A stretch of 63,040 nucleotides of DNA, counting the filler. It is 4 parts of 4 records of this genome, joined end to end, with 100 filler letters (N's around TTAATTAATTAA, not from the genome) between each part and the next. Parts side by side here need not be neighbours in the genome. Positions count along the whole stretch, not along the records: positions 14,581 to 40,774 come from DRR378314_303; 3 more parts are not named here. One strand, 5' to 3'. The position numbers were made by a program, and so were the translations under genes. Of this stretch, positions 1 through 63,040 are shown piece after piece. The stretch's first letter is position 1. Each line of letters begins with the position of its first letter. The notes under the pieces are model-generated. The model saw only the letters and a list, made by a program, of their open reading frames with translations. It was not told where the DNA came from and did no database searches.

Positions 1-101
1 AAGGGAGCGGCAAAAGACCGTGACTAGCAATGAGAGGGAGAAACCATGACAGGAAACTGGCGGTTTCTGTCGTGGTTGCCAACGTCTCATTAAACGCTGA
101 C
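1..101 (-). ncRNA. Putative Fur-regulated PrrF-like small RNA (3' end runs off the window)
   Basis: The minus strand reads ...UUUCUCCCUCUCAUUGCUAGUCACGGUCUUUU..., resembling the recalled Pseudomonas PrrF core (UCUCCUCAUCAGGCUAAUCACGGUUUUU). It has a 5' hairpin (about 42-77) and lies directly downstream of a Fur-box-overlapped sigma70 promoter. Confidence 0.6.
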
Positions 102-107
102 AATCAC

Positions 108-152
108 AATATAATCATTCTCATTTACCGCGTCAACCTAAATGCGAATACT
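108..152 (-). promoter_or_regulatory. Sigma70 promoter overlapped by Fur box(es)
   Basis: On the minus strand, TTGACG (136-131) is 17 bp from TATATT (113-108). AAATGAGAATGATTATATT (126-108) matches the Fur consensus, and a second Fur-like AATGCGAATA lies at 141-150. Confidence 0.7.
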
Positions 153-183
153 TTTTATTTATTTTTAAGACAGTTTTTTTACA

Positions 184-1098
184 CTACCCCACCAGCTGCA
201 ACCAAACGGGCAACGTCAGCATCGCTAACAGCGTCTGGCCGGTAATAATTGCCGCCATAAGCTCTGCATCACCTCCCAACTGCCGAGCAAGAATGTAAGC
301 AGATGTGGCGGTAGGCAGCGCTGCAAACAGCAGCGCCACATCACGGCTGATAGGGTCCAGCCCCACCAGCCACGCTAATAGCAGCACCACCACAGGCATT
401 AACAGCAGCTTGATGCTATTCGTCGCTATCACGCCACGATCAAGCCGTAGCAGTGCTGCGGGGCGCAGCGCCACGCCCACGGCAATGAGCCCTAACGGCA
501 GCGCCGCACCTCCCAATAACCCTACGGTATCCTCGCTCCAGCCGGGCAAGCCAACCCCCGAAAGATTGAGTCCGATACCTGCTAGACAGGACAAAATCAG
601 CGGATTTTTAGCCAGTGCGAGGGCACTTTGGCCAAGGCTTCCACTGCCTAGCGTCCCTGCCGCGACAAAGCTTGCGACGCACATTACGTTCACCACCGGT
701 ACCATGAGTGCCACCGCCACAGCGGCGGTAGTCGCCCCCATGCTGCCATGCAGTGCCGCGGCCCCTGCGACACCCACGTAGGTGTTAAAACGCACGGCGC
801 CTTGGAACACCGACGTGAACGCCGCAGGCGTTAAGCCAAGGTAACCACGACAGCGCCATAGCAACAGACCCAAAACCCCCATCGTGCCGAGCAATACCAA
901 CGCTATACGCCCAACCGGTACTTGGCTGACATCAGCAGTGGCCAGCGTACCTATCAGCATGGCTGGAAATAGCACAAAGTAGATCAGACGCTCCATTTGC
1001 GGCCAGAACGTAGCACTTGGCCAACGGCCATAGCCAATGGCAGCGCCCAGTAAAATCAATAAAAACAGTGGCCCAAGTGCACCAGTAATGCTCTCCAT
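184..1098 (-). CDS. AEC (auxin efflux carrier) family transporter
   Basis: 304 aa, highly hydrophobic, with family-like motifs YFVLFPAML, RFNTYVG, KNPLILS and ALPTATSAYILARQLGGD. Confidence 0.85.
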   Translation of the reverse strand: MESITGALGPLFLLILLGAAIGYGRWPSATFWPQMERLIYFVLFPAMLIGTLATADVSQVPVGRIALVLLGTMGVLGLLLWRCRGYLGLTPAAFTSVFQGAVRFNTYVGVAGAAALHGSMGATTAAVAVALMVPVVNVMCVASFVAAGTLGSGSLGQSALALAKNPLILSCLAGIGLNLSGVGLPGWSEDTVGLLGGAALPLGLIAVGVALRPAALLRLDRGVIATNSIKLLLMPVVVLLLAWLVGLDPISRDVALLFAALPTATSAYILARQLGGDAELMAAIITGQTLLAMLTLPVWLQLVG

Positions 1099-1204
1099 TG
1101 TTATTCCTTGTTAACTGCGACATCCCAGCACAGCGACATCCGTGCGATTACTGTTACCATGAAACTAACTTCCATCTTACGGCCTGCGTAGTGACCATTC
1201 TGCC

Positions 1205-1708
1205 ATGAAGAACTTGCCTAAACCTGGCTACTTTACGGGTTTTCCAGCACTAAAAGTGCTTATCCTCATCACGGGCATCTCACTGGCCGCCTGCACGTGG
1301 TACGTGTTTGCCAATTGGCTGCGCGATGATGCTGATATTGCATGGTTTACACCAGATGCCAACTGCAATCTACACACCAGTACGTGCTCGGCAGTACTGG
1401 GCGATAAAGGCCGCCTAACACTCACCGTTGATGCCGATGGCCGTATCGATGCGCTGGATATTCTGCCACTGGATGTAGAAGTCGAGGGCCTCAACCCCAG
1501 CCATGTGACGGTCGACTTTATCGGGCGTGATATGGATATGGGCTTACACCGTTTTGGGTTAACCGCCTCTGCGCCCGGTCACTTTCATGGCCAAGGGCAA
1601 GTCGGTATCTGCACGCAAGACGTGATGCCCTGGCGAGCACGGGTTATCCTGGAAACACCAGAAGGCAAGCTGGGCAGTTGGTTCGACTTTGACGTGATTA
1701 GGAGTTAG
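1205..1708 (+). CDS. Hypothetical membrane-anchored periplasmic protein, co-transcribed with SCO
   Basis: 167 aa with an N-terminal TM helix and Cys pair (CNLHTSTC); ends 5 bp before the SCO gene. Confidence 0.65.
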   Translation: MKNLPKPGYFTGFPALKVLILITGISLAACTWYVFANWLRDDADIAWFTPDANCNLHTSTCSAVLGDKGRLTLTVDADGRIDALDILPLDVEVEGLNPSHVTVDFIGRDMDMGLHRFGLTASAPGHFHGQGQVGICTQDVMPWRARVILETPEGKLGSWFDFDVIRS

Positions 1709-1713
1709 TACGT

Positions 1714-2322
1714 ATGGCCACTAAACCAAACAATCGTAAAGCACTCTGGCTGGGACTAGTGCTAATACTTGTCTTGCTGACCATTTCGGCTATCGGCCTT
1801 TACCAGTTTGCTTTCCAGCCAGACAGCGATGACGTGACGGGGGGACCAATAGAAATGCCCTCTACTCAAGGTGATTTCTCTCTCGCCCAGCTAGATGAAG
1901 ACGACATTGCGATTGTTTCATTTGGCTACACCTACTGCCCAGATGTTTGCCCAATGAATCAGGCTGTTAAACGTCAGGCATTGGCCCAGCTAAGCGATGC
2001 ACAGCGCGAACGCGTGGTGCCGATAATGATAACGGTTGACCCTGAACGCGATACGCTGCCGCGCATGGAAGAGTATATGCAGTTCTTTGGTGATACGTTT
2101 ATCGGCTTGGTGGGCAGTCAAGAGCAGCTTGCAGATGTAGCGGCACGCTATGGCGTGATTTGGCGGCGAGTAGAGGCACCCGATTCAGCCATGGCCTACA
2201 CCATTGACCATAGCGCCTCGCTTTTCTTGGTTAACCGCAACGGTGAGATTTTACAGAGAGTGCTCTACTCCCCAGCACCGCACGGCTTAGTGTCAGCGCT
2301 GGAGAATGAGTTAGGTAGCTAG
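1714..2322 (+). CDS. SCO1/SenC family copper chaperone
   Basis: FGYTYCPDVCP (CxxxC), ITVDPERDT and IDHS motifs; N-terminal TM anchor. Confidence 0.92.
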   Translation: MATKPNNRKALWLGLVLILVLLTISAIGLYQFAFQPDSDDVTGGPIEMPSTQGDFSLAQLDEDDIAIVSFGYTYCPDVCPMNQAVKRQALAQLSDAQRERVVPIMITVDPERDTLPRMEEYMQFFGDTFIGLVGSQEQLADVAARYGVIWRRVEAPDSAMAYTIDHSASLFLVNRNGEILQRVLYSPAPHGLVSALENELGS

Positions 2323-2366
2323 CCAAAATACACGACGAAGTCTCTGGATTTAGGATGTACTTGGAA

Positions 2367-3416
2367 TTAAGGTGTGCTTTGTAGGTGTTCAAGCATCGCC
2401 ATTAGCGCTCTGGCTTGAGTGCCATCACGCGTGTCGTGCAGCGGGTTGAGCTGCCAAGTACTTTCGGCAAAGCCCCACCAATCCCAGCACCCCTGAGGAT
2501 TAGCCATACTGCTTTCCGCCTGCGGGTATAGCACCATTTGACCATGGTCTGCTGCCCAACGGTTCAAACCACTGTGGCGTACAAACGTATCGCCAATGGC
2601 ATCAACGCTCATTTGACAACCATGCAAGGCTATTGTGACAGGACACCCTCCCGCCTCACACGCCTCAGGAATAAACAGATATCCCACATCAGCCAAGCCT
2701 TTAACCGCGAACTCCGACTGATCAAAGGCCATCACTTCGCCCTCGCTAGCATTAGCCTCACGCTCAGGGTAAAGCCATGAGAGCATATCGCCAGCCACGT
2801 TTTCATCACAGGCAAGCACATGGCTACCACCGCCCTGGCGACAGTCGCCAAGTGCCTGGGGGCTAGCGTTGGCCTGCTTCGGCAGTTTGATGGGCCAGCC
2901 ATGGCCTGTGTGCTCACTGCGCACGAAACGCAGCTGTTCTGAAGATGCCAGCCAGCGCTGCCACTGTTCTGCTAACAAACTGCCCAGCTCTGGAGAAACC
3001 GTGTCATCTTCATCACCGTGCCATACATAGGCACGCAGCTGGCTTAATGCGTCGCGCTCACCCACCTGCTCAAGCGACTCGTAACGCTCGCGCCGACGGT
3101 CCAGCTCATCCAAGGAAGGCAACCCACGGCGGATGCTCATGCACTGGTTAAGCGCCAAACTGAGCGCGCCCTGGGCACAGCTCCAAGGGCCCGCCGCTAA
3201 TACACCTACACCACTAAAGCGCTCAGGCCAAGCAACCGCCAACTGTGCGGCCATGTAACCGCCAGAAGAGACACCTACCACGCTCGCGTGATCGCTCGCT
3301 GCGTTTAAGGCAGGTAAATTACCCGGCACGGTATCGGCTTCAGCGTGAACAGCCGCGCTGCCCAGCAGCAACAGCGCGCCCAAAAAACAAGATGTAGCAG
3401 CGGCGGAACGTATCAT
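2367..3416 (-). CDS. Secreted PHB-depolymerase-family esterase
   Basis: Signal peptide, lipase box GVSSGG, ALHGC and NPQGCWDWWG motifs. Confidence 0.8.
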   Translation of the reverse strand: MIRSAAATSCFLGALLLLGSAAVHAEADTVPGNLPALNAASDHASVVGVSSGGYMAAQLAVAWPERFSGVGVLAAGPWSCAQGALSLALNQCMSIRRGLPSLDELDRRRERYESLEQVGERDALSQLRAYVWHGDEDDTVSPELGSLLAEQWQRWLASSEQLRFVRSEHTGHGWPIKLPKQANASPQALGDCRQGGGSHVLACDENVAGDMLSWLYPEREANASEGEVMAFDQSEFAVKGLADVGYLFIPEACEAGGCPVTIALHGCQMSVDAIGDTFVRHSGLNRWAADHGQMVLYPQAESSMANPQGCWDWWGFAESTWQLNPLHDTRDGTQARALMAMLEHLQSTP

Positions 3417-4097
3417 TTACTCGACGCCTAACAGTTCAACACGGAACGTCAGCATTTCATTTGGGCCAATGGGGCCTTGGCCGCCTTCACCATAAGCCAG
3501 CTCAGCAGGGATATATAGCATCCAGCTGTCGCCAACGCTCATCAGTTGAAGCGCTTCCTGCCAACCTTCAATGACTTGATTTACCTGGAAACTCACCGGC
3601 TGACCACGCTCAAAGGAACTGTCGAATACGGTGCCGTCCAACAGCATGCCTTCATAGTTCACTTCAACGGTGTCTTCAGCGCCAGGCGTTGCGCCGTCAC
3701 CGGACTCAAGCACTTCATACTGCAAGCCAGACTCAGTCACTTCAACTTCTTCACGCTCAGCGTTTTCCGCTAGGTAAGCTTGACCTTCCTCTAGATTAAG
3801 CTGGGCAATTTCAGCGGCTTCTTGCTCGCGCTCTGCCATAGAACGCTCTTGGAAAGCGACCAGCGCCTCCATCATTTCTTCCTCGCTTAACGCCAACTCG
3901 TTGCCATCAAAGACATCGCGCATGCCGTCCGTAAATGTATCTAGATCGAGGTCTTCAATATCAGCCTGCATGCTCTCGCCTAGAGTGACGCCTAAGCTAT
4001 AAGCAAGGCGCTGTTCGTCGGTTTCAGGAGCCGCTGCCGCGAACGGAGCAACCAGTAACAAACTCGCCAAAGCGGTGGAAGAAAACAATGCTTTCAT
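3417..4097 (-). CDS. FKBP-type peptidyl-prolyl cis-trans isomerase (Mip/FkpA-like)
   Basis: SGLQYEVL, YEGMLLDGTVFDSS, VIEGWQEAL and IPAELAYG motifs; start placed at MKALF, which begins a signal peptide. Confidence 0.92.
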   Translation of the reverse strand: MKALFSSTALASLLLVAPFAAAAPETDEQRLAYSLGVTLGESMQADIEDLDLDTFTDGMRDVFDGNELALSEEEMMEALVAFQERSMAEREQEAAEIAQLNLEEGQAYLAENAEREEVEVTESGLQYEVLESGDGATPGAEDTVEVNYEGMLLDGTVFDSSFERGQPVSFQVNQVIEGWQEALQLMSVGDSWMLYIPAELAYGEGGQGPIGPNEMLTFRVELLGVE

Positions 4098-4150
4098 GTA
4101 AAAAACCTTATCCAACGGCGCAACGCGCCAAATGTTTGAGTAGCTCAAAG

Positions 4151-4200
4151 ACTAACACCCGCCATCTCAGGCTGCATTACCTGAGATGGCGGGTGTTAGT
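4151..4200. terminator. 21-bp perfect inverted repeat downstream of teaD (probable terminator)
   Basis: ACTAACACCCGCCATCTCAGG, 8-nt loop, CCTGAGATGGCGGGTGTTAGT. Confidence 0.7.
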
Positions 4201-4232
4201 AAGACCGCTATTAAGTTCAGTAGTTTGGTGTC

Positions 4233-4676
4233 TTAAACGACCAATGTGGGACAGTGTGCCGCACCCGCCACGCGCTGGGAGACACTACCCAACAGCAGGT
4301 TTTTCTCGCCATTGGTTCCTTGAGCACCGATCACGATTAAATCGCATTCCCTCTTTCGGGCAAAGCGCACGATAGTTCGCGAGGGGCGGCCACCTTTCAC
4401 AAACGCCCTTACTCGCGCACTGTCTGCGCCCATCTCTATGGCGTAGGCTTTAGCGTGTACAGCAATTTCCGTGGCGTACTCTTTTAGCGCATCATCAGGC
4501 AGATCCAGCTTATTCGGCCGCACCATAGAAAGCGATGCCTCCAATAAACTATGGTGCTTAAATACGCACAGCAAATAAAGCTCGGCACCGGTGAGCATAT
4601 GCAGGCCAACCGCTTTCTCCAGTGCGTTAATCGCCCCTTTCGAGCCATCTACGGGAATTAAAATGCGATTAAACAT
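4233..4676 (-). CDS. teaD: Universal stress protein TeaD
   Basis: [15 protein letters not shown] and [23 protein letters not shown] motifs; last gene of the ectoine TRAP operon. Confidence 0.9.
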
Positions 4677-4697
4677 CCGCGTTCTCCTTGTGACTGC

Positions 4698-5981
4698 TTA
4701 GCGGAAGGCAATATCACGCAAGAACAGCGCAATTTGCGGAAACATGATCAGCAGCGCCGCCGCTAAAATCAGCATAAAGATAAAGGGCGGTGTGCCTTTG
4801 ATGACTTCCCAGTAAGGCCGCTTAAAGATCGCAATCGCGGTAAATATATCGCAGCCAAAGGGTGGGGTCGCCGAACCTATGGCTACCTGCAGCGTAATCA
4901 AAATACCTACCAGAACAGGATCCAGACCGGTCGCCGCAATCGCCGGAGCGAAAATGGGCGTAAGCACCAGAATGACCACAATCGGGTCAACAAACATGCA
5001 AGCGACAAAGAAAGAGATACAGATTGCAATCAGTACGCCTGTCGGCCCAGCTTCATTGACGCCTACCGCTTCCAAAATCATTTGTGGAATCTGCGCGAAT
5101 GAAATTATCCAGGAGAACCCATTACCAACAGCGACCAATATAAACACCACTGCGGTAATTAAGCCGGTGGATTTAGCAATCGCATAAATATCGTTCATTT
5201 TGAGCGAACGGAATACCACAAACTCAAGCAATACGGCATAGAGCACACAGGCCGCAGCGGCTTCTGTCGGGCTAAAAATACCTCCGTAGATACCGCCAAC
5301 GATAATGACTGGAAAGCCTAGCGGCCACAGTGCTTTCTGCACGGCTACGGCACGCTCTTTCCAGCTAGCGCGGGGTTCGGTAGGCACGCCTTTTACCACA
5401 GCGTAAACGATGCAATAAACTGAGAACATAAACAGGATCAGAAGCCCTGGCCCAATACCCGCAATAAACAGCTCGCCAATGGATGTTCCTGAAATAACCC
5501 CGTAGATGATCATGCCAATACTTGGGGGTATCAAAAAGGCAATATCACTCGCGTTGATAATCAGTGCCAGTGTAAATGGGTCGGAATAGCCCGCTTTCAG
5601 CATCTTGGGTCGCAGCGGTGAGCCCACCGCGACTACGGTTGCCTGGGTAGAACCAGAAACTGCGCCAAACAGCGTACAGGAGGCCGCCGTACTGACCGCA
5701 AGGCCGCCTTTGATATGACCGATAAAGGACATCACCATATCAATTAAGCGATTGGCCGACTGGCCACGCGTCATAATATCTGCCGCTAATATAAACATCG
5801 GCACCGCAATCAACGAAGCAGGCCGGATACCCGCCATCATCTGTTGAATCAGCGTATCCATTTGGCCGAAGCCGTTAAACATCATATAAAAGCCGATCAC
5901 CGCTGCCGTGATCAGCGGGATCATCATAGGAAAGCCCAGCAGCAGCAGGGCAATCATGGTGACTACCATTATCGTCGTCAT
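4698..5981 (-). CDS. teaC: Ectoine TRAP transporter large permease (DctM family)
   Basis: 427-aa hydrophobic protein with LIPPSI, FSPTEAAA and TPPFG motifs; operon context. Confidence 0.9.
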   Translation of the reverse strand: MTTIMVVTMIALLLLGFPMMIPLITAAVIGFYMMFNGFGQMDTLIQQMMAGIRPASLIAVPMFILAADIMTRGQSANRLIDMVMSFIGHIKGGLAVSTAASCTLFGAVSGSTQATVVAVGSPLRPKMLKAGYSDPFTLALIINASDIAFLIPPSIGMIIYGVISGTSIGELFIAGIGPGLLILFMFSVYCIVYAVVKGVPTEPRASWKERAVAVQKALWPLGFPVIIVGGIYGGIFSPTEAAAACVLYAVLLEFVVFRSLKMNDIYAIAKSTGLITAVVFILVAVGNGFSWIISFAQIPQMILEAVGVNEAGPTGVLIAICISFFVACMFVDPIVVILVLTPIFAPAIAATGLDPVLVGILITLQVAIGSATPPFGCDIFTAIAIFKRPYWEVIKGTPPFIFMLILAAALLIMFPQIALFLRDIAFR

Positions 5982-6009
5982 AGCGTTCCCCTAGAGTGCA
6001 AGCCCTGCT

Positions 6010-6588
6010 TTACACTTCTGTTTCGGTGTCTTTGTAACCATCAACTACCCCTGTCGAGAGATATACATCCCGAGAGGTAAGGTTTTTAATTGCCGTTAAC
6101 AGGTACTGAATGCCCGTAATGAGAAAACCTACTGGTACCCAGATATAAATGATCCAAATAGGTAGCCCGAGTGACGGCAGCACGCGACCTTTGCTTTGAA
6201 GGTCGAGGATGTACACCACGGAGTAGTACAGCAGGAAGAACATGACGAGGGAGGTAAAGAACGAAATACCTATCATCAATGCCTTACGCCCCCCGACAGG
6301 CAAGGCATCGTAGATGGCTGACATACGAATATGACGACCGTGTCGAGCAGCGTAGCCGATACCCGCAAAGGTAATCATAATGATCAAAATACGGTTTAAT
6401 TCCCCTGAAAACATAATGCTATTGCCAAATACAAAGCGGGCAATAACATTAGTGACCGTATTCAGCGCCATTAGCAAAACCCCCATCGCCAGTATGACTG
6501 ACTCGATTTTGCTAATTGCAGTGTCGATCACGCCTAGTATGCCGGGCAAACCAGAGCTGTAATTCTTTTCGGATTCTTCTTCGGTCAT
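6010..6588 (-). CDS. teaB: Ectoine TRAP transporter small permease (DctQ family)
   Basis: Four TM helices, [11 protein letters not shown] motif; lies between teaA and teaC. Confidence 0.88.
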
Positions 6589-6810
6589 GGCCGATCTCCT
6601 CTTATGCAGCGTGGCAGCTAACGATTAAAAACCTAGTGCCTCTTCTTTCACTGACCACCGAACGGAGCGTGTCCAGCCTTACTCATTTTGTAGCGTAACG
6701 GTTAATAACTCTTTCCGCTTCAACGCTGGATGTACGTAAATTTTTCTGTGTTTTACGCAAGGTTACGCGCTTTTTTTTGCTAGGTGGCTGTCAGCACCGG
6801 GTGTGCATAT

Positions 6811-6842
6811 AAAAATAAAAAAGGGGCAGCGCTGGCTGCCCC
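6811..6842 (-). terminator. Rho-independent terminator-like hairpin after teaA
   Basis: GGGGCAGC/GCTGCCCC stem followed by a U-tract on the minus strand (A-run 6811-6822). Confidence 0.65.
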
Positions 6843-6884
6843 CTAGGTGATTTACCGTTCAAAATGAGTGCACTAAACGGTAAA

Positions 6885-7931
6885 TTACTCGTTAGTTACA
6901 GCTTCGAGATCAGCTTTAAACTGCTCCAGCAGCTCAGCACCTTTATCACCCGTCATTTCTAAGAAGGCTTCTTCAACTTGTGGAGCGCGGTCACGGAAAG
7001 CCTGGATTTGTTCTTCATCCAAACGAGTCACAGTGACTTCATCCGAAGCTTCTTGGATTTTAGCTAATGCCTCTTCGGCTAGCCCTTTAATGTGCTCGAT
7101 TGTGTGATCATAGGCAGCATCAGACGCTTCCTGAACTAGCTCTTTGTCTTCATCGGACAAGCCTTCATAGAAGTCTTGGTTAGCCATCATGGCGGTAGTG
7201 AACCAGCCATGGCCTGTGAAGGTAAGGTGCGGTGATACTTCATATAAACCGCCAGACTCGATCCAGAAAATCGGATTTTCTTGACCATCGATAATGCCGG
7301 TTTGCAGACCACCATATACTTCGCCCCACGGTAGCGGCGTCGGTGTTGCACCAAAGGCATCATAAGTTTCTGAAAGCAATGGATTCGTCATGGTACGAAT
7401 TTTCTTGTTATTCATATCTTCCGGCGAGCTGATCGGCTCGTCGGTGGTAATGACCATTTCACCTTCAGGGTACATCTTCAATAGCTCAAGGCCTTGCTCA
7501 GCGTAGAGCTCTGGGAACACCTCGTTGATGGCCTTACTCTCATCGAAGAAAGTCAGGACGGTTTCTTCATCTGTTGGTAGCAGGTAAGGGATAAAGAAGA
7601 TTTGCGCTTCTGGGATCAGAGAACCCGTGAAACCAGGCGACTGGTTTACAAACTGAAGAATGCCGTTTTGGGTCTGCTCCATGATGTCATCAGATTCACC
7701 TAATTCACCAAAACGATAAACCTGAACGCTGTGATCGGAATTCTCTTCGATATATTCTTTGAATGCGTAAGCGAACACATCTTGGACATCGCCTTCGTAC
7801 TCTTCGTGGGCGTAACGCCAGTTATCTGCTTGAGCGGCTGCGCTGAGACCAAATAGTAGTGCACCAACGCTCGCCGTCGTCATTAACTTAGTCGTTACTG
7901 AACGAGTCGAAATTAACTTGCTTGCCTTCAT
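6885..7931 (-). CDS. teaA: Ectoine/hydroxyectoine TRAP solute-binding protein
   Basis: Mature N-terminus DNWRYAHEEYEGDVQD as recalled for Halomonas TeaA; IIDGQENP DctP motif; acidic composition. Confidence 0.92.
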   Translation of the reverse strand: MKASKLISTRSVTTKLMTTASVGALLFGLSAAAQADNWRYAHEEYEGDVQDVFAYAFKEYIEENSDHSVQVYRFGELGESDDIMEQTQNGILQFVNQSPGFTGSLIPEAQIFFIPYLLPTDEETVLTFFDESKAINEVFPELYAEQGLELLKMYPEGEMVITTDEPISSPEDMNNKKIRTMTNPLLSETYDAFGATPTPLPWGEVYGGLQTGIIDGQENPIFWIESGGLYEVSPHLTFTGHGWFTTAMMANQDFYEGLSDEDKELVQEASDAAYDHTIEHIKGLAEEALAKIQEASDEVTVTRLDEEQIQAFRDRAPQVEEAFLEMTGDKGAELLEQFKADLEAVTNE

Positions 7932-8158
7932 GCAGAGTTCCCCTAGCAGTGGTAAGCGCGCTATGCGAGTGCGCCAATATTTAATTTTTGTATAATGCGT
8001 GTCGCTCTTAAACGCTCTGTTAGTTGCCAGTGACTTTAGAGTAACTATTTATAAAACCATCATTCATAAAGCCTATCTTTTTGAATCCGTTTAGAAACAG
8101 TTACACAAGCAATAACAACCTTAAAACACGCGTTATTCAAAAATAGCTTAATTTCAGG

Positions 8159-8731
8159 CTAGCGCGGTCGCTCGTAGCGGTCAAGCCGTGTCGCAAGTAT
8201 AGCAATCGCCTCTCTGACGTTCTCGCGCTCGGGTGACACAACTACTTGATCAAACGCAAGGCCATCAGAAAACAGCTTACTTTGCAGCCATTGTGCAACA
8301 TCTTGCTTACTTATAGCGCAGTTTGTTAACCGCTGGTTAAGCTCAGACGTTTGCAATATCCAGTGCTGCCAGCGTTGAAGGTTCTCACGCTCAGCTTGAA
8401 GTTCGGCCTGCTGAAGTGTCTTTCGCAACTGGGCAATGCCCTCACTTTCTGCTGCTTGTGGCTTAAGATCACGACGCAACTGCCGCAAAACAGCTGTGAT
8501 CGATTGCTGCCAACACTCCCGCGCTTTGCGCTCCATTGACAGCGCGCCAGGCGTTACCTGAAGACCGTAGTGGTAGAGCCAGCTATGCACTAGAAGCTCA
8601 CACACATCCACCCCTGCTCTATCTTGCAGAACAAGGCATGCTTGCTCGACTCCGGGCTGGGCATAAAATGTCAGTGCAAAATCCCATAGTGGAGCCTGCT
8701 GTAAGCGCTGGAATCGGTTAGAATCGAACAT
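8159..8731 (-). CDS. TIGR02444/DUF2390 family protein
   Basis: LWDFALTFYAQPGVEQACLVLQDRAGVDVC motif; divergent from the ABC-F gene, its usual context. Confidence 0.8.
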   Translation of the reverse strand: MFDSNRFQRLQQAPLWDFALTFYAQPGVEQACLVLQDRAGVDVCELLVHSWLYHYGLQVTPGALSMERKARECWQQSITAVLRQLRRDLKPQAAESEGIAQLRKTLQQAELQAERENLQRWQHWILQTSELNQRLTNCAISKQDVAQWLQSKLFSDGLAFDQVVVSPERENVREAIAILATRLDRYERPR

Positions 8732-8760
8732 TGATTTACCCACTTTTTTCGGGAGAATGC

Positions 8761-10707
8761 ATGATCGCACTGCGCCAAGTCGCCCTGCAACGGGGTACAC
8801 AAACGCTACTCGATAACGCTGACCTTACGCTCCACAGCGGTATAAAGGCAGGCATTATCGGGGCAAACGGCGCCGGTAAGTCGAGCTTATTCAAACTTCT
8901 GCTAGGCGAGCTCGGCCCCGACCAGGGCGACGTTGAGATGAGCGGCGGTCAGCGTATAGCCCACATGGCCCAGGAAGTTGAAGCGCTAGATCGTCCCATT
9001 GTGGAGTACGTGCTGGATGGCGATTATGCGCTGCGACAAGCGGAGGCTGATCTACTCGCCGCGCGCGAAGCAGACGATGCGCATCGGGAAGCCGAGTTGC
9101 ATGGGCTTATCGAAACCCTGGATGGCTACACGGCAGAATCGCGGGCATCGCAGCTGCTGGTAGGGCTCGGATTTGTGCAAACGGATCTTAAGCGGCCTTT
9201 GTCAGATTTCTCCGGTGGCTGGCGTATGCGGGTGAACCTAGCCCGCACGCTGTTTATGCCTTCCGACTTACTACTGCTTGATGAGCCGACCAACCACCTG
9301 GATCTCGATGCCCTGCTTTGGCTAGAACAGTGGCTAACCCGCTACCCAGGCACGTTACTGCTGATTTCTCATGACCGCGACTTTCTGGATGCCGTGTGTG
9401 ATCACATTGTGCATATGCATCACCAAACACTCGAGCTTTACCGCGGCAACTACTCTCGCTTTGAGCGCACGCGGGCTGAAAAACTCGCTCTGCAGCAAGC
9501 AGAAGCAGCCAAACAGCAGGCTCGCCGCGAAGAAATTGAGCGCTTTATAGCGCGTTTTCGCGCCCAGGCAACCAAAGCAAAGCAGGCGCAAAGTCGTGTG
9601 AAAATGCTGGAGCGTATGGGGGATATCGCTGTTGCTCATACAGATTCGCCTTTTCACTTCACGCTGCCTGCCGCAGATAAGACCTCACATCCGCTGCTTG
9701 TGCTTGACCAAGCGACCCTTGGCTATCGCAGCGAAGCAGGTGATGTCGCGCAGTTAGAGAAGGTCAACATTACGTTATTACCCGGTAGCCGCATCGGTCT
9801 GTTAGGCCCCAACGGCGCGGGCAAATCGACATTGATCAAATCACTGACCGGTGAGCTTGCGCTGCTAGAGGGCAAGCGCGTACCAGGCGAGCATTTAGCC
9901 ATTGGCTATTTTGCCCAGCACCAGCTGGAAAGCTTGGACGTGACAACGACGCCATTTGTACATGTGCAACGGCTCTCTCCCACGGCCAGTGACCAGGAAA
10001 TTCGCAACTTCCTAGGTGGCTTTGGCTTTAAAGGCGATGACGCCTTTGGCGAAGTTGGTACTTACTCTGGCGGTGAAAAAGCGCGCTTGGCACTCGCGTT
10101 GGTCGCCTGGCAGAAACCCAACCTGCTGCTGCTCGATGAGCCAACCAACCACTTGGACTTAGAAATGCGCGAGGCGCTCACCGAGGCGCTGGCAAGTTTT
10201 GAGGGCACGGTCATTCTGGTGTCTCACGACCGGCATTTATTGCGTGCCACGGTTGATGAATTCTGGCGGGTAGCCGACCATCGTGTTGAACCCTTTGATG
10301 GCGATCTCGATGACTATCGGGCATGGCTAAAGGCGCGCTTGGAAGAGGGCAGGCGCGATGCGCGTAGCGAAAAAAGCGAACGCCAAAGTCAGCAGCCTAG
10401 CGGTGACCGCAAAGCCGCTCGCAAGGCAGCAGCAGAACTACGCGAGAAGCTGCGACCACTGAAAAAAGCGCGCGATCAAGCTGAAAAAACTATGGAGAAA
10501 ACCCAGCAGGCGCTTGAAGAAGTAGAGGCTATTTTGGCTGACCCGACGCTTTATACCGACAGCGCTCGTAAAGCAGAACTGACCGAAGCACTTGCCCAAC
10601 AGGCGAAAATCAAAAGCCGCTTGGACACCAGCGAGCAGCAGTGGCTCGCCGCCGAGGAAGCGCTGGAAACAATGGAGGCAGAGTTATTAGCCAGCGAAGA
10701 TGCCTAA
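8761..10707 (+). CDS. yheS: ABC-F family ATPase (YheS-like)
   Basis: Two ABC domains (GANGAGKS and GPNGAGKS; FSGGWRMR and YSGGEKAR; LLLDEPTNHLD twice), no TM segments, C-terminal coiled coil. Confidence 0.85.
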   Translation: MIALRQVALQRGTQTLLDNADLTLHSGIKAGIIGANGAGKSSLFKLLLGELGPDQGDVEMSGGQRIAHMAQEVEALDRPIVEYVLDGDYALRQAEADLLAAREADDAHREAELHGLIETLDGYTAESRASQLLVGLGFVQTDLKRPLSDFSGGWRMRVNLARTLFMPSDLLLLDEPTNHLDLDALLWLEQWLTRYPGTLLLISHDRDFLDAVCDHIVHMHHQTLELYRGNYSRFERTRAEKLALQQAEAAKQQARREEIERFIARFRAQATKAKQAQSRVKMLERMGDIAVAHTDSPFHFTLPAADKTSHPLLVLDQATLGYRSEAGDVAQLEKVNITLLPGSRIGLLGPNGAGKSTLIKSLTGELALLEGKRVPGEHLAIGYFAQHQLESLDVTTTPFVHVQRLSPTASDQEIRNFLGGFGFKGDDAFGEVGTYSGGEKARLALALVAWQKPNLLLLDEPTNHLDLEMREALTEALASFEGTVILVSHDRHLLRATVDEFWRVADHRVEPFDGDLDDYRAWLKARLEEGRRDARSEKSERQSQQPSGDRKAARKAAAELREKLRPLKKARDQAEKTMEKTQQALEEVEAILADPTLYTDSARKAELTEALAQQAKIKSRLDTSEQQWLAAEEALETMEAELLASEDA

Positions 10708-10757
10708 CCCTTGGCTAACCAATTCGGGCTGCTTTGAATCTAGTCGGATTAAGTCGC

Positions 10758-11195
10758 TTAGCTCTCAAGCATGAACGTTACCGGCCCATCGTTAACTAAC
10801 GCCACTTGCATATCAGCGCCAAATTGGCCGGTTGCAACGTTGGGCCAGGCAGCGGATGCCTGAGCCACCAAATAGTCAAACAGGCGCTCGCCTTCAGCAG
10901 GTGGTGCCGCGCTAGAGAAGCTGGGGCGCAAACCTTTGCGAGTATCAGCGGCCAGCGTAAACTGTGATACCAGCAGTAAGCCCCCGCTAGCCTGCTGAAG
11001 GTTATGATTCATTTTGCCTTCTTGGTCACTGAAAACGCGGTAGTGCAGCAGCTTATGCAGTAGTTTTTCAGCATCGGCCTCACTGTCGCCCTTTTCAACG
11101 CCCACTAAAGCCAAAAGACCATGGTCAATGGCCCCCACCATCTTACCTTCGACCGCCACGCTGGCGTTTTTTACCCGCTGAATCAGTGCCTTCAC
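10758..11195 (-). CDS. dtd: D-aminoacyl-tRNA deacylase
   Basis: MKALIQRV, SQFTL, RPSF and NDGPVT signature motifs. Confidence 0.97.
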
Positions 11196-11332
11196 TCTTG
11201 CCCCTTACGATATCATCCCAACAAGGGGCAGTGTAATCGCTGGCATAGGCTTGAGACAAAGCCTTGTTTGGATTAGCTCTATCCCAGTAGCGAATCGCGA
11301 AAACCGCCTAAATAAAGGTTCCCATACAACAA

Positions 11333-12178
11333 CTACCAGGAGCGACATAGCATGAGGTCGCAGTGAGGTTCACCTAACAACATTTCAGTCACCTGACTGG
11401 TGTGTTGAGGCTGGCCACGGCTACCAATAATCACCAAATCGGGAGTGTGTCGCTTCATATAATCTTGAAGTACATCACAGGGCTGCCCTGGTTCGAGCAC
11501 CAGCTCGATATCGGGGACACCGTCAAGATCGCGCATCAAGCTCTCAATCTCGTTATCCAGCGTTCTGCGTAAACGTTCTACTTCGTGATCTCGCCACTGG
11601 GCAAAATTAGCCTGGGAGCCCAGCTCACGCTCACCAGGTAAGCTCCAGGCATGCAGTAGCGTCAACGTCGCTTCTGGAAAGCGAATGAGTGCTTCCCTGA
11701 GTGTTTGCCGAGCAGTCAGCGAAAAATCGATCGGCACCAGGATATGCTGCCAAGGCTGCGTCGGTAGATAAGAGGCAACCACCACCGGACAAGGCGCACT
11801 TCTCATCACGCGCATCACAGTGGTTCCCAAAAGAAGATCTTTCTGACCGCGCTTACGGTGCATGCCCATAATAATTAACGAGGCATTACGTTCGTGGGCT
11901 TCTCGCACAATTTCAACATGCGGCTCCCCCACAACGGTTTGAATAAGCAGCGAAGGCGCTTCCAGCGCGTAATCTTCGCGCAGGTCGGTCAATGTGGCAC
12001 TGATATCTTCGTTAACCGCGCTTTCAACGTCGTGAAGAACACGGTGGGGCAAGTAAGGGTCAAGGACGTGAAGAATGTCGAGCTGCGCCCCCTGGGCATA
12101 GGCCAGCCGAAGAGCGCGAGCAAACGCAGCGCGGTTATCCTGAGAAAGGTCCGTGGCAAACAGCAGCGTGCGAGACAT
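11333..12178 (-). CDS. Tandem-domain universal stress protein
   Basis: Two USP repeats (LFATDLS...LLGTT and LVPIDFS...IGSRG). Confidence 0.85.
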   Translation of the reverse strand: MSRTLLFATDLSQDNRAAFARALRLAYAQGAQLDILHVLDPYLPHRVLHDVESAVNEDISATLTDLREDYALEAPSLLIQTVVGEPHVEIVREAHERNASLIIMGMHRKRGQKDLLLGTTVMRVMRSAPCPVVVASYLPTQPWQHILVPIDFSLTARQTLREALIRFPEATLTLLHAWSLPGERELGSQANFAQWRDHEVERLRRTLDNEIESLMRDLDGVPDIELVLEPGQPCDVLQDYMKRHTPDLVIIGSRGQPQHTSQVTEMLLGEPHCDLMLCRSW

Positions 12179-12334
12179 GGCACAACTCCCTGGCCGATCA
12201 AGTCGGCACCGTCAGTAACACGTGAGATAGCCAAACAGGCAATGTTCAGCATGGTGTCCGTTGGCGCATACTGCAAGGTGTGACTTACTTTTTCCACTGC
12301 TGCTCGGCACGTTTATGGCGCTAGGTCATTTACA

Positions 12335-13165
12335 TCACCACCACGCATGAAAGTGGTGCACCGGCCCACGCCCATGACCGACACTTAGCCGAGTGCTCGC
12401 TTCTAATGCAGCATGTAGCCACAACTTGGCTTCACCAATCGCTTGCTTAGGTGCGCTTGGCGCCGCATCGGCGGGTAGTTTTGCTAGACACGCAGTGATC
12501 GCAGACGAGAGAGCACAGCCCGTGCCGTGCAGGTTGTCAGTGTCAATACGCGAGGCAGGAAGCCATGTGTGGCCGTCCGGGGTTGCCAGTAAGTCAGGAC
12601 AGGTATCTCCGCGCAGGTGCCCACCTTTCAGCACCACATAAGGCGCGCCCAACTCAATTAGCGCTGGCAGCATCGCTTCCATGTCATCCAGCGAATTCGG
12701 TGACTCGGCATCTAACAGAACAGCAGCTTCAGGCAAATTGGGCGTAATTACGTCAGCCAACGGTACCAATATATCGCGCACGGCACGAATGCCTGCGTCA
12801 TCGACCAGAATATCACCGCTTTTGGCCACCATTACCGGGTCCAGCACGATCCAGCGGGGGCGGTTTTGCCGCAATACGTCAGCGATTACTTCGGCAACCT
12901 CCCGGCTGGCGACCATGCCAATTTTAACGGCGTCTAATGCCACATCATTTATCAGGTTTTCTAACTGCTCGCGAATAGCGTGAGGCGAAACCGGATACAC
13001 GGAAGCCACACCACAGGTATTTTGAGCGATGACAGCAGTGATGACATTGGTGCCGTAGACACCCAGCGCCGAAAAAGTTTTCAGATCACCCTGCAAGCCA
13101 GCACCACCAGAGGGGTCAGACCCTGCAATGGTCAGTACATTGCGAAGGCGGGAATCGTTGGACAT
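12335..13165 (-). CDS. thiD: Hydroxymethylpyrimidine/phosphomethylpyrimidine kinase
   Basis: IAGSDPSGGAGLQGDLK, LDPVMVAKSGD, HGTGC and GRGPVHH motifs. Confidence 0.95.
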   Translation of the reverse strand: MSNDSRLRNVLTIAGSDPSGGAGLQGDLKTFSALGVYGTNVITAVIAQNTCGVASVYPVSPHAIREQLENLINDVALDAVKIGMVASREVAEVIADVLRQNRPRWIVLDPVMVAKSGDILVDDAGIRAVRDILVPLADVITPNLPEAAVLLDAESPNSLDDMEAMLPALIELGAPYVVLKGGHLRGDTCPDLLATPDGHTWLPASRIDTDNLHGTGCALSSAITACLAKLPADAAPSAPKQAIGEAKLWLHAALEASTRLSVGHGRGPVHHFHAWW

Positions 13166-13237
13166 GGTGTTCCTTAATTAACGGTTCAGTCGTGTTCTAA
13201 AATACCCAAATACAACGCCAAACAGGGCTTCTTAACC

Positions 13238-13268
13238 AAAACAATGGCCGCCTAAGAGGCAGCCATTG
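13238..13268 (-). terminator. Rho-independent terminator after the TRAP SBP gene
   Basis: CAATGGCCGCCT/AGGCAGCCATTG stem with a minus-strand U-tract. Confidence 0.6.
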
Positions 13269-13321
13269 CGTGTTCAACGAGAGTAGTATGCTAATAGTAT
13301 AGCTACATCGCTATTGAGCCG

Positions 13322-14431
13322 TTACTGCGTTGTGTCACCTTCTGGATTACGTGCGTTGTAGTATGCCTGCTCAGAAATCGCATGATAGTTTCCGACCTTA
13401 TCCTGGAAGGTACGGTACGACTCATAAATCCGTGTGCCCAGCTCGCTTGATTCAGCCAATTCAGCAATAACGTCTTCTGAATGCTCACGGGCCTGAGCCA
13501 ACACGTCGTCAGGAATACGGCGCAGTTCAACCTCATGCTCGTTGACCAACGTCTCCAACGCATCGTTATTACGCGCGGTGTATTCATCAAGCACGTTTGC
13601 ATTAATATCGCGCACTGCGGTCGTCAAAATAGCCTGTAAATCAGCGGGCAATTCGGCTAAGGCTTCTTCGTTGACGATGGTTTCAAACATCACCGTCGGC
13701 TCGTGCCAGCCAGGATAGTAGTAATAATCGGCAGCCTGATGCAGACCGAACGCTAAATCATTATAGGGGCCAATCCATTCCGTCGCATCAATGGCACCTG
13801 ACTGAAGTGATGTGAAGATTTCGCCACCCGGCATGTTAACAATCGCGACGCCCATACGGCTCATCACTTCACCACCTAAGCCTGGCATACGCATTTTCAG
13901 GCCATCAAGGTCCTCAATCGAATTGATTTCCTTGTTATACCAGCCACCCATTTGCACGCCAGAAGCACCCGCCACCATGACATCCACACCAAAAGGCTCG
14001 TAAACTTCGTTCCACAACTCCATGCCACCGCCAAAATGCAGCCAGGCATTCATTTCCTGTGCGTTCATGCCAAACGGCACGGCAGCGAAGAACTGTGCTT
14101 CAGGGGCTTTGCCCTTCCAGTAATAAGAAGCAGAGTGGCCAAGCTCAGCAGTGCCGTCAGACACAGCATCAAAGACCTCAAACCCAGGTACCAACTGGCC
14201 AGCGCCAAACACTTCAATGGTCAGGCGACCATCGGACATCTCGTCCACCAGTTGCGCGAGCCGCTCAGGACCCTGCCCCACACCTGGGAAGTTCTTCGGC
14301 CAGGAAGTGACCATTTTCCAGCGGAAATTTTCTTGTGCCTGAGCTTGATTATCAAAACTTGAAACCACCAGCAAACTAGTGGATAGAGCGGTTGTCATCG
14401 CAATGGCGACAGGTAAAGCATTGGCTTTCAT
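13322..14431 (-). CDS. TRAP transporter substrate-binding protein (TakP/keto-acid type)
   Basis: WKMVTSWPKNFPG, GHSASYYWKGK, KMRMPGLGG and YYYPGWHEP motifs. Confidence 0.88.
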   Translation of the reverse strand: MKANALPVAIAMTTALSTSLLVVSSFDNQAQAQENFRWKMVTSWPKNFPGVGQGPERLAQLVDEMSDGRLTIEVFGAGQLVPGFEVFDAVSDGTAELGHSASYYWKGKAPEAQFFAAVPFGMNAQEMNAWLHFGGGMELWNEVYEPFGVDVMVAGASGVQMGGWYNKEINSIEDLDGLKMRMPGLGGEVMSRMGVAIVNMPGGEIFTSLQSGAIDATEWIGPYNDLAFGLHQAADYYYYPGWHEPTVMFETIVNEEALAELPADLQAILTTAVRDINANVLDEYTARNNDALETLVNEHEVELRRIPDDVLAQAREHSEDVIAELAESSELGTRIYESYRTFQDKVGNYHAISEQAYYNARNPEGDTTQ

Positions 14432-14480
14432 ACATTAACCCTCTTGCTTCTATTATTACTGTTATAGGTAGGAGAAGGCC

Positions 14481-14580
14481 NNNNNNNNNNNNNNNNNNNN
14501 NNNNNNNNNNNNNNNNNNNNNNNNTTAATTAATTAANNNNNNNNNNNNNNNNNNNNNNNNNNNNNNNNNNNNNNNNNNNN
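14481..14580. other. Artificial contig spacer
   Basis: N-run/TTAATTAATTAA (stops in all six frames)/N-run, 100 nt. Confidence 0.98.
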
Positions 14581-14585
14581 CCGCC

Positions 14586-15770
14586 ATGCAGGCTCCGGCC
14601 GATATGCAGGCGATCGAGCCCGGTCTCTACCGCGGCACCTTTGAACCCGCCATGGACGGTAGTTGGCCGCTGACTCTAAAGATTGAGGCGCCGGGTATGC
14701 CAGCTCGGCAAATCAGCTTTGATTTGGCCGTCGGTCGCGAAGGCCTCCAACTGGCCTCCGGTGCCAGCCGAACCGACGGTGGCGGCATGGCCGAGGAGGC
14801 ACCACCGGGTACGGTGACCCTGGACAATCGTCGTCGCCAGTTGATCGGTGTGGAAACCGCCGAGGCACAAACCTTGGCTATGACCCGCGCCATCCGCGCG
14901 GAAGGGCGGATTGCCTACGACGATACCCAACTGGCGGACGTCAGCCTCAAGTTTGATGCCTGGGTCGGCGAGCTCTACGCCGATTACGTGGGGGTTTACG
15001 TGGAAAAGGGAGAGCCCCTGTTTACCGTTTATGGTCCGGCGCTGCTCGCCGCTCAGCAGGAGTATCTGCAGTTGAAGCGCCGCAGTGGCGCCTCACAAAC
15101 TTTGGTGACCGCCGCTCGAAAACGGCTTGCACTGTGGGACATGACCGACGCGGAAATCACCACCCTGGAAAAACGAGGAGAGCCCCTCGATTACGTCACC
15201 ATGCACGCGCCCATCAGTGGCACAGTGGTGGCCAAGAATGTGGTGGAAGGGACCGCCCACAAGGCCGGGATGACGCTTTTGCGTATTGCCGATCTCTCCC
15301 AGGTCTGGGTGGAGGCCGATATCTACGAGGGCGAACTGCCCCTGGTGACGGAGGGCATGCCCGTTACCGTGACGCTTCCTTATCTGCCCGGTGAACAGTT
15401 TGAGGGCCAAGTGGACTACATTTACCCCTATTTGGACGACGTCAGCCGTACGGGGCGAGTGCGCCTTAGCGTCGCTAACCCTGAAGGTCGTCTCAAGCCC
15501 AATATGTACGCCGAAGTGAAGCTTAAGGCCGATCTTGGGCAGCGAGTGGCCGTGCCGGAAGAGGCGGTAATTATCGCGGGTGAACTGCGTGTGGTGTTCG
15601 AGGACCTGGGAGAGGGTCGGCTGGCACCGCGCAAAGTGCAAACCGGTCAACGGGCCGGCGGTTACATCGAAATCATCGAGGGGGTCGAGGCGGGTGACCG
15701 CGTGGTCACCTCCGGTAACTTCCTGATCGCCTCCGAGAGCCGACTCAAAGGAGGCATGGAGCAATGGTAA
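14586..15770 (+). CDS. CusB-like RND periplasmic adaptor with N-terminal YtkA/FixH-like segment (5' truncated by gap)
   Basis: APISGTV, IADLSQVWVEADIYE, RLKPNMY and VVTSGNFLIASES motifs; overlaps the cusA-like start. Confidence 0.88.
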   Translation: MQAPADMQAIEPGLYRGTFEPAMDGSWPLTLKIEAPGMPARQISFDLAVGREGLQLASGASRTDGGGMAEEAPPGTVTLDNRRRQLIGVETAEAQTLAMTRAIRAEGRIAYDDTQLADVSLKFDAWVGELYADYVGVYVEKGEPLFTVYGPALLAAQQEYLQLKRRSGASQTLVTAARKRLALWDMTDAEITTLEKRGEPLDYVTMHAPISGTVVAKNVVEGTAHKAGMTLLRIADLSQVWVEADIYEGELPLVTEGMPVTVTLPYLPGEQFEGQVDYIYPYLDDVSRTGRVRLSVANPEGRLKPNMYAEVKLKADLGQRVAVPEEAVIIAGELRVVFEDLGEGRLAPRKVQTGQRAGGYIEIIEGVEAGDRVVTSGNFLIASESRLKGGMEQW

Positions 15771-18700
15771 ACGACGTACATAAGCATCCGCCCGCTCATC
15801 CCCCGGCCGAAGGGGAGGGGATTGGCTGGTTGCAGCGAATTATTGGCTATTGTGCCCGCAAACCCCTGATTACCTTGGTGGCCGTGCTTGCCCTGACCTT
15901 TGGCGGCTGGCAGGCGTTACAGCGGGCACCGTTGGATGCTATCCCTGACCTGTCAGATGTGCAGGTGATTGTCTTCACCGACTGGCCCGGGCGCAGCCCG
16001 GACCTGGTGGAGGACCAGATCACCTATCCTCTGACCACCTCCTTGCTGTCTGCGCCGGGAGTAAACTATGTGCGCGGCCAGAGCATGTTCGGCCTGTCGT
16101 TTGTCTATGTGATTTTCGACGATGGCGTGGACATGTACTGGGCCCGCTCGCGGGTACTGGAGTACCTCAACGGTGCCGCCGCCGAGTTGCCGGAGGGGGT
16201 CACTCCGACTTTGGGGCCGGATGCTACGGGTGTCGGTTGGGTCTACCAATATGCACTGAGAGATACGTCTGGCAACCACAGCCTGGCGGATCTGCGCTCA
16301 CTGCAGGATTTCAATTTACGCTATGCCCTGGAAGCGGTTGAAGGGGTCGCCGAGGTGGCCTCCATCGGTGGGTTCCAGCGTGAATACCAGATCAGTCTCG
16401 ACCCGAACAAACTCGCCTCTTACGACATCCCCCTCAAACGGGTCACTGAGGCGGTTGGGGACTCCAACCAGGATGTAGGTGGACGCATTCTTGAGGTGGC
16501 AGGCCACGAGCAGTTTATTCGCGGGCGGGGTTATGTGAAGTCCGTAGCGGATCTGGAAACAGTGGTGTTAAAAACCACGGCTGAGGGTGTACCGATCACG
16601 GTAAAAGACGTCGGTCACGTGGCATTGGGACCGGCTATGCAGCGCGGTCAGGCGGAGCTGGACGGCGAGGGCGTAGCCGTGGGCGGTATTGCGGTAATGC
16701 GTTATGGCGAGAACGCCCTGGAAGTTATTGACAAGGTCAAGCAGCGCCTGGAAGAGATCAAGCCCGGGCTCCCTGAAGGTGTCGAAATTGTGCCGGTCTA
16801 TGATCGCTCGATTTTGATCAACGAAGCCGTTGACACGCTGACCTCGACACTGATTAAGGAGATCCTGATTGTCTCCCTGATTATCGGCGTTTTTCTGTTA
16901 CACGTGCGCTCTACGCTGGTGGCCGCGATTACTCTCCCGGTAGCGGTGCTGATGTCCTTCATCCCCATGTATTTTCAGGGGCTGACCGTCAACATCATGT
17001 CTTTGGGCGGCATTGCGGTGGCCATTGGCGCCATGCTGGATGCGGCGATTGTCATTATCGACAATATCCACAAACGGTTGGCCCGGTGGGAGAGTGACGA
17101 CGCCGACCCCGAGGAAAAGGCCAAGTCCCGACGGGACGTGATTATTGAGGCCATGCAGCAGGTAGGCCCCAGCATCTTTTTCTCGCTGGCAATCATCACC
17201 ATCTCCTTTATGCCGGTGTTCGTCCTGGAAGGCACAGAAGGGCGCATGTTCAAGCCTCTGGCTTTTACCAAGACCTATTCCATGGCATTTGCGGCGTTCC
17301 TGTCCATCACTCTGGTGCCGGCCCTCGCGGTATGGCTGATTCGCGGCAAGATCCGTGCTGATCGCAGTAAGTTGAACCAGTGGCTGGTGGCTGCGTACCG
17401 GCCTGTGGTGGCTTTCGCCGCGCGTTTTCGGTGGGGAGTCATCGTGGGAGCGGTGTTGCTATTGCTGATCACGATCATTCCCTTCCGGCAATTGGGCAAC
17501 GAGTTTATGCCACCTCTGAACGAGGGCTCGGTTCTCTTTATGCCCACCGCGCTGCCGGGAATGTCCATTTCCGAGGCCACCCAGACCATGCAGACTATGG
17601 ACCGGATCATTGCCGACATTCCCGAAGTGGAGCATGTTTTCGGCAAGGTTGGTCGCTCCACCAGCGCGACCGATCCCGCGCCGTTATCCATGGTGGAAAC
17701 GGTCATTACCTTGAAGCCGGAGGACCAGTGGCGCGAGGGCATGACGTGGGACGGTCTGATTCAGGAGATGGACTCGAAACTCAAGTTTCCGGGAATGCCC
17801 AATATTTTTTGGATGCCCATACAGACTCGCACCGAAATGCTCGCGACCGGTATTCGTTCAGCGTTGGGCATCAAGGTGTTTGGTCCGGACCTGGCCACTA
17901 TCGAAAAAACGGGCATCGCCATTGAAAAAGCGTTGCAGGAGGATGAGCGCACCGCCGATGCCACCCGCAGCGCCTTTGCCGAGCGCAGCACCGGTGGGTA
18001 CTTTCTGGATTTCACCGTCAACCGAAGTGCTGCGGCTCGCTTTGGCCTCAACGTTGGCGATGTGGAACGGGTGATCATGGCGGCCATGGGGGGGACTGTG
18101 GTGTCGCAAACCGTGGAGGGGCGCGAGCGCTACAACATCCTGGTGCGCTACGCCCGGGATTACCGCGACAACGTGGAAGCGCTGGAGCGAGTACTGGTGC
18201 CCACTCCTTCCGGGGAGCAGATTCCCATCGCCCAGGTGGCGGACATTGAGTTTCAAACCGGGCCGCCTTCCATTCGCAGTGAGGACGGGCAACTTGTGGG
18301 ATTCGTCTTTGTGGACGTCAAAAGCGAAGTCGGTATTGCCGATTATGTCGAACAGGCCAAGCAGGTGGTTGGCGACCAGGTCGATGTGCCGGACGGTTAT
18401 CGGCTGGCTTGGGCGGGGCAGTTCCAGTATTTTGAGCGGGCCAAAGCCAAACTCCAATTGCTGGTTCCGATCACGCTGTTCCTGATTTTCTTCATGCTCT
18501 TTATGCACCGAGGCTCCCTCGTAGAGACCCTGCTGGTGATGCTGAGTGTGCCCATTTCGCTGAGCGGGGCCGTCTGGCTGATGTGGTGGCTGGACTTTAA
18601 CCTCAGTGTCGCCGTCTGGGTGGGCATGATTGCCGTTGCGGGGCTCGCCGTGGAGCTCGGGTTGCTGATGATGGTGTATCTGGATATCGCCTGGCGGGAC

Positions 18701-18997
18701 AGGGAGGCCGAGCGCCGACTCAATACCCGTGGAGATATGACCGAAGTCGTCCAGAGCGGCGCCGGCCAACGCATCCGGCCCATGCTGATGACCGGGCTGT
18801 CGACCTTTATCGGGTTGGTGCCGATCCTGTTCGCCAGCGGTACCGGCGCGGACGTGATGCAGCGCATCGCCGCGCCCATGGTCGGCGGGGTGATTTCTGC
18901 CCTGTTGATGGTGCTGGTGGTATACCCGGCAATCTTCATGCTATGGCGGGGACGCGGTCTGCCCAAGGGGGCACCGACACCACCGCTGAAAACTTAA
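15764..18997 (+). CDS. cusA: CusA/CzcA family heavy-metal RND permease
   Basis: LDAIPDLSDVQVI, YWARSRVLEYL, LGPDATGVGW and GADVMQRIAAPMVGG, typical of the Cu/Ag CusA clade. Confidence 0.9.
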   Translation: MVNDVHKHPPAHPPAEGEGIGWLQRIIGYCARKPLITLVAVLALTFGGWQALQRAPLDAIPDLSDVQVIVFTDWPGRSPDLVEDQITYPLTTSLLSAPGVNYVRGQSMFGLSFVYVIFDDGVDMYWARSRVLEYLNGAAAELPEGVTPTLGPDATGVGWVYQYALRDTSGNHSLADLRSLQDFNLRYALEAVEGVAEVASIGGFQREYQISLDPNKLASYDIPLKRVTEAVGDSNQDVGGRILEVAGHEQFIRGRGYVKSVADLETVVLKTTAEGVPITVKDVGHVALGPAMQRGQAELDGEGVAVGGIAVMRYGENALEVIDKVKQRLEEIKPGLPEGVEIVPVYDRSILINEAVDTLTSTLIKEILIVSLIIGVFLLHVRSTLVAAITLPVAVLMSFIPMYFQGLTVNIMSLGGIAVAIGAMLDAAIVIIDNIHKRLARWESDDADPEEKAKSRRDVIIEAMQQVGPSIFFSLAIITISFMPVFVLEGTEGRMFKPLAFTKTYSMAFAAFLSITLVPALAVWLIRGKIRADRSKLNQWLVAAYRPVVAFAARFRWGVIVGAVLLLLITIIPFRQLGNEFMPPLNEGSVLFMPTALPGMSISEATQTMQTMDRIIADIPEVEHVFGKVGRSTSATDPAPLSMVETVITLKPEDQWREGMTWDGLIQEMDSKLKFPGMPNIFWMPIQTRTEMLATGIRSALGIKVFGPDLATIEKTGIAIEKALQEDERTADATRSAFAERSTGGYFLDFTVNRSAAARFGLNVGDVERVIMAAMGGTVVSQTVEGRERYNILVRYARDYRDNVEALERVLVPTPSGEQIPIAQVADIEFQTGPPSIRSEDGQLVGFVFVDVKSEVGIADYVEQAKQVVGDQVDVPDGYRLAWAGQFQYFERAKAKLQLLVPITLFLIFFMLFMHRGSLVETLLVMLSVPISLSGAVWLMWWLDFNLSVAVWVGMIAVAGLAVELGLLMMVYLDIAWRDREAERRLNTRGDMTEVVQSGAGQRIRPMLMTGLSTFIGLVPILFASGTGADVMQRIAAPMVGGVISALLMVLVVYPAIFMLWRGRGLPKGAPTPPLKT

Positions 18998-19086
18998 TGC
19001 GTCATCGCCGTCCGGTACCGATCCGTACTTTCGGTACCGGGCGGCGGTACTTTCGGTACTCTACTTACTTTAACTGGAGGCAACCC

Positions 19087-19323
19087 ATGAAAAATTTGAT
19101 GCGTTCATTTTTACTTTTAGCATTTACATTTCTGGCAAACACCGCCTTGGCTGCCGAACAAGCTTCGGCTGGGATGATGCAAGACTCCGGCATGATGGGC
19201 GCTGGTTTTATGTTGGCGTGTATCGTCTTGCTGATCCTGCTGTTCATTGCCTTGGTTCTGGCGATCCTGTCCATGATTAAGTACCTGTTCTTCAGTAAAT
19301 CCAAAAAAGGAGACCGTTCATGA
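19087..19323 (+). CDS. Small Met-rich membrane protein
   Basis: GGAGG RBS, signal-like N-terminus, GMMQDSGMMG and one TM helix; ATGA overlap with the next gene. Confidence 0.65.
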   Translation: MKNLMRSFLLLAFTFLANTALAAEQASAGMMQDSGMMGAGFMLACIVLLILLFIALVLAILSMIKYLFFSKSKKGDRS

Positions 19324-19790
19324 CAACCTTTCTGCGTTGGAAAAGGCGATACACATCGATCCTCAGAGGGGCGTTGATGGTGACCGTTTACTTGGCCAGC
19401 TTGCCGTCGGTGCAGGCCGCCGAAACCGTTGATGCGACGCTGTACAAAAATCCGAGTTGCCGGTGCTGCGACCAATATGCTGCGTACTTGCGCCAGTACG
19501 ACTATGAGATCAAGGTGACTGAAACCCCCAACTTGAGGCAGTTCAAAGCCGAGCATGGCGTACCGTCCCGCTTACAAAGTTGTCATACCATGCTGCTCGA
19601 TGGGTACGTGATCGAGGGTCATGTTCCGGTGGGGGTTATTAACAAGCTCCTGGACGAACGGCCAGAGATCCGCGGTGTATCGCTTCCCGGCATGCCCCAG
19701 GGGTCGCCGGGAATGTCTGGGCAAAAGCGGGAGCCTTTTGTGATTTATGCGATTACGGATGACGAAATGTCGATCTACGCCACTGATTGA
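19320..19790 (+). CDS. DUF411 (CopG-like) periplasmic metal-binding protein
   Basis: YKNPSCRCC, SCHT, IEGHVP and PGMPQGSPGM motifs. Confidence 0.9.
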   Translation: MTTFLRWKRRYTSILRGALMVTVYLASLPSVQAAETVDATLYKNPSCRCCDQYAAYLRQYDYEIKVTETPNLRQFKAEHGVPSRLQSCHTMLLDGYVIEGHVPVGVINKLLDERPEIRGVSLPGMPQGSPGMSGQKREPFVIYAITDDEMSIYATD

Positions 19791-19806
19791 AACAGAGGTC
19801 ACCGTC

Positions 19807-20049
19807 ATGGCGAAGAGCGAGAAAGAGAACGGTCCGGGGCGAGGCGCCCGAGTGCGCAATTTGCGTCAGTGGTTCAGGCGCCGTCCCATTGCCGTCGCGG
19901 TCTGCCTGGTGGCATTGATAGGTCTCGCGCTCGGTTGGAACTGGCTGGCGGCGAGCGGGTTGCTCGTCGTGGCCCTGGTTGGCCTGGGGTGTCTGATGAT
20001 GTGCGTTTTGGGCATGCACAGCGGGCACGATAAAGGAGACGAAAACTAA
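19807..20049 (+). CDS. Small two-TM membrane protein (CLMMC...GMH motif)
   Basis: GAGG RBS and LGWNWL...LGCLMMCVLGMH, a type seen in metal-resistance clusters. Confidence 0.6.
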   Translation: MAKSEKENGPGRGARVRNLRQWFRRRPIAVAVCLVALIGLALGWNWLAASGLLVVALVGLGCLMMCVLGMHSGHDKGDEN

Positions 20050-20122
20050 ACGCTCCGAAAACCGGCGTTTCCCATGGAATGTCGGGAGAGCCCAACCACC
20101 GCACCTGTGAGGGTATCAAACG

Positions 20123-20651
20123 ATGAATGAACTTATGGGCCATGCGGGGCTATGGGGCATTGCACTGATTGTTATTGCATTGGTCTCCTGGATGTTTTAT
20201 CGGTATTTTGCGCCGAAAAGCTGGCGTGAATGGGCGGGTGCCGGGTTGGTGCAAGCTTTCATCATCGCACTTTATGCCGAGATGTACGGCTTTCCACTGA
20301 CGATTTATCTACTGGTGCGGTTCTTCGGGCTGGATAGCGATTACGTTAGCGCCAACCTGTGGGCCACCCTGATAGGGTTGGGTGAAACCGGCATGCTGAT
20401 CTCCATGTTGCTTGGCTATGCACTCGCTTTCATCGGCATTGGCCTACATTGTTCTCGGTTGGGTTGTTTCCGCTTATTGTATTTGCCTACTACCGGCTGG
20501 CGCAGCGAGAGGAGCGGCAAGTGATGGAGCGGTTCGGTGACGCCTACAGGGCCTACCAGCGACGGGTTCCATGTTCCTGCCTGGTTGGCGTCAATGGCGG
20601 CAGCTCGCGGATGCCTCGCTGGACGAAACCGATCACAAAAATTCTGAATGA
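20123..20651 (+). pseudogene. Isoprenylcysteine carboxylmethyltransferase-family membrane protein, internally deleted and frameshifted
   Basis: The N-terminus (ALYAEMYGFPLTIY) is in one frame and the C-terminal EERQVMERFGDAYRAYQRRVP in another after about 20445. The central GxY..vRHPqY motif is absent, and a second shift near 20570 gives VP/MFLP. Confidence 0.75.
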
Positions 20652-20825
20652 TGTTTCGCGAGTCAGATTCCCCGGCTAGGGAAGATTTGCGACTCTGGCG
20701 AGAATGTCTAGACTTGAAACTAGCGTTTCGTCTAGGCATCCATGGCAGGGGGCCCGAAGCCCTTTGGCAATAGCAGATTAAAATTTCAGCCTCTGAGGCA
20801 GAGTAAACTTGAGAAGTTAGAAGTT

Positions 20826-21188
20826 ATGAGCGCTACACAACAATACTTACTGCTGCTGGGATTGGCACTGGGTATCCTGGGCGCGGTGTTAAGCCTGTAT
20901 GGTTTAGCCCGTAGTGTGGGTCCAACACGGCAGGAACCTGGCAAGGATGTGCCGGCAAGCGCCGGAGTGCTGTCGCGGGCTCCGGTCTGGGGACGTTATC
21001 ATGCGCGCTATTACGGTTATGCATTGCTGTTTTTGGCGTTCGATATGGAGATGGCCTACATGTACCCTTGGGCGGTTGTGTTCAAGGAAGTAGGGCTGGT
21101 TGCTTTACTTGACATGGGCGTGTTTCTTGCGATTCTCTTTCTTGGGTTGCTTTACGGATGGAGTCAGGGCGCTCTGAGGCGGCAATGA
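20826..21188 (+). CDS. NuoA-like membrane subunit
   Basis: [23 protein letters not shown] and C-terminal W..GAL; three TM helices. Confidence 0.88.
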
Positions 21189-22828
21189 TGACCGAGGTCG
21201 CAACGACACTTGCAGGCGCACGCAAAGGGCGTCCATCTATCCTGCGAAGGTGGGTTGGGCAGGCTCTGGCGCGCAATTTGAGCTGCCTGGTAGTCCCTGG
21301 GCCGGAAGTGGCCCTGGCGCATGGGCTGAACCTGGCGGCCGCAGACATGCGCATCGCCGCCACGCCGCGCGATGCCACTGTGCTCCTGGTTGTCGGTGAG
21401 CTATCTCAGAAGTTGGACGAGGCCACCGCAGTGCTCTATGCCCAGATGCCTAGGCCGCGAGCTATTCTAGTGCTCGGTGGGTCAGAACCTTCGTCTTTGC
21501 CTAAAGCTGACGTTTCCGCGGATCTCTCACAAACCGAACTGATGGAGGCGGCCACTCGGCTGCAGCGGTTGCTGGCTGAAGACGCCTTCGCCGCCTCGCC
21601 TGACGATTTTGACTCATCAATCCTGCAAACCAAAACTGAGTACGTCTGCCCCATGCACCCGGAAGTGGTGGAGGACGAACCAGGTAGCTGTCCCAAATGC
21701 GGCATGGATTTGGTGGCGCGCGAAGCCGGCGGCGACGCGGATGCTGGGGAGCACGACCATTCCGGCCACGGTCACGGCGATCATGATCACGGAGACCACG
21801 ACCACGGCAGCTCGGGATTCATGTCCATGGTCGAGGTTACCAAAGACCTGCCTCGCAGCGCTGACGGTTTGGCAATGGACTGGCTTGAGGTGCCCTTCGG
21901 CCCCTGCTTTCCCGGTTTGCCGGGAGGATTGAGACTGACCTTGACGCTCGACGGTGACGGGGTGACCGAGGGCCAAGCGACATCTCTGGTAGCTATGGGC
22001 ACCCCCTCTGAAGAGGTGGCGGTCGAAACCTTCATCGAGCGCCTGGCGGCGGCCACGCCGTTGGCACCGGTAAGTTACCGCCTCTTGGCCTGCCGCGCTA
22101 TCGAGCAGGCGGCTGGTCTGGAGCCAGATCCGGCCGTCGAGCGGGGCCGGGCGGCCGCTCTTGAGCGAGAGCGCATCGCCAGCCATCTGGGCTGGCTGGC
22201 CCAGTTGGGCCGCCAGCTCAGCTTTGTCTGGTTGACACGTCGTGCGGCGGCTTTGCAATTGGAAACCCAGCGCGCCGACGGGGAGCAGCTTGTTGTCCTG
22301 CGGCCGGCGCTGCAGGCGCTCATCGCACGGCTCGAGCATACGCCCCTTCTCAAAGCGCGCTTGAAAGGCATCGGCGCTTTGCCCCACGGCTCCCAGGATC
22401 TAAGAGGCCCGGTGGCACGCGCCTCCGGCCGGACCGAAGATGCCCGCCAGGCGGACGCAATGTATTGCGAGCTGGGTTTCGAGCTGTACATTGAGGGCGC
22501 TGGGGACGCCTGGGCGCGTTTCCGGCAGCGGCATGTTGAGATCGTGACCAGTCTCGATCTCGTAGAGGCCGCCGGAGACCCTGAGCTCCCCAAGCTGCGA
22601 GCCATCGACAGCCCTTCCGGAACGGGGGAGGCGACCGTGGAAACGCCGCGCGGCCGCTCCACATTGCAGCTGACCCTGGAGCGAGGGCAGGTGGTATCGG
22701 TCGAGCTGGACGGCGCCTGCCGCCAACATATCGGCCTGGCCGCCGACCTGGTCGAAGGTCAGGAATTGGGTGATGCCTTGGTGGCGGTCGGGTCACTGGA
22801 TCTCTCGCCCTGGGAGGTGAGCTCATGA
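21185..22828 (+). CDS. Fusion of degenerate NuoB-like domain, heavy-metal-binding domain, His-rich linker and degenerate NuoD-like domain
   Basis: NuoB-like [13 protein letters not shown]...[55 protein letters not shown]; NuoD-like FGP...[37 protein letters not shown]. Confidence 0.85.
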
Positions 22829-23721
22829 CTGTCGCCATAGTGTTGCTCACACTGTTGGTTGGCGCTTGGTTACTGGCTGTGATTGAGGCCTGGCTCACGA
22901 CCGGCCGCCTGCGACCGGTCGCCCCGCTGCTTGCGGGCCTGTCGCACCTGGGCCGCGAGTCCATCTTGGCGCGCAAGCCCGACCGGCTGTTTTTCGAGAC
23001 CGCACCAGTGTTGTTGCTGGTGGTGGCGGTGCTCGGTGCTGCCGTACTTCCGCTGACGCCGGATCTGGTCATTGCTGATCTGGCCACCGGCGCCTTGTTT
23101 CTCAACGCGGTGCTTGCCTATGTGTTGGTATCGCTGATCATGGCTGGTTGGGGCCCGAACGGCGCCTACGCGATGATAGGTGGCTGGCGTTTTCTCGGCC
23201 AACTTATCGCCTACTCCATGCTTATCGTCATGCCCATTACGGCGACCGCCATGCGCGCCGAGTCCCTGTTGAACAGCGTCATCGTCGAGTCTCAGGCCGG
23301 TTTATGGAACATCGTTTACCAACCGCTGGGGTTTGTGTTGTTTTTCATCGCCGCTATGGCGTTGGCGTTCCGCTCACCCTTCGACCTGCCTACCGCACCC
23401 GGCGAGTTAGCCGGCGGGGTCGACGCCGAATACACCGGCGTGCGCCTGACAGTGTTGCGGCTAGCACGATTGGTGATGCTAATCACCCTGTCTGCCGCGA
23501 CTACGGTGTTCTTTCTCGGTGGCTGGCAGGGGCCGCTTTTGCCGCCCTGGGCCTGGAGCCTGATCAAGACTCTGGCGGTAGCCGTATCGATGTTGCTGGT
23601 TGGCTACTATTTGCCGCGTATTCGCGAGGCGGATCTGCTGGGTTGGTGCTGGAAGTTTGGAATCCCCCTGGCGCTGCTCAATATTTTGATAGTCGGATTG
23701 CTCATCCTGGTGGTGCCCTAA
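22825..23721 (+). CDS. NuoH-like membrane subunit
   Basis: [41 protein letters not shown] and LPRIR...CWK motifs. Confidence 0.88.
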
Positions 23722-24287
23722 TGGTTGCACAGGCTTTTTTTGTCGGCGTATTCGGGCTGGCTGCGATCGGTTTCGGTGTGGCGGTGTTCCGTACCGCGTC
23801 TATGGTGCGTTCTGCGCTGGCGCTGCTGTTTTCACAGGCCGCCGTGGGCTGCATGTTTCTGGCCATGCAGGCCGAATTTCTGGGCGTGCTGCAGATTATG
23901 ATGATGGCCACCGAAATGAGCATCATGGCCATCTTCATGGTGATGTTCATGATGGACCCCGGTGGGCTTGGCGGGATGGATATGAGCCACCAGAAGCGCT
24001 TTTCGATTGGTGCTGGAGCCATTGCCGCCACCACCGCCATCTCGGTAGCGCTGTTCTCTGATTGGGGGCCGATATTCGCCGAGGCGCCGGATGCTGCAAT
24101 GCAAACGCGGGAGCTCGGTTTTGAAATGTTGGATCGCTCTATGCTGATTTTCGAGACCGCCGCTATCACCATCCTGACCGCAATGATCGCGGCTACGGCA
24201 GTAGCGATTCCGGTGCGCCAGCCCGGCGTCGACACAGGAAAGCTCGACAAGGAAAACGGTGATAAAGAACAGGAGGCTTCAAAATGA
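23721..24287 (+). CDS. NuoJ-like membrane subunit
   Basis: SALAL...AEFLGVLQI...FMVM and FETAAITILTAMIAA motifs; ATG overlaps the nuoH-like stop. Confidence 0.85.
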   Translation: MVAQAFFVGVFGLAAIGFGVAVFRTASMVRSALALLFSQAAVGCMFLAMQAEFLGVLQIMMMATEMSIMAIFMVMFMMDPGGLGGMDMSHQKRFSIGAGAIAATTAISVALFSDWGPIFAEAPDAAMQTRELGFEMLDRSMLIFETAAITILTAMIAATAVAIPVRQPGVDTGKLDKENGDKEQEASK

Positions 24288-24595
24288 CTCCGGTACTGAT
24301 CCTGGCACTTCTGACCGGCGCCATTCTCTTTGGTGTCGGTATCTATGGCGCGCTCTCGCAGACTAACCTGGTCATGATAATGATGGGAGTGGAGCTGATT
24401 CTGGCGGGCGCGCTGGTGAACCTTGTGGCCTTCTGGCGCTTTCTGCATCCGGAGGTCTACGCCGGACAGATGTTTGTGCTGGTGGTAATGACGGTTATGG
24501 CAGTGGAGATGGCCGTCGGTTTCGGCGTCGCAATTGCACGCTTCCGGGCCAAGGGCTCGGTCGAGATGGAAGAGGCCGGAGACCTGCAGGGATGA
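24284..24595 (+). CDS. NuoK-like membrane subunit
   Basis: MGVELIL, GQMFVL and AVEMAVG, with both conserved Glu present. Confidence 0.9.
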   Translation: MTPVLILALLTGAILFGVGIYGALSQTNLVMIMMGVELILAGALVNLVAFWRFLHPEVYAGQMFVLVVMTVMAVEMAVGFGVAIARFRAKGSVEMEEAGDLQG

Positions 24596-26502
24596 GTGAC
24601 CTGGTCTTGCCCATAGTGTTCCCTTTGCTTGCGGCCGCTGCCATTCTGCTGCTGCGCCGGGGAGCGGCTATTTTGGCGCTGGTCGGGGTCGCACTTAGTT
24701 TGGCGGCAAGCCTTAAGCTTTTGGGGGCGGTCGCCAGTGGTGACTCCGCAACCCTGCTGCTGCCAGGCTTGCCGGATCTACCCTTGCGGTTGACCGCCGA
24801 GCCGTTAACCGCGTTGCTCAGTGTAGTGGTTGCCGCCGTGGCGACTTGCGTGTTGATTTATTCGGTAGGCTATATGAAGCGGGAGTCCGGCCTACCCCGC
24901 TTTTTTGCCGTTATGTCCTTGTTTGTTGCCGCCATGCAGGCCCTGGTTCTGGCCGGCGACTGGGTTCTGGTGCTCGCCGCCTGGGAGCTGATTGGCTTGT
25001 GCAGTTACCTGCTGATCGGTTTCTGGTTTCAGCGGCCCGAAGCGGCGAACGCCGCGAGCCGTGCCTTTCTCTACACCCGCAGTGCCGATCTTGGTCTGTA
25101 CATCGCGATATTCACCCTCATGGGGGCGGCGGGCACCAGCGAGATCGCCGCCACCCTGAATGTCGACGGAGACACCGCCGTGGCGGCCGGGCTTTTGTTG
25201 CTGCTCGCTATCATGGGCAAGTCTGCCCAGATCCCCCTCCAGGACTGGCTTATGCGTGCCATGGCGGGGCCCACACCGGTGTCGGCGTTGTTGCACTCGG
25301 CGACACTGGTGGCAGCAGGTGCCATTTTACTGATCCGTGTAGCGCCGCTGCTGACGCCGGAAGTTTTGCTCGCTATTGGGCTGGTGGGCGGTATTACTAC
25401 CGTGGCGGCAGGTCTGATTGCGCTTGCCGAACGTGACCTCAAGCGCCTGCTGGCGGCCTCAACCGCCAGTCAGTATGGTCTGATGCTGATTGCGGTCGGC
25501 GCCGGGGTGCCGCTGGCGGCGTTGTTGCATCTGCTTGCCCATGCCGCCATCAAGAGTGGCCTGTTTTTAGCAGCCGGTGAATTTCAGCATGCGCGCGGCG
25601 GCACGGCTCTGGAGCGCTTGCGTGGTGTAGGGCGCGTCCGGCCCTGGACTTTCTTCGGCTTCGCATTGGCAGCGCTGGCCCTAGTGGGTGCTCCACCGCT
25701 GAGCGGCTTCTTCTCAAAGGACGCGGTGATCGCCGCCGCACTGTCCGCGCCAAGTGTCGCCTGGCTCGCTCCCCTGGCACTGGCGGGCACACTGCTGACC
25801 GGTGCCTACTTGGCTCGCGCGCTGCGGCTGCTATGGCACGAGCGCGAGGAGGGTGAAAACGAAAACCGTTCGGTGGCCGGCGCCCGCTGGATGGGGCTGG
25901 GAGTATGGGCCCTGGTAATCCCAGCCGTCTTCCTGGGTCTGACCTTCGGTCCCATTGAAGCCTTGTTGGGTTTGCCCGGCCCTGGAGACCATGGCACTAC
26001 CGCCATGCTGTTCGGGCTTCTCGCGGCAGCGGCCGGTCTGGCGCTGGGCTGGCTGGTACCGGCATCTCGCTTGCTTGGCCCTTTCCACCCCTGGGCACAA
26101 TCGGGGCTGGTCATCGCCGGAGGGCTCTCCTTCTGGATCGGCCGACCAGCCATGGCCATTGCCTACGGCTGCCAGCGCCTGGAGCGTGGCCTATACGCGA
26201 CCGTCCTGAGTGTCGGCCGCGGAGGCTTCTTCATTGCTCGAGGTTGCGGGCGCGTGGAACGAGGTTTGTATGCGGTGGTGTTGGGTACTGGCCGTGCCAG
26301 CTTGGCCGTGGCGCACTTGGTTCGGGTAGGAGATGAGCGCCGAATCGACGGCCTGATCTTCGCCCTGGTGGCCAGCGTACGAGGCTGGGGAGACCGCGCC
26401 CGCGTCCTGCAAAGCGGTTGGATTCACCACAGTCTGGCTATCAGCGCCGTGGTTACCGCCGTAACACTGATCATACTGCTTTCAGCCTCGTTGAGTTTCT
26501 AG
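24592..26502 (+). CDS. NuoL/MrpA-like antiporter subunit
   Basis: WELIGLCSYLLIGFW, GKSAQIPLQDWL, GPTPVSALLH and GFFSKD motifs. Confidence 0.92.
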   Translation: MSDLVLPIVFPLLAAAAILLLRRGAAILALVGVALSLAASLKLLGAVASGDSATLLLPGLPDLPLRLTAEPLTALLSVVVAAVATCVLIYSVGYMKRESGLPRFFAVMSLFVAAMQALVLAGDWVLVLAAWELIGLCSYLLIGFWFQRPEAANAASRAFLYTRSADLGLYIAIFTLMGAAGTSEIAATLNVDGDTAVAAGLLLLLAIMGKSAQIPLQDWLMRAMAGPTPVSALLHSATLVAAGAILLIRVAPLLTPEVLLAIGLVGGITTVAAGLIALAERDLKRLLAASTASQYGLMLIAVGAGVPLAALLHLLAHAAIKSGLFLAAGEFQHARGGTALERLRGVGRVRPWTFFGFALAALALVGAPPLSGFFSKDAVIAAALSAPSVAWLAPLALAGTLLTGAYLARALRLLWHEREEGENENRSVAGARWMGLGVWALVIPAVFLGLTFGPIEALLGLPGPGDHGTTAMLFGLLAAAAGLALGWLVPASRLLGPFHPWAQSGLVIAGGLSFWIGRPAMAIAYGCQRLERGLYATVLSVGRGGFFIARGCGRVERGLYAVVLGTGRASLAVAHLVRVGDERRIDGLIFALVASVRGWGDRARVLQSGWIHHSLAISAVVTAVTLIILLSASLSF

Positions 26503-26517
26503 AGGATAGCCATACTC

Positions 26518-27987
26518 ATGCTACCAATTGTATCCCTTACTCTGTTTTTGCCGCTCGCCGGTGCCGCCCTGATTCTGGCCCTTCCGGGGCCGACGGCGCG
26601 AACCGTACACAGCATTGGTATTGGCACCGCCAGTTTAACTCTGGTCGGGGCGCTGGCCATGTGGCTGGAGGGAGTGAGCGGCGCGGGCTTTTCCCAAGTC
26701 GAAGAGCTCGAATGGATTCCGGCTATCGGTGCCGCCTACCGGGTCGGTGTGGACGGCATCAGCCTGCCCCTGGTGCTGCTGAGTGCTATGCTGTTTTTGG
26801 GGGCATTCATCTATGCTTCGTCGCTGCGCGAGCGCCCGCGCGCCTACGTGGCTTTGGTTCTGCTTCTAGAAACTGCAGCAATCGGCACCTTTGCCGCCCT
26901 CGACGGAATTCTGTTCTATGTGTTCTTCGAAGTCTCCCTGGTGTCGATGTATTTCATGATTGCCGGTTGGGGCCATGAGGACCGGCAGCGGGCGGCTCTG
27001 ATGTTTTTTATCTACACGCTTCTGGGCAGCCTGCCGTTATTGCTCGCCATCCTGGGGCTTTACCTCGGCAGTCCCGATCCCAGCTTCGACATGCGCGCCT
27101 GGATCGCTAATCCACCGCTGGAAGGGGCTGCGGCCATGTGGGCGCTGGTCGCCATGCTGGTTACTTTTGCGGTCAAGATCCCCGCCGTACCGTTGCACAC
27201 TTGGTTACCTGCCGCCCACGTCCAGGCGCCGACTGTCGGCAGTGTCATCCTGGCCGGCATCATGCTGAAATTTGGAACCTACGGGCTGGTTCGCTTCGCC
27301 CTACAAATGACTCCCGAGGCGTTCCACGAAGCCGGCGTCGTTGTCCTGGTGTTCGGTGTCATCGGCGCGCTCTATGGCGCCTTCGCCGCTCTGGCGCAGA
27401 CCGATCTCAAGCGTCTGGTGGCCTATACGTCGATTAACCACATGGGCTATGTGATCATCGGCGTCGCCGTGGCTGCACTGGCTCTGGACCCTTCAGTGCG
27501 TGCCACCGCACTCGATGGCGCCGTCCTGCAGATGTTCAGTCACGGTTTGGTTACCGGTGCATTGTTCTTCCTGGTGGGGATGATTCAGGAGCGCGCACAT
27601 ACTCGCGAGATGGGCGAATTTGGCGGCCTACTAAAAACGGTTCCGCTGTTGGGCTGGTCCTTTATGTTGGCGGCCTTTGCGTCGCTGGGCCTGCCTGGTC
27701 TGGCGCACTTTCCAGGGGAGTTCCAGATATTTCTGGGTACGCTTGGTAGTGTGCCCGCCGCCGTCGTGTCGATACTGGGCCTTGCTATCATTGCGGGTAC
27801 CTTTCTCAAAGCGATTCGCGAAACCTTTCTTGGCGAGCCTCAGTCACGTTGGCATAGCATGCCCGACCTGAGTTTGCGCGAAGTGCTCGCGCTGGCGCCA
27901 TTACTGGTTCTCACCGTAGCTACCGGGGTGGCACCATCCTGGGTGCTGGACACCATTCACCGGACTACCTCGGCGTTGGTGCTATAA
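26518..27987 (+). CDS. NuoM-like antiporter subunit
   Basis: VGVDGIS, FFE, VKIPAVPLHTWLP.AHVQAP, DLKRLVAY and LGLPG..F.GEF motifs. Confidence 0.92.
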   Translation: MLPIVSLTLFLPLAGAALILALPGPTARTVHSIGIGTASLTLVGALAMWLEGVSGAGFSQVEELEWIPAIGAAYRVGVDGISLPLVLLSAMLFLGAFIYASSLRERPRAYVALVLLLETAAIGTFAALDGILFYVFFEVSLVSMYFMIAGWGHEDRQRAALMFFIYTLLGSLPLLLAILGLYLGSPDPSFDMRAWIANPPLEGAAAMWALVAMLVTFAVKIPAVPLHTWLPAAHVQAPTVGSVILAGIMLKFGTYGLVRFALQMTPEAFHEAGVVVLVFGVIGALYGAFAALAQTDLKRLVAYTSINHMGYVIIGVAVAALALDPSVRATALDGAVLQMFSHGLVTGALFFLVGMIQERAHTREMGEFGGLLKTVPLLGWSFMLAAFASLGLPGLAHFPGEFQIFLGTLGSVPAAVVSILGLAIIAGTFLKAIRETFLGEPQSRWHSMPDLSLREVLALAPLLVLTVATGVAPSWVLDTIHRTTSALVL

Positions 27988-29351
27988 TGGGGCGTGATCT
28001 GGCATTGTTAATTCCCGAGATCGCTGTGCTGCTAGCCGCAGTCAGCGCGCTGATTGCAGAAATACTGCGCAGGCCTCGAGCTTCGCTGGCTCTCGCCATG
28101 CTGGGCCTGTTCGTCGCCACGGGACTGACCATACGTTTGGTGGGTACAGACACCACCGTATTCGGTGGCAGTTTTCGGATAGACGCGCTCAGCATCTGGG
28201 CAAAGCTGATTTTATTGCCGGCGACGATGCTGTCTTTGCTGCTGGCGAGCGCGGAAGTGCGCGGCACCGTGCGTGAGGGCACGGTCTACAGTTTATTATG
28301 TTTAGCTACCGTTGGTGCTCTTATTCTAGCCGGCGCCGGCGATATGATGTTTCTGGTTCTGGGCCTGTTGCTCACCAGTTTGGCGACCTTTGCTCTGGTG
28401 GCCTACCCGGACGACGATCCTGCCACCGAAGCCGCCATGAAATACTTTGTGTTTGGTTCGGTGGCTGGCGCGGTGATGATCTTTGGTCTCACGTACTGGT
28501 TCGGTGCCGCCGGCTCCACAATGATTGCCGACCTTGAGGGTACGGAGGCCATCCCTTTGGCTGTCATATTCGGTTTGGTGGCGGTTATTGTCGGTCTTGG
28601 CTATAAAGCATCTCTGGTTCCATTTCATTTTTGGGTGCCGGATGCCTATGAAGGTGGGCCCTTATCGGTTGCAGCCTTCCTGTCTGTGGTGCCCAAGGTG
28701 GGCGCGTTGTTTGCGCTAACTCAAGTGTTTCGTGACCTGCCTTCCGAAAGCGGTGGGCCCGCTGTTATCGCGGGACTAGCCGTACTGAGTATGACCTACG
28801 GTTACCTTGCCGCGTTGGTGCAGGATAATGTTGTTCGACTGCTGGCTTACTCATCTATTGCCCAGTCCGGGTACTTCCTCCTGGGTATTGTGGCGCTGGG
28901 CGAAAGTTCTTTTGCTTTGCCATCAATCATTTTTTTCGCTGCCGCGTACGCCGCTATGAATCTGGGGGCTTTCGCCGTTATCGCTGCGGTTGGGCGTACG
29001 CTAAACGATTTCAACGGCCTGGGGCGCGCTCAACCACTGGTGGGAGTCGCCATGGTACTTTTCCTGCTCTCGCTGGTAGGCATTCCGCCACTCGCTGGTT
29101 TCGTTGGCAAATTCCTGCTCTTTGCCGCTGCTATCCATGCGCAGTTTACCTGGTTGGCTGTAGTGGCGATTCTCAACAGTGTGCTCGCTCTCGCAGTATA
29201 TATGCGTATTATCGTGCCTATGTATAGGCAAGAAGAGGTGCCTCATGACGCTGCTAGTATTTGGATCGATATCGTGACGCTAACGGCGCTGTTAGCCACG
29301 GTTACTATTGGACTGGCCGCCCAGTTCTTCTTTGTGAAGTCGATGGCATAG
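27987..29351 (+). CDS. NuoN-like antiporter subunit
   Basis: EAAMKYF, YKASLVPFHFWVPDAYEG, RLLAYSSIAQ and GIPPLAGFVGKF motifs. Confidence 0.92.
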   Translation: MGRDLALLIPEIAVLLAAVSALIAEILRRPRASLALAMLGLFVATGLTIRLVGTDTTVFGGSFRIDALSIWAKLILLPATMLSLLLASAEVRGTVREGTVYSLLCLATVGALILAGAGDMMFLVLGLLLTSLATFALVAYPDDDPATEAAMKYFVFGSVAGAVMIFGLTYWFGAAGSTMIADLEGTEAIPLAVIFGLVAVIVGLGYKASLVPFHFWVPDAYEGGPLSVAAFLSVVPKVGALFALTQVFRDLPSESGGPAVIAGLAVLSMTYGYLAALVQDNVVRLLAYSSIAQSGYFLLGIVALGESSFALPSIIFFAAAYAAMNLGAFAVIAAVGRTLNDFNGLGRAQPLVGVAMVLFLLSLVGIPPLAGFVGKFLLFAAAIHAQFTWLAVVAILNSVLALAVYMRIIVPMYRQEEVPHDAASIWIDIVTLTALLATVTIGLAAQFFFVKSMA

Positions 29352-29491
29352 CGCATTCTCGGCGTCGTTCCTAGACAGATACTTGTTGTGTTTACCGTTA
29401 CTTCTGATATCTCGCTCATCATCTTTCCCAGAGAAGTCAGAAGCTTCAATGTTATTTGCTGCCGCTATGCCGGCGGCGGGGGCGAGAAAGT

Positions 29492-30562
29492 ATGGATTCG
29501 ATAACGCAGGCGGCCCTGGGGGGCGCCCTGGGCGGGGCGGTGCTGGGGCACCGGTTCGGGCGCGCCGCGGTGGTCGCCGGCGCGCTGCTCGGCACTCTGC
29601 CGGACATGGACGTGCTGATCGACTATGGCGATGCGGTGGCCAACTTTTCCCAGCACCGTGGTTTCAGCCATTCGCTGTTGGTGCTGGTGCCCCTGGCGGT
29701 GGTGCTGGCGGCGCTACTCAGTCGTTGGCAGCGCAGCGTATCGTTCCGCCGCTGGCTGACCTTCACCGGCGCCATCCTGATCACGCACCCGTTGCTGGAC
29801 GCCTTCACCACCTACGGCACCCAACTGCTCTGGCCGCTGGGGCCGCCGGTGGCCTGGCACACCATTTTTATTATCGACCCGCTCTACACGCTGCCGCTGC
29901 TGGTGGCGGTGATCATCGTCCTGGTCCGGCCGCCGGCGATCCGCGCGTTGACGGTGGGGCTGGCGCTGTCGAGCCTGTACCTGGCCTGGAGCCTGGCGGC
30001 GCAGCAGTGGGTGGACCACCGGGTGCACCAGGCGCTGGCCGGCACCGGCTACCAGACGGCGCCGCGCATGGTGCAGCCGATGCCGTTCTCCACGCTGCTG
30101 TGGCGGGCCACGGTGCTGCACCGCGAAGAACGCCTGGAGATCGTCACCGGGCTGCTGGACGGCGATGTGCCGCTGCATATTGAAGGCTTTCCGCGGGACG
30201 CCAATCTGGTCGCCTCGGCCAAGCAGCTGGACGACGGCCGCCGTCTGGAATGGTTCACCGGCGGCTTTCTGGATTACCGGTTGGAGGACGGGCGGCTGGT
30301 GGCCACCGACATCCGCCTCGGCGTGCCCGGCGCCCACCCCTTCCAGTTCGTGATCGCCGAGGCCCAGGGCGGGCCCGACAACCTGGCTTGGCAGGCGGTG
30401 CGCAGCACGCGCCTGGCCCGGCCGATGGTCAACGAAGACGCCTGGCCGGCCCTGTTTCGCCGCACCCTGGGGCTTAGTCCGGTGCTGTGCCTGCGTGAAC
30501 TCAAGCTGGCGTCGTCGGGCGCTGCCTGCGAGGGGACGCTGCCGCCGTTGGGCTCGCAGTGA
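29492..30562 (+). CDS. Metal-dependent hydrolase (YdjM/YfhP-like inner-membrane protein)
   Basis: MDSITQ, LPDMDV, HRGFSHS, HPLLDAFTTYGT and IIDP motifs. Confidence 0.88.
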   Translation: MDSITQAALGGALGGAVLGHRFGRAAVVAGALLGTLPDMDVLIDYGDAVANFSQHRGFSHSLLVLVPLAVVLAALLSRWQRSVSFRRWLTFTGAILITHPLLDAFTTYGTQLLWPLGPPVAWHTIFIIDPLYTLPLLVAVIIVLVRPPAIRALTVGLALSSLYLAWSLAAQQWVDHRVHQALAGTGYQTAPRMVQPMPFSTLLWRATVLHREERLEIVTGLLDGDVPLHIEGFPRDANLVASAKQLDDGRRLEWFTGGFLDYRLEDGRLVATDIRLGVPGAHPFQFVIAEAQGGPDNLAWQAVRSTRLARPMVNEDAWPALFRRTLGLSPVLCLRELKLASSGAACEGTLPPLGSQ

Positions 30563-30568
30563 GCCGGG

Positions 30569-31579
30569 TTACTCCCAGCCGGCCAGCACCAGCTTGCCGA
30601 TGGTCTTGCCGGACTCGATGCGCCGGTGCGCCTCTTTGAGGTTGGCGGCGTTGATCGGCCCCAGGGACTCCGAGAGGGTGGTCTGCAGGACGCCTTCTTC
30701 CACCAGCCGGGCGGTGGCGCGCAGGATTCCGCCCTGGCGTTCCATGTCCACGCCGAACAGGGCGCGGGTGAACATGAACTCCCAGGCGAAGCGGGCGCTC
30801 TTCGGTTTCAGCGGGTTCACGTCCAGGGGGCCGCGGGCGTCGACGATGGTGACGATGCCGCCCAGCGGCGCGACCAGCTCGCAGACGTCGCTCCAGTAGG
30901 CGTCCGGTTCCTGGGCCAGCAGGATGGCGTCCACCTGCTCGATGCCCAGCCCTTTCATGGGCTCGCGCAGGCCGTTGCGGTAGTCGATGGTGTGGGTGGC
31001 GCCCATGGCGGTGCACCAGTCCGCCGAGGTCTGACGTCCGGCGGTGGCGATCACCGTCATGCCGAAGTGGCGGGCGGCCAGCTGGGTGGCGATGGAGCCG
31101 ACACCGCCGGCGCCGCCCACCATCAGCAGGGTCTTGCCGGCGGCGTTTTCCGGAGTCAGGCCGAGCTGGTCGGTGAGGCTTTCCCAGGCGGTGAGCACGG
31201 TCAGCGGCAGGGCGGCGGCTTCCTGCATGCCGGTGCCTTCGGGCATCTTCGCCACCAGGCGCTCGTCCACGCACTGGTACTGGGCGTTGCTGCCCTGGCG
31301 CTGCATGGCCCCGGCGTACCAGACCCGGTCGCCGGGCAGGAAGTCGCGGACTTCGGCGCCTACCGCTTCCACCCGACCGGCGGCATCATAGCCGAGTACT
31401 TTATGGCCCTTCTCCGCCAGGGGGCGTTGGCGTACCTTGGTGTCCACCGGGTTGACCGATACCGCCTCCACCGCCACCAGCAGGTCGCGGGGGCCTGGTT
31501 TGGGCTGTTCCAGCTGGATGTCTTCCAGGGCGTGGACGTCTTCGATGGCGCGGGGTTGGTTAAAGCCGACGGCCTTCAT
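30569..31579 (-). CDS. Zinc-binding alcohol dehydrogenase/quinone oxidoreductase family protein
   Basis: SVNPVDTK, LGYDAAG, GGAGGVGS and WEFMFTR motifs. Confidence 0.9.
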   Translation of the reverse strand: MKAVGFNQPRAIEDVHALEDIQLEQPKPGPRDLLVAVEAVSVNPVDTKVRQRPLAEKGHKVLGYDAAGRVEAVGAEVRDFLPGDRVWYAGAMQRQGSNAQYQCVDERLVAKMPEGTGMQEAAALPLTVLTAWESLTDQLGLTPENAAGKTLLMVGGAGGVGSIATQLAARHFGMTVIATAGRQTSADWCTAMGATHTIDYRNGLREPMKGLGIEQVDAILLAQEPDAYWSDVCELVAPLGGIVTIVDARGPLDVNPLKPKSARFAWEFMFTRALFGVDMERQGGILRATARLVEEGVLQTTLSESLGPINAANLKEAHRRIESGKTIGKLVLAGWE

Positions 31580-31635
31580 AGGGTCTCCGTGGGAATACGA
31601 ATGTCACTGGGGTTTTAAATAATAAGGATACCATC

Positions 31636-33120
31636 ATGCGTTTTGACGAATACCGCAATCTCGACGGCGTGGCGCTGGCCAAACTGGTGGCGGACGGGGA
31701 AGTGACCGCCGCCGAACTGCTGGAGCTGGCCATCGCCCGTGCCGAGGCGGTGAACCCGGCCCTCAACGGCCTGATCATTCCGCTTTACGACCAGGCTCGG
31801 GAACAGGCGGCGGGCGCCTTGAGCGGCCCCCTGGCCGGGGTGCCCATGCTCACCAAGGACCTGTTCCAGGAGATCGGCGGCGCCCCCAACTATCAGGGTA
31901 ACAAAGCCCTCAAGCGGGCCGGCCATAAGGCGCCGGTGGATTCCGAGCTGGTGCGCCGCTGGAAGGCGGCCGGGGTGGTGCTGTTCGGGCGCACCAATAC
32001 GCCGGAATTCGGCGCCAAGGGCATCACCGAGCCGGAGGCGTTCGGCGCCACCCGCAACCCCTGGAACACCGACCACACGCCGGGTGGCTCCTCCGGCGGT
32101 TCCGCGGCCCTGGTGGCGGCGGGCGTGGTGCCGTTCGCCGGTGCCAACGACGGCGGCGGCAGCATCCGCATTCCCGCCGGCTGCTGTGGCCTGTTCGGCC
32201 TCAAGCCCGGGCGCGGGCGCACGCCCTGGGGGCCCAACTTCAGCGAGGCCATGCACGGCATTTCCATGAATCACGTGGTGACCCGCTCGGTGCGCGATTC
32301 CGCGCTGCTGCTGGACGCCACCCAGGGCGAGGAAGTGGGCAGCCTGTTCCGCATCGCGCCGCCGGAGCGCAGCTACCTGAGCGAGCTGGAGAGCGACCCC
32401 AAGCCGCTGCGCATTGCATTCTCCACCACCTCGCCGATCGGCACCGAGGTGGACCCGGAAGCGGTGGCCGCGGTGGAGGACGCCGCCCGCCTGCTGGAGT
32501 CCCTGGGCCACAAGGTGGAGCAGGCGTCGCCGAAAATGGACATGCTGGCCATGAGCATGGACTGGCTCTCCATGTGGTTCGCCAACTGCGCCGCCAGCGT
32601 GGACTGGGTGCGCGAAGAAACCGGCTGCGGCAACGACGGCTTCGAACTGGACACCCTGGCGATGGCGGCGTTCGGCCACGCCACCTCGGCGCCGGACTAC
32701 GTGCGTGGTTACCAGCGCTGGCAGGGGTATTCCCGGGCGCTGGCGGAATTCCACCAGCAGTACGATCTGTGGCTGACGCCCACCCTGGCGTTGCAGCCGG
32801 CGCGCATCGGCGCCTCGGAAACGCCGGCCTGGCAGCAGCGCATGCTCAAGGTGATTCTCAAAGTGGGCGCCGAAAAGCTGGTGATGAAAACCGGCCTGGT
32901 GGAGCAGATGGTGAAGGAGAACCTGAAGTACGTGCCTTTCACCCAGCTCGCCAACGTCACCGGGGTGCCGGCCATGTCGGTGCCGCTGCACTGGTGCGAA
33001 AGCGGCCTGCCGCTGGGGGTGCAGCTGGTCGGCGATCACGGCAGCGAGGGCCTGCTGTTCAAACTGGCCGGTCAGCTGGAGCGGGCGCGGCCCTGGTTCA
33101 ACCGTATGCCGGATCTGTAA
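31636..33120 (+). CDS. Amidase signature family enzyme
   Basis: GVPMLTKDL, GGSSGGS and DGGGSIRIPA (Ser-cisSer-Lys signature). Confidence 0.92.
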   Translation: MRFDEYRNLDGVALAKLVADGEVTAAELLELAIARAEAVNPALNGLIIPLYDQAREQAAGALSGPLAGVPMLTKDLFQEIGGAPNYQGNKALKRAGHKAPVDSELVRRWKAAGVVLFGRTNTPEFGAKGITEPEAFGATRNPWNTDHTPGGSSGGSAALVAAGVVPFAGANDGGGSIRIPAGCCGLFGLKPGRGRTPWGPNFSEAMHGISMNHVVTRSVRDSALLLDATQGEEVGSLFRIAPPERSYLSELESDPKPLRIAFSTTSPIGTEVDPEAVAAVEDAARLLESLGHKVEQASPKMDMLAMSMDWLSMWFANCAASVDWVREETGCGNDGFELDTLAMAAFGHATSAPDYVRGYQRWQGYSRALAEFHQQYDLWLTPTLALQPARIGASETPAWQQRMLKVILKVGAEKLVMKTGLVEQMVKENLKYVPFTQLANVTGVPAMSVPLHWCESGLPLGVQLVGDHGSEGLLFKLAGQLERARPWFNRMPDL

Positions 33121-33126
33121 CCGGGC

Positions 33127-34407
33127 TCAGGCCCCTTCGCCCTGGGGCAGAGGGGGCCACCAGGCCTGGATGCGGTGTTCGGACACCGCCGCCAGGTCGC
33201 CGAACTGCAGCAGCACGAACTCGCTCTGCGTGGGGCGGAAGAACAGCTGATCGCCGGGCACCAGCTCGGAGGCCGGCGAGCCGTTGTACATCATCTGATT
33301 GGTGCTGGCGCCGTACAGGTCATTGCGGCGGATGCCCGGCGGCGACACCGGCTCCGCTTTCCAGTAACCGCCGTAGATGAAATAAGTGCGTCGCCGGTTG
33401 GGGTCCCACAGGGCCCAGGCGTCGCCCAACGGCAGCGGGCCGGGCAGGGTGAGCCCGTCCAGCGCCTTGAGCACCGGCGCGGCGATAAAGGCGGCGGGCT
33501 CGAAGTCCTTCAGGCTGGGCACGTCGAAATCCGACGGCTTGACCAGGCAGGAGCCGGCCGCCAGCTCGTTGAGCGGCGTCTCGTCGCCGTGCAGCGTGAA
33601 GGTGGGGCTGCCGGCACCGTTGAACGTGAGCGGCTGCTCGCGCAGTTCAGGGGCGACCTGGTAAAGCCTGTCGATAAAGCTTTGATAGACCGCCTGGGCC
33701 TTGCGCAGGCTGGTGTCGCGGCTTTCCACCAGGTCCGGCAGCTTGCCCACATGGGCGTCGTAGCCCATGAAGCCGGCGAACGCCAGATGGCGGGGGTGGG
33801 CGGCGATGCGCTCAAGCAGTGCGTCCAGTTGCCCGGGCTCGGTGAGCCCGCCGCGGTGCAGACCCACGTCGATTTCCACATTGATGCGCAGCCGGCGGTC
33901 CAGCCGCCGGGCCAGTTCCAGGTACTCCTTCAGCCGCGCGTCGCTGTCGATCAGCCATTGCAACTGGCGGTCCGGGTCGAAGCCGGCGTCCTCCGGCAGT
34001 TCCTCATAGAAGCGGGCGGCGGCCCGCACCGGCATGGGTTTGCCGAGCAGCAGGTCGCAGCCCGGCTCCGCCTCGGCCATGGCGTTGATGAACGGCTGGT
34101 GGAACACCATCACCCGGTCGGTGCCGGTCTGCGCCATCACTTCGCGGATCAGCGGCACGCTGGGCAATGATTTGGCGACGATGCGGTAGGCGCGGCCCGG
34201 CGGCAGCGCCTGCTGCAGGCGGCGGCAGTTGGCCGCCAGCCGTTGCCGGTCGATGAACAGCAGCGGGCGCCCCGGCCCGCTGTCGCGGAACAGGGTGTTG
34301 TAGGGCTGGAAGTAGGCGCCGTGGGGGCCGCCCTGGTCGCCGGGTTTCAGCCACCAGGCCGCCGCCAGGCCGCCGCCCAGGGCGAGCAGGAAGGTGCGCC
34401 TTTTCAT
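33127..34407 (-). CDS. DSD1/alanine-racemase-fold PLP-dependent enzyme with Tat-like leader
   Basis: RIVAKSL (PLP Lys), EIDVGLHRGG and MGYDAH motifs; N-terminal MKRRTFL. Confidence 0.8.
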   Translation of the reverse strand: MKRRTFLLALGGGLAAAWWLKPGDQGGPHGAYFQPYNTLFRDSGPGRPLLFIDRQRLAANCRRLQQALPPGRAYRIVAKSLPSVPLIREVMAQTGTDRVMVFHQPFINAMAEAEPGCDLLLGKPMPVRAAARFYEELPEDAGFDPDRQLQWLIDSDARLKEYLELARRLDRRLRINVEIDVGLHRGGLTEPGQLDALLERIAAHPRHLAFAGFMGYDAHVGKLPDLVESRDTSLRKAQAVYQSFIDRLYQVAPELREQPLTFNGAGSPTFTLHGDETPLNELAAGSCLVKPSDFDVPSLKDFEPAAFIAAPVLKALDGLTLPGPLPLGDAWALWDPNRRRTYFIYGGYWKAEPVSPPGIRRNDLYGASTNQMMYNGSPASELVPGDQLFFRPTQSEFVLLQFGDLAAVSEHRIQAWWPPLPQGEGA

Positions 34408-35795
34408 GCCGGTTGCCCCTTGGCGTCGATGCCGAACAGGTGTCTCAGGTGATCATTGAGCAAGCGTCCGCGCGGGTCCAGCTCGCGGCGCAGGGCGAGG
34501 AAGTCGTCGAAGCGCGGATAGAGTTCGCGCAGTTCGTCGGCGCCCAGGCTGTGCAGCTTGCCCCAGTGCGGACGGCCCCGGTGCCGGCGCAGCACCGGCT
34601 CGGTGGCGCGGAACAGCGGCGTGGCGTCCTGCTTGAAATACTGATGGATCGACAGGCTGGCCCCGGCGCGGCCGCTGAACATGGACAGCAGCGTGTCGTC
34701 GGCGGCGCTGTAGCGGAACTCAATCGGGAAGAACACATTGATGTCCTGCTCGCGGATTACCTCGCAGACTTCCTGCAGGCACTCGATGCCTTTCTCCGCC
34801 GGCACCGTGTATTCCATTTCGTTGAAGCGCACCGTGCGGCGGTTGGCGTAGATCTTGTGGGCCGGCCCTCGGCGGCGGTTTTCCTCGACGAAAAAGGTCA
34901 CCAGCTTCTGCAGGGTGGAGGTCAGCCAGCCGGCGCGCATGCTCAGCTCGCAGACCGTCTCCAGCAGGTCGTTGCTGTCGTCCTGGGCCAGGTCGTCCTC
35001 CGGGTCGTCGGTGAGCGACATGGTTTTGACGATGGCGGTGCCGCCGAGGGGAAAGGCGAAAAACTCGATGTTGCGGAAGTTGTCCTTCTCCCGCTCCACG
35101 AAATCCATGGCTTCGTCCAGCGGCAGCGTCCAGGTGTGCTCTTCCAGCCGGTAGGCCGGGGCGCTGTCCAGGGTCACGGCGGTGATCAGACCCAGGGCCC
35201 CCAGGCCGCAGCGGGCCGCCTGGAAGCGGTCGCCGTCGTTGTGGTCGAGCCGGTGCAGGGTGCCTTCGGTGTCCATCAGTTCCAGGCCCACCACCTGGTC
35301 GGACAGGCACGGCAGGCCCAGGCCGGTGCCGTGGGTGCCGGTGGCGATGGCGCCGGCCAGCGACTGCAGGTTGATGTCCGGTTCGTTGATCAGGCTGCGG
35401 CCTTCGCTCCAGGCCTCGCTGCTGGCCTGGGCGATGCGGGTGCCGGCGCCGAAGCGCAGCGCGCCGGCGTCGACGCTGCGCAGCCCGTTGATGGCCTCCA
35501 GGGACACCAGGGTGTCGCCGGTGGGGACCACGGCGCTGAACGAGTGGCTGCCGCCGAACGGCCGCACCGTGCCCTCGGTGTTGGCGAGCAGCCGGGCCAG
35601 GGCGGCTTCGTCCGCCGGGTAAGCCAGGTTGCGCGGCCGCGCGGTCTGGTTGCCGGACCAGTTCTGCCAGCTGGCGCGCTCGCCCTGTGCGTTGCCGTCG
35701 GCTTGCCCGGCGCCGGCCAGGGTCGGTACGGCGGCGGCGCCGGCGGACGCGGCCAGCGCTTTCAGGAAGGCGCGGCGGGGAAGTCGTTGCAACAT
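34404..35795 (-). CDS. FAD-linked aldonolactone oxidase (ALO family), Tat-exported
   Basis: RRAFLK Tat motif, NWSG, GGSHSFS, ATGTHG and GRPHWGK motifs. Confidence 0.88.
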   Translation of the reverse strand: MLQRLPRRAFLKALAASAGAAAVPTLAGAGQADGNAQGERASWQNWSGNQTARPRNLAYPADEAALARLLANTEGTVRPFGGSHSFSAVVPTGDTLVSLEAINGLRSVDAGALRFGAGTRIAQASSEAWSEGRSLINEPDINLQSLAGAIATGTHGTGLGLPCLSDQVVGLELMDTEGTLHRLDHNDGDRFQAARCGLGALGLITAVTLDSAPAYRLEEHTWTLPLDEAMDFVEREKDNFRNIEFFAFPLGGTAIVKTMSLTDDPEDDLAQDDSNDLLETVCELSMRAGWLTSTLQKLVTFFVEENRRRGPAHKIYANRRTVRFNEMEYTVPAEKGIECLQEVCEVIREQDINVFFPIEFRYSAADDTLLSMFSGRAGASLSIHQYFKQDATPLFRATEPVLRRHRGRPHWGKLHSLGADELRELYPRFDDFLALRRELDPRGRLLNDHLRHLFGIDAKGQPA

Positions 35796-35935
35796 GACGG
35801 CGGAGTCCTTTCGGCTATTGTTGTACTAGGCACCGACCTGCGGCGCCTTATACCTTAATGGTACTGTCGTACCAGAAAAGTGCAATAGTCTATCGTGCGT
35901 CCCGTGCACGGGTCGTCAATGCCCGGGGCCGGCGC

Positions 35936-37402
35936 CTAGTCCAGCCCCAGTTCGCTCCACATTTCGTCGACCCGGGCTTTGACGTCGTCGTCCATGCTGA
36001 TCGCCCGGCCCCACTCGCGGTTGGTTTCGCCGGGCCATTTGCTCGTCGCGTCGAGGCCCATCTTGGAGCCCAGCCCGGCCACCGGCGAGGCGAAATCCAG
36101 ATAGTCGATGGGGGTGTTCTCCACCATCACGGTGTCGCGCACCGGGTCCATGCGGGTGGTGATCGCCCAGATCACGTCCTTCCAGTCGCGGGCGTTAACG
36201 TCATCGTCGCAGACGATAACGAATTTGGTGTACATGAACTGGCGCAGGAACGACCACACCCCCATCATCACGCGCTTGGCGTGGCCCGGGTACTGCTTCT
36301 TCATGGTCACCACCGCCATGCGGTAGGAGCAGCCCTCCGGCGGCAGATAGAAATCGACGATTTCCGGAAACTGCTTTTTCAGGATCGGCACGAAGATTTC
36401 GTTCATCGCCACGCCCAGCACCGCCGGTTCGTCCGGCGGTCGGCCGGTGTAGGTGCTGTGGTAGATCGGGTCGCGGCGGTGGGTGATGCGGTCCACGGTG
36501 AACACCGGGAAGCGTTCCACCTCGTTGTAGTAGCCGGTGTGGTCGCCGAACGGCCCTTCGTCGGCGTACTCGCCGGGCTGCAGATGGCCTTCCAGCACGA
36601 ACTCGGCACTGGCCGGCACCTGCAGATTGGAGCCCAGGCATTTCACCAGCTCGGTGCGTGAGCCGCGCAGCAAACCGGCGAAGCCGTATTCACTGAGGGT
36701 GTCCGGCACCGGCGTCACCGCGCCCAGGATGGTGGCCGGGTCGGCGCCCAGCGCCACCGCCACCGGAAACGGCTCGCCGGGGTGGGCTTCCTGCCATTCC
36801 TGGAAATCGAGCGCGCCGCCACGGTGGCCGAGCCAACGCATAATCAGCTTGTTGCGGCCGATCAGCTGCTGGCGATAGATGCCCAGGTTCTGACGTTCCT
36901 TATTGGGCCCGCGGGTAATCACCAGCGGCCAGGTCACCAGCGGGCCGGCGTCGCCTGGCCAGCAGGTCTGAATCGGCAGCTGGGTGAGGTCCACGTCGTC
37001 GCCTTCGATGACGTGTTCCTGGCAGGGCCCCGAGCCGCCCACCTTGGGGTTCATGCTCAGCACCTTGCGGAAGATCGGCAGCTTCTCCCAGGCGTCGCGG
37101 AATCCCTTGGGCGGCTCAGGCTCCTTCAGGAAGGCCAGCAGCTCGCCGAGTTCGCGCAGCTCTTCCACCGACTCCCGGCCCATGCCCAGCGCCACGCGCC
37201 GCTCGGTGCCGAACAGATTCCCCAGCACCGGGATCGACGACCCCTTGGGGTTCTCAAACAAAATCGCCGGCCCGCCCGCCTTCAGCGTGCGGTCGCAGAT
37301 CTCGGTCATCTCCAGGCGCGGGTCCACCTCGCGGGTCACCCGTTTCAGTTCGCCCAGCTTTTCCAGTTGCTGAATAAAGTCGCGCAGGTCGCGGTATTTC
37401 AT
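35936..37402 (-). CDS. ubiD: 4-hydroxy-3-polyprenylbenzoate decarboxylase
   Basis: [21 protein letters not shown] and IDYLDFASP motifs. Confidence 0.96.
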
Positions 37403-37674
37403 CAATCCAATCTCGCCGGCTGCAAGGTGGCGGCAGTATAGCAGCCGACCCACCGTCTCCGGGGCTGCCCGCATGGACAGTATGATTGGCATCGGCAAAC
37501 AAAGCGGTCACGCGAGCGGGTACGGGCCGCAAAACGATAGGTTTGTAACTTTATGAAATATCTGATTTATTCGGCTCTATATAAAAACCAGAGGTTGGGA
37601 TGGGGCGAAGACGTGTTCATTGGATACTTGAGCCGGCGTCCTAGTACCTGTTAGTAATTTCGAAAGGTGATTGA

Positions 37675-38133
37675 GTGAAAGATGAGCTCGTAGCTTTAGT
37701 ACCTTTTATCGGTATTCTTGGTGTGGTAGTTGGTGCTTTGCTACAAGGCTTCTTCAACCGGAAGAATCAGGTAGCAAGCAGTCTCTCTGAGCTGCAAAAC
37801 AAAGCCTATTCTGATTTTCTAAATTCTGTATCGAAAATAGCTGTGGCTCAGCGTAAAGATCAACGAACTGCAGTAACCGGGGAGCTTTCAAACTTAGCTG
37901 ACGCTAAATCGCGAATTTGTGTATACGGCCATGCAAGTGTGGTTCATCACCTAGCCGATTTCCTGAGAGCTGGGGGTACGCTGCAAACCGAACAAGAAAT
38001 TCTATCATTCACAAGGTTATGTCTCCAGATTCGTGGGTCTGTAGGTATGCACGATAAGGAGCTTTACTCTTCGGACATCTCCCAACTTCTGTTTAGTATT
38101 GATGTCAAAGATGTCAAAACACCAGGCGCCTAA
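37675..38133 (+). CDS. Cassette 1: hypothetical protein with N-terminal TM helix
   Basis: 152-aa ORF with GTG start and AAGGTG RBS; stop immediately precedes attC1. Confidence 0.75.
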   Translation: MKDELVALVPFIGILGVVVGALLQGFFNRKNQVASSLSELQNKAYSDFLNSVSKIAVAQRKDQRTAVTGELSNLADAKSRICVYGHASVVHHLADFLRAGGTLQTEQEILSFTRLCLQIRGSVGMHDKELYSSDISQLLFSIDVKDVKTPGA

Positions 38134-38218
38134 TGATAACAAATGCATCAAATTCGTTCCGGCCCTATGGGCCCCCACCGGGCGCCCTAGTCGGACACCG
38201 TTTATGCAAGCGTTATCT
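38134..38218 (+). repeat. attC site 1
   Basis: R'' TGATAAC and R' GTTATCT; L boxes TGCATCAAA/TTTATGCA with one extrahelical base. Confidence 0.88.
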
Positions 38219-38236
38219 GTAAAGTAGACACCGAAG

Positions 38237-39138
38237 ATGATTGTAGACCGACCAGCTCCTAAAGACTTCGAACGTCAAAGTATTCAGTACTTAATCCAGT
38301 CTATAGATCTAATTACCTCAAACGATCATAAAGATGAGGATATCGAAGATTATGAAGTGGATATGGCAGAGTGCTGGAAATATCATCAAGGAATTTTAAA
38401 TAATTCTTTAACTTTACTATTTTTAAGTCTAGAAAACTTAATCAAGAAAGAGATATGCAAAATCTCTCCTCTTATGCTTCTTGCGGACGAGCCCAAAAAG
38501 TGGGGAGGTCGCACATCTTCGAAGAAATTTAGTGAGCTTTTCATACTTCAATTTGATGATCTCTTAGCTCTCTATCAAGAACTAGGTTTGGGGAAAATAT
38601 CAGATCAAACAGCTAGCAAACTCGAAGATCTCAGGAAAAAGAGAAATCAGATTACGCATGGAGTTATTGAAGATAACATCACTCCTCAATATATATTGGA
38701 TATATTTTATACGCTTATGGTTCACATATGGGGTCCTGGTATATGGTGGACTCAACTTAAGGAACATATATTTAATGAACCATTGTTTGGGATCTACGAC
38801 TCAGACCATGAAAAAGCCAGCGTTACTACATATATTGAATTTTTTGTTTCTTATTTAGGAAATAAACGTACGGGAGAAATGCTGGGTCACAACCTCAAGC
38901 AGAGAAACTATTTCTCCCTGAATGTCATTACTGGCTTAATCACGAATGGGATGTAACAGATTCAAAGTATGCAATCCTTTCTCCAAATACACCTAGCTCG
39001 GAAACTTTATTCTGTGTCGTTTGTAGTGCATCACATAATGTCGAGCGAAAGAAGTGCCAAGAAGACGATTGCAAAGGAAACGTAATATGTATGGAGGGAC
39101 GATGTTTGACATGCTTCTCCGAGCAAGATTACAGATAA
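38237..39138 (+). pseudogene. Cassette 2: HEPN-like plus C-terminal Cys-rich Zn-ribbon protein, split by a 1-nt frameshift at about 38915
   Basis: RKKRNQITH (RxxxxH) motif. The alternative frame from 38917 reads PECHYW...CVVC...CQEDDC...CLTC to a TAA at 39136-39138 inside the attC2 R'' box. Confidence 0.75.
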
Positions 39139-39207
39139 CAAATCGATTAACTGCGCGCCTGCGGCGCCGGACGCAGCAGAGCTGCGCCGGTTATTGAGGC
39201 GTTATCC
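39133..39207 (+). repeat. attC site 2
   Basis: R'' AGATAAC and R' GTTATCC. TTACAGATAAC (39129-39139) is the exact reverse complement of the cassette start GTTATCTGTAA (38212-38222). Confidence 0.92.
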
Positions 39208-39232
39208 AATAAAAAATAGGATTTAGGATTAA

Positions 39233-40492
39233 ATGAGAACCAGAGAAATATTTACACCTGGACGATTCCCAACATGGACTTATGTCGATGATCACTTGAA
39301 GGACAAGGAAGATCAGCTGAGGGACACCATTGAAGATGGCTCAATGCTGGTATCAATATCTGGTCCCTCTAAATCAGGGAAGACAGTCTTCGTTGAGAAC
39401 GTATTGGGAAGGGAGAATTTAATTCAGGTAACCGGGGCTGGCGTGAAAACGCCCTCTGATCTATGGCTGCGAGTTTTCGACATCATAGGGACCCCTATTG
39501 AAAGGAGCTCCAATACTAGCTCAACGAAGTCGGGAACAATCGGTGGTAAGGTTGGAGGCGAAGGCGGAATTCTGGTCGCTAAAGCGAAGGGAGAAGCGTC
39601 GGCTTCGGCAAGTTATGAAAGTGGCCAAGTTGAGTTGGAAACGGCTGCGATTGATTTCTTGCAGCTACTAATCAGAGAATTGGCGGACACAGATTTCGTA
39701 GTCTTCATTGACGACTTTCACTACATAGAGCATTCAATCCAATCTGATTTGGCTGAGCAAATTAAAGAAGCGATCAGGCAAGGTGTAAAGTTTATCTGTG
39801 CTTCTGTGCCATACCATTCTGACGACGTCATTCGCAGCAATCCTGATTTGAGGGGCCGCTTTTTCTCAATAGACTTTGACTACTGGAATAGCGATTTTCT
39901 TAAGAAAATTGCTTACAAGGGGTTCGATAAAGCAAATATAGTCTATAGAAATGGCCTTGTAGATCGTCTTGCCGAGGAAGCAGCTGGTTCGCCCCAGTTA
40001 ATGCAATACCTATGTTTAAACGCTTGTCTTGAAAAAGGGATAAGGGACGTCCCAGATAGCCCTACCGACTTAATATACGAAAAGGAATTCTTCGACGAAA
40101 TCTGCCGCAGGACTGTCGCCTCGACAGACTATAGTTCGATAGCTGAGAAAATGTTAGATGGACCTAAAACACGAGGTTCAGATAGGAAAATCTATATATC
40201 AAAATTTGGGTGGCAAGGAGATGTGTATCGGTTTCTCCTTAAAGCATTATCGGTCGACCCTCCTCGGCTAAATTTTAGGTATCAGCCACTGGTCGACAGG
40301 ATTGGTTCGCTATGTGACGGTGTTTCTCCCAGTGGTTCCAGCATCACAAATGCCTGCTTCCATACAGCTAATATTGCAAACGATTCCGCTAACGACAATG
40401 TGGTCGAATGGGATGGGGAAAACGACGTTTTCGATATTCGGGACCCCTATCTGTTGTTCTACCTTCGGTGGTCGGAGATTGCGGATGGCTAA
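39233..40492 (+). CDS. Cassette 3: P-loop ATPase (AAA/STAND-like) of unknown function
   Basis: Walker A GPSKSGKT, Walker B VVFIDDFH, GSPQLMQ (STAND GxP-like); stop lies within R'' GGCTAAC. Confidence 0.8.
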   Translation: MRTREIFTPGRFPTWTYVDDHLKDKEDQLRDTIEDGSMLVSISGPSKSGKTVFVENVLGRENLIQVTGAGVKTPSDLWLRVFDIIGTPIERSSNTSSTKSGTIGGKVGGEGGILVAKAKGEASASASYESGQVELETAAIDFLQLLIRELADTDFVVFIDDFHYIEHSIQSDLAEQIKEAIRQGVKFICASVPYHSDDVIRSNPDLRGRFFSIDFDYWNSDFLKKIAYKGFDKANIVYRNGLVDRLAEEAAGSPQLMQYLCLNACLEKGIRDVPDSPTDLIYEKEFFDEICRRTVASTDYSSIAEKMLDGPKTRGSDRKIYISKFGWQGDVYRFLLKALSVDPPRLNFRYQPLVDRIGSLCDGVSPSGSSITNACFHTANIANDSANDNVVEWDGENDVFDIRDPYLLFYLRWSEIADG

Positions 40493-40513
40493 CCAGGGGC
40501 TGCAGCCGACCGG
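40487..40513 (+). repeat. Left half of attC site 3 (interrupted)
   Basis: GGCTAACCAGGGGCTGCAGCCGACC has the attC R''/L'' layout; no matching right half before the IS-like sequence begins. Confidence 0.65.
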
Positions 40514-40674
40514 TGCAGTTCCCCCAGTACAGTAGACACTGCTGGCCTATGATTGAAGCTGGGAGGAACGCCGTGAACAGCCAACGTTACACCCCGGAGT
40601 CCAAGGACGAGGCGGTTCGGGAGGTGCTGCAGCGGAAAAGCCATGATGCCGGCTGCTCATACAAGAACCAATGA
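40514..40674 (+). mobile_element. IS3-family left end with truncated orfA
   Basis: TG-initiated IR-like TGCAGTTCCCCCAGTACAGTAGACACT, GGAGG RBS, then GTG at 40573 giving (M)NSQRYTPESKDEAVREVLQR, like IS3 OrfA RYTPEFK.EAV. Confidence 0.7.
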
Positions 40675-40774
40675 TGCCGCCTCGAGCAATCAGGAAGATG
40701 TGGCTGAAAATATGGCCTAAATTGGTGGTAAAGCTTAATGGAGTTGTAATCCCCCCGAAAAGTAATCGAGGTTT

Positions 40775-40874
40775 NNNNNNNNNNNNNNNNNNNNNNNNNN
40801 NNNNNNNNNNNNNNNNNNTTAATTAATTAANNNNNNNNNNNNNNNNNNNNNNNNNNNNNNNNNNNNNNNNNNNN
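40775..40874. other. Artificial contig spacer
   Basis: N-run/TTAATTAATTAA/N-run. Confidence 0.98.
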
Positions 40875-40875
40875 C

Positions 40876-40968
40876 ACCAAGGCACGCTATCAGCGTCAGC
40901 TGGCCTCCGCTGTCAAGCAGGCCCGCTTCCTGGCGCTGCTGCCGTACGCCGACAGCCACGACAATTAA
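40876..40968 (+). CDS. rpsR: 30S ribosomal protein S18, 3' fragment
   Basis: Own translation [24 protein letters not shown]; directly upstream of rplI. Confidence 0.93.
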
Positions 40969-40983
40969 GCCGAGGGGACCGTC

Positions 40984-41436
40984 ATGCAAGTGATCCTGCT
41001 GGAAACCATCAAGAACCTGGGTGACCTGGGCTCCGTGGTGGACGTTCGCCCCGGTTACGGCCGTAACTTCCTGATCCCGCAAGGCAAAGCCCTGCCGGCC
41101 ACGAAGAACAACCTGGCCGAAGTGGAAGAGCGTCGCGCGGAACTGGAAAAACAGGCCGCCGAGCTGCTGAGCGCCGCCGAAGCGCGCGCCGAGAAGCTGG
41201 CTGAAGCCACCATCACCGTGGGCGCCAAGTCCGGTGACGAAGGCAAGCTGTTCGGCTCCGTTGGCACCGCCAACATCGCCGACGCGATCAGCGAGCAGAC
41301 CGGCGTGGCCGTCGAGAAAGCGGAAGTGAAGCTGCCGCTGGGCGCGATCCGCCAGACCGGCGAGTACGAGATCGACCTGAGCCTGCACGCCGACGTGACC
41401 GTGACCATCAAACTGACCGTGGTGCCCCAGGAGTAA
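40984..41436 (+). CDS. rplI: 50S ribosomal protein L9
   Basis: [20 protein letters not shown] and GKLFGSV motifs. Confidence 0.98.
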
Positions 41437-41536
41437 TCCCGGCCTGCGTAAGCGGTTTGCCCCCACGGGGGCACGGTGACAGAATCAGGGCACTGTCCGG
41501 CAACGGGCGGTGCCCTTTTCGTTTAACGGACCTGCC

Positions 41537-42928
41537 ATGAACGAACCCCTGAGTCTGGACGATCATCTCCCGGATAATCTGCGTATCCCGCCCCATTCCC
41601 AGGAGGCGGAGCAAGCCGTGCTGGGGGGGTTGCTGCTCAACAACGAAGCCTGGGACGAAGTGGCCGAGCGGGTCGGGCCCAAGGACTTCTACCGCAAGGA
41701 ACACCGGCTGATCTTCCAGGTGGTCGATCAACTGGTGGAAGAAGAGAAGCCCTGCGACCTGGTGACCGTGTCCCAGGCGCTCACCCACCGTGGCGAGCTG
41801 GACGACGTGGGCGGCATGACCTACCTGTCGGACCTGGCCCGTAACACGCCCAGCGCCGCCAACATCAACGCCTACGCGGACATCGTCCGTGAGCGCAGCA
41901 TCCTGCGCCAGCTGATCCAGGTGTCCCACGGCATCGCCGAGCAGTCCTTCAACCCCAAGGGCACGCCGTCGCTGGAAATTCTCGACGCGGCGGAGTCGGC
42001 GATTTTCGAAATCGCCGAGCAGCAAAAGAAGGGTAGCGGCCCGCAGGACATCAAAACGGTCCTGAAAAAAGCCGTCGACCGCATCGACGAGCTCTACAAG
42101 AACAAGAACTCGCTGACCGGTCTCACCACCGGCTTCGAGGAACTGGACAAGATGACCTCAGGGCTGCAGCCCTCGGACATGGTGGTGGTGGCCGGGCGGC
42201 CCTCCATGGGTAAAACCACCTTCGCCATGAACCTGTGCGAAAACGTGGCGCTCAAGGCGCACAAGCCGGTGCTGGTGTTCTCCATGGAGATGCCCGCCGA
42301 CGCCATCGTGATGCGGATGCTGTCCTCGCTGGGGCGCATCAACCAGACCTCGATCCGTTCCGGGCGCCTGGATCAGGACGACTGGCCGCGCATCACCTCG
42401 GCGATTCAGATGCTCAGCGAGCAGAAGTTCTTCATCGACGACACGCCGGCGCTGAGCCCCCTGGAACTGCGCACCCGGGCGCGACGAGTGGCGCGCGAGT
42501 GCGGCGGCCAGCTGGGCATGATCATGATCGATTACCTGCAGCTGATGCAGGTGCCCGGCGCCGACAGCCGTGTTAACGAGATCTCGGAGATTTCCCGCTC
42601 GCTGAAGGGCCTGGCCAAGGAATTGAACTGCCCGGTGGTGGCGCTCTCGCAGCTCAACCGCTCCCTGGAACAACGCCCCAACAAACGCCCGGTGATGTCC
42701 GACCTGCGGGAATCCGGGGCCATCGAGCAGGACGCCGACGTGATCATGTTCCTGTATCGGGACGAGGTCTATAACCAGGACACCACCGAAAAGGGCATCG
42801 GCGAAGTGATCATCGGCAAGCAGCGGAACGGCCCCATCGGCACCGTGCGCGTGGCGTTCCGGGGCGAGTACCTGCGCTTCGACGACCTGGCGCCGGAATA
42901 CTATCAGCAGTATGCCGGCGACGAGTAA
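41537..42928 (+). CDS. dnaB: Replicative DNA helicase
   Basis: PPHSQEAEQAVLG, GRPSMGKT, IDYLQLM and DLRESGAIEQDAD motifs; no intein. Confidence 0.98.
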   Translation: MNEPLSLDDHLPDNLRIPPHSQEAEQAVLGGLLLNNEAWDEVAERVGPKDFYRKEHRLIFQVVDQLVEEEKPCDLVTVSQALTHRGELDDVGGMTYLSDLARNTPSAANINAYADIVRERSILRQLIQVSHGIAEQSFNPKGTPSLEILDAAESAIFEIAEQQKKGSGPQDIKTVLKKAVDRIDELYKNKNSLTGLTTGFEELDKMTSGLQPSDMVVVAGRPSMGKTTFAMNLCENVALKAHKPVLVFSMEMPADAIVMRMLSSLGRINQTSIRSGRLDQDDWPRITSAIQMLSEQKFFIDDTPALSPLELRTRARRVARECGGQLGMIMIDYLQLMQVPGADSRVNEISEISRSLKGLAKELNCPVVALSQLNRSLEQRPNKRPVMSDLRESGAIEQDADVIMFLYRDEVYNQDTTEKGIGEVIIGKQRNGPIGTVRVAFRGEYLRFDDLAPEYYQQYAGDE

Positions 42929-42934
42929 CGGCGC

Positions 42935-44002
42935 ATGCGCGGTACCTTTCTGGAAATCCGCCCCCGGGCCCTGACCGACAACGCGCGCCGCGCCCGGGCG
43001 CTGGCCAACGGCGCCCGGGTGTTCGCCATGGTCAAGGCCAACGGCTACGGCCACGGCCTGGGCCTGGCGGCCCGCGCCTTCGCCAACGCCGTGGATGGCC
43101 TGGGCGTGGCGGTGATCGAAGAGGCCCAGGCGCTGCGCCATCTGGGGCTGGCCCACCCGGTGCTGGTGGCGGAGGGCTTCTTCGACGCCGACGAGCTGGC
43201 CCTCGCCTCGCGGCTGCATGCGGAAGTGGTGGTGCACTCGCCCTGGCAGGTGGACCTGCTGGCGGCGCGGCCGGCCCCGCTGGGGGTGTGGCTCAAGGTC
43301 AACACCGGCATGAACCGGCTCGGCATGGCGCCGGACCTGGCCCGGGCCCAGGCGGCGCGCCTGCGCGCCATCCCCGGGGTGCGGCTGCTCGGCGTGATGA
43401 GTCATTTCGCCTGCGCCGACGCCGAGGACGACACCTTCACCGACCACCAGCTGGCCATCGCCGACACCCTGGCCAAGGAGCTGAACGTGCCGCTCAGCGC
43501 CGCCAACTCCGCCGCGCTGATCCGCTACCCCGAGGCCCGCGCCCGGCGCGTGCGCCCCGGCATCATGCTCTACGGCTCCTCGCCGTTCCCCTGGCGCAGC
43601 GCCGCCGATCTGCAACTGGCGGTGACGCAGCGCTTCAGTGCCCGGCTGATCGCCATCAACCCGATTCAGGCCGGCGACACCGTCGGCTACGGCGCCACCT
43701 GGCGCGCCGACGCCCCGGGGCGCATTGGCGTGGTGGCGGTGGGCTACGGCGACGGCTACCCGCGCCACGCGCCCAGCGGCACCCCGGTGGCGGTGAACGG
43801 CCAGCGCACCCGCCTGGTGGGCCGGGTCTCCATGGACATGATCACCGTGGACCTGACCGGCCTGGATGCCCGGGTCGGCGACAGCGTGGAGCTGTGGGGC
43901 GACACCGTGGCCGTGGACGAAGTGGCCGCCGCCTGCGGTACCATCAGCTACGAGCTGTTCTGTCAGATCACCGGCCGGCCGGTACGAGTCATCGCCGAAT
44001 AA
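42935..44002 (+). CDS. alr: Alanine racemase
   Basis: MVKANGYGHG, SHFACAD, RPGIMLYG and GRVSMD motifs. Confidence 0.96.
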   Translation: MRGTFLEIRPRALTDNARRARALANGARVFAMVKANGYGHGLGLAARAFANAVDGLGVAVIEEAQALRHLGLAHPVLVAEGFFDADELALASRLHAEVVVHSPWQVDLLAARPAPLGVWLKVNTGMNRLGMAPDLARAQAARLRAIPGVRLLGVMSHFACADAEDDTFTDHQLAIADTLAKELNVPLSAANSAALIRYPEARARRVRPGIMLYGSSPFPWRSAADLQLAVTQRFSARLIAINPIQAGDTVGYGATWRADAPGRIGVVAVGYGDGYPRHAPSGTPVAVNGQRTRLVGRVSMDMITVDLTGLDARVGDSVELWGDTVAVDEVAAACGTISYELFCQITGRPVRVIAE

Positions 44003-44011
44003 GGAGCTTTC

Positions 44012-45376
44012 GTGGCGAAAAAGAAAACCGCGTTCGTCTGCAACGAGTGCGGCGCCGACTTCCCCAAGTGGCAGGGTCAGTGCCCGGCCTGCGGCGCCTG
44101 GAACACCCTGCAGGAATTCGTCGTCGATCCGGCCATGCCCAAGAGCCGCTCCGCGGAACGCAGCGGTTTCAGCGGCCAGCTCTCCGAAGTGCGCCAGCTC
44201 AACGAAATCGCCCTGGAAGACAGCCCCCGCATCAGTGCCGGCATGGACGAGCTGGACCGGGTGCTGGGCGGCGGCCTGGTGCCCGGCTCGGCGATCCTGC
44301 TGGGCGGCCACCCGGGGGCCGGTAAATCCACCCTGCTGCTACAGGTGTTGTGCCGGCTGGCGGACCGGGAAAAGTGCTTCTACATCACCGGCGAGGAATC
44401 CCTGGCCCAGGTGGCGATGCGCGCCGACCGCCTCAAGCTGCCCAAGGAAAAACTGCGCCTGGCGGCGGAAACCGACGTGGAGCAGATCCTCGAGCTGGCC
44501 CGCAAGGAGCAACCGCGGCTGCTGGTGGTGGACTCGATCCAGGTGATGTATTTGGCCGGGCTGCAGTCGGCGCCGGGCAGCGTCGCCCAGGTGCGCGAAG
44601 GCGCCGCCGCCCTGACCCGCTTCGCCAAGCAGACCGGCACGGTGCTGCTGCTGGTGGGCCACGTCACCAAGGACGGCACCCTGGCCGGCCCCAAGGTGCT
44701 GGAACACATGATCGACTGCTCGCTGATGCTGGAAGGCTCCGCCGACGCCCGCTTCCGCACCCTGCGCGGGCTCAAGAACCGCTTCGGCGCGGTCAACGAA
44801 CTGGGCGTGTTCGCGATGACCGGCGAGGGATTGAAAGAGGTGAAGAACCCCTCGGCGATCTTCCTCAACCGCGCCGACGACATCGCCCCCGGCTCGCTGG
44901 TGACGGTGGTCTGGGAAGGCACCCGGCCGCTGCTGGTGGAGCTGCAGGCGCTGGTGGACGCTAGCCACTTCGGTAATCCGCGGCGGGTGTGCGTGGGCCT
45001 GGAAGCGAACCGGCTGGCCATGCTGCTGGCGGTGCTGCACCGCCACGGCGGCATCCAGGTGGGCGACCAGGACGTGTTCGCCAATGTGGTGGGCGGCGTG
45101 AAAGTGGCGGAGACCGCCGCCGACCTGGCGCTGGTGCTGGCGATCGTGTCCAGCTTCCGCGACCGGCCCCTGGGCCGGGATCTGGTGGTGTTCGGCGAGA
45201 TCGGCCTGTCCGGCGAGATCCGCCCGGTGCCGCAGGGCCAGGAGCGCCTCTATGAAGCGGTCAAGCACGGCTTTAAACGTGCCATTATTCCCAAGGCCAA
45301 CAAGCCCCGTCAGTTGCCGGACGGCGTCGAAGTGATCGCCGTGAGCACCCTGGCGGAAGCCCTGGAGCAACTATGA
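44012..45376 (+). CDS. radA: DNA repair protein RadA/Sms
   Basis: CNEC...CPAC Zn finger, GHPGAGKS and KNRFG motifs. Confidence 0.97.
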   Translation: MAKKKTAFVCNECGADFPKWQGQCPACGAWNTLQEFVVDPAMPKSRSAERSGFSGQLSEVRQLNEIALEDSPRISAGMDELDRVLGGGLVPGSAILLGGHPGAGKSTLLLQVLCRLADREKCFYITGEESLAQVAMRADRLKLPKEKLRLAAETDVEQILELARKEQPRLLVVDSIQVMYLAGLQSAPGSVAQVREGAAALTRFAKQTGTVLLLVGHVTKDGTLAGPKVLEHMIDCSLMLEGSADARFRTLRGLKNRFGAVNELGVFAMTGEGLKEVKNPSAIFLNRADDIAPGSLVTVVWEGTRPLLVELQALVDASHFGNPRRVCVGLEANRLAMLLAVLHRHGGIQVGDQDVFANVVGGVKVAETAADLALVLAIVSSFRDRPLGRDLVVFGEIGLSGEIRPVPQGQERLYEAVKHGFKRAIIPKANKPRQLPDGVEVIAVSTLAEALEQL

Positions 45377-46023
45377 AAAAACAATTCGCGGTGATGGGGC
45401 TGGGCGGTTTCGGGGAATCCGTCGCCCGGGAACTAATGCGCCTCGGCCATGAAGTGCTGGGCGTGGACATTGATGAGAACAAGGCCAATCAGCTCGCCGA
45501 CCATCTCACCCAGACGGTGATCGCCGATGCCACCGACGATTCGGCGCTCAAGGAAATGGACCTGCACCGGTTCGACGCCACCCTGGTGGCGATCGGCGAA
45601 AACATCGAAGCCAGCATCCTTTGCACCATGCATTTGAAATCCCTGCATGCGAAGGAAGTCTGGGTCAAAGCGATTACGCCCACCCACCATAAAATCGCGG
45701 AAAAGCTGGGCGCGGACCGCATCTTCCACCCCGAGTACGAGATGGGGCTGCGGGTGGCGCAAACCATGGCGCACCCCAACATGCTGGACTACATCGCCCT
45801 GGGGGATAACTGCTTCGTGATCGAGGTACGCCCCGGGGAGGTACTGGAAGACCGGCCGTTTTCCGACCTGAAGATCGATCCCGAAAAGGTACGCCTGCTG
45901 GCGATAAAGCACGGCAACAGCGTGACCTTCCAGCCGACGCCGGATTACCGGCTGCGCCGTAACGATCATCTGGTTCTGCTGGGCGAAGAGAAAGCCCTGC
46001 GCCACTTTACCGAGCGCCTATGA
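45373..46023 (+). CDS. ktrA: Ktr/Trk potassium uptake NAD-binding (RCK) subunit
   Basis: GLGGFG Rossmann motif and GADRIFHPEYEMG. Confidence 0.85.
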   Translation: MKKQFAVMGLGGFGESVARELMRLGHEVLGVDIDENKANQLADHLTQTVIADATDDSALKEMDLHRFDATLVAIGENIEASILCTMHLKSLHAKEVWVKAITPTHHKIAEKLGADRIFHPEYEMGLRVAQTMAHPNMLDYIALGDNCFVIEVRPGEVLEDRPFSDLKIDPEKVRLLAIKHGNSVTFQPTPDYRLRRNDHLVLLGEEKALRHFTERL

Positions 46024-47390
46024 GATCCTGGCTGCCGGGTCTGCGCGCGCGGGTAAACCTGAAAGCAAGGCTGCGCCACACTTGGCGCTACAGCCCGCCG
46101 ACCATTCTCAGTGGCGGTTTTTTGCTACTCATCGCCGTCGGCACCGCCCTGTTCGCCACGCCTTTCGCCAGCCATCAGGGCATGACGTTCTGGGAAGCGT
46201 TGTTCACCGCCACCGCGTCGATCACGGTGACCGGCATGTCGCTGGTGGACCCCGCCAGCGACCTGACCCTGTTTGGTCAGTTGCTGGTGATGGTGTTGTT
46301 TCATCTGGGTGGCCTGGGCCTGATGACCTTCGCGGTGCTGACGGTGATGGCCCTGGGCGGCCGGCTCGGGTTGAAAGGCCAGCGGGTGGTCCGCGAGGCC
46401 ATGGACCAGGCATCGCCCGGGGACGTGATGCTGCTGGTGCGGCGGGTGGCGCTGCTGGCGCTGTGCCTGGAAGTGAGCGGCGCGGCGGTGCTGGCCACGG
46501 TCTGGGTGCCGGCCATGGGCTGGACCGAGGGGTTGTGGATGAGCTTTTTCCACGCCGCCTCGGCCTTCAACAACGCCGGGGTCTCGTTGCTGCCTGACGG
46601 GCTGGCCCCCTGGGCGGCGACGCCGTTGATAACGCTGGTGATCACCGGCCTGTTCATTACCGGCGGCCTGGGTTTCACCGTGCTCACCGACCTTTGGCGT
46701 CAGCGCCGTCTTTCGAAGCTGAGCCTGCACAGCAAGCTGACCCTCACCGGCACCCTGATTCTGGCGGTGGGCGCCTGGCTGCTGATCATGGCCTTTGAAT
46801 GGACCAACGGCACCACCCTGGCGGCGGTGGACAGCGGCTCACGGCCCTGGCTGGCCTGGTTCGTGGCGGTGGTGCCGCGCAGCGCCGGCTTCTCGGTGGT
46901 GGACATGAGCAGCCTGTACGCCCCGAGCGTGTTGCTGGTGATGTTTCTGATCTTCATCGGCGGCGGCAGTAATTCCACCGCCTCGGGCATCAAGGTCAGT
47001 ACCTTCATGGTGGTGGTGCTGGCCACCCGTGCGTTTCTGACCGGCCGCCGCCGGCCCACCGCCTTCCGCCGCACGGTATCCCTGGATTCGGTGTTCCGGG
47101 CCTATACCGTGGTGGTGCTGAGTATGCTGATGGTGATGCTGGGCTGCTTCCTGCTGGTTATCCTGGAGCCGGAAATGAAACCCATGGACGTGCTGTTCGA
47201 AGGGTTTTCCGCCTTTGGCACCGCCGGGCTGTCACGGGGTATCACCGAGGATCTGTCCAAGCCAAGCCAGGCGATCCTCATGGTACTGATGTTCGCCGGG
47301 CGTATCGGGCCCCTGGCGCTGGCGTTTTCCCTGGCCCGGCCGCGCGCGGTGAAACTGCGTTACGTGGAAGATCAGGTGCAGATCGGCTGA
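46020..47390 (+). CDS. ktrB: Ktr/TrkH potassium uptake membrane subunit
   Basis: TASITVTG, AFNNAG, SAFGTAGLS and MFAGRIGP pore motifs. Confidence 0.85.
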   Translation: MRSWLPGLRARVNLKARLRHTWRYSPPTILSGGFLLLIAVGTALFATPFASHQGMTFWEALFTATASITVTGMSLVDPASDLTLFGQLLVMVLFHLGGLGLMTFAVLTVMALGGRLGLKGQRVVREAMDQASPGDVMLLVRRVALLALCLEVSGAAVLATVWVPAMGWTEGLWMSFFHAASAFNNAGVSLLPDGLAPWAATPLITLVITGLFITGGLGFTVLTDLWRQRRLSKLSLHSKLTLTGTLILAVGAWLLIMAFEWTNGTTLAAVDSGSRPWLAWFVAVVPRSAGFSVVDMSSLYAPSVLLVMFLIFIGGGSNSTASGIKVSTFMVVVLATRAFLTGRRRPTAFRRTVSLDSVFRAYTVVVLSMLMVMLGCFLLVILEPEMKPMDVLFEGFSAFGTAGLSRGITEDLSKPSQAILMVLMFAGRIGPLALAFSLARPRAVKLRYVEDQVQIG

Positions 47391-47405
47391 TCCGGGTGGC
47401 GCGGC

Positions 47406-47837
47406 TCAGAGGCCGTCCGCCTCCAGGCTGAGATGACGGGAGCGCCACCAGCGCCAGGACACCACGGTGTCGAAGAACAGCGCCACGGAATTAACCATCA
47501 CCACCAGCACCGCCAGCAGCCATTCGTCCAGATGCATGTCGTCGGCGCCCCAGCCGCCGATCAGGCGCGCCACCAACGCCACCTGCAGCGGCACCCAGGC
47601 GATCAGGTGGGGCAGCGCCAGGGCCCGGTTCACGGACGCGTAGTGCCACAGCGTGACGCCGTTGGCCGCCAGCACGAACAGGGTGGCCAGCGCCACCAGA
47701 CCGCCGCTGGCGGTATGCAGCATGAAGAAGCCGGTGGCATTGACGGGGATCAGGACCAGCAGGATCCAGACGCGCATCGAAAGCGGCAGGCGCTGGCAGG
47801 AGGCCTGGATGCGGTCCAGGCGTTCGCGATGGCTCAT
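47406..47837 (-). CDS. Hypothetical four-TM membrane protein
   Basis: Hydrophobic 143-aa ORF (LPHLIAWVPL) with host-like codon usage. Confidence 0.65.
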   Translation of the reverse strand: MSHRERLDRIQASCQRLPLSMRVWILLVLIPVNATGFFMLHTASGGLVALATLFVLAANGVTLWHYASVNRALALPHLIAWVPLQVALVARLIGGWGADDMHLDEWLLAVLVVMVNSVALFFDTVVSWRWWRSRHLSLEADGL

Positions 47838-47993
47838 GGCACGTTTCCCTGAGAACGAATTACGATCCGAATTCCGTTTCCGGACTACCCATCATGCCAC
47901 TTTCAGGGTCAACCCTGCGCCAACAGTGACATGGGATTGTCATCAACCCGTCGGTAAGTAGGGCCGCTGCCTCGGGTTTTCAAGAGCGGAATA

Positions 47994-49088
47994 TCAGCGG
48001 GATCGCCGTGACCGGCGCCGCAACTGGTGCTTGCGCCACCACAGGTAGAGGCCGGTGCCGAACAGCAGGGCCGGCAGCCAGCCGCCGAGAAACACCAGCC
48101 AGCGCCCGGCCAGCCCCAGGGCATCGCCATTGTGCAGGGGGAACTGCCAGCCCATGAAGCGGCTGCCGGCGGCCACCGAAAGCGGGTCCCAGGTGGCCAG
48201 CACGGCGCCGTCGCGGGGATCCACCCAGACCCGGCTGGCACCGTGGTGGGACCAGGCCTCGCCGGGCTGGTTGAACGACAGCCGGTAGGGCGTTTGCGCG
48301 TCGCGGGGCAGGTCAATGCGCTTCAGGTCTCCTTCGGGAAAGGCGCTTCGACCGGCCGCCACGATCTGGTCCACGCTGAGCCTCGAGCCGCTGTCGGGGC
48401 GGGCCTCCAGCGTCGGCGCCGGCACCGGTTCCAGGGGCAGGGCGGCGCCCACCAGGGCCTGCACCGGGCCGTGGAATACCAGGCTGACGCCGCTGAAGGC
48501 GGCCACCAGCAGCACCGGCGTGATGTAGACGCCGGCGGCCTTGTGCAGATCGAAGTTGAGCCGGAACGGGCCCTTGTCGGTGCGCACGCTGAGTGCCCGC
48601 CGCCAGCGGCCCTTGCGTGGCCACCACAGGTACAGGCCGCTGAGGCAGAAGAACATCAGCACCAGGCCCAGCACGCCCACCACGTACTTGCCGGTGGTGC
48701 CGGCCAGCAGGGTGTAGTGCAGCCGGTAGACCCAGCTGGTGGGGTAGGCGCCCCACTGGCGCACCGCCAGCACTTCGGCGTCGGCCGGGGAGACGCTCAC
48801 CTGCAGCGGGCCGGGGGCGCCTTCCGGGCCGTCGAAGCGCACCGTATGGGGCCGCCCGGGGCCGGGCGAGGGCTCCAGACGCCGTGCCGCCTTGCCGGGC
48901 AACGCCGCCTCGGCGGCGGCCAGCACCGCGCTCAGCGACGCCGGGTCGGCGGCGGGCTGGGTGCGCAGTTGCGGGGTCAGCCATTCGTCCAGGGTGTCGT
49001 GAAACACCAGCAGGCTGCCGGTGACGCCGGTGAGCGCCAGCAGCAGCCCGGCGATCAGGCCGGCGTATTTATGCAGCTTGAGCAGCAT
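47994..49088 (-). CDS. PepSY-associated TM helix domain protein (siderophore iron reduction/utilisation)
   Basis: LHKYAGL, TGSLLVF, LHYTLL, SGLYLWWP, DLHK..G and LHNG motifs; downstream of the TonB receptor. Confidence 0.88.
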   Translation of the reverse strand: MLLKLHKYAGLIAGLLLALTGVTGSLLVFHDTLDEWLTPQLRTQPAADPASLSAVLAAAEAALPGKAARRLEPSPGPGRPHTVRFDGPEGAPGPLQVSVSPADAEVLAVRQWGAYPTSWVYRLHYTLLAGTTGKYVVGVLGLVLMFFCLSGLYLWWPRKGRWRRALSVRTDKGPFRLNFDLHKAAGVYITPVLLVAAFSGVSLVFHGPVQALVGAALPLEPVPAPTLEARPDSGSRLSVDQIVAAGRSAFPEGDLKRIDLPRDAQTPYRLSFNQPGEAWSHHGASRVWVDPRDGAVLATWDPLSVAAGSRFMGWQFPLHNGDALGLAGRWLVFLGGWLPALLFGTGLYLWWRKHQLRRRSRRSR

Positions 49089-49106
49089 GAACTCTCGGGG
49101 CGGGGG

Positions 49107-51227
49107 TTAGAAATCCAGATTGTACCCCAGCGACACCACCCGGCCACGGCCGGCGAAGAAGCGGCTGTCCAGCGTCGAGGCGGCCTGTGAGAAGTAGGTG
49201 ATGTACTGCTCGTTGAACAGGTTCTCCACGCCCACGGTGACCTGGCCCTTGCCCAGACGGTAGCCGGCGAAGGCATCGAACAGCTGGTAGCTGTCGAAGC
49301 CGAGTTGCGGCCCGGGGATGCCGCGGCTGAAGTAGTGATTGCCCTGCACCTGGGTGGTGAGTTTCGGCGACCAGTTGGCCTGCCAGCGCACCGTCAGCCG
49401 GTCCGGGCCGATGTTGCGGCCGTCCAGACGGGTGTCCACCACGCCGTTGTCGTTGGAATCGAACTTGCCGCTGACGTGGGCGTAGGAGGCGCTCAGGCGG
49501 TGACCCTCGCGGAACCGCCAGCCCAGGTCCGCTTCCACGCCGTGAATCTCGGTCTTCTCCCGCTGCACTTCGAACACGCCGTTGCGCAGCGCCAGCCGCG
49601 AGCCGAAGTCGGAATCGGATTCGTAGTAGCTCACCTCGAAGTCCACCGCGCCCTGGGACAGGCGCGCGCCGATCTCGCGGTTGTCGGTGACGATCGGCTC
49701 CAGATTGACGTAGTCGTCCACGTCCTGGCCCGCTTCGTCCACGGCGCGCAGCACCCGGCCCACGTCCGGCATGCCGAAGCCTTCCGAATAGTTGGCGAAC
49801 AGCTGCGCCCAGTCGGTGGCCTGGAACACCACGCCGGCGTTGAACAGGGTTTCCTCGAAGCGCGGGCTGCCGCCCTGCACGGTCTGGCTGCCGTAGGAGG
49901 CCAGGGTGGTGTAGGTGTCCACGTCCAGCTTGGCGTACTCATGGCGCACGCCGCCGTGCAGGGACAGCCGGTCGGTGGGCTGGTATTCCAGTTGCAGGAA
50001 GGGTGCGGCGTTCTGGAACTCGGTCTCCGGCACCCACTCGCGGCCGGTCTGGGCCAGGATCTGGCTGGTCTCGTCCTGCAGCAGGTCGAGGCCGGTGGTG
50101 GCCTTCAGGTTGCCGTCGAGCAGGCCGTCCCGGGTCAGGGTGAACTTGGCGCCGTACTTGTCGGATTCGTTCTGCGACTGGTCGAACAGGGTGCCGGCCG
50201 GAGCGATGGTCGGGTCCTGGAAGGTGCCGAAGGTGTCGCCGCCGTAACGGGCGCGGAAGCGCTGGGTGTACAGCTGCAGGCGCACATCGTTGCCGGCCAG
50301 ATCGGTGTTGCGGTAGGAGAGGCTGGTGGTGAGCGCCTCGTTGCGCACCGGATCGCCGGCCGGGTCGCCCTTCACCGAGGTGGCGGGGACGCCGTTGGCG
50401 CGGTCGCCGTCAATACCCACGTAGTCGTGGTTGCCTTCCAGCTCGAAACGGTTCACCGACAGCTCCAGGTTCTGGGTGTCGTCCAGCCAATAGCCGATCT
50501 TCATGAACACGTCGTAGCTCTGCGAGTCCATGGTGTCGCCCTGGGCCTGGTCGATGCCCACGGCGCGGCCGTCGGCGTCGTAGAACAGGCCCCGGGACTT
50601 GTAGGCGCCGCCGAGCAGGAAATCCCAGTCGCCGTGGATGCCCTCCAGGCGGTAGTCGGTTTCGTAGCTCAGGCCGTCGGATTCGTAGTCGGTGGGGGCG
50701 CTCACGCCCACGCCGATGTGCTGGCGCAGCTCGGTGCCTTCCGGGCGGCGGGTCACGAAGTTGATGATGCCGCCGGTGGCGCCCAGGCCGTGCTCGGCGC
50801 TGGCGCCGTGGATCACCTCGATGCGTTCCACCATGGCCAGATCGATGGTGTAGCCGTCGCGGCTGCCGTCGCGCAGCGGGTTGGACTGCGGAATGCCGTC
50901 GATCAGGAACAGCGGGTCGCGGCCGCGGAAGGTTTCGCCGGAGTTGGTCAGCTTCTGGCGGCTGGGCGAATAGGACGGGATCAGATTGCTGAGCACCTGG
51001 GCCTGATCATTGGTGATCGCCATTTGCTGCTCGATCTCGTCCCGGTTGATCACGGTGATTTTCTGCGGTGTTTCGCCGGCCTCGCTGTTGCCCCGGGTGG
51101 TGGTCACGGTGACCGGCTCGAGCTGATTGGCGCTTTGCGCCTGGGCGGCGGTGGAGATGGCGGCCGTCAGCGGCAGCAGCGAGAAGGACAGAACAGACAG
51201 CGGCAAGCTGTAACGCAAGCGGAGCAC
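49107..51227 (-). CDS. TonB-dependent siderophore receptor (IutA/aerobactin-receptor-like)
   Basis: Signal peptide, FLIDGIPQSNPLR, ERIEVIHGA plug motif, ENLFNEQY and C-terminal Phe. Confidence 0.9.
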   Translation of the reverse strand: MLRLRYSLPLSVLSFSLLPLTAAISTAAQAQSANQLEPVTVTTTRGNSEAGETPQKITVINRDEIEQQMAITNDQAQVLSNLIPSYSPSRQKLTNSGETFRGRDPLFLIDGIPQSNPLRDGSRDGYTIDLAMVERIEVIHGASAEHGLGATGGIINFVTRRPEGTELRQHIGVGVSAPTDYESDGLSYETDYRLEGIHGDWDFLLGGAYKSRGLFYDADGRAVGIDQAQGDTMDSQSYDVFMKIGYWLDDTQNLELSVNRFELEGNHDYVGIDGDRANGVPATSVKGDPAGDPVRNEALTTSLSYRNTDLAGNDVRLQLYTQRFRARYGGDTFGTFQDPTIAPAGTLFDQSQNESDKYGAKFTLTRDGLLDGNLKATTGLDLLQDETSQILAQTGREWVPETEFQNAAPFLQLEYQPTDRLSLHGGVRHEYAKLDVDTYTTLASYGSQTVQGGSPRFEETLFNAGVVFQATDWAQLFANYSEGFGMPDVGRVLRAVDEAGQDVDDYVNLEPIVTDNREIGARLSQGAVDFEVSYYESDSDFGSRLALRNGVFEVQREKTEIHGVEADLGWRFREGHRLSASYAHVSGKFDSNDNGVVDTRLDGRNIGPDRLTVRWQANWSPKLTTQVQGNHYFSRGIPGPQLGFDSYQLFDAFAGYRLGKGQVTVGVENLFNEQYITYFSQAASTLDSRFFAGRGRVVSLGYNLDF

Positions 51228-51270
51228 GGGAACCCCTCCGAAAAAGTGTCAGGTTTGTAAGGCGGAGGGG

Positions 51271-51300
51271 AACTTATAGTTAATGCGAATTATTGTCAAT
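51271..51300 (-). promoter_or_regulatory. Fur box overlapping the sigma70 promoter of the TonB receptor
   Basis: Minus-strand TTGACA (51299-51294) is 17 bp from TAAGTT; Fur-like TAATGCGAATTATTGTCAAT spans the spacer. Confidence 0.7.
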
Positions 51301-51335
51301 ATCGTTTCAGTTGCCGACCCGGGCCTGGCGAGGCT

Positions 51336-52151
51336 TCAGGGATTGTTGCTCCCGATATTCAGCGACCAGTCGTAGTCCAGAAAACGGATCGGCAAGTCGC
51401 CGGCTTCCAGATCCCGGCGGGCCTGCGCCGGCAACGCCAGGGCATCGGCGTATTGCAGCAGGTAATCGACGAGGCTGCCGGCGCTGTCTTCGAAGTCCTC
51501 TTCGTACCAGTCGAAAATGGACGACACCCTCAACACCCCGGCCTCCGCGTCATAGCGGTTACGGCGCCGGTCGGAAAGAAAGCGCCGGGTGCTGTCGGCG
51601 AGCTGCGCGTCCAGCCGCTCGCCGGTGTAGGCTTCCGGGCGCAGGGCCGGGCACCCCACCGAGGCGCAGTTCACCGCGAAGTGAATGCGCGGGTCCATCA
51701 GTGCCGGGTTGCCGCGGATCATCTGGTGCTCCAGCTCGTCCAGGGTGCGCTCTTCGCCCAGCAGGGTGAAAAAGCGCTGGCTCCAGGGGCCGGAAAAAAT
51801 CGAACCGATGTCGCGGATCGAATCCGGCCGGCTTTCCTGCTTCAGAATCAGCTTCACGGTGAAGGCGTTGTAGGCGTTGATCAGGAACGCCAGTTTCTCG
51901 GCGTCGCTGAAACCCTTGAAGGTGGCCTTATCCACGTCGCTGAGACGCGTCAGATAGTCGTCCAGGGCGGCCTGGTCCGAGGCCATGCCGTCATAGTCCA
52001 CGGCGCTGGCGACCCCGTCCCGGTGCTCGCTGACATGCGCCTGAAGCAGGTCGTCCCACGGCTGATGGTCGAACGCCAGCGCCGGTGTCGCCAGCACCGC
52101 CATGACGGCGATCAGCGCGCCCAGGGCGGCGCGCAACGTGAGTTTCAGCAT
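51336..52151 (-). CDS. DUF547 family periplasmic protein
   Basis: LAFLINAYNA, DPRIHFAVNCASVGCP and YDWSLN motifs. Confidence 0.92.
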   Translation of the reverse strand: MLKLTLRAALGALIAVMAVLATPALAFDHQPWDDLLQAHVSEHRDGVASAVDYDGMASDQAALDDYLTRLSDVDKATFKGFSDAEKLAFLINAYNAFTVKLILKQESRPDSIRDIGSIFSGPWSQRFFTLLGEERTLDELEHQMIRGNPALMDPRIHFAVNCASVGCPALRPEAYTGERLDAQLADSTRRFLSDRRRNRYDAEAGVLRVSSIFDWYEEDFEDSAGSLVDYLLQYADALALPAQARRDLEAGDLPIRFLDYDWSLNIGSNNP

Positions 52152-52170
52152 GATCTCACCTCCTGTCGAT

Positions 52171-54315
52171 TCAGCGTTGCCAGGCGTGGAAGCGCTCCAC
52201 CCAGCGCAGCAAGCCCTCCGGTTTGTGCGCCTTCTTCCACTCGCCGGCGGCGAATTTATTGGCCTCCGCCATGGTCGGGTAAATATGGATGGTGCCGAGG
52301 ATCTTGTTCAGACCCAGCCCATGCTTCATGGCCAGCACGTACTCGCTGATCAGATCGGAGGCGGACTCGCCGACGATGGTGACGCCCAGGATGGTGTCCT
52401 TGCCCGGCGGCGTGAGCACTTTGACGAAGCCGTGGTCGGTGCTGTCGGCAATGGCCCGGTCCAGGTCGTCGATGCCGTAGCGGGTCACTTCCACCTCGAT
52501 GCCCTGTTCGCGGGCCTCGTCCTCGCTCAGGCCCACGCGGGCCACTTCCGGGTCGGTGAAGGTGGCCCAGGGGATCACCCGATAGTCCACCTGGAACTTC
52601 TTGAAGCGGCCGAACAGGGCATTCACCGAGGCGTACCAGGCCTGGTGGGCGGCCACATGGGTGAACTGGTAGGGCCCGGCCACGTCGCCGCAGGCGAAAA
52701 TATTGGGGAAGCGGGTGCGCAGGAAGCCGTCCACCGCCACGGTGCCGTTTTTCTCGGTGGCGATGTTCATGGCCTCCAGGCCCAGGCCGTCGGTGTTGGC
52801 GCGGCGGCCCACGGCCACCAGCACCGCGTCGAACGGCAGGCGTTTCTCGCCGTCGCCCGCCTGCACGTACAGCACCTTCTCGCCGTCCTCCACTGCGAAA
52901 CGCGCCGCCTTATGGTTGGTGAGCACGGTGACGCCGCTGTCGCGCAGGGACGCGGTCACCAGGGCGGCGGCGTCTTCGTCCTCGCGGGGCATCAGGCGCT
53001 GCAGCATCTCCACCTGGGTCACCTCGCTGCCCAGGCGCGCGAAGCTTTGCGCCAGCTCACAGCCGATCGGCCCGCCGCCCAGCACGATCAGCCGGCGGGG
53101 CTGCTCCGTCAGGGTCCACAGGTTTTCCGAGGTGAGAATGTCGATTTCGTCGATACCGGGGATCGGCGGCACGAACGGCCGCGCGCCGGAGGCGATAATA
53201 ATATTGCGGGTGGTCAGGGTGCGCTCGCCCTCGGCGGTGTCCACGGTGACTTCCCAGGGCGAGGTGATGCGCGCGCTGCCCTGCACGCAATCCACGCCCA
53301 GCTCGGTGTAACGCTCCACCGAATCGTGGGGCTCGATCTTGCCGATCACCTTATGGATGCGCGCCATGACGTCGGCGAAATCGAAACGCGGCGTGATGCT
53401 GGTGAAGCCGTAGCGCTGCGGCTTTTGCTCCAGGTGCGCCAGCCGCGCGCTCTTGATCAGTGCCTTGGACGGCACGCAGCCGGTATTCAGGCAGTCGCCG
53501 CCCATCTCGCCTTTCTCGATCAGCGTGACACTGGCTTTCACCGTGGCGGCGATATAGGCGCTCACCAGCCCGGCGGAGCCGGCGCCGATCACCACCAGAT
53601 TGCGGTCGAAGTGCTTCGGCTTTTGATAACCCCGGTACACCTTGCGCGCCTGCAGAAACGCCATCACCGCCTTCGCCAGCCAGGGGAACAGCCCCAGCAG
53701 CACGAAGGCGCCGATCAGATCCACCGACAACAACCCGGACAAGCTTTCCAACTCGCCCAGCTGGGTGCCCGCGTTCACATACACCGCCGTGCCCGCCAGC
53801 ATGCCCACCTGGCTGACCCAGTAAAACGTCCAAGTCTTCAGCGGCGTCAGGCCCATGACCAGATTGATCACGAAAAACGGAAACGCCGGAATCAAACGCA
53901 ACGTAAACAGGTAAAAGGCGCCGTCCTTCGCCACCCCCGCGTTGATCTTCTTCAGCCGCTCACCGAAGCGGCTCTGCACCGCGTCCTTGAACAAAAACCG
54001 CGACGCCAGAAACGCCAGGGTCGCGCCCACACTGGACGCGAACGACACCAGCACCAACGCCACCCAAAACCCGAACAGCGCCCCCGCCGCCAGCGTCATG
54101 ATCGCCGCCCCGGGCAAGCTCAACGCCGTCACCGCCACATACAACAAAAAGAACCCGCCCAACACCAGCACCGGCTGCTCCGCCACCAGCGACTGAAACG
54201 CCCCGCGCTGCGCCTTCAAATAATCCAGGCTCAGATACTGCCCCAGATCAAACACAAAATAAGACGCCACCAGCGCCGCGATCACGCCCAACAGAGCCAC
54301 TTTCTTAACGTTCAT
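52171..54315 (-). CDS. VTT/TVP38 (SNARE-associated) membrane domain fused to a pyridine nucleotide-disulphide oxidoreductase (Lpd/MerA-like)
   Basis: N-terminal LRLIPAFPFFVIN; GAGSAG, GGDCLNTGCVPSK, GGGPIGCE and HIYPT motifs. Confidence 0.9.
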   Translation of the reverse strand: MNVKKVALLGVIAALVASYFVFDLGQYLSLDYLKAQRGAFQSLVAEQPVLVLGGFFLLYVAVTALSLPGAAIMTLAAGALFGFWVALVLVSFASSVGATLAFLASRFLFKDAVQSRFGERLKKINAGVAKDGAFYLFTLRLIPAFPFFVINLVMGLTPLKTWTFYWVSQVGMLAGTAVYVNAGTQLGELESLSGLLSVDLIGAFVLLGLFPWLAKAVMAFLQARKVYRGYQKPKHFDRNLVVIGAGSAGLVSAYIAATVKASVTLIEKGEMGGDCLNTGCVPSKALIKSARLAHLEQKPQRYGFTSITPRFDFADVMARIHKVIGKIEPHDSVERYTELGVDCVQGSARITSPWEVTVDTAEGERTLTTRNIIIASGARPFVPPIPGIDEIDILTSENLWTLTEQPRRLIVLGGGPIGCELAQSFARLGSEVTQVEMLQRLMPREDEDAAALVTASLRDSGVTVLTNHKAARFAVEDGEKVLYVQAGDGEKRLPFDAVLVAVGRRANTDGLGLEAMNIATEKNGTVAVDGFLRTRFPNIFACGDVAGPYQFTHVAAHQAWYASVNALFGRFKKFQVDYRVIPWATFTDPEVARVGLSEDEAREQGIEVEVTRYGIDDLDRAIADSTDHGFVKVLTPPGKDTILGVTIVGESASDLISEYVLAMKHGLGLNKILGTIHIYPTMAEANKFAAGEWKKAHKPEGLLRWVERFHAWQR

Positions 54316-54374
54316 TCCATCGCATCCTTAATGACCAGGCGGAGTCTGCCCCGGAGCCTTTCGGCCGACTCCGG

Positions 54375-54483
54375 CGCGGTGTGTGTTGGTGACGTCCAGA
54401 ACCGTATGAGCGCAGGGATGCGCGAATCGAGCCCCCAGGGACGGGTTCACGGCGTGTTCTGGACGTCACCAACACACACCGCG
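54375..54483. repeat. Intergenic palindromic REP/MITE-like element
   Basis: 28-bp perfect arms CGCGGTGTGTGTTGGTGACGTCCAGAAC (54375-54402) and its reverse complement (54456-54483) around a 53-nt core containing GAGCCCCCAGGGACGGGTTCACGGCG. Confidence 0.8.
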
Positions 54484-54501
54484 GCCCGTCTGGAGAGAAA
54501 G

Positions 54502-55548
54502 TCAGCAACAACTGCTACCAACGGCAGCATCCGAAGAACCATCCTCAAAGGGCACATTCAACCCACACCCCTCAAAAATCCCAAAGTGCGAATCAAAGTT
54601 ACCAATAAACTCGAAATGGTCCGCGAACCGGCTCTCCGCCAACATTAACCAGGTATTCCCGCACACCGGGAACACCTTGCCGGTCTCAATCACATGATGA
54701 TCGTCCAGCACGAATGAATGAGGATGATGGTCCACCGTGCCCTTATAGATCACCGCCTGCCCGTAGTCCTCGCAGGCCGGCTCCAGCGCATCAATGTTGA
54801 ACAGCCGGTAGGTGGCCGAGTAGAAGCGGATGTTCCCCAGCTTCGCCTCGATGGCCGGGTTCTCGATGGTCAGCCGGCGCGACTCCACCAAACGCGGATC
54901 GCCGAACCCGCACCCCTTGGCCAGGTTGAGAAAGTCGTTCCAGTACAGGGCCCCGGACAGGCATTCCCCGTAGAGCACCGGGTCGGCAGTCAGCGCCGCC
55001 GGTACCCGGCGGTCGGCGTACACGTCGGAGAAGTAGAACTCGCCGCCGGGCTTGAGCAGCCGTTTCACATCGCCGATTACCTTGGCCTTGTCGGTGCTCA
55101 GGTTGATCACGCAGTTGGACACCACGATATCGAAGTAGCCGTCCTGCAGATCAAGCTGGTCCAGCTCTTCGATATAGCCTTTCAAAAAACGCACATTGCT
55201 GCGCGCGTGGCCGAATTCCCGGCGGTGGTACTCCTGATGGCGAGTCGCCACGGCGAGCTGCTCGTCGGTCATGTCCACGCCGACCACCTCGCCGCTGTCG
55301 CCCACCAGCGCCGAGAGCACGTAGACGTCCCGGCCGGAGCCACAGCCCAGGTCCAGAATGCGCATGCCCTCCAACGCCGCCGGCGCCACCAGGCCGCAGC
55401 CGTAGTAACGGGTTACCACCTCGTCATGCAGGCGCGCCAGCAACGGCTTCAGGTGCTCCGGCGGCGCCTGATCGCAGCAGGCGTTGGTCTGCAGGTCGTC
55501 GCTGCCGGTAAGTTGCTTGCCGTAGTAATCCTGAACCTCTTCACGCAT
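54502..55548 (-). CDS. Arsenite methyltransferase-like SAM-dependent methyltransferase
   Basis: TNACC, YYGCG, LDLGCGSGRD, SNCVINL, YGECLSGA and C-terminal CC, as in ArsM/AS3MT. Confidence 0.85.
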   Translation of the reverse strand: MREEVQDYYGKQLTGSDDLQTNACCDQAPPEHLKPLLARLHDEVVTRYYGCGLVAPAALEGMRILDLGCGSGRDVYVLSALVGDSGEVVGVDMTDEQLAVATRHQEYHRREFGHARSNVRFLKGYIEELDQLDLQDGYFDIVVSNCVINLSTDKAKVIGDVKRLLKPGGEFYFSDVYADRRVPAALTADPVLYGECLSGALYWNDFLNLAKGCGFGDPRLVESRRLTIENPAIEAKLGNIRFYSATYRLFNIDALEPACEDYGQAVIYKGTVDHHPHSFVLDDHHVIETGKVFPVCGNTWLMLAESRFADHFEFIGNFDSHFGIFEGCGLNVPFEDGSSDAAVGSSCC

Positions 55549-55614
55549 GGTTGAGCCTCTTCAAGTGACACCCGCTCCAGGGAGTATGCTTTAGATGGGA
55601 GGGTCGCATCGCGG

Positions 55615-56304
55615 TCATTTACCCTCCGTGAAGGCCGGGTCACGGGGGCTTTGACGACGCCGGGCGGCCCGCGCGATCCAGTGGTCGACGCCCACATAGC
55701 GCCCGGCACCCTGGAAAAACAGCACCAGCAGCATGACCAGGTAGGTCACACCAAACTCAATGCCGTTGTTGAGCACCACGTAACCGCCTTTGGCGGTGAG
55801 CCAGTCGTACTGGCCATGCTCGCGCAGTAGCGCTCTGGCTTTGCTGAGACGCTCGCCGACCTGGGCGCTGTTTTCCAGGCTGGCCTGAGCCGCCGGCAGG
55901 CCCAGTTCCGCCAGTGGCCGCGCGGTGCTGGTGGCCGGGTCGGAGGGTGCGATCGCGAACCAGCCGTTGCCCCAATGTACGGTGAAGATCGCCACCAGCA
56001 TGGTGATCATCAGCGGCACGCTGACCCAGCGGGTGGCGAACCCGATCAATAGAAAAATGCCGCCCACCAGCTCGGTGACCGTGGCCAGTAAGGTCAGCAA
56101 CCAGGGGAAGGGCAGGCCCAGGCCCCAGTCGGCGTTACCGAACCAGGCGACGGTGGAATCGAACGCCAAGGCTTTATTGAGTCCCGCGCTGAAGAACACC
56201 GGCGCCAGATAAAGACGCAATGCCAGCGGTGCCAGAAAGTCCAGATGGCGGCTGTGATCAAGCAGTGCCTGTACCTTTTCGCCGCTGTTGATGAGTACGG
56301 ACAT
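55615..56304 (-). CDS. DoxX family membrane protein (HvfX-like long form)
   Basis: LRLYLAPVF, WFGNADWGLGLPFP, VHWGNGWFAI and LNNGIEF motifs. Confidence 0.82.
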   Translation of the reverse strand: MSVLINSGEKVQALLDHSRHLDFLAPLALRLYLAPVFFSAGLNKALAFDSTVAWFGNADWGLGLPFPWLLTLLATVTELVGGIFLLIGFATRWVSVPLMITMLVAIFTVHWGNGWFAIAPSDPATSTARPLAELGLPAAQASLENSAQVGERLSKARALLREHGQYDWLTAKGGYVVLNNGIEFGVTYLVMLLVLFFQGAGRYVGVDHWIARAARRRQSPRDPAFTEGK

Positions 56305-56337
56305 GATGTTCCCCCGTGTCGCGCCCAGGGGCGGCGA

Positions 56338-56571
56338 TCACTCTGATTGGCGGTCCACGATCCGCTCGACCAGCGCCTCGGTGTGTGTGTCCGAAAGCGG
56401 GGCCGGCGACCTGCGCAGTGTCCGCACCAGAGCCTGCAACTGACGCAGGTAGCGTCGGCAGTGGCGGCAAACCATCAGGTGGGCCCGTAACGCCAGACGC
56501 TCGCCAAACGGCAATCGTTCGCCGTCTACCAGGGCGTCGGCGCGTTGTTCAACGTGCTTGCATTTCAGCAT
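56338..56571 (-). CDS. zf-HC2 anti-sigma factor (small, soluble)
   Basis: MLKC...HLMVCRHC (C...HxxxCxxC); overlaps the sigma gene stop. Confidence 0.88.
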   Translation of the reverse strand: MLKCKHVEQRADALVDGERLPFGERLALRAHLMVCRHCRRYLRQLQALVRTLRRSPAPLSDTHTEALVERIVDRQSE

Positions 56572-57182
56572 TCGCCGGTCTCCTGGAAGCGGTCCACCAT
56601 TTCGAACAGTCGGGCGCGGGCCCGGTGCAACAGTACGCGAACGTTGGATGCACTGACGTCCATGATGTTACAGATGTCGTCGAAATCCAGGCCCTGGATG
56701 TCGCGCAGCTGCAGCGCCAGGCGCTGGTTGTCCGGCATCGCCGTGATGTGGCTTTCCAGGCAGTGTTGCAGCTCGTCGCGGGTGAGAAGGGCGTCCGGGC
56801 CGCTCAGGGCCCAGGCCCGGGGCGGCTCCTGCCAGTGGCCGTTGGCGTTGAAACGATGCGCCAGGGCGTCGGCGGCGCCTTCTTCGGTGGGGTCGAACTG
56901 AACTTCCCGGCCGCCCTTGCGCAGCTGCATGCGTGCCTGATTGATCACGATGCGGGTGAGCCAGGTGAGCAGGGCACTGCGGCCCTCGAATTTGGGCAGC
57001 GCCCGGTGGGCGGCGATCCAGCCGTCCTGCACCGCCTCTTCCGCGTCCGCCGGTTGCAGCAGGGTGCGCGCGGCGCCCAGCAGGCGCGGGTGGTAGTGCT
57101 TGACCACCAGGGCGAACGCGGCCCGGTCACCCGCCCGCAGGCGTTCGATGAACTCGGGGGTTTCCAGATTCGCATTCGCCAT
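56565..57182 (-). CDS. ECF RNA polymerase sigma factor
   Basis: DAEEAVQD, FEGRSALLTWLTRI and NVRVLLHRAR (regions 2 and 4). Confidence 0.93.
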   Translation of the reverse strand: MANANLETPEFIERLRAGDRAAFALVVKHYHPRLLGAARTLLQPADAEEAVQDGWIAAHRALPKFEGRSALLTWLTRIVINQARMQLRKGGREVQFDPTEEGAADALAHRFNANGHWQEPPRAWALSGPDALLTRDELQHCLESHITAMPDNQRLALQLRDIQGLDFDDICNIMDVSASNVRVLLHRARARLFEMVDRFQETGEC

Positions 57183-57202
57183 GGGCTTTCCGCCGCTCTG
57201 GG

Positions 57203-57460
57203 TTAGACCTCGATGCGCTTGTACTTCATGCGCTTGGGTTGCAAGGCCTCGTCACCGAGCTGCTTGCGGCGGTATTCCTCGAACTCGGTGTAGGAGCCCT
57301 CGAACCACTCCACCTGGGCGTCGCCTTCGAACGCCAGGATGTGCGTGGCCACCCGGTCCAGGAACCAGCGGTCGTGGGAAATCACGATGGCGCAGCCGGG
57401 GAACGTCAGCAGCGCTTCTTCCAGCGCCCGCAGGGTTTCCACGTCCAGGTCGTTGGTGGG
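57203..57460 (-). CDS. ettA: Energy-dependent translational throttle EttA, 3' fragment
   Basis: [37 protein letters not shown] and KRMKYK motifs. Confidence 0.92.
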
Positions 57461-57560
57461 NNNNNNNNNNNNNNNNNNNNNNNNNNNNNNNNNNNNNNNN
57501 NNNNTTAATTAATTAANNNNNNNNNNNNNNNNNNNNNNNNNNNNNNNNNNNNNNNNNNNN
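57461..57560. other. Artificial contig spacer
   Basis: N-run/TTAATTAATTAA/N-run. Confidence 0.98.
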
Positions 57561-57819
57561 AGGGTCTTTAAGGGCAATGGAGGTATCGGGTTCCTGCGGT
57601 AAGATTGCCTATTTCTGTCGTGAGGAGTGAAAGGCTTCACTTGGCGAGGTATTTGGATCATCGCGCTGTTTCGATTTTTTAGCATAATGACCGTTTTCTG
57701 ACACGCGGCACGGATTGCCGGTTTCTACCCAGTGCTTGCCCGATCCTGCAAAAAAACTGAAAAAGCCTCCTATGCGCGCAGCGAAGACATATACTGCAGG
57801 CTGTTAGGGAGGAGAGCCA

Positions 57820-58779
57820 TTGACCGATACCGTGCCTGAGCAGGCCACCTATTTCAGTGACAGCCTGCCGCAGCAATTAAGCAAAATTGTCCGTCGCTGG
57901 ACGCCCTTGGAGGAGCTTCAAAATACGGCGATTCCCGAGGTGCAACTGATACGTGCTGACGCCCCCACCACCTTTCACTGCGCCGTATACGAACCGTGCC
58001 TGTGCTTTGTCATTCAGGGCAGCAAGACGGTGCTATTGGGTGACAAGGAAATCGTCTACACCGGGCCTAGCTATATGGGAAGCGCCATTCACCTACCGAT
58101 AGTAGGCAGGATTGATCATGCCACCCCTGAAACCCCCTACCTAGCAGTAAAAGTCTCGGTGGATCCACAAGAGGTAGCAGGACTGATACTGGAACTGGGT
58201 GATAAAGCACCACCCGCGGGAAATGATACTATCTGCCCCGAGACAGACTGCGGATTAAAATCGGCGCCCATGGACACAGCAATGCTGGGTGCGCTCTATC
58301 GGCTGTTAAGCCTGCTCGACTCACCGGAAGATATTCAGATACTTTCACCCCTAGCTAGGCGCGAGCTAGTCTATCGGGCACTCATGGGTGCAATGGGGCC
58401 TCACATGCGCCGATTTGCCGCCTCTGACTCCCAAGCCAACCGGATTGCAAAGGTCATCTGCGCCCTTAAAGAACGCTACACGCAACCGTTCAAGATCAGT
58501 GAGCTGGCAGCTGCCGCCAACATGAGCGAATCGACGCTTTACCATAGCTTCCGACAAGTCACACGCATGTCGCCCCTGCAATACCAGAAGAAGCTACGCC
58601 TACACGAAGCCCGACGGTTGATGCTGGCAGAAGGGTTAGAAGCGGCCACGGCCAGCTACCGGGTGGGTTATGAAAGCCCTTCCCACTTCAGCCGCGAATA
58701 TAGCCGCATGTTTGGCGCGCCGCCCAGAGCCGACGTCATTCAGCTCCGAGGCGCTAGGGCAGCAACACAACCCGCCTAG
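57820..58779 (+). CDS. AraC family regulator (AraC_N/YqhC type)
   Basis: YEPCLCFVIQGSK, MSPLQYQK and VGYESPSHFSREY motifs; TTG start after GGAG. Confidence 0.9.
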   Translation: MTDTVPEQATYFSDSLPQQLSKIVRRWTPLEELQNTAIPEVQLIRADAPTTFHCAVYEPCLCFVIQGSKTVLLGDKEIVYTGPSYMGSAIHLPIVGRIDHATPETPYLAVKVSVDPQEVAGLILELGDKAPPAGNDTICPETDCGLKSAPMDTAMLGALYRLLSLLDSPEDIQILSPLARRELVYRALMGAMGPHMRRFAASDSQANRIAKVICALKERYTQPFKISELAAAANMSESTLYHSFRQVTRMSPLQYQKKLRLHEARRLMLAEGLEAATASYRVGYESPSHFSREYSRMFGAPPRADVIQLRGARAATQPA

Positions 58780-58896
58780 CCACCAGCGCTATTGGCCAGC
58801 GTATTGGAGAAAAAAGTACGCAATTCCTTTGAGTGCTCTTCAGGGAAATCACACAACTTCCCTTTCTCACAAGGTACTGAAAAGAAGGTTCCACCG

Positions 58897-59832
58897 TCAT
58901 ACGATCTTTACTTCACGTGCTTCACTCGGTGGGTGCCCAATAATCCGTTTGAACGCGCGACTGAATGAGGCTTCGGAGTCATAGCCAAGCCGGTTAGCGG
59001 CTACGGCGATGCGCATATTGTCCCGTGCTATCCACTGTCGAGCCTGAAACATCTTTACCCGCGCCACATACTTGGCAGGAGTCACACCTAGCATACGGCT
59101 GAACTTCTCGTTAAAGCTGGAACGCGAAGCCCCCATGACATGGGCTAGCTCAGCAACCGACCAATCGCGCTCCGGTTGCGTGTGGATGGCTGTCAGTACC
59201 TTGCCAAGCAAGGGGCAACGCACGGCGGCAATCCAGCCGCTGGAGTCGTCGCTGCTGGCACACTCAATCCAAGCGCGAATAATACTGGCTGCCAGCACAT
59301 CGGCCAAACGGGCAAGTATGCCGCAGGCACCGATCCGATCCAGGCTAATTTCTCGCTCCATTGCTTCCAGTAAGGCAGGTACCGATGGATCGCGTTTAGC
59401 CAAATCGCTAGCGCGCATCATGTCAGGCATCATCGCGATCAGTGGATGTAGCGGGTCGAGATTGAAGTGCATGGCACCACAAAAAAGTACATTCGGTTCA
59501 ATATCGCCCTCTCTTGATTCACTGTTCACCAGATAAATATTCTCAGAGACCGGCCTGCGCGCCAACGTAGCCTTATCCACTGCAGGCACGTCTTGTGAGC
59601 TGGCCATTACATGGGACGCGCCACGCGGAAAGAGCACCGCATCTCCAGGGTTTAAGTATGTCCAGTCGGTTGTCTCGGTACGCAACCAGCACCCGCCTTG
59701 AGCTACAAAATGAAAATGTGCTGCTGTCTGGGCTGCGGTTGCGACGGCCCAAGGGGGGCGCAGCAGGCAGCGACCATACTCAACGCCCTCAAGGCGCAGG
59801 CCGAGCAGAATCTCAGTTAAGGTATCGCGCAT
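58897..59832 (-). CDS. AraC family regulator (cupin_6 type)
   Basis: FHFVAQGGCWL, WSVAELA and LGYDSEASFSRAFKR motifs; divergent from the MFS gene. Confidence 0.9.
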   Translation of the reverse strand: MRDTLTEILLGLRLEGVEYGRCLLRPPWAVATAAQTAAHFHFVAQGGCWLRTETTDWTYLNPGDAVLFPRGASHVMASSQDVPAVDKATLARRPVSENIYLVNSESREGDIEPNVLFCGAMHFNLDPLHPLIAMMPDMMRASDLAKRDPSVPALLEAMEREISLDRIGACGILARLADVLAASIIRAWIECASSDDSSGWIAAVRCPLLGKVLTAIHTQPERDWSVAELAHVMGASRSSFNEKFSRMLGVTPAKYVARVKMFQARQWIARDNMRIAVAANRLGYDSEASFSRAFKRIIGHPPSEAREVKIV

Positions 59833-59944
59833 ATTAACGGGCTCTATTTGGACAAATAGTCATGCTTTTAGGTTTTTATATCATAGAAAAGCCAAAACCT
59901 TAACTCTACACTGCAGCTTCAACTACCACTTTAGTAGGCCTGCA

Positions 59945-61162
59945 ATGAACGACACCACTTGCTCTGCCAACCCACAGTTACTGATAGCCACACCCACCGC
60001 GGAACCTGCCCCAGCCAATTGGATGGGTATTATCAGCCTCGCGCTGGGGGTGTTTGGTTTGGTGACTGCGGAGTTTTTACCGGCTAGCTTGCTGACTGCC
60101 ATGGCAGCAGATCTCAGTATCTCCGTTGGCGCCGCGGGCCAGGCGGTCACGGCTACCGCTGCGGTCGCTGCACTTGCCGCGCTAACAATCCCACTTCTGA
60201 CGCGCAATTTTGATCGTAGGTTTGTGCTGCTTGGTTTATCGCTGCTGCTCGTCATTTCCAACGCTTTGGCGGCAACGGCGAATAGCTTTTTTGTTTTAAT
60301 TTTTGCTCGAGTACTGCTGGGAATTGCCTTAGGAGGGTTCTGGTCGATGGCCGCTGCCCTGGCAATGCGCATGGTGCCCGATAACCTGTTTGCACGCGCC
60401 ATGTCTATTGTTTTGACCGGCGTGTCTGTCGCTACCGTTTGTGCAGCGCCTCTGGGCGCCTATATCGGTGGTCTCTGGGGATGGCGAAGTGCATTTATTG
60501 CCGCCGGTTGCCTTAGTCTGGTAACGCTCGTGACTCAGCTTTTCGCCATTCCCGCCATGCCGCCAAAAGACAACCCAAATCTGCGCACTCTCTTCCAACT
60601 GCTCAAACGCACGCAGGTTCGCGTTGTACTACTAGCCGTGGTGCTGATGATTTCAGGTCATTTTGCCGGATTTACCTACATACGACCGCTCCTTGAAGAG
60701 GTGGCGCAACTATCCGTCAGTGCAATCTCTGCTGTACTGCTCGGCTTTGGTATTGGTGGCTTCTTTGGCAATTTCGCCGGTGCATTTATCGCTGAACGTA
60801 GCGAGCGCAACGCCATTATGTTTGGTGGGGCACTCATTATTGCGATCACCATTACGTTACTGTGCGCGGGTAGTTTGGCCAGCGTTACTGCTGTATCTAT
60901 CGCACTGTGGGGGTTTGCGTTTGGCGCTTTTCCCATCGGATTTCAAACCTGGATAGTTCGTGCTGCGCCGGATCAGGTTGAAGCGGCAGGAGGCTTGATA
61001 GTTGCCGCCTTTCAGGTTGCTATCGCCAGTGGCGCCATAGGCGGCGGTATATTAGTGGATTACCTCGGCGCTTTAGGTGGGCCCTTATTAGCCCTGATCA
61101 CTACCAGCCTGGGAACACTGCTTGTGCTGTCATTTGGGCCACGCTCAAAGAGCCAAGCCTGA
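59945..61162 (+). CDS. MFS efflux transporter (NepI/DHA1-like)
   Basis: TAEFLPASLL, RVLLGIALGGFW and FTYIRP motifs; about 12 TM helices. Confidence 0.88.
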   Translation: MNDTTCSANPQLLIATPTAEPAPANWMGIISLALGVFGLVTAEFLPASLLTAMAADLSISVGAAGQAVTATAAVAALAALTIPLLTRNFDRRFVLLGLSLLLVISNALAATANSFFVLIFARVLLGIALGGFWSMAAALAMRMVPDNLFARAMSIVLTGVSVATVCAAPLGAYIGGLWGWRSAFIAAGCLSLVTLVTQLFAIPAMPPKDNPNLRTLFQLLKRTQVRVVLLAVVLMISGHFAGFTYIRPLLEEVAQLSVSAISAVLLGFGIGGFFGNFAGAFIAERSERNAIMFGGALIIAITITLLCAGSLASVTAVSIALWGFAFGAFPIGFQTWIVRAAPDQVEAAGGLIVAAFQVAIASGAIGGGILVDYLGALGGPLLALITTSLGTLLVLSFGPRSKSQA

Positions 61163-61279
61163 CAGCAAGAAAGCCGGGGGACAGTGAAACTCCCCGGCTC
61201 TCCTTTGGACTAGACCACTCAGCAAAAACGTAGTGTCTCAAGCATTATATGCCCCTTGAAATTACCGCTACCTATCGCT

Positions 61280-61633
61280 TCATCGCCTTTCTATATCGCA
61301 CAGAAAACTCTCCAGAATGGCTCGGCTTTGGGCCAATTTCGCCGCTTTCTGGTCAGCAAGACGAATTTGTTCGTGCAAGACATTGCGTAGTTCGTCACAG
61401 GGTTCGAAGACAGGCTCCTCGCCTCTCACACAGGGTAAAAACTGCTGGATAGTCGCAAGGGTCATGCCTGCCGAACCAAGCAGCTTGATCCGCTCAACAG
61501 TGCGAACCTCATCCGGAGCATAATCACGATACCCACTCGCGCTGCGCTTCGGCTTCAGCAAACCTGCCTCTTCATAGTAACGCAGCATGCGGATGCTCAC
61601 GCCGGTACGTTTTGCTAATTCGCCTATTTTCAT
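61280..61633 (-). CDS. MerR family transcriptional regulator
   Basis: MKIGELAKRTGVSIRMLRYYEEAGLL...GYRDY; FLPC...PC Cys pair. Confidence 0.92.
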   Translation of the reverse strand: MKIGELAKRTGVSIRMLRYYEEAGLLKPKRSASGYRDYAPDEVRTVERIKLLGSAGMTLATIQQFLPCVRGEEPVFEPCDELRNVLHEQIRLADQKAAKLAQSRAILESFLCDIERR

Positions 61634-61642
61634 TTCACCCTC

Positions 61643-61674
61643 TTGACCCTCACAGCACTGTAAGGGTTTAGGGT
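61643..61674 (+). promoter_or_regulatory. MerR-type promoter/operator
   Basis: TTGACC (61643-61648), 20-bp spacer, TAGGGT; dyad ACCCTCACAG-CA-CTGTAAGGGT across the spacer. Confidence 0.78.
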
Positions 61675-61713
61675 AGTGACTCCTCACTGCCAGTTCAATC
61701 AGGAGTCAATGTT

Positions 61714-62529
61714 ATGTCTGCTAACGTCAGCAATGTTCAGGCCCATATCAATGGGCAGCCAGCCACTCTTTCAGAACTAATCCCCCTCGCCTTTGCCGGG
61801 TTTGCGCATTTCACAGCAATGCAGGTACGAAACCGTAAGGTCAAAGGGCTAGACCTTCACTTAGATCGCCTACGCAACGCTTCAATAGACTTTTTTGGCA
61901 GAGCGCTTGCCGACAAACAGCTATTGTCCTACATCAGAACAGCCATTGATGAGGGTCCGAAAAACCAGTCACTGACAGTCACCATCTTTTCCCGAAATGG
62001 TGAGTTCACGGCGGCCAGTATGGACGGTGAGCTAGCAGTACTCATCCGCACGGGAGCCCCCTCTCACGGCCCCACAGGCCCGTTGAGGCTGGGTACGGTG
62101 GCACATGAACGACCACTGGCTGCCATTAAACATGTTGGTGAATCCGGCAAAACCTTCTATCTGCATCAAGCCATACGCCAGGGCTTCGACGATGCAGCTT
62201 TTGTTGACAGCCACGGGCACCTAAGCGAAGCAACGATATGGAACCTTGTCTTTTGGGACGGCGAGGCGGTTATCTGGCCACAGGCCGAGATACTACAGGG
62301 CACTATGATGAGCATCATCCAGCGTCAACTGGATCGCCTTGGGATTCCCCAGCGTCATGAGTTCATTACCACCAAACGGCTTCGAGAACTGTCCGGTGCG
62401 GCGGTGATGAACTCATGGACACCGGGGATCGCCGTCACGGCCATTGATTCAACGGCTTTTGCAGAAGCAACACCGTTCATCAATTTGCTCCATAACGCCT
62501 ACCAAGCTGAATCCGCTAATTTCATTTAA
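61714..62529 (+). CDS. Aminotransferase class IV (fold-type IV PLP) family protein
   Basis: HLDRL, IKHVG, SEATIWN and LQGTM motifs. Confidence 0.85.
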   Translation: MSANVSNVQAHINGQPATLSELIPLAFAGFAHFTAMQVRNRKVKGLDLHLDRLRNASIDFFGRALADKQLLSYIRTAIDEGPKNQSLTVTIFSRNGEFTAASMDGELAVLIRTGAPSHGPTGPLRLGTVAHERPLAAIKHVGESGKTFYLHQAIRQGFDDAAFVDSHGHLSEATIWNLVFWDGEAVIWPQAEILQGTMMSIIQRQLDRLGIPQRHEFITTKRLRELSGAAVMNSWTPGIAVTAIDSTAFAEATPFINLLHNAYQAESANFI

Positions 62530-62706
62530 AGACGCTCGCTGACTATTTGCGTAGCGAAATACCGGACTTTCAGCGCGCTGGCTAAGCCCATCCCGCGTGA
62601 CAACGAACCTAGGGATATTGCCGGTCTCGTTACTTGGATAGCGGGGTCTGAGAGCAAGTCGGTAACAGCACTCGTGCGCGGTTCAATGTGGCATCCTCCA
62701 AAAACC

Positions 62707-63040
62707 CTAAACCACGGCCTCTTGTGGCGTACCGCGCAAGGTCGCCAGCGACAAGCCCGCTGCCACCAACGAGCACAGTGCGATGGCTGCAGTCAGCATC
62801 AGTGGGGTGCCGTCGAACACCACACTGACCACAGCGATGGCGACCGCGCCCAGCATCATTTGCAGGGTGCCGCCCAGAGCCGCCGCTGTACCGGCAATGG
62901 GGCCGTGTTCTTCCAGCGACAACACCATGGATGTGGGAATCACCAGACCAAGAAACGCAAAGGTTGTAATCAGCATTCCCACCAGCAGCGGGAAACTGGT
63001 GTATCCCAGCGCCACCAGCGTAAACATCAGGCAGGCCGAC
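62707..63040 (-). CDS. Bcr/CflA family multidrug MFS transporter, 3' part
   Basis: AGTAAALGGTLQM C-terminal motif; the ORF runs off the window end. Confidence 0.78.
   Translation of the reverse strand, partial: SACLMFTLVALGYTSFPLLVGMLITTFAFLGLVIPTSMVLSLEEHGPIAGTAAALGGTLQMMLGAVAIAVVSVVFDGTPLMLTAAIALCSLVAAGLSLATLRGTPQEAVV

Follow-up and report, generated by a model that had tools for sequence, protein, structure and literature searches.

The operon occupies positions 20826-29351 of the window (the whole stretch of DNA analysed, 63,040 nucleotides with filler included) and comprises eight genes in the order nuoA, a NuoB/HMBD/NuoD fusion, and nuoH-J-K-L-M-N (Table 1). The products match Oxidored_q4 (NuoA), NADHdh (NuoH), Oxidored_q3 (NuoJ) and Oxidored_q2 (NuoK), and Proton_antipo_M is detected in three proteins: L (which also has Proton_antipo_N), M and N. 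A complete complex-I-type membrane arm (A, H, J, K, L, M, N) is encoded. Stop and start codons overlap at five of the seven junctions, and the operon is translationally coupled; nuoL and nuoM are separated by a 15-nt gap, and at position 27987 the nuoM stop codon ends and the nuoN start codon begins, sharing that one base. The original prediction of eight tightly coupled complex-I-like genes is confirmed by this Pfam content and by the junction coordinates, as is, by gene content, its statement that the operon contains no nuoC, nuoI or nuoE/F/G.

Table 1. Features of the operon and of the block upstream of it, in window coordinates.
Feature	Position	Strand	Basis
cusB-like membrane-fusion protein	14586..15770	+	Pfam HlyD_D23 5.9e-78; CusB hairpin domain HlyD_D4
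cusA/czcA-type heavy-metal RND pump	15764..18997	+	ACR_tran 1.8e-229; NCBIfam TIGR00914 1074.7 bits (cut-off 701)
Small protein with signal peptide, Met-rich stretch and one TM helix	19087..19323	+	Translation
DUF411 (CopG-like) periplasmic protein, CxCC motif	19320..19790	+	PF04214 1.3e-24; translation
Small membrane protein, 80 aa, Cys/Met/His tail	19807..20049	+	Sequence
ICMT/PEMT-like membrane methyltransferase remnant, 133 aa	20123..20524	+	tblastn to L126
NuoA-like subunit	20826..21188	+	PF00507 1.2e-24; alignment
Soluble fusion subunit, 547 aa (ORF open from 21158; 556 aa)	21185..22828	+	Pfam, alignments, model
NuoB-like domain, without cluster N2 ligands	21239..21607	+	PDB and NCBIfam NuoB matches; host NuoB alignment
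HMBD (CPxH...CPxCGM), as at copper P-type ATPase N-termini	21614..21724	+	PF19335
His/Asp-rich disordered linker ending in FMSM...M motif	21725..21877	+	Alignment A1; pLDDT
NuoD/HycE-like domain, two large deletions	21878..22825	+	Alignments; Foldseek
NuoH-like subunit, 298 aa	22825..23721	+	PF00146 2.2e-57; 7nyh_H 1.3e-47
NuoJ-like subunit (start 23718 or ATG at 23721)	23718..24287	+	PF00499; Met content; alignments
NuoK-like subunit	24284..24595	+	PF00420; Met content; alignments
NuoL-like antiporter subunit, full length	24592..26502	+	PF00361 and PF00662
NuoM-like antiporter subunit	26518..27987	+	PF00361 4.2e-68; best PDB matches ND4/NuoM, 2e-82
NuoN-like antiporter subunit	27987..29351	+	PF00361; alignment to Paracoccus NuoN

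The predicted position of the operon downstream of cusBA-like and DUF411 genes also holds, with cusB, cusA and DUF411 all identified by Pfam or NCBIfam. The small protein between cusA and DUF411 has no Pfam or NCBIfam match; its ORF is listed from 18943, with the Met at 19087 as the likely start. The gene for the 80-aa membrane protein is conserved along with the cluster in the nearest genome compared (G001) and in L001. The methyltransferase remnant is 133 aa long, versus 232-267 aa in relatives, where the full-length homologue matches Pfam PEMT/ICMT and the gene is adjacent to the operon at nine of the 39 loci. Beyond this cusBA/small-gene block the flanks are housekeeping (TRAP transporter, YdjM, ADH), and the predicted copper/heavy-metal island is thus reduced to the block of about 6 kb.

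The fusion subunit has an HMBD (PF19335, 53.7 bits against a cut-off of 23.6) and a partial Complex1_49kDa match in Pfam, while its N-terminal part has a weak NuoB/NDUFS7 match (PDB phmmer E ~2e-3; NCBIfam NuoB models). In alignment with the host NuoB, the CC motif is gone and the GSC...GCPP (N2) loop is deleted. In the NuoD-like domain both His of the HPxxHG beta1-beta2 loop and the quinone Tyr (LDY) are replaced, and alignments place no NiFe cysteines in it. Judged by its sequence, the fusion carries no redox or quinone ligand. The fold is still NuoD-like, with a model pLDDT of 86.8 and top Foldseek matches to NuoD, HycE and MbsL (E 2e-15 to 5e-15). The HMBD is predicted at pLDDT 82-91 and matches CopA N-termini in the PDB (8ovl, 3rfu), and linker residues 192-223 have pLDDT below 50. 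In alignment A1, M224 is invariant and F221, M222 and S223 are at least 90% conserved. The HMBD copy number of relatives ranges from 1 to about 10, accompanied by linkers rich in His, and the His-rich linker is a conserved mark of the family. HMBD is absent from many family members; FMSM is kept even by those.

The nearest genome compared, G001, is 99% complete and contains an operon 100% identical to that in the window. In this genome, PF00346 and PF01058 have no match besides the operon's fusion, PF00329 has none at all, and the only other PF00361 genes are two frames of 959 and 512 aa at one separate locus, a pair read as Mrp-like from these lengths alone. G001 has no other complex I. Restoration of ordinary activity by nuoC/I/EFG partners in trans, which the original prediction had entertained, finds no such partner complex here, and NADH:quinone activity could not be recovered with a redox module in trans, since the fusion's own N2 and quinone ligands have been lost.

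The predicted retention of ion-translocation residues stands for NuoL, NuoM, NuoK and NuoA, but alignments do not support it for NuoN and NuoH. The proton path of NuoL and NuoM (TM5 Glu and TM7, TM8 and TM12 Lys/Glu) is retained. NuoL keeps the TM5 Glu, the TM7 and TM12 Lys and 18 canonical-invariant charged residues, and is closer to NuoL (4.9e-72) than to MrpA (3.5e-49); NuoM keeps its key Glu and Lys and 18 of 25 canonical-invariant charged residues. In NuoN, aligned to the Paracoccus protein, the TM7, TM8 and TM12 Lys are retained and the TM5 Glu is a Leu; all loci in which the motif search located the segment have Leu, Val or Ala at this position. This loss could equally mean weakened coupling. 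The NuoH-like subunit, whose nearest solved chain is E. coli NuoH, has lost 17 of 26 canonical-invariant charged residues, including several conserved acidic ones. NuoA retains its Asp/Glu pair, now flanked by Met in an FDMEM motif present in every locus holding nuoA, and its canonical Cys/Glu TM1-2 loop is replaced; NuoK retains both conserved Glu, likewise flanked by Met (MTVMAxEM).

Methionine is also enriched in the core. The NuoJ-like subunit in the window contains 10.6% Met, with an invariant run (QIMMMATE) in TM3, and the NuoK-like subunit contains 8.7%. Across the family, NuoJ has 9.0-11.0% Met versus 4.0-5.0% in three host canonical NuoJ, and NuoK 8.7-11.7% versus 3.0-5.0% in five canonical NuoK. 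This doubling is limited to NuoJ and NuoK, every other subunit having less Met than its canonical counterparts. In A/H/J/K, 29 Met/His/Cys gains are invariant in the variant family, and QIMMMATE, MTVMAxEM and FDMEM are conserved in metagenome loci and in alphaproteobacterial and Rubrobacter plasmids. A Met-lined channel in the core may be inferred, by homology of positions and not by geometry.

The family was detected in 11 of the 400 gammaproteobacterial genomes sampled and on 12 plasmids, and has 324 relatives in metagenomes; it reaches Alphaproteobacteria and Rubrobacter, with plasmid carriage in two phyla. Gene order is invariant across all loci examined. A dN/dS of 0.05-0.23 in all eight genes indicates strong purifying selection, not the relaxed selection that the original prediction had named as a sign against it, and NuoK identity across lineages stays at 79-93% where that of the fusion is 45-65%. 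Each of 13 RNA-labelled runs contains half or more of the operon's words; these come from contigs, and so are no proof of transcription.

The predicted linkage to metal genes is frequent among relatives. Of 18 chromosomal lineages, seven have structural copper/heavy-metal genes beside the operon and five have metal-type regulators alone, and no metal genes occur within the flanks examined in the other six; in all five plasmid loci examined, metal genes flank the operon. A recurrent arrangement is cusS-cusR, copA(MCO)-copB-permease-operon, with MCO in 16 and CopB in 15 of 39 loci. A P1B-ATPase lies 1.2-1.8 kb upstream of the operon in L221 and L225, and in Rubrobacter an ATPase, a metal-sensitive regulator, a copper-binding protein and nuoA form one string; the remaining plasmids have metal genes comparable to those of Rubrobacter. 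The cusBA linkage is limited to the Alcanivorax lineage of the window and one other metagenome locus (L169). A fatty-acid cis/trans isomerase occurs in five loci and an APC-family permease in 16. This is a conserved family of marine bacteria that travels with copper-resistance genes.

No characterisation of the operon family was found in the literature searched. In Eddie et al. 2021 (PMC8233155), a Marinobacter atlanticus cassette that appears to be a homologue is described as co-regulated with copper (cop) genes; this kind of cassette had already been noticed, yet never characterised.

The encoded complex is very probably non-redox, handles metal and is linked to copper homeostasis. Given the redox loss, the copper-type pieces, the Met-rich core and the company of copper genes, a proton-driven copper pump is the probable function; its specific form as an Mrp-like proton-driven exporter of Cu(I)/Ag(I), with transport deduced from sequence, is the favoured reading, at about even odds. 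The HMBD/His/Met tether would catch cytoplasmic Cu(I) and hand it on to the one-time quinone cavity, at the interface of the fusion with NuoH and NuoA. From there, Cu(I) would travel through what was the E-channel, lined by Met and Glu, reach a site where NuoJ, NuoK and NuoN meet and be released into the periplasm. Inward proton flow via NuoL/M/N, as in Mrp, would pay for the export step, and adjoining periplasmic systems (CusBA, CopAB, CopG-like) would complete the job. Such a pump would be redundant in G001, given that this genome holds three HMA-bearing ORFs of about 850 aa each, and the 12 invariant Met/His gained by NuoM also count against copper export. So do the six chromosomal lineages without metal genes in the flanks examined and the five with regulators alone, the many members without HMBD, the possibly weakened coupling in NuoN, and recurrent neighbours that copper export leaves unexplained (an SQR/NDH-2-like flavoprotein, the cis/trans isomerase and the APC-family permease). 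The suggestion of an undescribed metal-coupled or metal-gated ion pump or antiporter is nevertheless supported by these data.

An alternative that the original prediction had also proposed, a monovalent cation/proton antiporter under metal regulation or a device for pmf/pH homeostasis, is unlikely; its membrane arm would move Na+, K+ or H+ as in Mrp, and the HMBD/His-rich fusion would only sense copper and gate the complex during metal stress. The intact proton path in NuoL and NuoM, the architecture, which parallels Mrp (PMC7419157), and the sensor-like placement of metal-binding pieces on a flexible linker are all consistent with it. However, a pure sensor does not account for the Met that are invariant in NuoJ TM3 and next to the carboxylates of NuoK and NuoA, Met being a poor ligand for Na+, K+ or H+; members without HMBD still keep the Met core, and the separate PF00361 pair in G001 is, by lengths, already Mrp-like. 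There is a similarly low probability of another cargo or direction: a different thiophilic or His-binding metal (Zn, Ni, Co, Cd or Hg), metal uptake, or a platform that loads Cu(I) onto cuproproteins of the periplasm, for example the multicopper oxidase encoded nearby, in place of detoxification. Linkers rich in His and Asp typify Ni/Zn binders, CDF, MerR, MerB and CzcA-type genes are among the neighbours, and the operon is often directly 3' of copA(MCO)-copB. Nevertheless, the thioether-rich paths and CopA-type CPxH...CPxC ribbons indicate Cu(I)/Ag(I), the neighbours that could be identified are mostly specific to copper (CopB, MCO, CopD, DUF411, and a CsoR-like regulator with a copper-binding protein), and we know of no recognised bacterial requirement for importing copper into the cytoplasm.

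A redox-driven pump with a new electron input, from an SQR/NDH-2-like flavoprotein or copper redox chemistry, is quite improbable. The flavoprotein, a Pyr_redox_2 protein of ~395 aa, lies directly upstream (25-160 bp, same strand) in 5 of 39 loci, and a Mo-oxidoreductase fusion is near the operon in two. Ehr complexes are suspected of docking onto unknown oxidoreductases (PMC6349859), and copper redox reactions are suggested as an energy source for Marinobacter atlanticus by Eddie et al. (PMC8233155). However, the NuoB part has no Fe-S ligand, NuoI is missing and the NuoD-like domain has lost its quinone His and Tyr, leaving neither an electron path nor an acceptor site visible; the window and most loci also lack the flavoprotein. 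The gap between the Cu(II)/Cu(I) potential and that of quinone is, moreover, too small to drive a multi-proton pump. That the operon is a functionless, decaying remnant of complex I, as the loss of all redox ligands and several conserved NuoH/NuoN residues might suggest, has a probability near zero, being contradicted by the purifying selection on all eight genes, the invariant gene order, the conservation of NuoK relative to the fusion, the newly gained invariant motifs and the plasmid carriage in two phyla.

Compared with canonical complex I, the operon differs in having no NuoC/I/E/F/G, no N2 ligands and no quinone His/Tyr. The proposed mechanism parallels that of the Mrp antiporters, in which the cation site lies between MrpA-C (the NuoJ homologue), MrpC (the NuoK homologue) and the MrpD TM5 Glu, with an Na+ exit path that coincides with the E-channel (PMC7419157). 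The Cu(I) site proposed for copper export, at the NuoJ/NuoK/NuoN junction, would thus be located where Mrp antiporters bind Na+.

The content of the operon agrees with the original prediction: ORF listing and Pfam searches confirm every membrane-arm subunit of complex I (NuoA, H, J, K, L, M and N), accompanied by one soluble fusion subunit, and by the same methods neither NuoC, NuoI nor the NADH-oxidising N-module (NuoE/F/G) is present in the operon. At five of the seven junctions the stop codon of one gene overlaps the start codon of the next, the L-M junction is a 15-nt gap, and the final base of the nuoM stop codon is the first base of the nuoN start codon (ORF coordinates). The copper/heavy-metal island in which the operon was said to lie is smaller than that description implies. 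The cus/small-gene block does adjoin the operon, but nothing wider was detected with Pfam: the flanks are housekeeping, with TRAP transporter parts upstream and YdjM, an alcohol dehydrogenase and others downstream, and the island therefore consists only of that block and the operon.

Both the CusA/CzcA RND pump and the CusB adaptor were identified (Pfam, NCBIfam TIGR00914), while no outer-membrane factor CusC or chaperone CusF was detected among the genes at 13322-20826 of the window (ORFs, Pfam), and no NCBIfam model matches the three small proteins upstream of the operon. A scan of the + strand for sigma-70-like promoters returned a single site, 5' of cusB, and none before nuoA; an inverted repeat at about 20706-20736 was spotted by eye. 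The upstream region of cusB includes a short run of N's (withheld or masked bases) at about 14525-14536. The ICMT/PEMT-like gene (20123-20680) encodes 133 amino acids here and identically in G001, the nearest genome compared (Alcanivorax), and 232-267 amino acids in relatives (loci L126:13797-14495 and L195:8689-9492). Since it is short and its missing C-terminal part seemingly lies in another frame, this gene is probably frameshifted or truncated. Further along, at 38001-40000, the GC content is 0.42 versus 0.55-0.69 around it, and the ORFs have no Pfam matches apart from one that is weakly AAA-ATPase-like; this stretch may be a small foreign insertion.

Features of the operon and the adjoining block, with positions in the window
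Feature	Position	Strand	Evidence
cusB	14586-15770	+	ORF listing, Pfam
cusA	15764-18997	+	NCBIfam TIGR00914, 1074.7 bits
Small secreted Met-rich single-TM protein	probable start 19087	+	Translation
DUF411 protein with CxCC motif	19320-19790	+	Pfam, translation
80-aa membrane protein	between DUF411 and ICMT/PEMT-like ORF	+	ORF listing
Short ICMT/PEMT-like ORF, 133 aa	20123-20524	+	ORF listing, comparison with relatives
nuoA, 547-aa fusion, nuoH, J, K, L, M, N	20826-29351	+	ORF listing, Pfam

In the fusion subunit, PDB sequence searches place a NuoB/NDUFS7-like part at about residues 42-113 (E about 2e-3) and a NuoD/NdhH/MbhL-like part at about residues 229-556 (best E 2e-11), and match a zinc ribbon to the N-termini of copper P-type ATPases (8ovl, 3rfu). 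This ribbon, CPxH...CPxCGM, is the Pfam HMBD (PF19335), scoring 53.7 bits versus a gathering score of 23.6; other fusion members carry up to about ten HMBD repeats, and those that lack the domain retain a His/Asp-rich linker (alignment). An FMSM...M motif just N-terminal to the first NuoD strand is invariant in the alignment, including in the many HMBD-less members. Among NCBIfam models none fits the fusion (the best scores 66 bits versus a cut-off of 360), and the HMBD literature found comprises one plant paper equating the domain with an MxCxxC motif. An AlphaFold2 model built on 25 family members has a pLDDT of 86.8 and a pTM of 0.83, with disorder limited to the His-rich stretch 192-223, and Foldseek matches the model to NuoD, HycE and MbsL chains (E 2e-15 to 5e-15, target TM 0.55-0.76).

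The fusion was aligned with the NuoB and NuoD of canonical nuo operons, taken from genomes in which the variant operon is also present. In the NuoB part, the double-cysteine (CC) motif is gone and the loop GSC...GCPP, which holds the other two N2 cysteines, is deleted; PF01058 scores 16.6 bits, below its cut-off. In the NuoD part, which has two large deletions, the beta1-beta2 loop HPxxHG is replaced by CFPGLPGG, with loss of the quinone-site His, and the quinone-site Tyr (LDY) is replaced by PLAP. Alignment to MbhL places non-Cys residues at both the N- and C-terminal CxxC Ni-Fe ligand motifs. Because the N2 ligands, the quinone His and Tyr and the Ni-Fe cysteines have all been lost, the description of the machine as redox-dead is correct.

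Pfam searches for NuoB-, NuoC- and NuoD-type proteins found none elsewhere in G001, a genome of 99% completeness whose copy of the operon is 100% identical to that of the window at the protein level. The fusion is the sole PF00346 match in that genome, PF00329 (NuoC) has no match, and PF01058 has none besides the sub-threshold match inside the fusion. The other PF00361 genes are two in number, at one separate locus, with frames of 959 and 512 amino acids, and are read as Mrp-like from their lengths alone; the sole PF01512 match is one 842-aa ORF away from the operon, for which RnfC-like is a guess from its length. In Alcanivorax, the variant operon stands without any true complex I. All 10 other sampled operon-bearing genomes also have a canonical nuoH, scoring more than 400 bits in nine and present as fragments at contig ends in genome G259, and in those hosts the variant operon is thus an extra, paralogous system.

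Twelve variant operons were compared with five canonical operons from host genomes. Methionine makes up 9.0-11.0% of variant NuoJ, versus 4.0-5.0% in three canonical sequences, and 8.7-11.7% of variant NuoK, versus 3.0-5.0% in five; in NuoA, H, L, M and N the variant Met content is lower than the canonical. In alignments, NuoJ TM3 has an invariant Met run and an added Glu (QIMMMATE...) in place of the conserved canonical Tyr, both Glu of NuoK are kept and bracketed by Met (MTVMAxEM), and in NuoA the Asp/Glu pair is kept as FDMEM and the canonical Cys/Glu loop is replaced. Start codons excluded, there are 29 invariant Met/His/Cys gains in A/H/J/K, 12 in NuoM, 4 in NuoL and 1 in NuoN. Wherever a metagenome locus includes the gene, its J, K or A motif is found again, a few regex misses aside, and the motifs of J and A recur on alphaproteobacterial and Rubrobacter plasmids. 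The claim that ion-translocation residues are mostly retained applies to only part of the arm. In NuoL and NuoM the TM5 Glu and the Lys/Glu of TM7, TM8 and TM12 are in place, and the acidic pairs of NuoK and NuoA also remain, but NuoN, with its lysines kept, has Leu, Val or Ala for the TM5 Glu wherever the motif search found that segment. Of 26 charged residues that are invariant in canonical NuoH, 17 are lost in the variant; among them is the counterpart of E. coli Glu157, a position after which a new Met appears.

The fusion marks a conserved and mobile family. More than 1000 clusters at 90% identity combine PF19335 and PF00346 (word-index search), named only as "heavy metal-binding domain-containing protein" or "Ni,Fe-hydrogenase III large subunit", and an exhaustive search gave 162 clusters at 50% identity (E <=1e-30). 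A full-length fusion is found in 11 of 400 genomes sampled evenly over the class Gammaproteobacteria, the other 48 matches in that sample being not full-length and nearly all the HMBD segment alone, and in 4 of 401 genomes across the phylum. A metagenome scan gave 324 relatives, with 80 loci kept. A contig profile scan with the fusion alone was rejected: 77 of 80 loci were unrelated HMBD proteins, the patterns being mostly HMBD or His-rich parts, and the true relatives were only loci L001-L003. By tblastn, 12 plasmids carry the fusion, four of them conjugative, with hosts from Sulfitobacter (4), Paracoccus (3), Rubrobacter (2, Actinomycetota), Roseovarius (1), Nitratireductor (1) and Thioclava (1).

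The order A-fusion-H-J-K-L-M-N is preserved at every locus examined, as far as the contig reaches. NuoK is 79-93% and NuoA 71-88% identical across lineages in which the fusion is only 45-65% identical, and dN/dS is 0.05-0.23 for all eight genes (Nei-Gojobori, against four relatives). Against locus L174, dS is 1.13 in nuoN (27987-29351) versus 0.09-0.38 in the other seven genes, and in locus L184 the L, M and N proteins are 100% identical to those of the window with a fusion that is only 83% identical; a mosaic ancestry inside the operon, through recombination between Alcanivorax lineages, is likely from these patterns. On the Roseovarius indicus plasmid (L249), ISKra4 transposases and a Tn7-like set (TniQ, TniB and a Mu-type transposase) follow the operon at 22013-28263, and IS elements also flank it on Sulfitobacter and Paracoccus plasmids. 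Such neighbours fit transfer of the operon as a mobile unit.

The cusBA pair itself is not a typical neighbour, and recurs beside the operon among non-identical relatives only in locus L169, although other kinds of copper gene are common there. Neighbours were clustered in 39 loci, comprising 31 metagenome loci (at least 4 kb upstream and a fusion less than 99% identical to that of the window) and 8 genome loci; L119 and L125, which have short flanks, and loci identical to the window were left out. Named by Pfam, the recurrent families are a multicopper oxidase (16 of 39 loci), an APC-family permease directly upstream (16), CopB, a CusS-type kinase and a response regulator (15 each) and an ICMT-like protein (9). 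The recurrent string is a divergent cusS-cusR followed on one strand by copA (the multicopper oxidase, MCO), copB, the permease, sometimes a small gene, and the operon. An HMA-bearing P-type ATPase lies 1.2-1.8 kb upstream on the same strand in L221 and L225. When relatives were grouped into 18 lineages at NuoH identities of at least 90% and metal neighbours tallied by eye, structural copper or heavy-metal genes lay beside the operon in seven lineages, metal-type neighbours were only MerR or two-component regulators in five, and no recognisable metal gene was present in the flanks of six.

At all five plasmid loci examined, of the 12 plasmid matches, metal genes occur within 11-14 kb. The Roseovarius plasmid has an MCO, CopB, a CDF protein and an azurin-like protein, with the Tn7-like genes downstream; on the Rubrobacter tropicus plasmid, a P-type ATPase, a metal-sensitive regulator, a copper-binding protein and nuoA are contiguous on one strand. 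The Paracoccus plasmid carries a P-type ATPase, the Sulfitobacter plasmid a copper-binding protein and CusA, and the Nitratireductor plasmid MerR, an MCO, DUF1775 and CopD.

Other neighbours were noted as well. The permease (AA_permease_2, about 450 aa), whose role in the copper cluster is unexplained, lies between copB and the operon on the same strand, upstream of nuoA in L171-L176, L183, L184, L192, L193, L195, L196, L198, L204 and L236. A flavoprotein of about 395 aa matches Pyr_redox_2 and, weakly, the "Nterm_to_SelD" family and type III SQR; its gene precedes nuoA by 25-160 bp, on the strand of nuoA, in five loci (L123:7297-8484, L124:11411-12595, L126:11401-12594, L201 and L211). Alloalcanivorax-type loci (L002:209-532, L003, L171 and L184) have a 107-aa P-II family protein (PF00543) directly upstream of nuoA. 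Just upstream of the operon in L194 (2171-5559 and following) is a second NuoL-like gene (622 aa, Proton_antipo_M/N), followed by ORFs of 507 and 477 aa and an ORF that clusters with the P-II-like gene; this set may be a DAB-like module. Finally, two genomes of one family (L128:3805-7227 and L123:3477-6977) encode near the operon a 1140-1166-aa fusion of a molybdopterin oxidoreductase, with an Fe4S4 domain, and a class-V aminotransferase.

At least half of the operon's sampled words are present in 13 RNA-labelled public runs, and contigs from four of these cover the operon, which indicates presence in RNA libraries and is not proof of transcription. In the X1 contigs, depth is about 40 over the operon versus 1-3 over cusA, a weak hint only.

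No characterisation of the family was found in the literature, in which a single paper proved relevant. In the passages of Eddie et al. (2021, PMC8233155) that concern it, a "nuoADHJKL" cassette of Marinobacter atlanticus CP1 (ACP86_11540-11570), including a "NiFe-hydrogenase III large subunit", interrupts a copper-resistance cluster, has copper-homeostasis genes on its flanks and rises together with cop genes on a 160 mV electrode. Those passages give no function, and speculate only on copper redox or cofactor supply; they make no mention of the lost redox ligands, the fusion with an HMBD, the core rich in Met or the M and N subunits. Marinobacter members of the family carry exactly the JGI name "NiFe-hydrogenase III large subunit", and from this shared name and the published description we infer that the cassette belongs to the same family. 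The family thus appears to have been noticed once in print, through this apparent homologue, and never characterised.

The interpretation first offered, that of a possible metal-gated or metal-coupled ion pump or antiporter, holds up on every point that could have overturned it: metal linkage, redox partners supplied in trans, selection and prior characterisation. A non-redox, metal-handling role tied to copper is very probable when set beside the observed residue patterns, ligand loss, selection and genomic context. A more specific role may be approached through the Mrp antiporter. In the relevant sections of Steiner and Sazanov (2020, PMC7419157), the Mrp cation occupies a double cavity that lies between MrpA-C, MrpC and the MrpD TM5 Glu; MrpA-C corresponds to NuoJ, MrpC to NuoK (at the two complex I Glu positions) and MrpD to NuoN, and the complex I E-channel coincides with the Mrp Na+ exit path. 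These cation-site positions are the ones remodelled in the variant, with Met around both NuoK Glu, the Met run and extra Glu in NuoJ TM3, and the NuoN TM5 Glu gone. Cu(I) and Ag(I) are the ions preferred by thioether-rich sites such as those of CusA, CusF and Ctr1. The proposal is therefore that a complex I chassis would perform an exchange of the Mrp type, for which we infer substrate, direction, stoichiometry and route. The HMBD/His/FMSM tether would capture cytoplasmic Cu(I), which would enter the former quinone cavity, travel along an E-channel whose Met/Glu lining is placed by sequence, and leave to the periplasm, while protons, by analogy, would run inward through NuoL/M/N.

The case for proton-driven export of Cu(I) or Ag(I) is evenly balanced. 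Several observations weigh against it: some lineages have no metal neighbours, the flavoprotein, cis/trans isomerase and permease beside the operon are unexplained, some members lack the HMBD, and G001 has ordinary HMA-bearing ATPase-sized ORFs. As a tentative proposal, somewhat on the doubtful side, the family could represent a fourth functional branch of the complex I/Mrp/membrane-bound hydrogenase superfamily: a pmf-driven Cu(I)/Ag(I) exporter in which a quinone cavity and E-channel re-lined with Met would carry a metal ion and not a redox signal, spread on plasmids and islands among Gammaproteobacteria, Alphaproteobacteria and Actinomycetota, and serving as a natural redox-free model of coupling between the Q-site end and the antiporters.

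If true, this would add a class of exporter that removes cytoplasmic copper/silver without ATP or an RND trimer, and the list of metal-resistance determinants for marine and metal-exposed habitats would have to be revised. It would also provide a complete complex I membrane arm, with a B/D adapter, uncoupled by evolution from electron transfer, so that coupling from the Q-site end to the antiporters, a long-standing question, could be tested with a simple ion substrate. The NCBI pipeline names the plasmid-borne variant genes "NADH-quinone oxidoreductase subunit A/H/J/K/M/N", and metabolic reconstructions consequently credit hosts and plasmids wrongly with complex I, of which Alcanivorax G001 has no real copy.

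The claim that the machine fits no known class is borne out: complex I, NDH-1, the group 4 hydrogenases, Mrp, DAB and Ehr in its usual description can each be set aside as its class, since tests for each found defining features missing. In these comparisons, the closeness of subunits to reference systems is given by PDB E-value rankings, a rough substitute for phylogeny. By that measure NuoL, M and N match complex I chains better than MrpA or Mbh (MbhH) chains, and E. coli NuoH is the closest chain to NuoH; the seven membrane subunits follow the canonical order without a gap in the set, and the NuoB and NuoD folds are kept. Unlike complex I, however, the variant lacks the N-module, NuoC, NuoI, the cluster N2 ligands and the quinone His/Tyr, a metal-binding linker joins its fused B and D parts, Met is abundant in NuoJ, NuoK and NuoA, and NuoN has lost its TM5 Glu. 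No DabA or Cup partner of DAB/CupA-type CO2-hydrating modules was found in the operon (ORFs, Pfam), and the large-subunit CxxC Ni-Fe ligands of group 4 [NiFe] hydrogenases (Ech/Hyc/Hyf/Mbh) are missing. A large-subunit homologue without Ni-Fe ligands, attached to antiporter-like subunits, is a feature shared with Ehr, MBH and MBS (Ehr as defined in the relevant part of PMC6349859), and in sequence and fold searches the D domain has MbhL and MbsL among its best matches. However, Ehr (in that same part of PMC6349859, a secondary description), MBS and MBH are regarded as coupling a redox reaction in the cytoplasm and as retaining Fe-S subunits, whereas the variant has no cluster ligands in its NuoB part, no NuoI-like gene and a full complex I membrane set.

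The HMBD is of the kind found at the N-terminus of the P1B-ATPase CopA, and both CopA and CusCBA share gene clusters with the variant operon. CusA and CusF handle Cu(I)/Ag(I) by methionines. There is no homology to either transport core, however, and the energy source would be pmf through complex I-type antiporter subunits, not ATP or an RND trimer. With Mrp (CPA3), the variant shares the absence of redox chemistry and the placement of antiporter-like subunits beside NuoK- and NuoJ-like elements, and the Mrp cation binds where the variant is remodelled (relevant sections of PMC7419157). It differs in having NuoA, NuoH and a peripheral B/D module, all absent from Mrp, in leaving no room for MrpB/E/F/G-type genes, as all eight genes belong to Nuo families (Pfam), and in offering Met where Mrp has His and carboxylate cation ligands. 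By analogy, Mrp is most likely the system that the variant resembles in its working, and its parts are those of complex I.

Follow-up and report, generated by a model that had tools for sequence, protein, structure and literature searches.

What does a relative of respiratory complex I do once its head seems unable to take up electrons and carries metal-binding modules instead? The question is raised by a cassette of eight genes, nuoA-(B/D)-H-J-K-L-M-N, in the stretch of DNA analyzed here (the window; 63,040 nucleotides, of which positions 14,581 to 40,774 come from record DRR378314_303). All eight lie on the plus strand and are translationally coupled, their ends overlapping as for such coupling: nuoA/ND3-like at 20826..21188 (Pfam Oxidored_q4, E 1.2e-24), the B/D fusion at 21185..22828, nuoH/ND1-like at 22825..23721 (NADHdh, E 2.2e-57), nuoJ/ND6-like at 23721..24287 (Oxidored_q3, E 6.2e-18), nuoK/ND4L-like at 24284..24595 (Pfam and residue comparison), nuoL/ND5-like at 24592..26502 (Proton_antipo_M, E 6.8e-61), nuoM/ND4-like at 26518..27987 (Pfam, NCBIfam, and residue comparison), and nuoN/ND2-like at 27987..29351 (Pfam and residue comparison). 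The last three are antiporter subunits, and NuoL is full length, covering positions 6–609 of the 615 in the NCBIfam NuoL model. Promoter and terminator scans of 18900..30700 gave 3 and 14 candidates, respectively, against 3.7 and 14.7 in shuffled sequence, i.e., no excess.

The cassette is found in Proteobacteria, Rubrobacteraceae, and Chloroflexota, some copies being plasmid-borne. Its gene order was kept in 66 of 80 species loci, the remaining 14 being cut by contig ends and none being out of order. The 66 complete loci span 7,991–9,581 nt and hold no extra genes; NuoC, I, E, F, and G are missing from every one of these cassettes, in which eight contiguous, overlapping genes leave no space. 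Identity across phyla is high, at 72–99% for NuoK and 64–95% for NuoM. Lending of NuoC/I/E/F/G by a canonical Nuo system was rejected for the window's host because the nearest genome (99% complete) is without canonical NuoB or NuoD: Oxidored_q6 had no match there, and the fusion was the sole match of Complex1_49kDa. Such lending is possible in Marinobacter, Halomonas, and Rubrobacter, which carry both systems. These genome searches covered the nearest genome and three more reached through cassette loci.

The fusion protein, a cytoplasmic head, is encoded by a single ORF of 547 residues. Its frame is open from 21158 to 22828, and we assigned the start to 21185, as indicated by homologous proteins and by an ATGA in which it overlaps the stop codon of nuoA. 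From the N terminus, it consists of a NuoB fold, one heavy-metal-binding domain (HMBD), an 18-residue His/Asp tract, a methionine motif (GFMSM...M-D-W), and a NuoD fold. Pfam mapping returned the HMBD and a partial Complex1_49kDa match (E 6.5e-14), while Oxidored_q6 gave no match in the protein at E ≤ 0.01. The NuoB likeness of the first part (21185..21634) is indeed weak in sequence, with an hhalign probability of 94% (E 9.6e-8, 89 columns), a phmmer E value against the PDB of ~2e-3, and 25 bits with the NCBIfam NuoB model, whose cut-off is 116. In the AlphaFold model of residues 1–150 (pLDDT 90.9), the predicted NuoB-type fold is nevertheless clear, since all 50 of the 50 PDB matches among those listed by Foldseek are NuoB, PSST, NdhK, or MbsJ chains (TM ~0.6). 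The whole chain returned NuoD-type matches only, and the NuoB fold appeared with the separate domain model.

We then compared the ligand columns of cluster N2 (Escherichia coli C63, C64, C129, and C158) in 28 family rows. The first column holds Cys in 11 of the 28, the window's C34 among them; the second holds Leu or Phe, the third Gln, Gly, Ser, and others, and the fourth is deleted in all 28. By hhalign, non-Cys residues face GACAISGG and PGCPP of canonical NuoB. No Cys at all is invariant in the 65-row family alignment of the fusion protein.

The NuoD-fold domain (21884..22825) is more easily recognized, with hhalign giving 99% (E 4e-18, 320 columns) against canonical NuoD and Foldseek matching it to NuoD, NdhH, MbsL, and HycE (TMt 0.54–0.77). 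Its best PDB sequence match is MbhL (6cfw_L, E 2e-11), and the NCBIfam NuoD model scores 66 bits against a cut-off of 360. The quinone-binding residues of NuoD, which we take to be the His of the β1-β2 loop and the Tyr of RLDY, have been replaced: hhalign places GPCFPGLPG (within 21896..21928) opposite GPQHPAMHG, so that both His are lost, and AATP (family consensus RLDP) opposite RLDY, so that the Tyr is lost. NiFe ligands are absent as well. In the alignment with MbhL, AAATPLAP stands opposite CGICSFS, where the N-terminal NiFe Cys would be; the C terminus reads SLDLSPWE; and the two NiFe CxxC pairs (RxCGxC and DPCxxC) are missing.

Together, these results bear out much of what an earlier note had read from the letters of this DNA. 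The NuoB-NuoD fusion with its insert was confirmed, starting at the position given there, with Pfam returning the HMBD and part of the NuoD domain, and hhalign, AlphaFold, and Foldseek recognizing both folds. Its statement that the NuoB part lacks the CC, GxC, and PGCPP ligands of N2 agrees with columns 2–4 being non-Cys or deleted, and hhalign confirmed GPCFPGLPG in the place of GPQHPxxHG. The absence of CxxC NiFe motifs was upheld by the MbhL alignment, the C terminus, and the 65-row alignment. The loss of electron-input and quinone chemistry also stands, with at most one of the four N2 Cys left, the quinone ligands replaced, and the NiFe Cys and NuoC/I/E/F/G absent.

Between the two folds lie inserted modules that are predicted, by family, to bind metal. 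The HMBD (CxxH...CxxC; Pfam PF19335, E 1.9e-14, 53.7 bits against a gathering score of 23.6) is present in one copy at 21641..21712 (residues 153–176), exactly where the earlier note had put it. In line with the note's statement that the CPMHP/CPxCGM domain occurs in CusB and Cu P-type ATPases, its matches include Cu P-type ATPase N-terminal domains (8ovl and 3rfu) and resistance-nodulation-division (RND) adaptor proteins. Next comes a His/Asp/Gly tract of 18 residues (190–207), predicted to be disordered (AlphaFold pLDDT < 50 for residues 185–211); the tract lies at 21752..21805, one base from the approximate position in the note (about 21751–21804). Across 66 species loci, the linker has a median of 22% His and 47% His, Asp, and Glu combined. 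The FMSM...LAMD element noted after the tract was found as a 23-residue, family-defining motif, GFMSM...LAMDW (21815..21883), directly before NuoD strand β1, with M213, M215, T219, D227, and M231 invariant in 65 rows. The CxxH...CxxC of the HMBD is invariant among 19 close homologues, but relatives carry between 0 and 7 copies, and with a pattern search 41 of the 64 full-length representatives of 50% clusters lacked the domain. By this comparison, the HMBD is accessory, and the constant parts are the acidic/His linker and the FMSM motif.

The change extends beyond the head into the membrane subunits. For the roles of residues, and for the side of the membrane on which the NuoJ TM3-4 loop lies, we follow the complex I literature. 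The pumping residues are largely retained: E144, D178, K229, H338, K342, K399, and D400 of NuoL in 65/65 rows (H334 in 62/65), E144, K234, K265, H322, H348, and E407 of NuoM in 61/61, K158, K217, K247, and K395 of NuoN in 56/56, and E36 and E72 of NuoK in 52/52. Others have been exchanged, namely the TM5 Glu of NuoN (E133 to Leu/Val), E157 (to Ala/Ser) and E216 (to Thr) of NuoH, and Tyr59 of NuoJ, which is Met in 59/59. NuoJ contains 10.5% Met, compared to 2.9–3.9% in canonical NuoJ; the trend is weaker in NuoK (9.3 versus 4.9–9.0%) and NuoA (4.8 versus 1.5–3.4%), and NuoH, L, M, and N show no enrichment over canonical subunits. The Met-rich TM3 of NuoJ (LQIMMMATEMSIMAIFMVMFMMD) is followed by the loop PGGLGGMDMSHQKR and holds about ten invariant Met in one transmembrane helix. 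Family-specific Met also stand alongside E36 and E72 in NuoK, and all 31 rows of NuoA share M74, M76, M79, and H59, with a differing 11-residue segment opposite E. coli FDVEALYLFAW. The family-invariant Met of NuoJ TM3, NuoK, and NuoA surround the old E-channel carboxylates, and the methionine remodeling is, as far as composition and alignment indicate, limited to these E-channel subunits.

A complex model placed the head on NuoH/NuoA with a predicted ipSAE of 0.84, compared to 0.23 for the best of three controls; for scale, 51 of 78 solved complexes attain that mark, and so do 2 of 108 mismatched pairs. The pass may be due to likeness because complex I structure is already solved. The runs share at least 88% of contacts, with partner pLDDT of at least 77. 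In this model, N-domain residues 18–31, 51–63, and 80–91 lie at the interface, Met-motif residues 225, 229, and 231–232 contact NuoH/NuoA, and the NuoH/NuoD cavity fold is retained (Foldseek and complex model).

We next looked at what surrounds the cassette. In the window, it lies downstream, on the same strand, of cusBA and a DUF411 gene. The cluster begins with a cusB-like periplasmic adaptor (14586..15770; HlyD_D23, E 5.9e-78), which matches NCBIfam CusB/CzcB-type adaptors with scores below the equivalog cut-offs, and a cusA/czcA-family heavy-metal RND pump (15764..18997; ACR_tran, E 1.8e-229; TIGR00914, 1074.7 bits against a cut-off of 701). There follow a small membrane protein with a signal-like N terminus and a Met-rich stretch, AGMMQDSGMMGAGFM (19090..19323), which had no Pfam or NCBIfam match and is conserved in the closest Alcanivorax loci only, and the DUF411 protein (19320..19790; E 1.3e-24), of a family that we take to be common in copper-resistance clusters. 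An ICMT/PEMT-like membrane methyltransferase gene at 20123..20679 is apparently split in two frames (20123..20524 and 20449..20679); intact 223-residue homologues matching Pfam ICMT/PEMT occur in loci L028 and L034.

Among the 71 loci whose flanks extend to 5 kb or more, a query set (multicopper oxidase/CopB, Cu-ATPase, CsoR, CopZ, and CusF) found copper genes near the cassette in 47, a raw count over loci that are not phylogenetically independent. Neighbors were assigned to Pfam families in 11 loci, and multicopper oxidases, cupredoxins, and cytochromes c were frequent. On a Rubrobacter tropicus plasmid, DUF305, a P-type ATPase, a CsoR-type regulator, and a copper-binding (CopZ-like) protein precede the cassette on one strand, while on a conjugative Paracoccus plasmid it is flanked by a multicopper oxidase, a CsoR-type regulator, and a P-type ATPase. 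The genomic context is, judging from the neighboring genes, one of copper homeostasis in several phyla. According to the accessible part of PMC8233155, the homologous cassette of Marinobacter atlanticus is co-upregulated with cop genes.

Taking these lines of evidence together, we consider it about an even bet (probability roughly 0.5) that the cassette is a self-contained, redox-free descendant of complex I acting as an exporter of Cu(I)/Ag(I) driven by the proton motive force, with Ag(I) probably the second exported ion. The earlier note had gone as far as a metal sensor or metal-delivery head in the place of electron input, a prediction that the HMBD family and the copper context support. 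Since the E-channel membrane subunits are remodeled too, metal delivery for transport is favored over a pure sensor. Cytoplasmic Cu(I), free or from CopZ-like chaperones, would first bind to the HMBD(s) and to the His/Asp tract and then move on to the invariant His-Met motif, DHG-x-GFMSM...M-D-W, where the head would meet the NuoA loop, NuoH, and the NuoJ TM3-4 loop (MMDPGGxGxMxMxHQKR). It would then cross the membrane via the Met-lined NuoJ/NuoK/NuoA bundle, driven by H+ influx through NuoL, M, and N in a reversal of complex I coupling, with several H+ per metal ion; in the window, periplasmic CusBA or DUF411 may take over the metal. More tentatively, and at somewhat less than even odds, the quinone chamber and E-channel would have become a Cu(I) entry site and a thioether conduit, with NuoL/M/N reversed as a multi-proton motor, which would make this a new class of transition-metal transporter.

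The reading that competes best with export, though we hold it to be unlikely, is a metal-gated ion transporter. Its membrane arm would exchange H+ for Na+(K+) in the manner of Mrp, or conduct protons, and would be switched on or off when the head and the Met-rich NuoJ helix sense Cu(I) or another metal, for example in pH, Na+, or proton-motive-force homeostasis during metal stress. A Na+/H+ or K+/H+ role is conceivable because the hosts are mostly marine or halophilic genera and all antiporter residues are kept. A variable HMBD copy number is what would be expected of a tunable sensor, the helix rebuilt here is TM3 of NuoJ (ND6), which in complex I is a conformational gate, and 24 of the 71 loci have no copper gene nearby by the query set (e.g., L059), among them L028 and L029, where the cassette adjoins a canonical nuo operon. 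However, some ten invariant Met in a single helix, with those of NuoK and NuoA besides, exceed what a sensor needs, and CsoR-type regulators already adjoin the cassette in 10 loci. The order CsoR, CopZ-like protein, cassette on the R. tropicus plasmid resembles a layout for substrate delivery, and ordinary Mrp or Nha systems are presumably available to cassette-bearing genomes.

Also unlikely, and next in rank, is a transporter or metallochaperone machine that handles a different metal (Zn, Ni, Co, or Cd), or one that works inward or metallates exported cuproenzymes instead of detoxifying. Zn, Ni, Co, or Cd could equally be bound by the CxxH...CxxC site and the His/Asp/Glu tract. Zn/Ni/Co proteins typically have tracts of this kind and Cys2HisCys sites, and homologues with several HMBDs also match zinc-ribbon Pfam families. 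The metal of CusA/CzcA-family pumps, moreover, is unassignable by sequence alone, and the multicopper-oxidase and cupredoxin neighbors would require a copper supply. Against a change of metal stands the proposed thioether-lined path, since paths of this type characterize carriers of Cu(I)/Ag(I) (CusA, CusF, and Ctr1, for example), and the identifiable regulators and neighbors are of copper type (CsoR, CopZ-like, CopB, multicopper oxidase, and CusF).

We give little credence to a copper-redox enzyme, in which a new Cu center in the head would oxidize Cu(I) or reduce Cu(II) with quinone or quinol, coupled to proton translocation. The retained NuoH/NuoD cavity fold and the frequent multicopper oxidase, cupredoxin, and cytochrome c neighbors would suit it, but the quinone His and Tyr have become Pro, the first His of GPQHP has become Phe, there is no Fe-S relay, and the HMBD is a metal-binding and not a redox domain. 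The Cu(II)/Cu(I) and ubiquinone potentials lie close together, too close for such a reaction to power three antiporter modules. The idea was floated for M. atlanticus by the authors of PMC8233155, in the accessible text. As for a decaying, functionless remnant of complex I, the loss of all cofactor ligands is what one would expect of it, but we rejected this barely credible reading on the intact cassette kept in the same order in 66/66 untruncated loci across phyla, high cross-phylum identity, new invariant residues, overlapping genes, conjugative plasmids, and contigs from RNA libraries.

The cassette was also compared to known systems. With complex I (NDH-1) it has in common homologous NuoA, H, J, K, L, M, and N in canonical order, a full-length NuoL with the antiporter Lys/Glu/His chain, and, by the model, NuoB and NuoD folds seated on NuoH/NuoA. 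Unlike complex I, it lacks NuoC, I, E, F, and G, cluster N2, and the quinone His/Tyr, metal-binding inserts join its B and D parts into one protein, methionines line NuoJ TM3, NuoK, and NuoA, and NuoH E157/E216 and NuoN E133 are replaced. The Mrp antiporter resembles it in the proposed mode, in which redox-free, antiporter-like subunits and a proton gradient expel a cation, and MrpA/D are homologous to NuoL/M/N (NCBIfam secondary matches). Mrp (MrpA–G), however, has no metal-binding head and no homologues of NuoH, NuoB, and NuoD, all represented in the cassette, and every membrane subunit of the cassette matches Nuo models best (NuoL, E 5.5e-113 versus 9.7e-74 for Mrp). Cyanobacterial NDH-1MS/MS' (CupA/CupB, CO2-hydrating) offers, in the partial accounts at hand, a precedent for a complex I scaffold driving a nonrespiratory reaction at a metal site of the membrane arm; there, the redox Q-module is kept as the energy source and the add-on sits on NdhD/F, whereas in the cassette the Q-module itself is converted.

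The predicted task, removal of Cu(I)/Ag(I), is that of the CopA P1B-ATPase and CusCFBA, frequent neighbors of the cassette, and like parts can be named: the N-terminal HMBD (8ovl and 3rfu), His-rich tracts, and Met relay sites, CusA and CusF carrying Met-based relay sites for Cu(I). The transport machinery is nonhomologous, and the energy would come from H+ via the antiporter modules, not from ATP; CusA, besides, takes its substrate mainly from the periplasm. As regards Ehr and Mbx-MBS complexes and group 4 [NiFe] hydrogenases (MBH, FHL, and Ech), the large subunit of the cassette has relatives among those of NiFe hydrogenases, but without the NiFe Cys. The cassette fits the loose definition of Ehr in the accessible part of PMC6349859, namely a complex resembling group 4 hydrogenases with no NiFe ligands in its large subunit (a comparison by description only, covering neither the Ehr subgroups nor their Fe-S content). 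The same part of that paper holds these complexes to couple cytoplasmic redox reactions to ion translocation, whereas the cassette is without any Fe-S ligands. In literature outside subscription journals, the only described copper-linked relative of complex I was a passing mention in PMC8233155 (2021; accessible part).

Were export confirmed, bacteria would have, in addition to P-type ATPases and RND systems, a third means of ridding the cytoplasm of copper and silver: a complex I chassis powered by the proton gradient, which plasmids and islands spread among bacteria of marine and metal-exposed settings. It would spend many H+ and no ATP on each Cu+ expelled. Such a system would, moreover, be a minimal, cofactor-free complex I of eight subunits, with the antiporter modules coupled to the binding of a ligand where quinone once bound. 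It has long been asked how the quinone site drives distant proton pumps, and this coupling could then be addressed by adding a metal ion in place of redox chemistry.

The cassette is covered by contigs from four of four RNA-labeled runs, in which DNA carry-over is possible. In RNA run X1, contig depth was ~1–4 over cusBA and ~40 over the cassette, depths that cannot rank genes. Annotation pipelines label the cassette genes either as subunits of NADH-quinone oxidoreductase or as "Ni,Fe-hydrogenase III large subunit," and with such names respiratory capacity would be miscounted, for example in Alcanivorax, whose genomes appear to be without a true complex I.

Across the cassette of eight genes at ~20826-29351 (+), a nuoA homologue lies 5' of the NuoB-NuoD fusion gene and homologues of nuoH, J, K, L, M and N lie 3' of it (Pfam E 1.8e-16 to 4.2e-68), with overlaps of 1 or 4 nt at most junctions; NuoC, I, E, F and G were not found within it. 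The fusion is encoded by a 556-codon open reading frame at 21158-22828 (+). Its close homologues begin nine residues further in, and the ATG at 21185 shares ATGA with the stop of the nuoA-like gene, with GAGG seven bases before it. Given these homologue starts and the ATGA overlap, we read the fusion as a protein of 547 aa from 21185, in agreement with an earlier note on this DNA, whose motifs were all found where it had placed them and whose observation was confirmed in every point. On translation, the 24-residue segment of the heavy-metal-binding mini-domain (HMBD) fell at 21641-21712, the His/Asp tract at 21752-21805, GFMSM...LAMDW at 21815-21883 and GPCFPGLPG within 21896-21928, all on the + strand.

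Domain mapping upheld this composition: the HMBD matched Pfam PF19335 (E 1.9e-14; 53.7 bits vs. a cut-off of 23.6) and the NuoD-like part gave a partial Pfam match to Complex1_49kDa (E 6.5e-14), while Oxidored_q6 had no Pfam match in the protein. The relation to NuoB was detected with a profile of 20 diverse members against canonical Rubrobacter NuoB (94% probability, E 9.6e-8, 89 columns), and that to NuoD with the family profile against canonical NuoD of the same Rubrobacter genome (99% probability, E 4e-18, 320 columns). For the full chain, AlphaFold gave a confident model (mean pLDDT 90.6, pTM 0.88), with pLDDT below 50 confined to residues 1-4 and to the His tract at 185-211, and Foldseek matched it to NuoD, NdhH, HycE and MbsL chains (TMt ≤ 0.77). 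When residues 1-150 were modeled separately (mean pLDDT 90.9), NuoB, PSST, NdhK or MbsJ made up 50/50 of the PDB matches listed (TM ~0.6). Its current database names are "heavy metal-binding domain-containing protein" and "Ni,Fe-hydrogenase III large subunit."

The four cysteine columns of cluster N2 were read in 28 family rows against E. coli, Marinobacter, and Rubrobacter NuoB. Column 1 was Cys in 11/28 rows, including window C34; column 2 was Leu/Phe, column 3 was Gln/Gly/Ser among others, and column 4 lay inside a deletion in 28/28, bearing out the claimed loss of the N2 ligands. The canonical quinone-site motif GPQHPAMHG, also held to be lost, aligned to GPCFPGLPG, and RLDY was replaced by AATP in the window (family consensus RLDP); which residues of these two NuoD motifs bind quinone we assume from the complex I literature. 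The absence of the NiFe cysteine motifs extends beyond the window, since a 65-row family alignment held no invariant Cys, which makes Fe-S and NiFe ligation impossible family-wide. The fusion scored 66 bits against the NCBIfam NuoD cut-off of 360, and 25 bits against the NuoB cut-off of 116.

For the membrane arm, 52-65 distinct orthologues of each subunit were aligned with E. coli K-12 and canonical Marinobacter Nuo proteins, using what we take to be the residue numbers of the complex I proton-pumping chain. NuoL E144, D178, K229, H338, K342, K399, and D400 were kept in 65/65 (H334 in 62/65), NuoM E144, K234, K265, H322, H348, and E407 in 61/61, NuoN K158, K217, K247, and K395 in 56/56, and NuoK E36 and E72 in 52/52. 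NuoH E157 and E216 were replaced by uncharged residues. In NuoN (nuoN-like gene at 27987-29351), TM5 has Leu or Val in 56/56 where E. coli has the glutamate E133; with this residue lost and the four lysines kept, the first antiporter module, beside a Met-lined region, may work differently. The cassette product keeps the complex I equipment for proton movement and has lost all that is needed for electron movement.

The altered NuoH and NuoN residues belong to a rebuilt region that lies between head and antiporters, and in which methionines were gained. NuoJ Y59 became Met in 59/59 orthologues, and TM3 of NuoJ reads GVLQIMMMATEMS.MAIFMVM.MMD vs. GALEIIVYAGAIMVLFVFVVMML in E. coli, followed by PGG.G.M.M.HQKR. 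This helix, which in complex I gates the connection from quinone site to pumps, was Met-rich in every NuoJ orthologue recovered (59 distinct rows, which may not include two Rubrobacteraceae loci of the source set with HMBD-less heads). NuoK acquired invariant Met on either side of both glutamates, and NuoA has FDMEMA.MYPW vs. FDVEALYLFAW in E. coli. Met content reached 10.5% in NuoJ (9.1-12.4, n = 59) vs. 2.9-3.9% in canonical E. coli, Marinobacter, and Halomonas proteins, 9.3% vs. 4.9-9.0% in NuoK, and 4.8% vs. 1.5-3.4% in NuoA. Since no enrichment was seen in NuoH, L, M, or N, the gain is local rather than compositional.

The head, i.e., the fusion protein, combines variable and constant parts. 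Family proteins carry 0 to 7 HMBD copies: 64/66 full-length proteins from the 80 species loci (best of 254) have 1-4, whereas by pattern at least one was present in 23/64 full-length proteins among the best 150 cluster representatives. The remaining 41 mark the HMBD as accessory, so that, of the inserted segment in the earlier note, the His-rich linker is constant across orthologues and the HMBD is not. The linker is always of low complexity and rich in His/Asp/Glu (median 22% His and 47% H+D+E over 66 loci, the window's being among the shortest). Immediately N-terminal to NuoD strand beta-1 lies the constant motif DHG-x-GFMSM-x-x-T-x-D-x-PRS-x-DGL-x-M-(D/E)-W, in which M213, M215, T219, D227, and M231 are invariant (65 rows); the loop FGPxFPGLPGG is the third constant feature. 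A three-chain model of NuoH, NuoA, and the head gave an ipSAE of 0.84 vs. 0.23 for the highest-scoring of 3 controls, and, complex I being solved, this pass speaks for likeness rather than binding. The ipSAE mark was reached by 51/78 solved complexes and 2/108 mismatched pairs. Model runs agreed in at least 88% of contacts with partner pLDDT of at least 77, and the interface comprised head residues 225, 229, 231-232, and 234-244 with the TM1-2 loop of NuoA.

One genome from each GTDB species was scanned by pattern, which yielded 299 stretches, 254 of them encoding a relative, and the best 80 loci were used. All eight genes stood in the same order in 66/80 (span 7,991-9,581 nt), the other 14 ended at a contig edge within 825 nt, and a broken order was found in 0/80. 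Carriers include Alcanivorax/Alloalcanivorax (which match the window at 100% identity), Halomonas, Marinobacter, Wenzhouxiangella, Salinisphaera, and Chromatiales in the Gammaproteobacteria, Pusillimonas and Sulfuriferula in the Betaproteobacteria, Sulfitobacter and Pelagivirga in the Alphaproteobacteria, and, beyond Proteobacteria, Rubrobacteraceae and Chloroflexota. Searched exhaustively with HMMER, 1.84 billion cluster representatives yielded 162 at E ≤ 1e-30, and twelve plasmid records, some conjugative, carry a family member. In the nearest available genome (99% complete, 60% of the window's words shared), the fusion is the sole Complex1_49kDa match and Oxidored_q6 has no match, which leaves the cassette of this host no canonical complex I to lend it a redox module. 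A canonical nuo operon is present besides the cassette in Marinobacter, Halomonas, and Rubrobacter carriers. In two Marinobacter genomes (L028:14-6978 and L029), the cassette is directly downstream of canonical nuoH-N, separated by genes for P-II, an FAD protein, and an ICMT-like protein, which offers a natural side-by-side pair for comparing canonical nuo with the redox-dead cassette.

In the window, cusB, a CusA/CzcA-family pump gene, and a DUF411 gene (Pfam) lie 5' of the cassette on the + strand. A query set drawn from Pfam-annotated neighbors was run on the 71 loci whose flank measured 5 kb or more, reaching ~10 kb upstream and 3.5 kb downstream. No copper gene appeared in 24/71. At least one copper-homeostasis gene was found in 47/71, counted regardless of kinship and with no random-locus baseline: multicopper oxidase in 25, CopB in 25, Cu-type P-ATPase in 15, cupredoxin in 14, CusF in 13, CsoR-type repressor in 10, DUF411 in 5, and CusA in 4. 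Partners vary with phylum: Gamma- and Betaproteobacteria have multicopper oxidase/CopB, Alphaproteobacteria have multicopper oxidase/CusF/cupredoxin, and Rubrobacteraceae and Chloroflexota have CsoR plus P-ATPase. On a Rubrobacter tropicus plasmid, DUF305, a heavy-metal P-type ATPase, a metal-sensitive regulator, a copper ion binding protein, and the eight genes follow one another in this order on one strand (RefSeq); on a conjugative Paracoccus plasmid, multicopper oxidase, a metal-sensitive regulator, and a P-type ATPase flank the cassette, and ars genes adjoin.

Retained proton machinery, lost electron sites, gained soft-metal ligands, and copper neighborhoods lead us to a proton-gradient-driven Cu(I)/Ag(I) exporter as the most economical reading, with a probability of about 0.5. 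Soft-metal ligands have been gained in three places: the Cys/His domains and His tract of the cytoplasmic head, the His-Met motif where the head meets the membrane, and thioethers along the NuoJ helix. Several protons per ion would then allow pumping against a steep gradient without ATP. Counted against this reading are an HMBD that is dispensable in much of the family, copper neighbors missing at a third of loci, hosts that are largely halophiles, and a Met path whose continuity is conjectural. A metal-gated, Mrp-like ion exchanger, to which the kept pumping residues would equally belong, is doubtful. Another metal, or a role in metallation or import, is unlikely, set against the copper genes at 47 loci.

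Cassette sequence occurs in RNA libraries: twelve runs recorded as RNA contain no fewer than half of the words sampled from 20742-24595, and contigs span the cassette in 4/4 RNA runs examined, from four studies, DNA carry-over being possible. One run gave contigs 20350-23945 and 23916-29549 with 0 and 5 differences, again with possible carry-over. Passages of PMC8233155, the only print mention of a copper-linked complex I relative in the text available, and a passing one, describe a "complex I-like" cassette, matched to ours by description, that interrupts a copper-resistance cluster in Marinobacter atlanticus. Its "NiFe-hydrogenase III large subunit" gene was significantly upregulated together with cop genes on an electrode at 160 mV, and the authors speculated that copper redox reactions might supply energy (PMC8233155). 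Such a copper-redox-driven pump is improbable beside the lost electron sites, and a mere remnant, beside an order unbroken in 80 loci, is scarcely credible. The cassette belongs to the complex I/Mrp superfamily; hydrogenase-related complexes that lack NiFe ligands are already known as a broad concept, "Ehr" (PMC6349859). The function of the cassette, for which we favor copper or silver export, is uncharacterized and probably new.

Several features of the surroundings deserve record. Between cusA and the cassette, all on the + strand, are a small Met-rich membrane protein with AGMMQDSGMMGAGFM after a signal-like N-terminus (19090-19323) and a second small predicted membrane protein with CLMMCVLGMHSGH near its C-terminus (19807-20049), neither with a family match, and an ICMT/PEMT-like membrane methyltransferase gene (20123-20679) that is apparently split into two overlapping frames (133 aa + 76 aa). 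Its homologues in L028 and the related locus L034 are unsplit, with one 223-aa ORF each, and RNA-library contigs of two runs diverge from the window at 20414, so other strains differ there; an ICMT-like gene adjoins the cassette in 10/71 loci. An APC-family permease gene (Pfam AA_permease_2), absent from the window, lies on either side of the cassette in 31/71 loci of Gamma-, Beta-, and Alphaproteobacteria (e.g., L018:7996-9381 and L069:19096-20421) and may encode a functional partner. The SCO1/SenC copper chaperone gene at 1714-2322 (Pfam E 1.9e-34), which precedes the cus genes by 12 kb, is probably an unrelated cytochrome oxidase housekeeping gene. In one metatranscriptome (X1), word depth over 14581-29549 was ~1-4 across cusBA and ~40 across 20350-29549, a measure that cannot rank genes but hints that the cassette may be transcribed apart from cusBA. 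GC content runs at 47-58% as far as ~22 kb, rises to 58-63% across most of the cassette and to 68-69% at 30-36 kb, and falls to 42% at 38-40 kb, by an AAA-ATPase gene (39233-40492), a mosaic that suggests several acquired segments.
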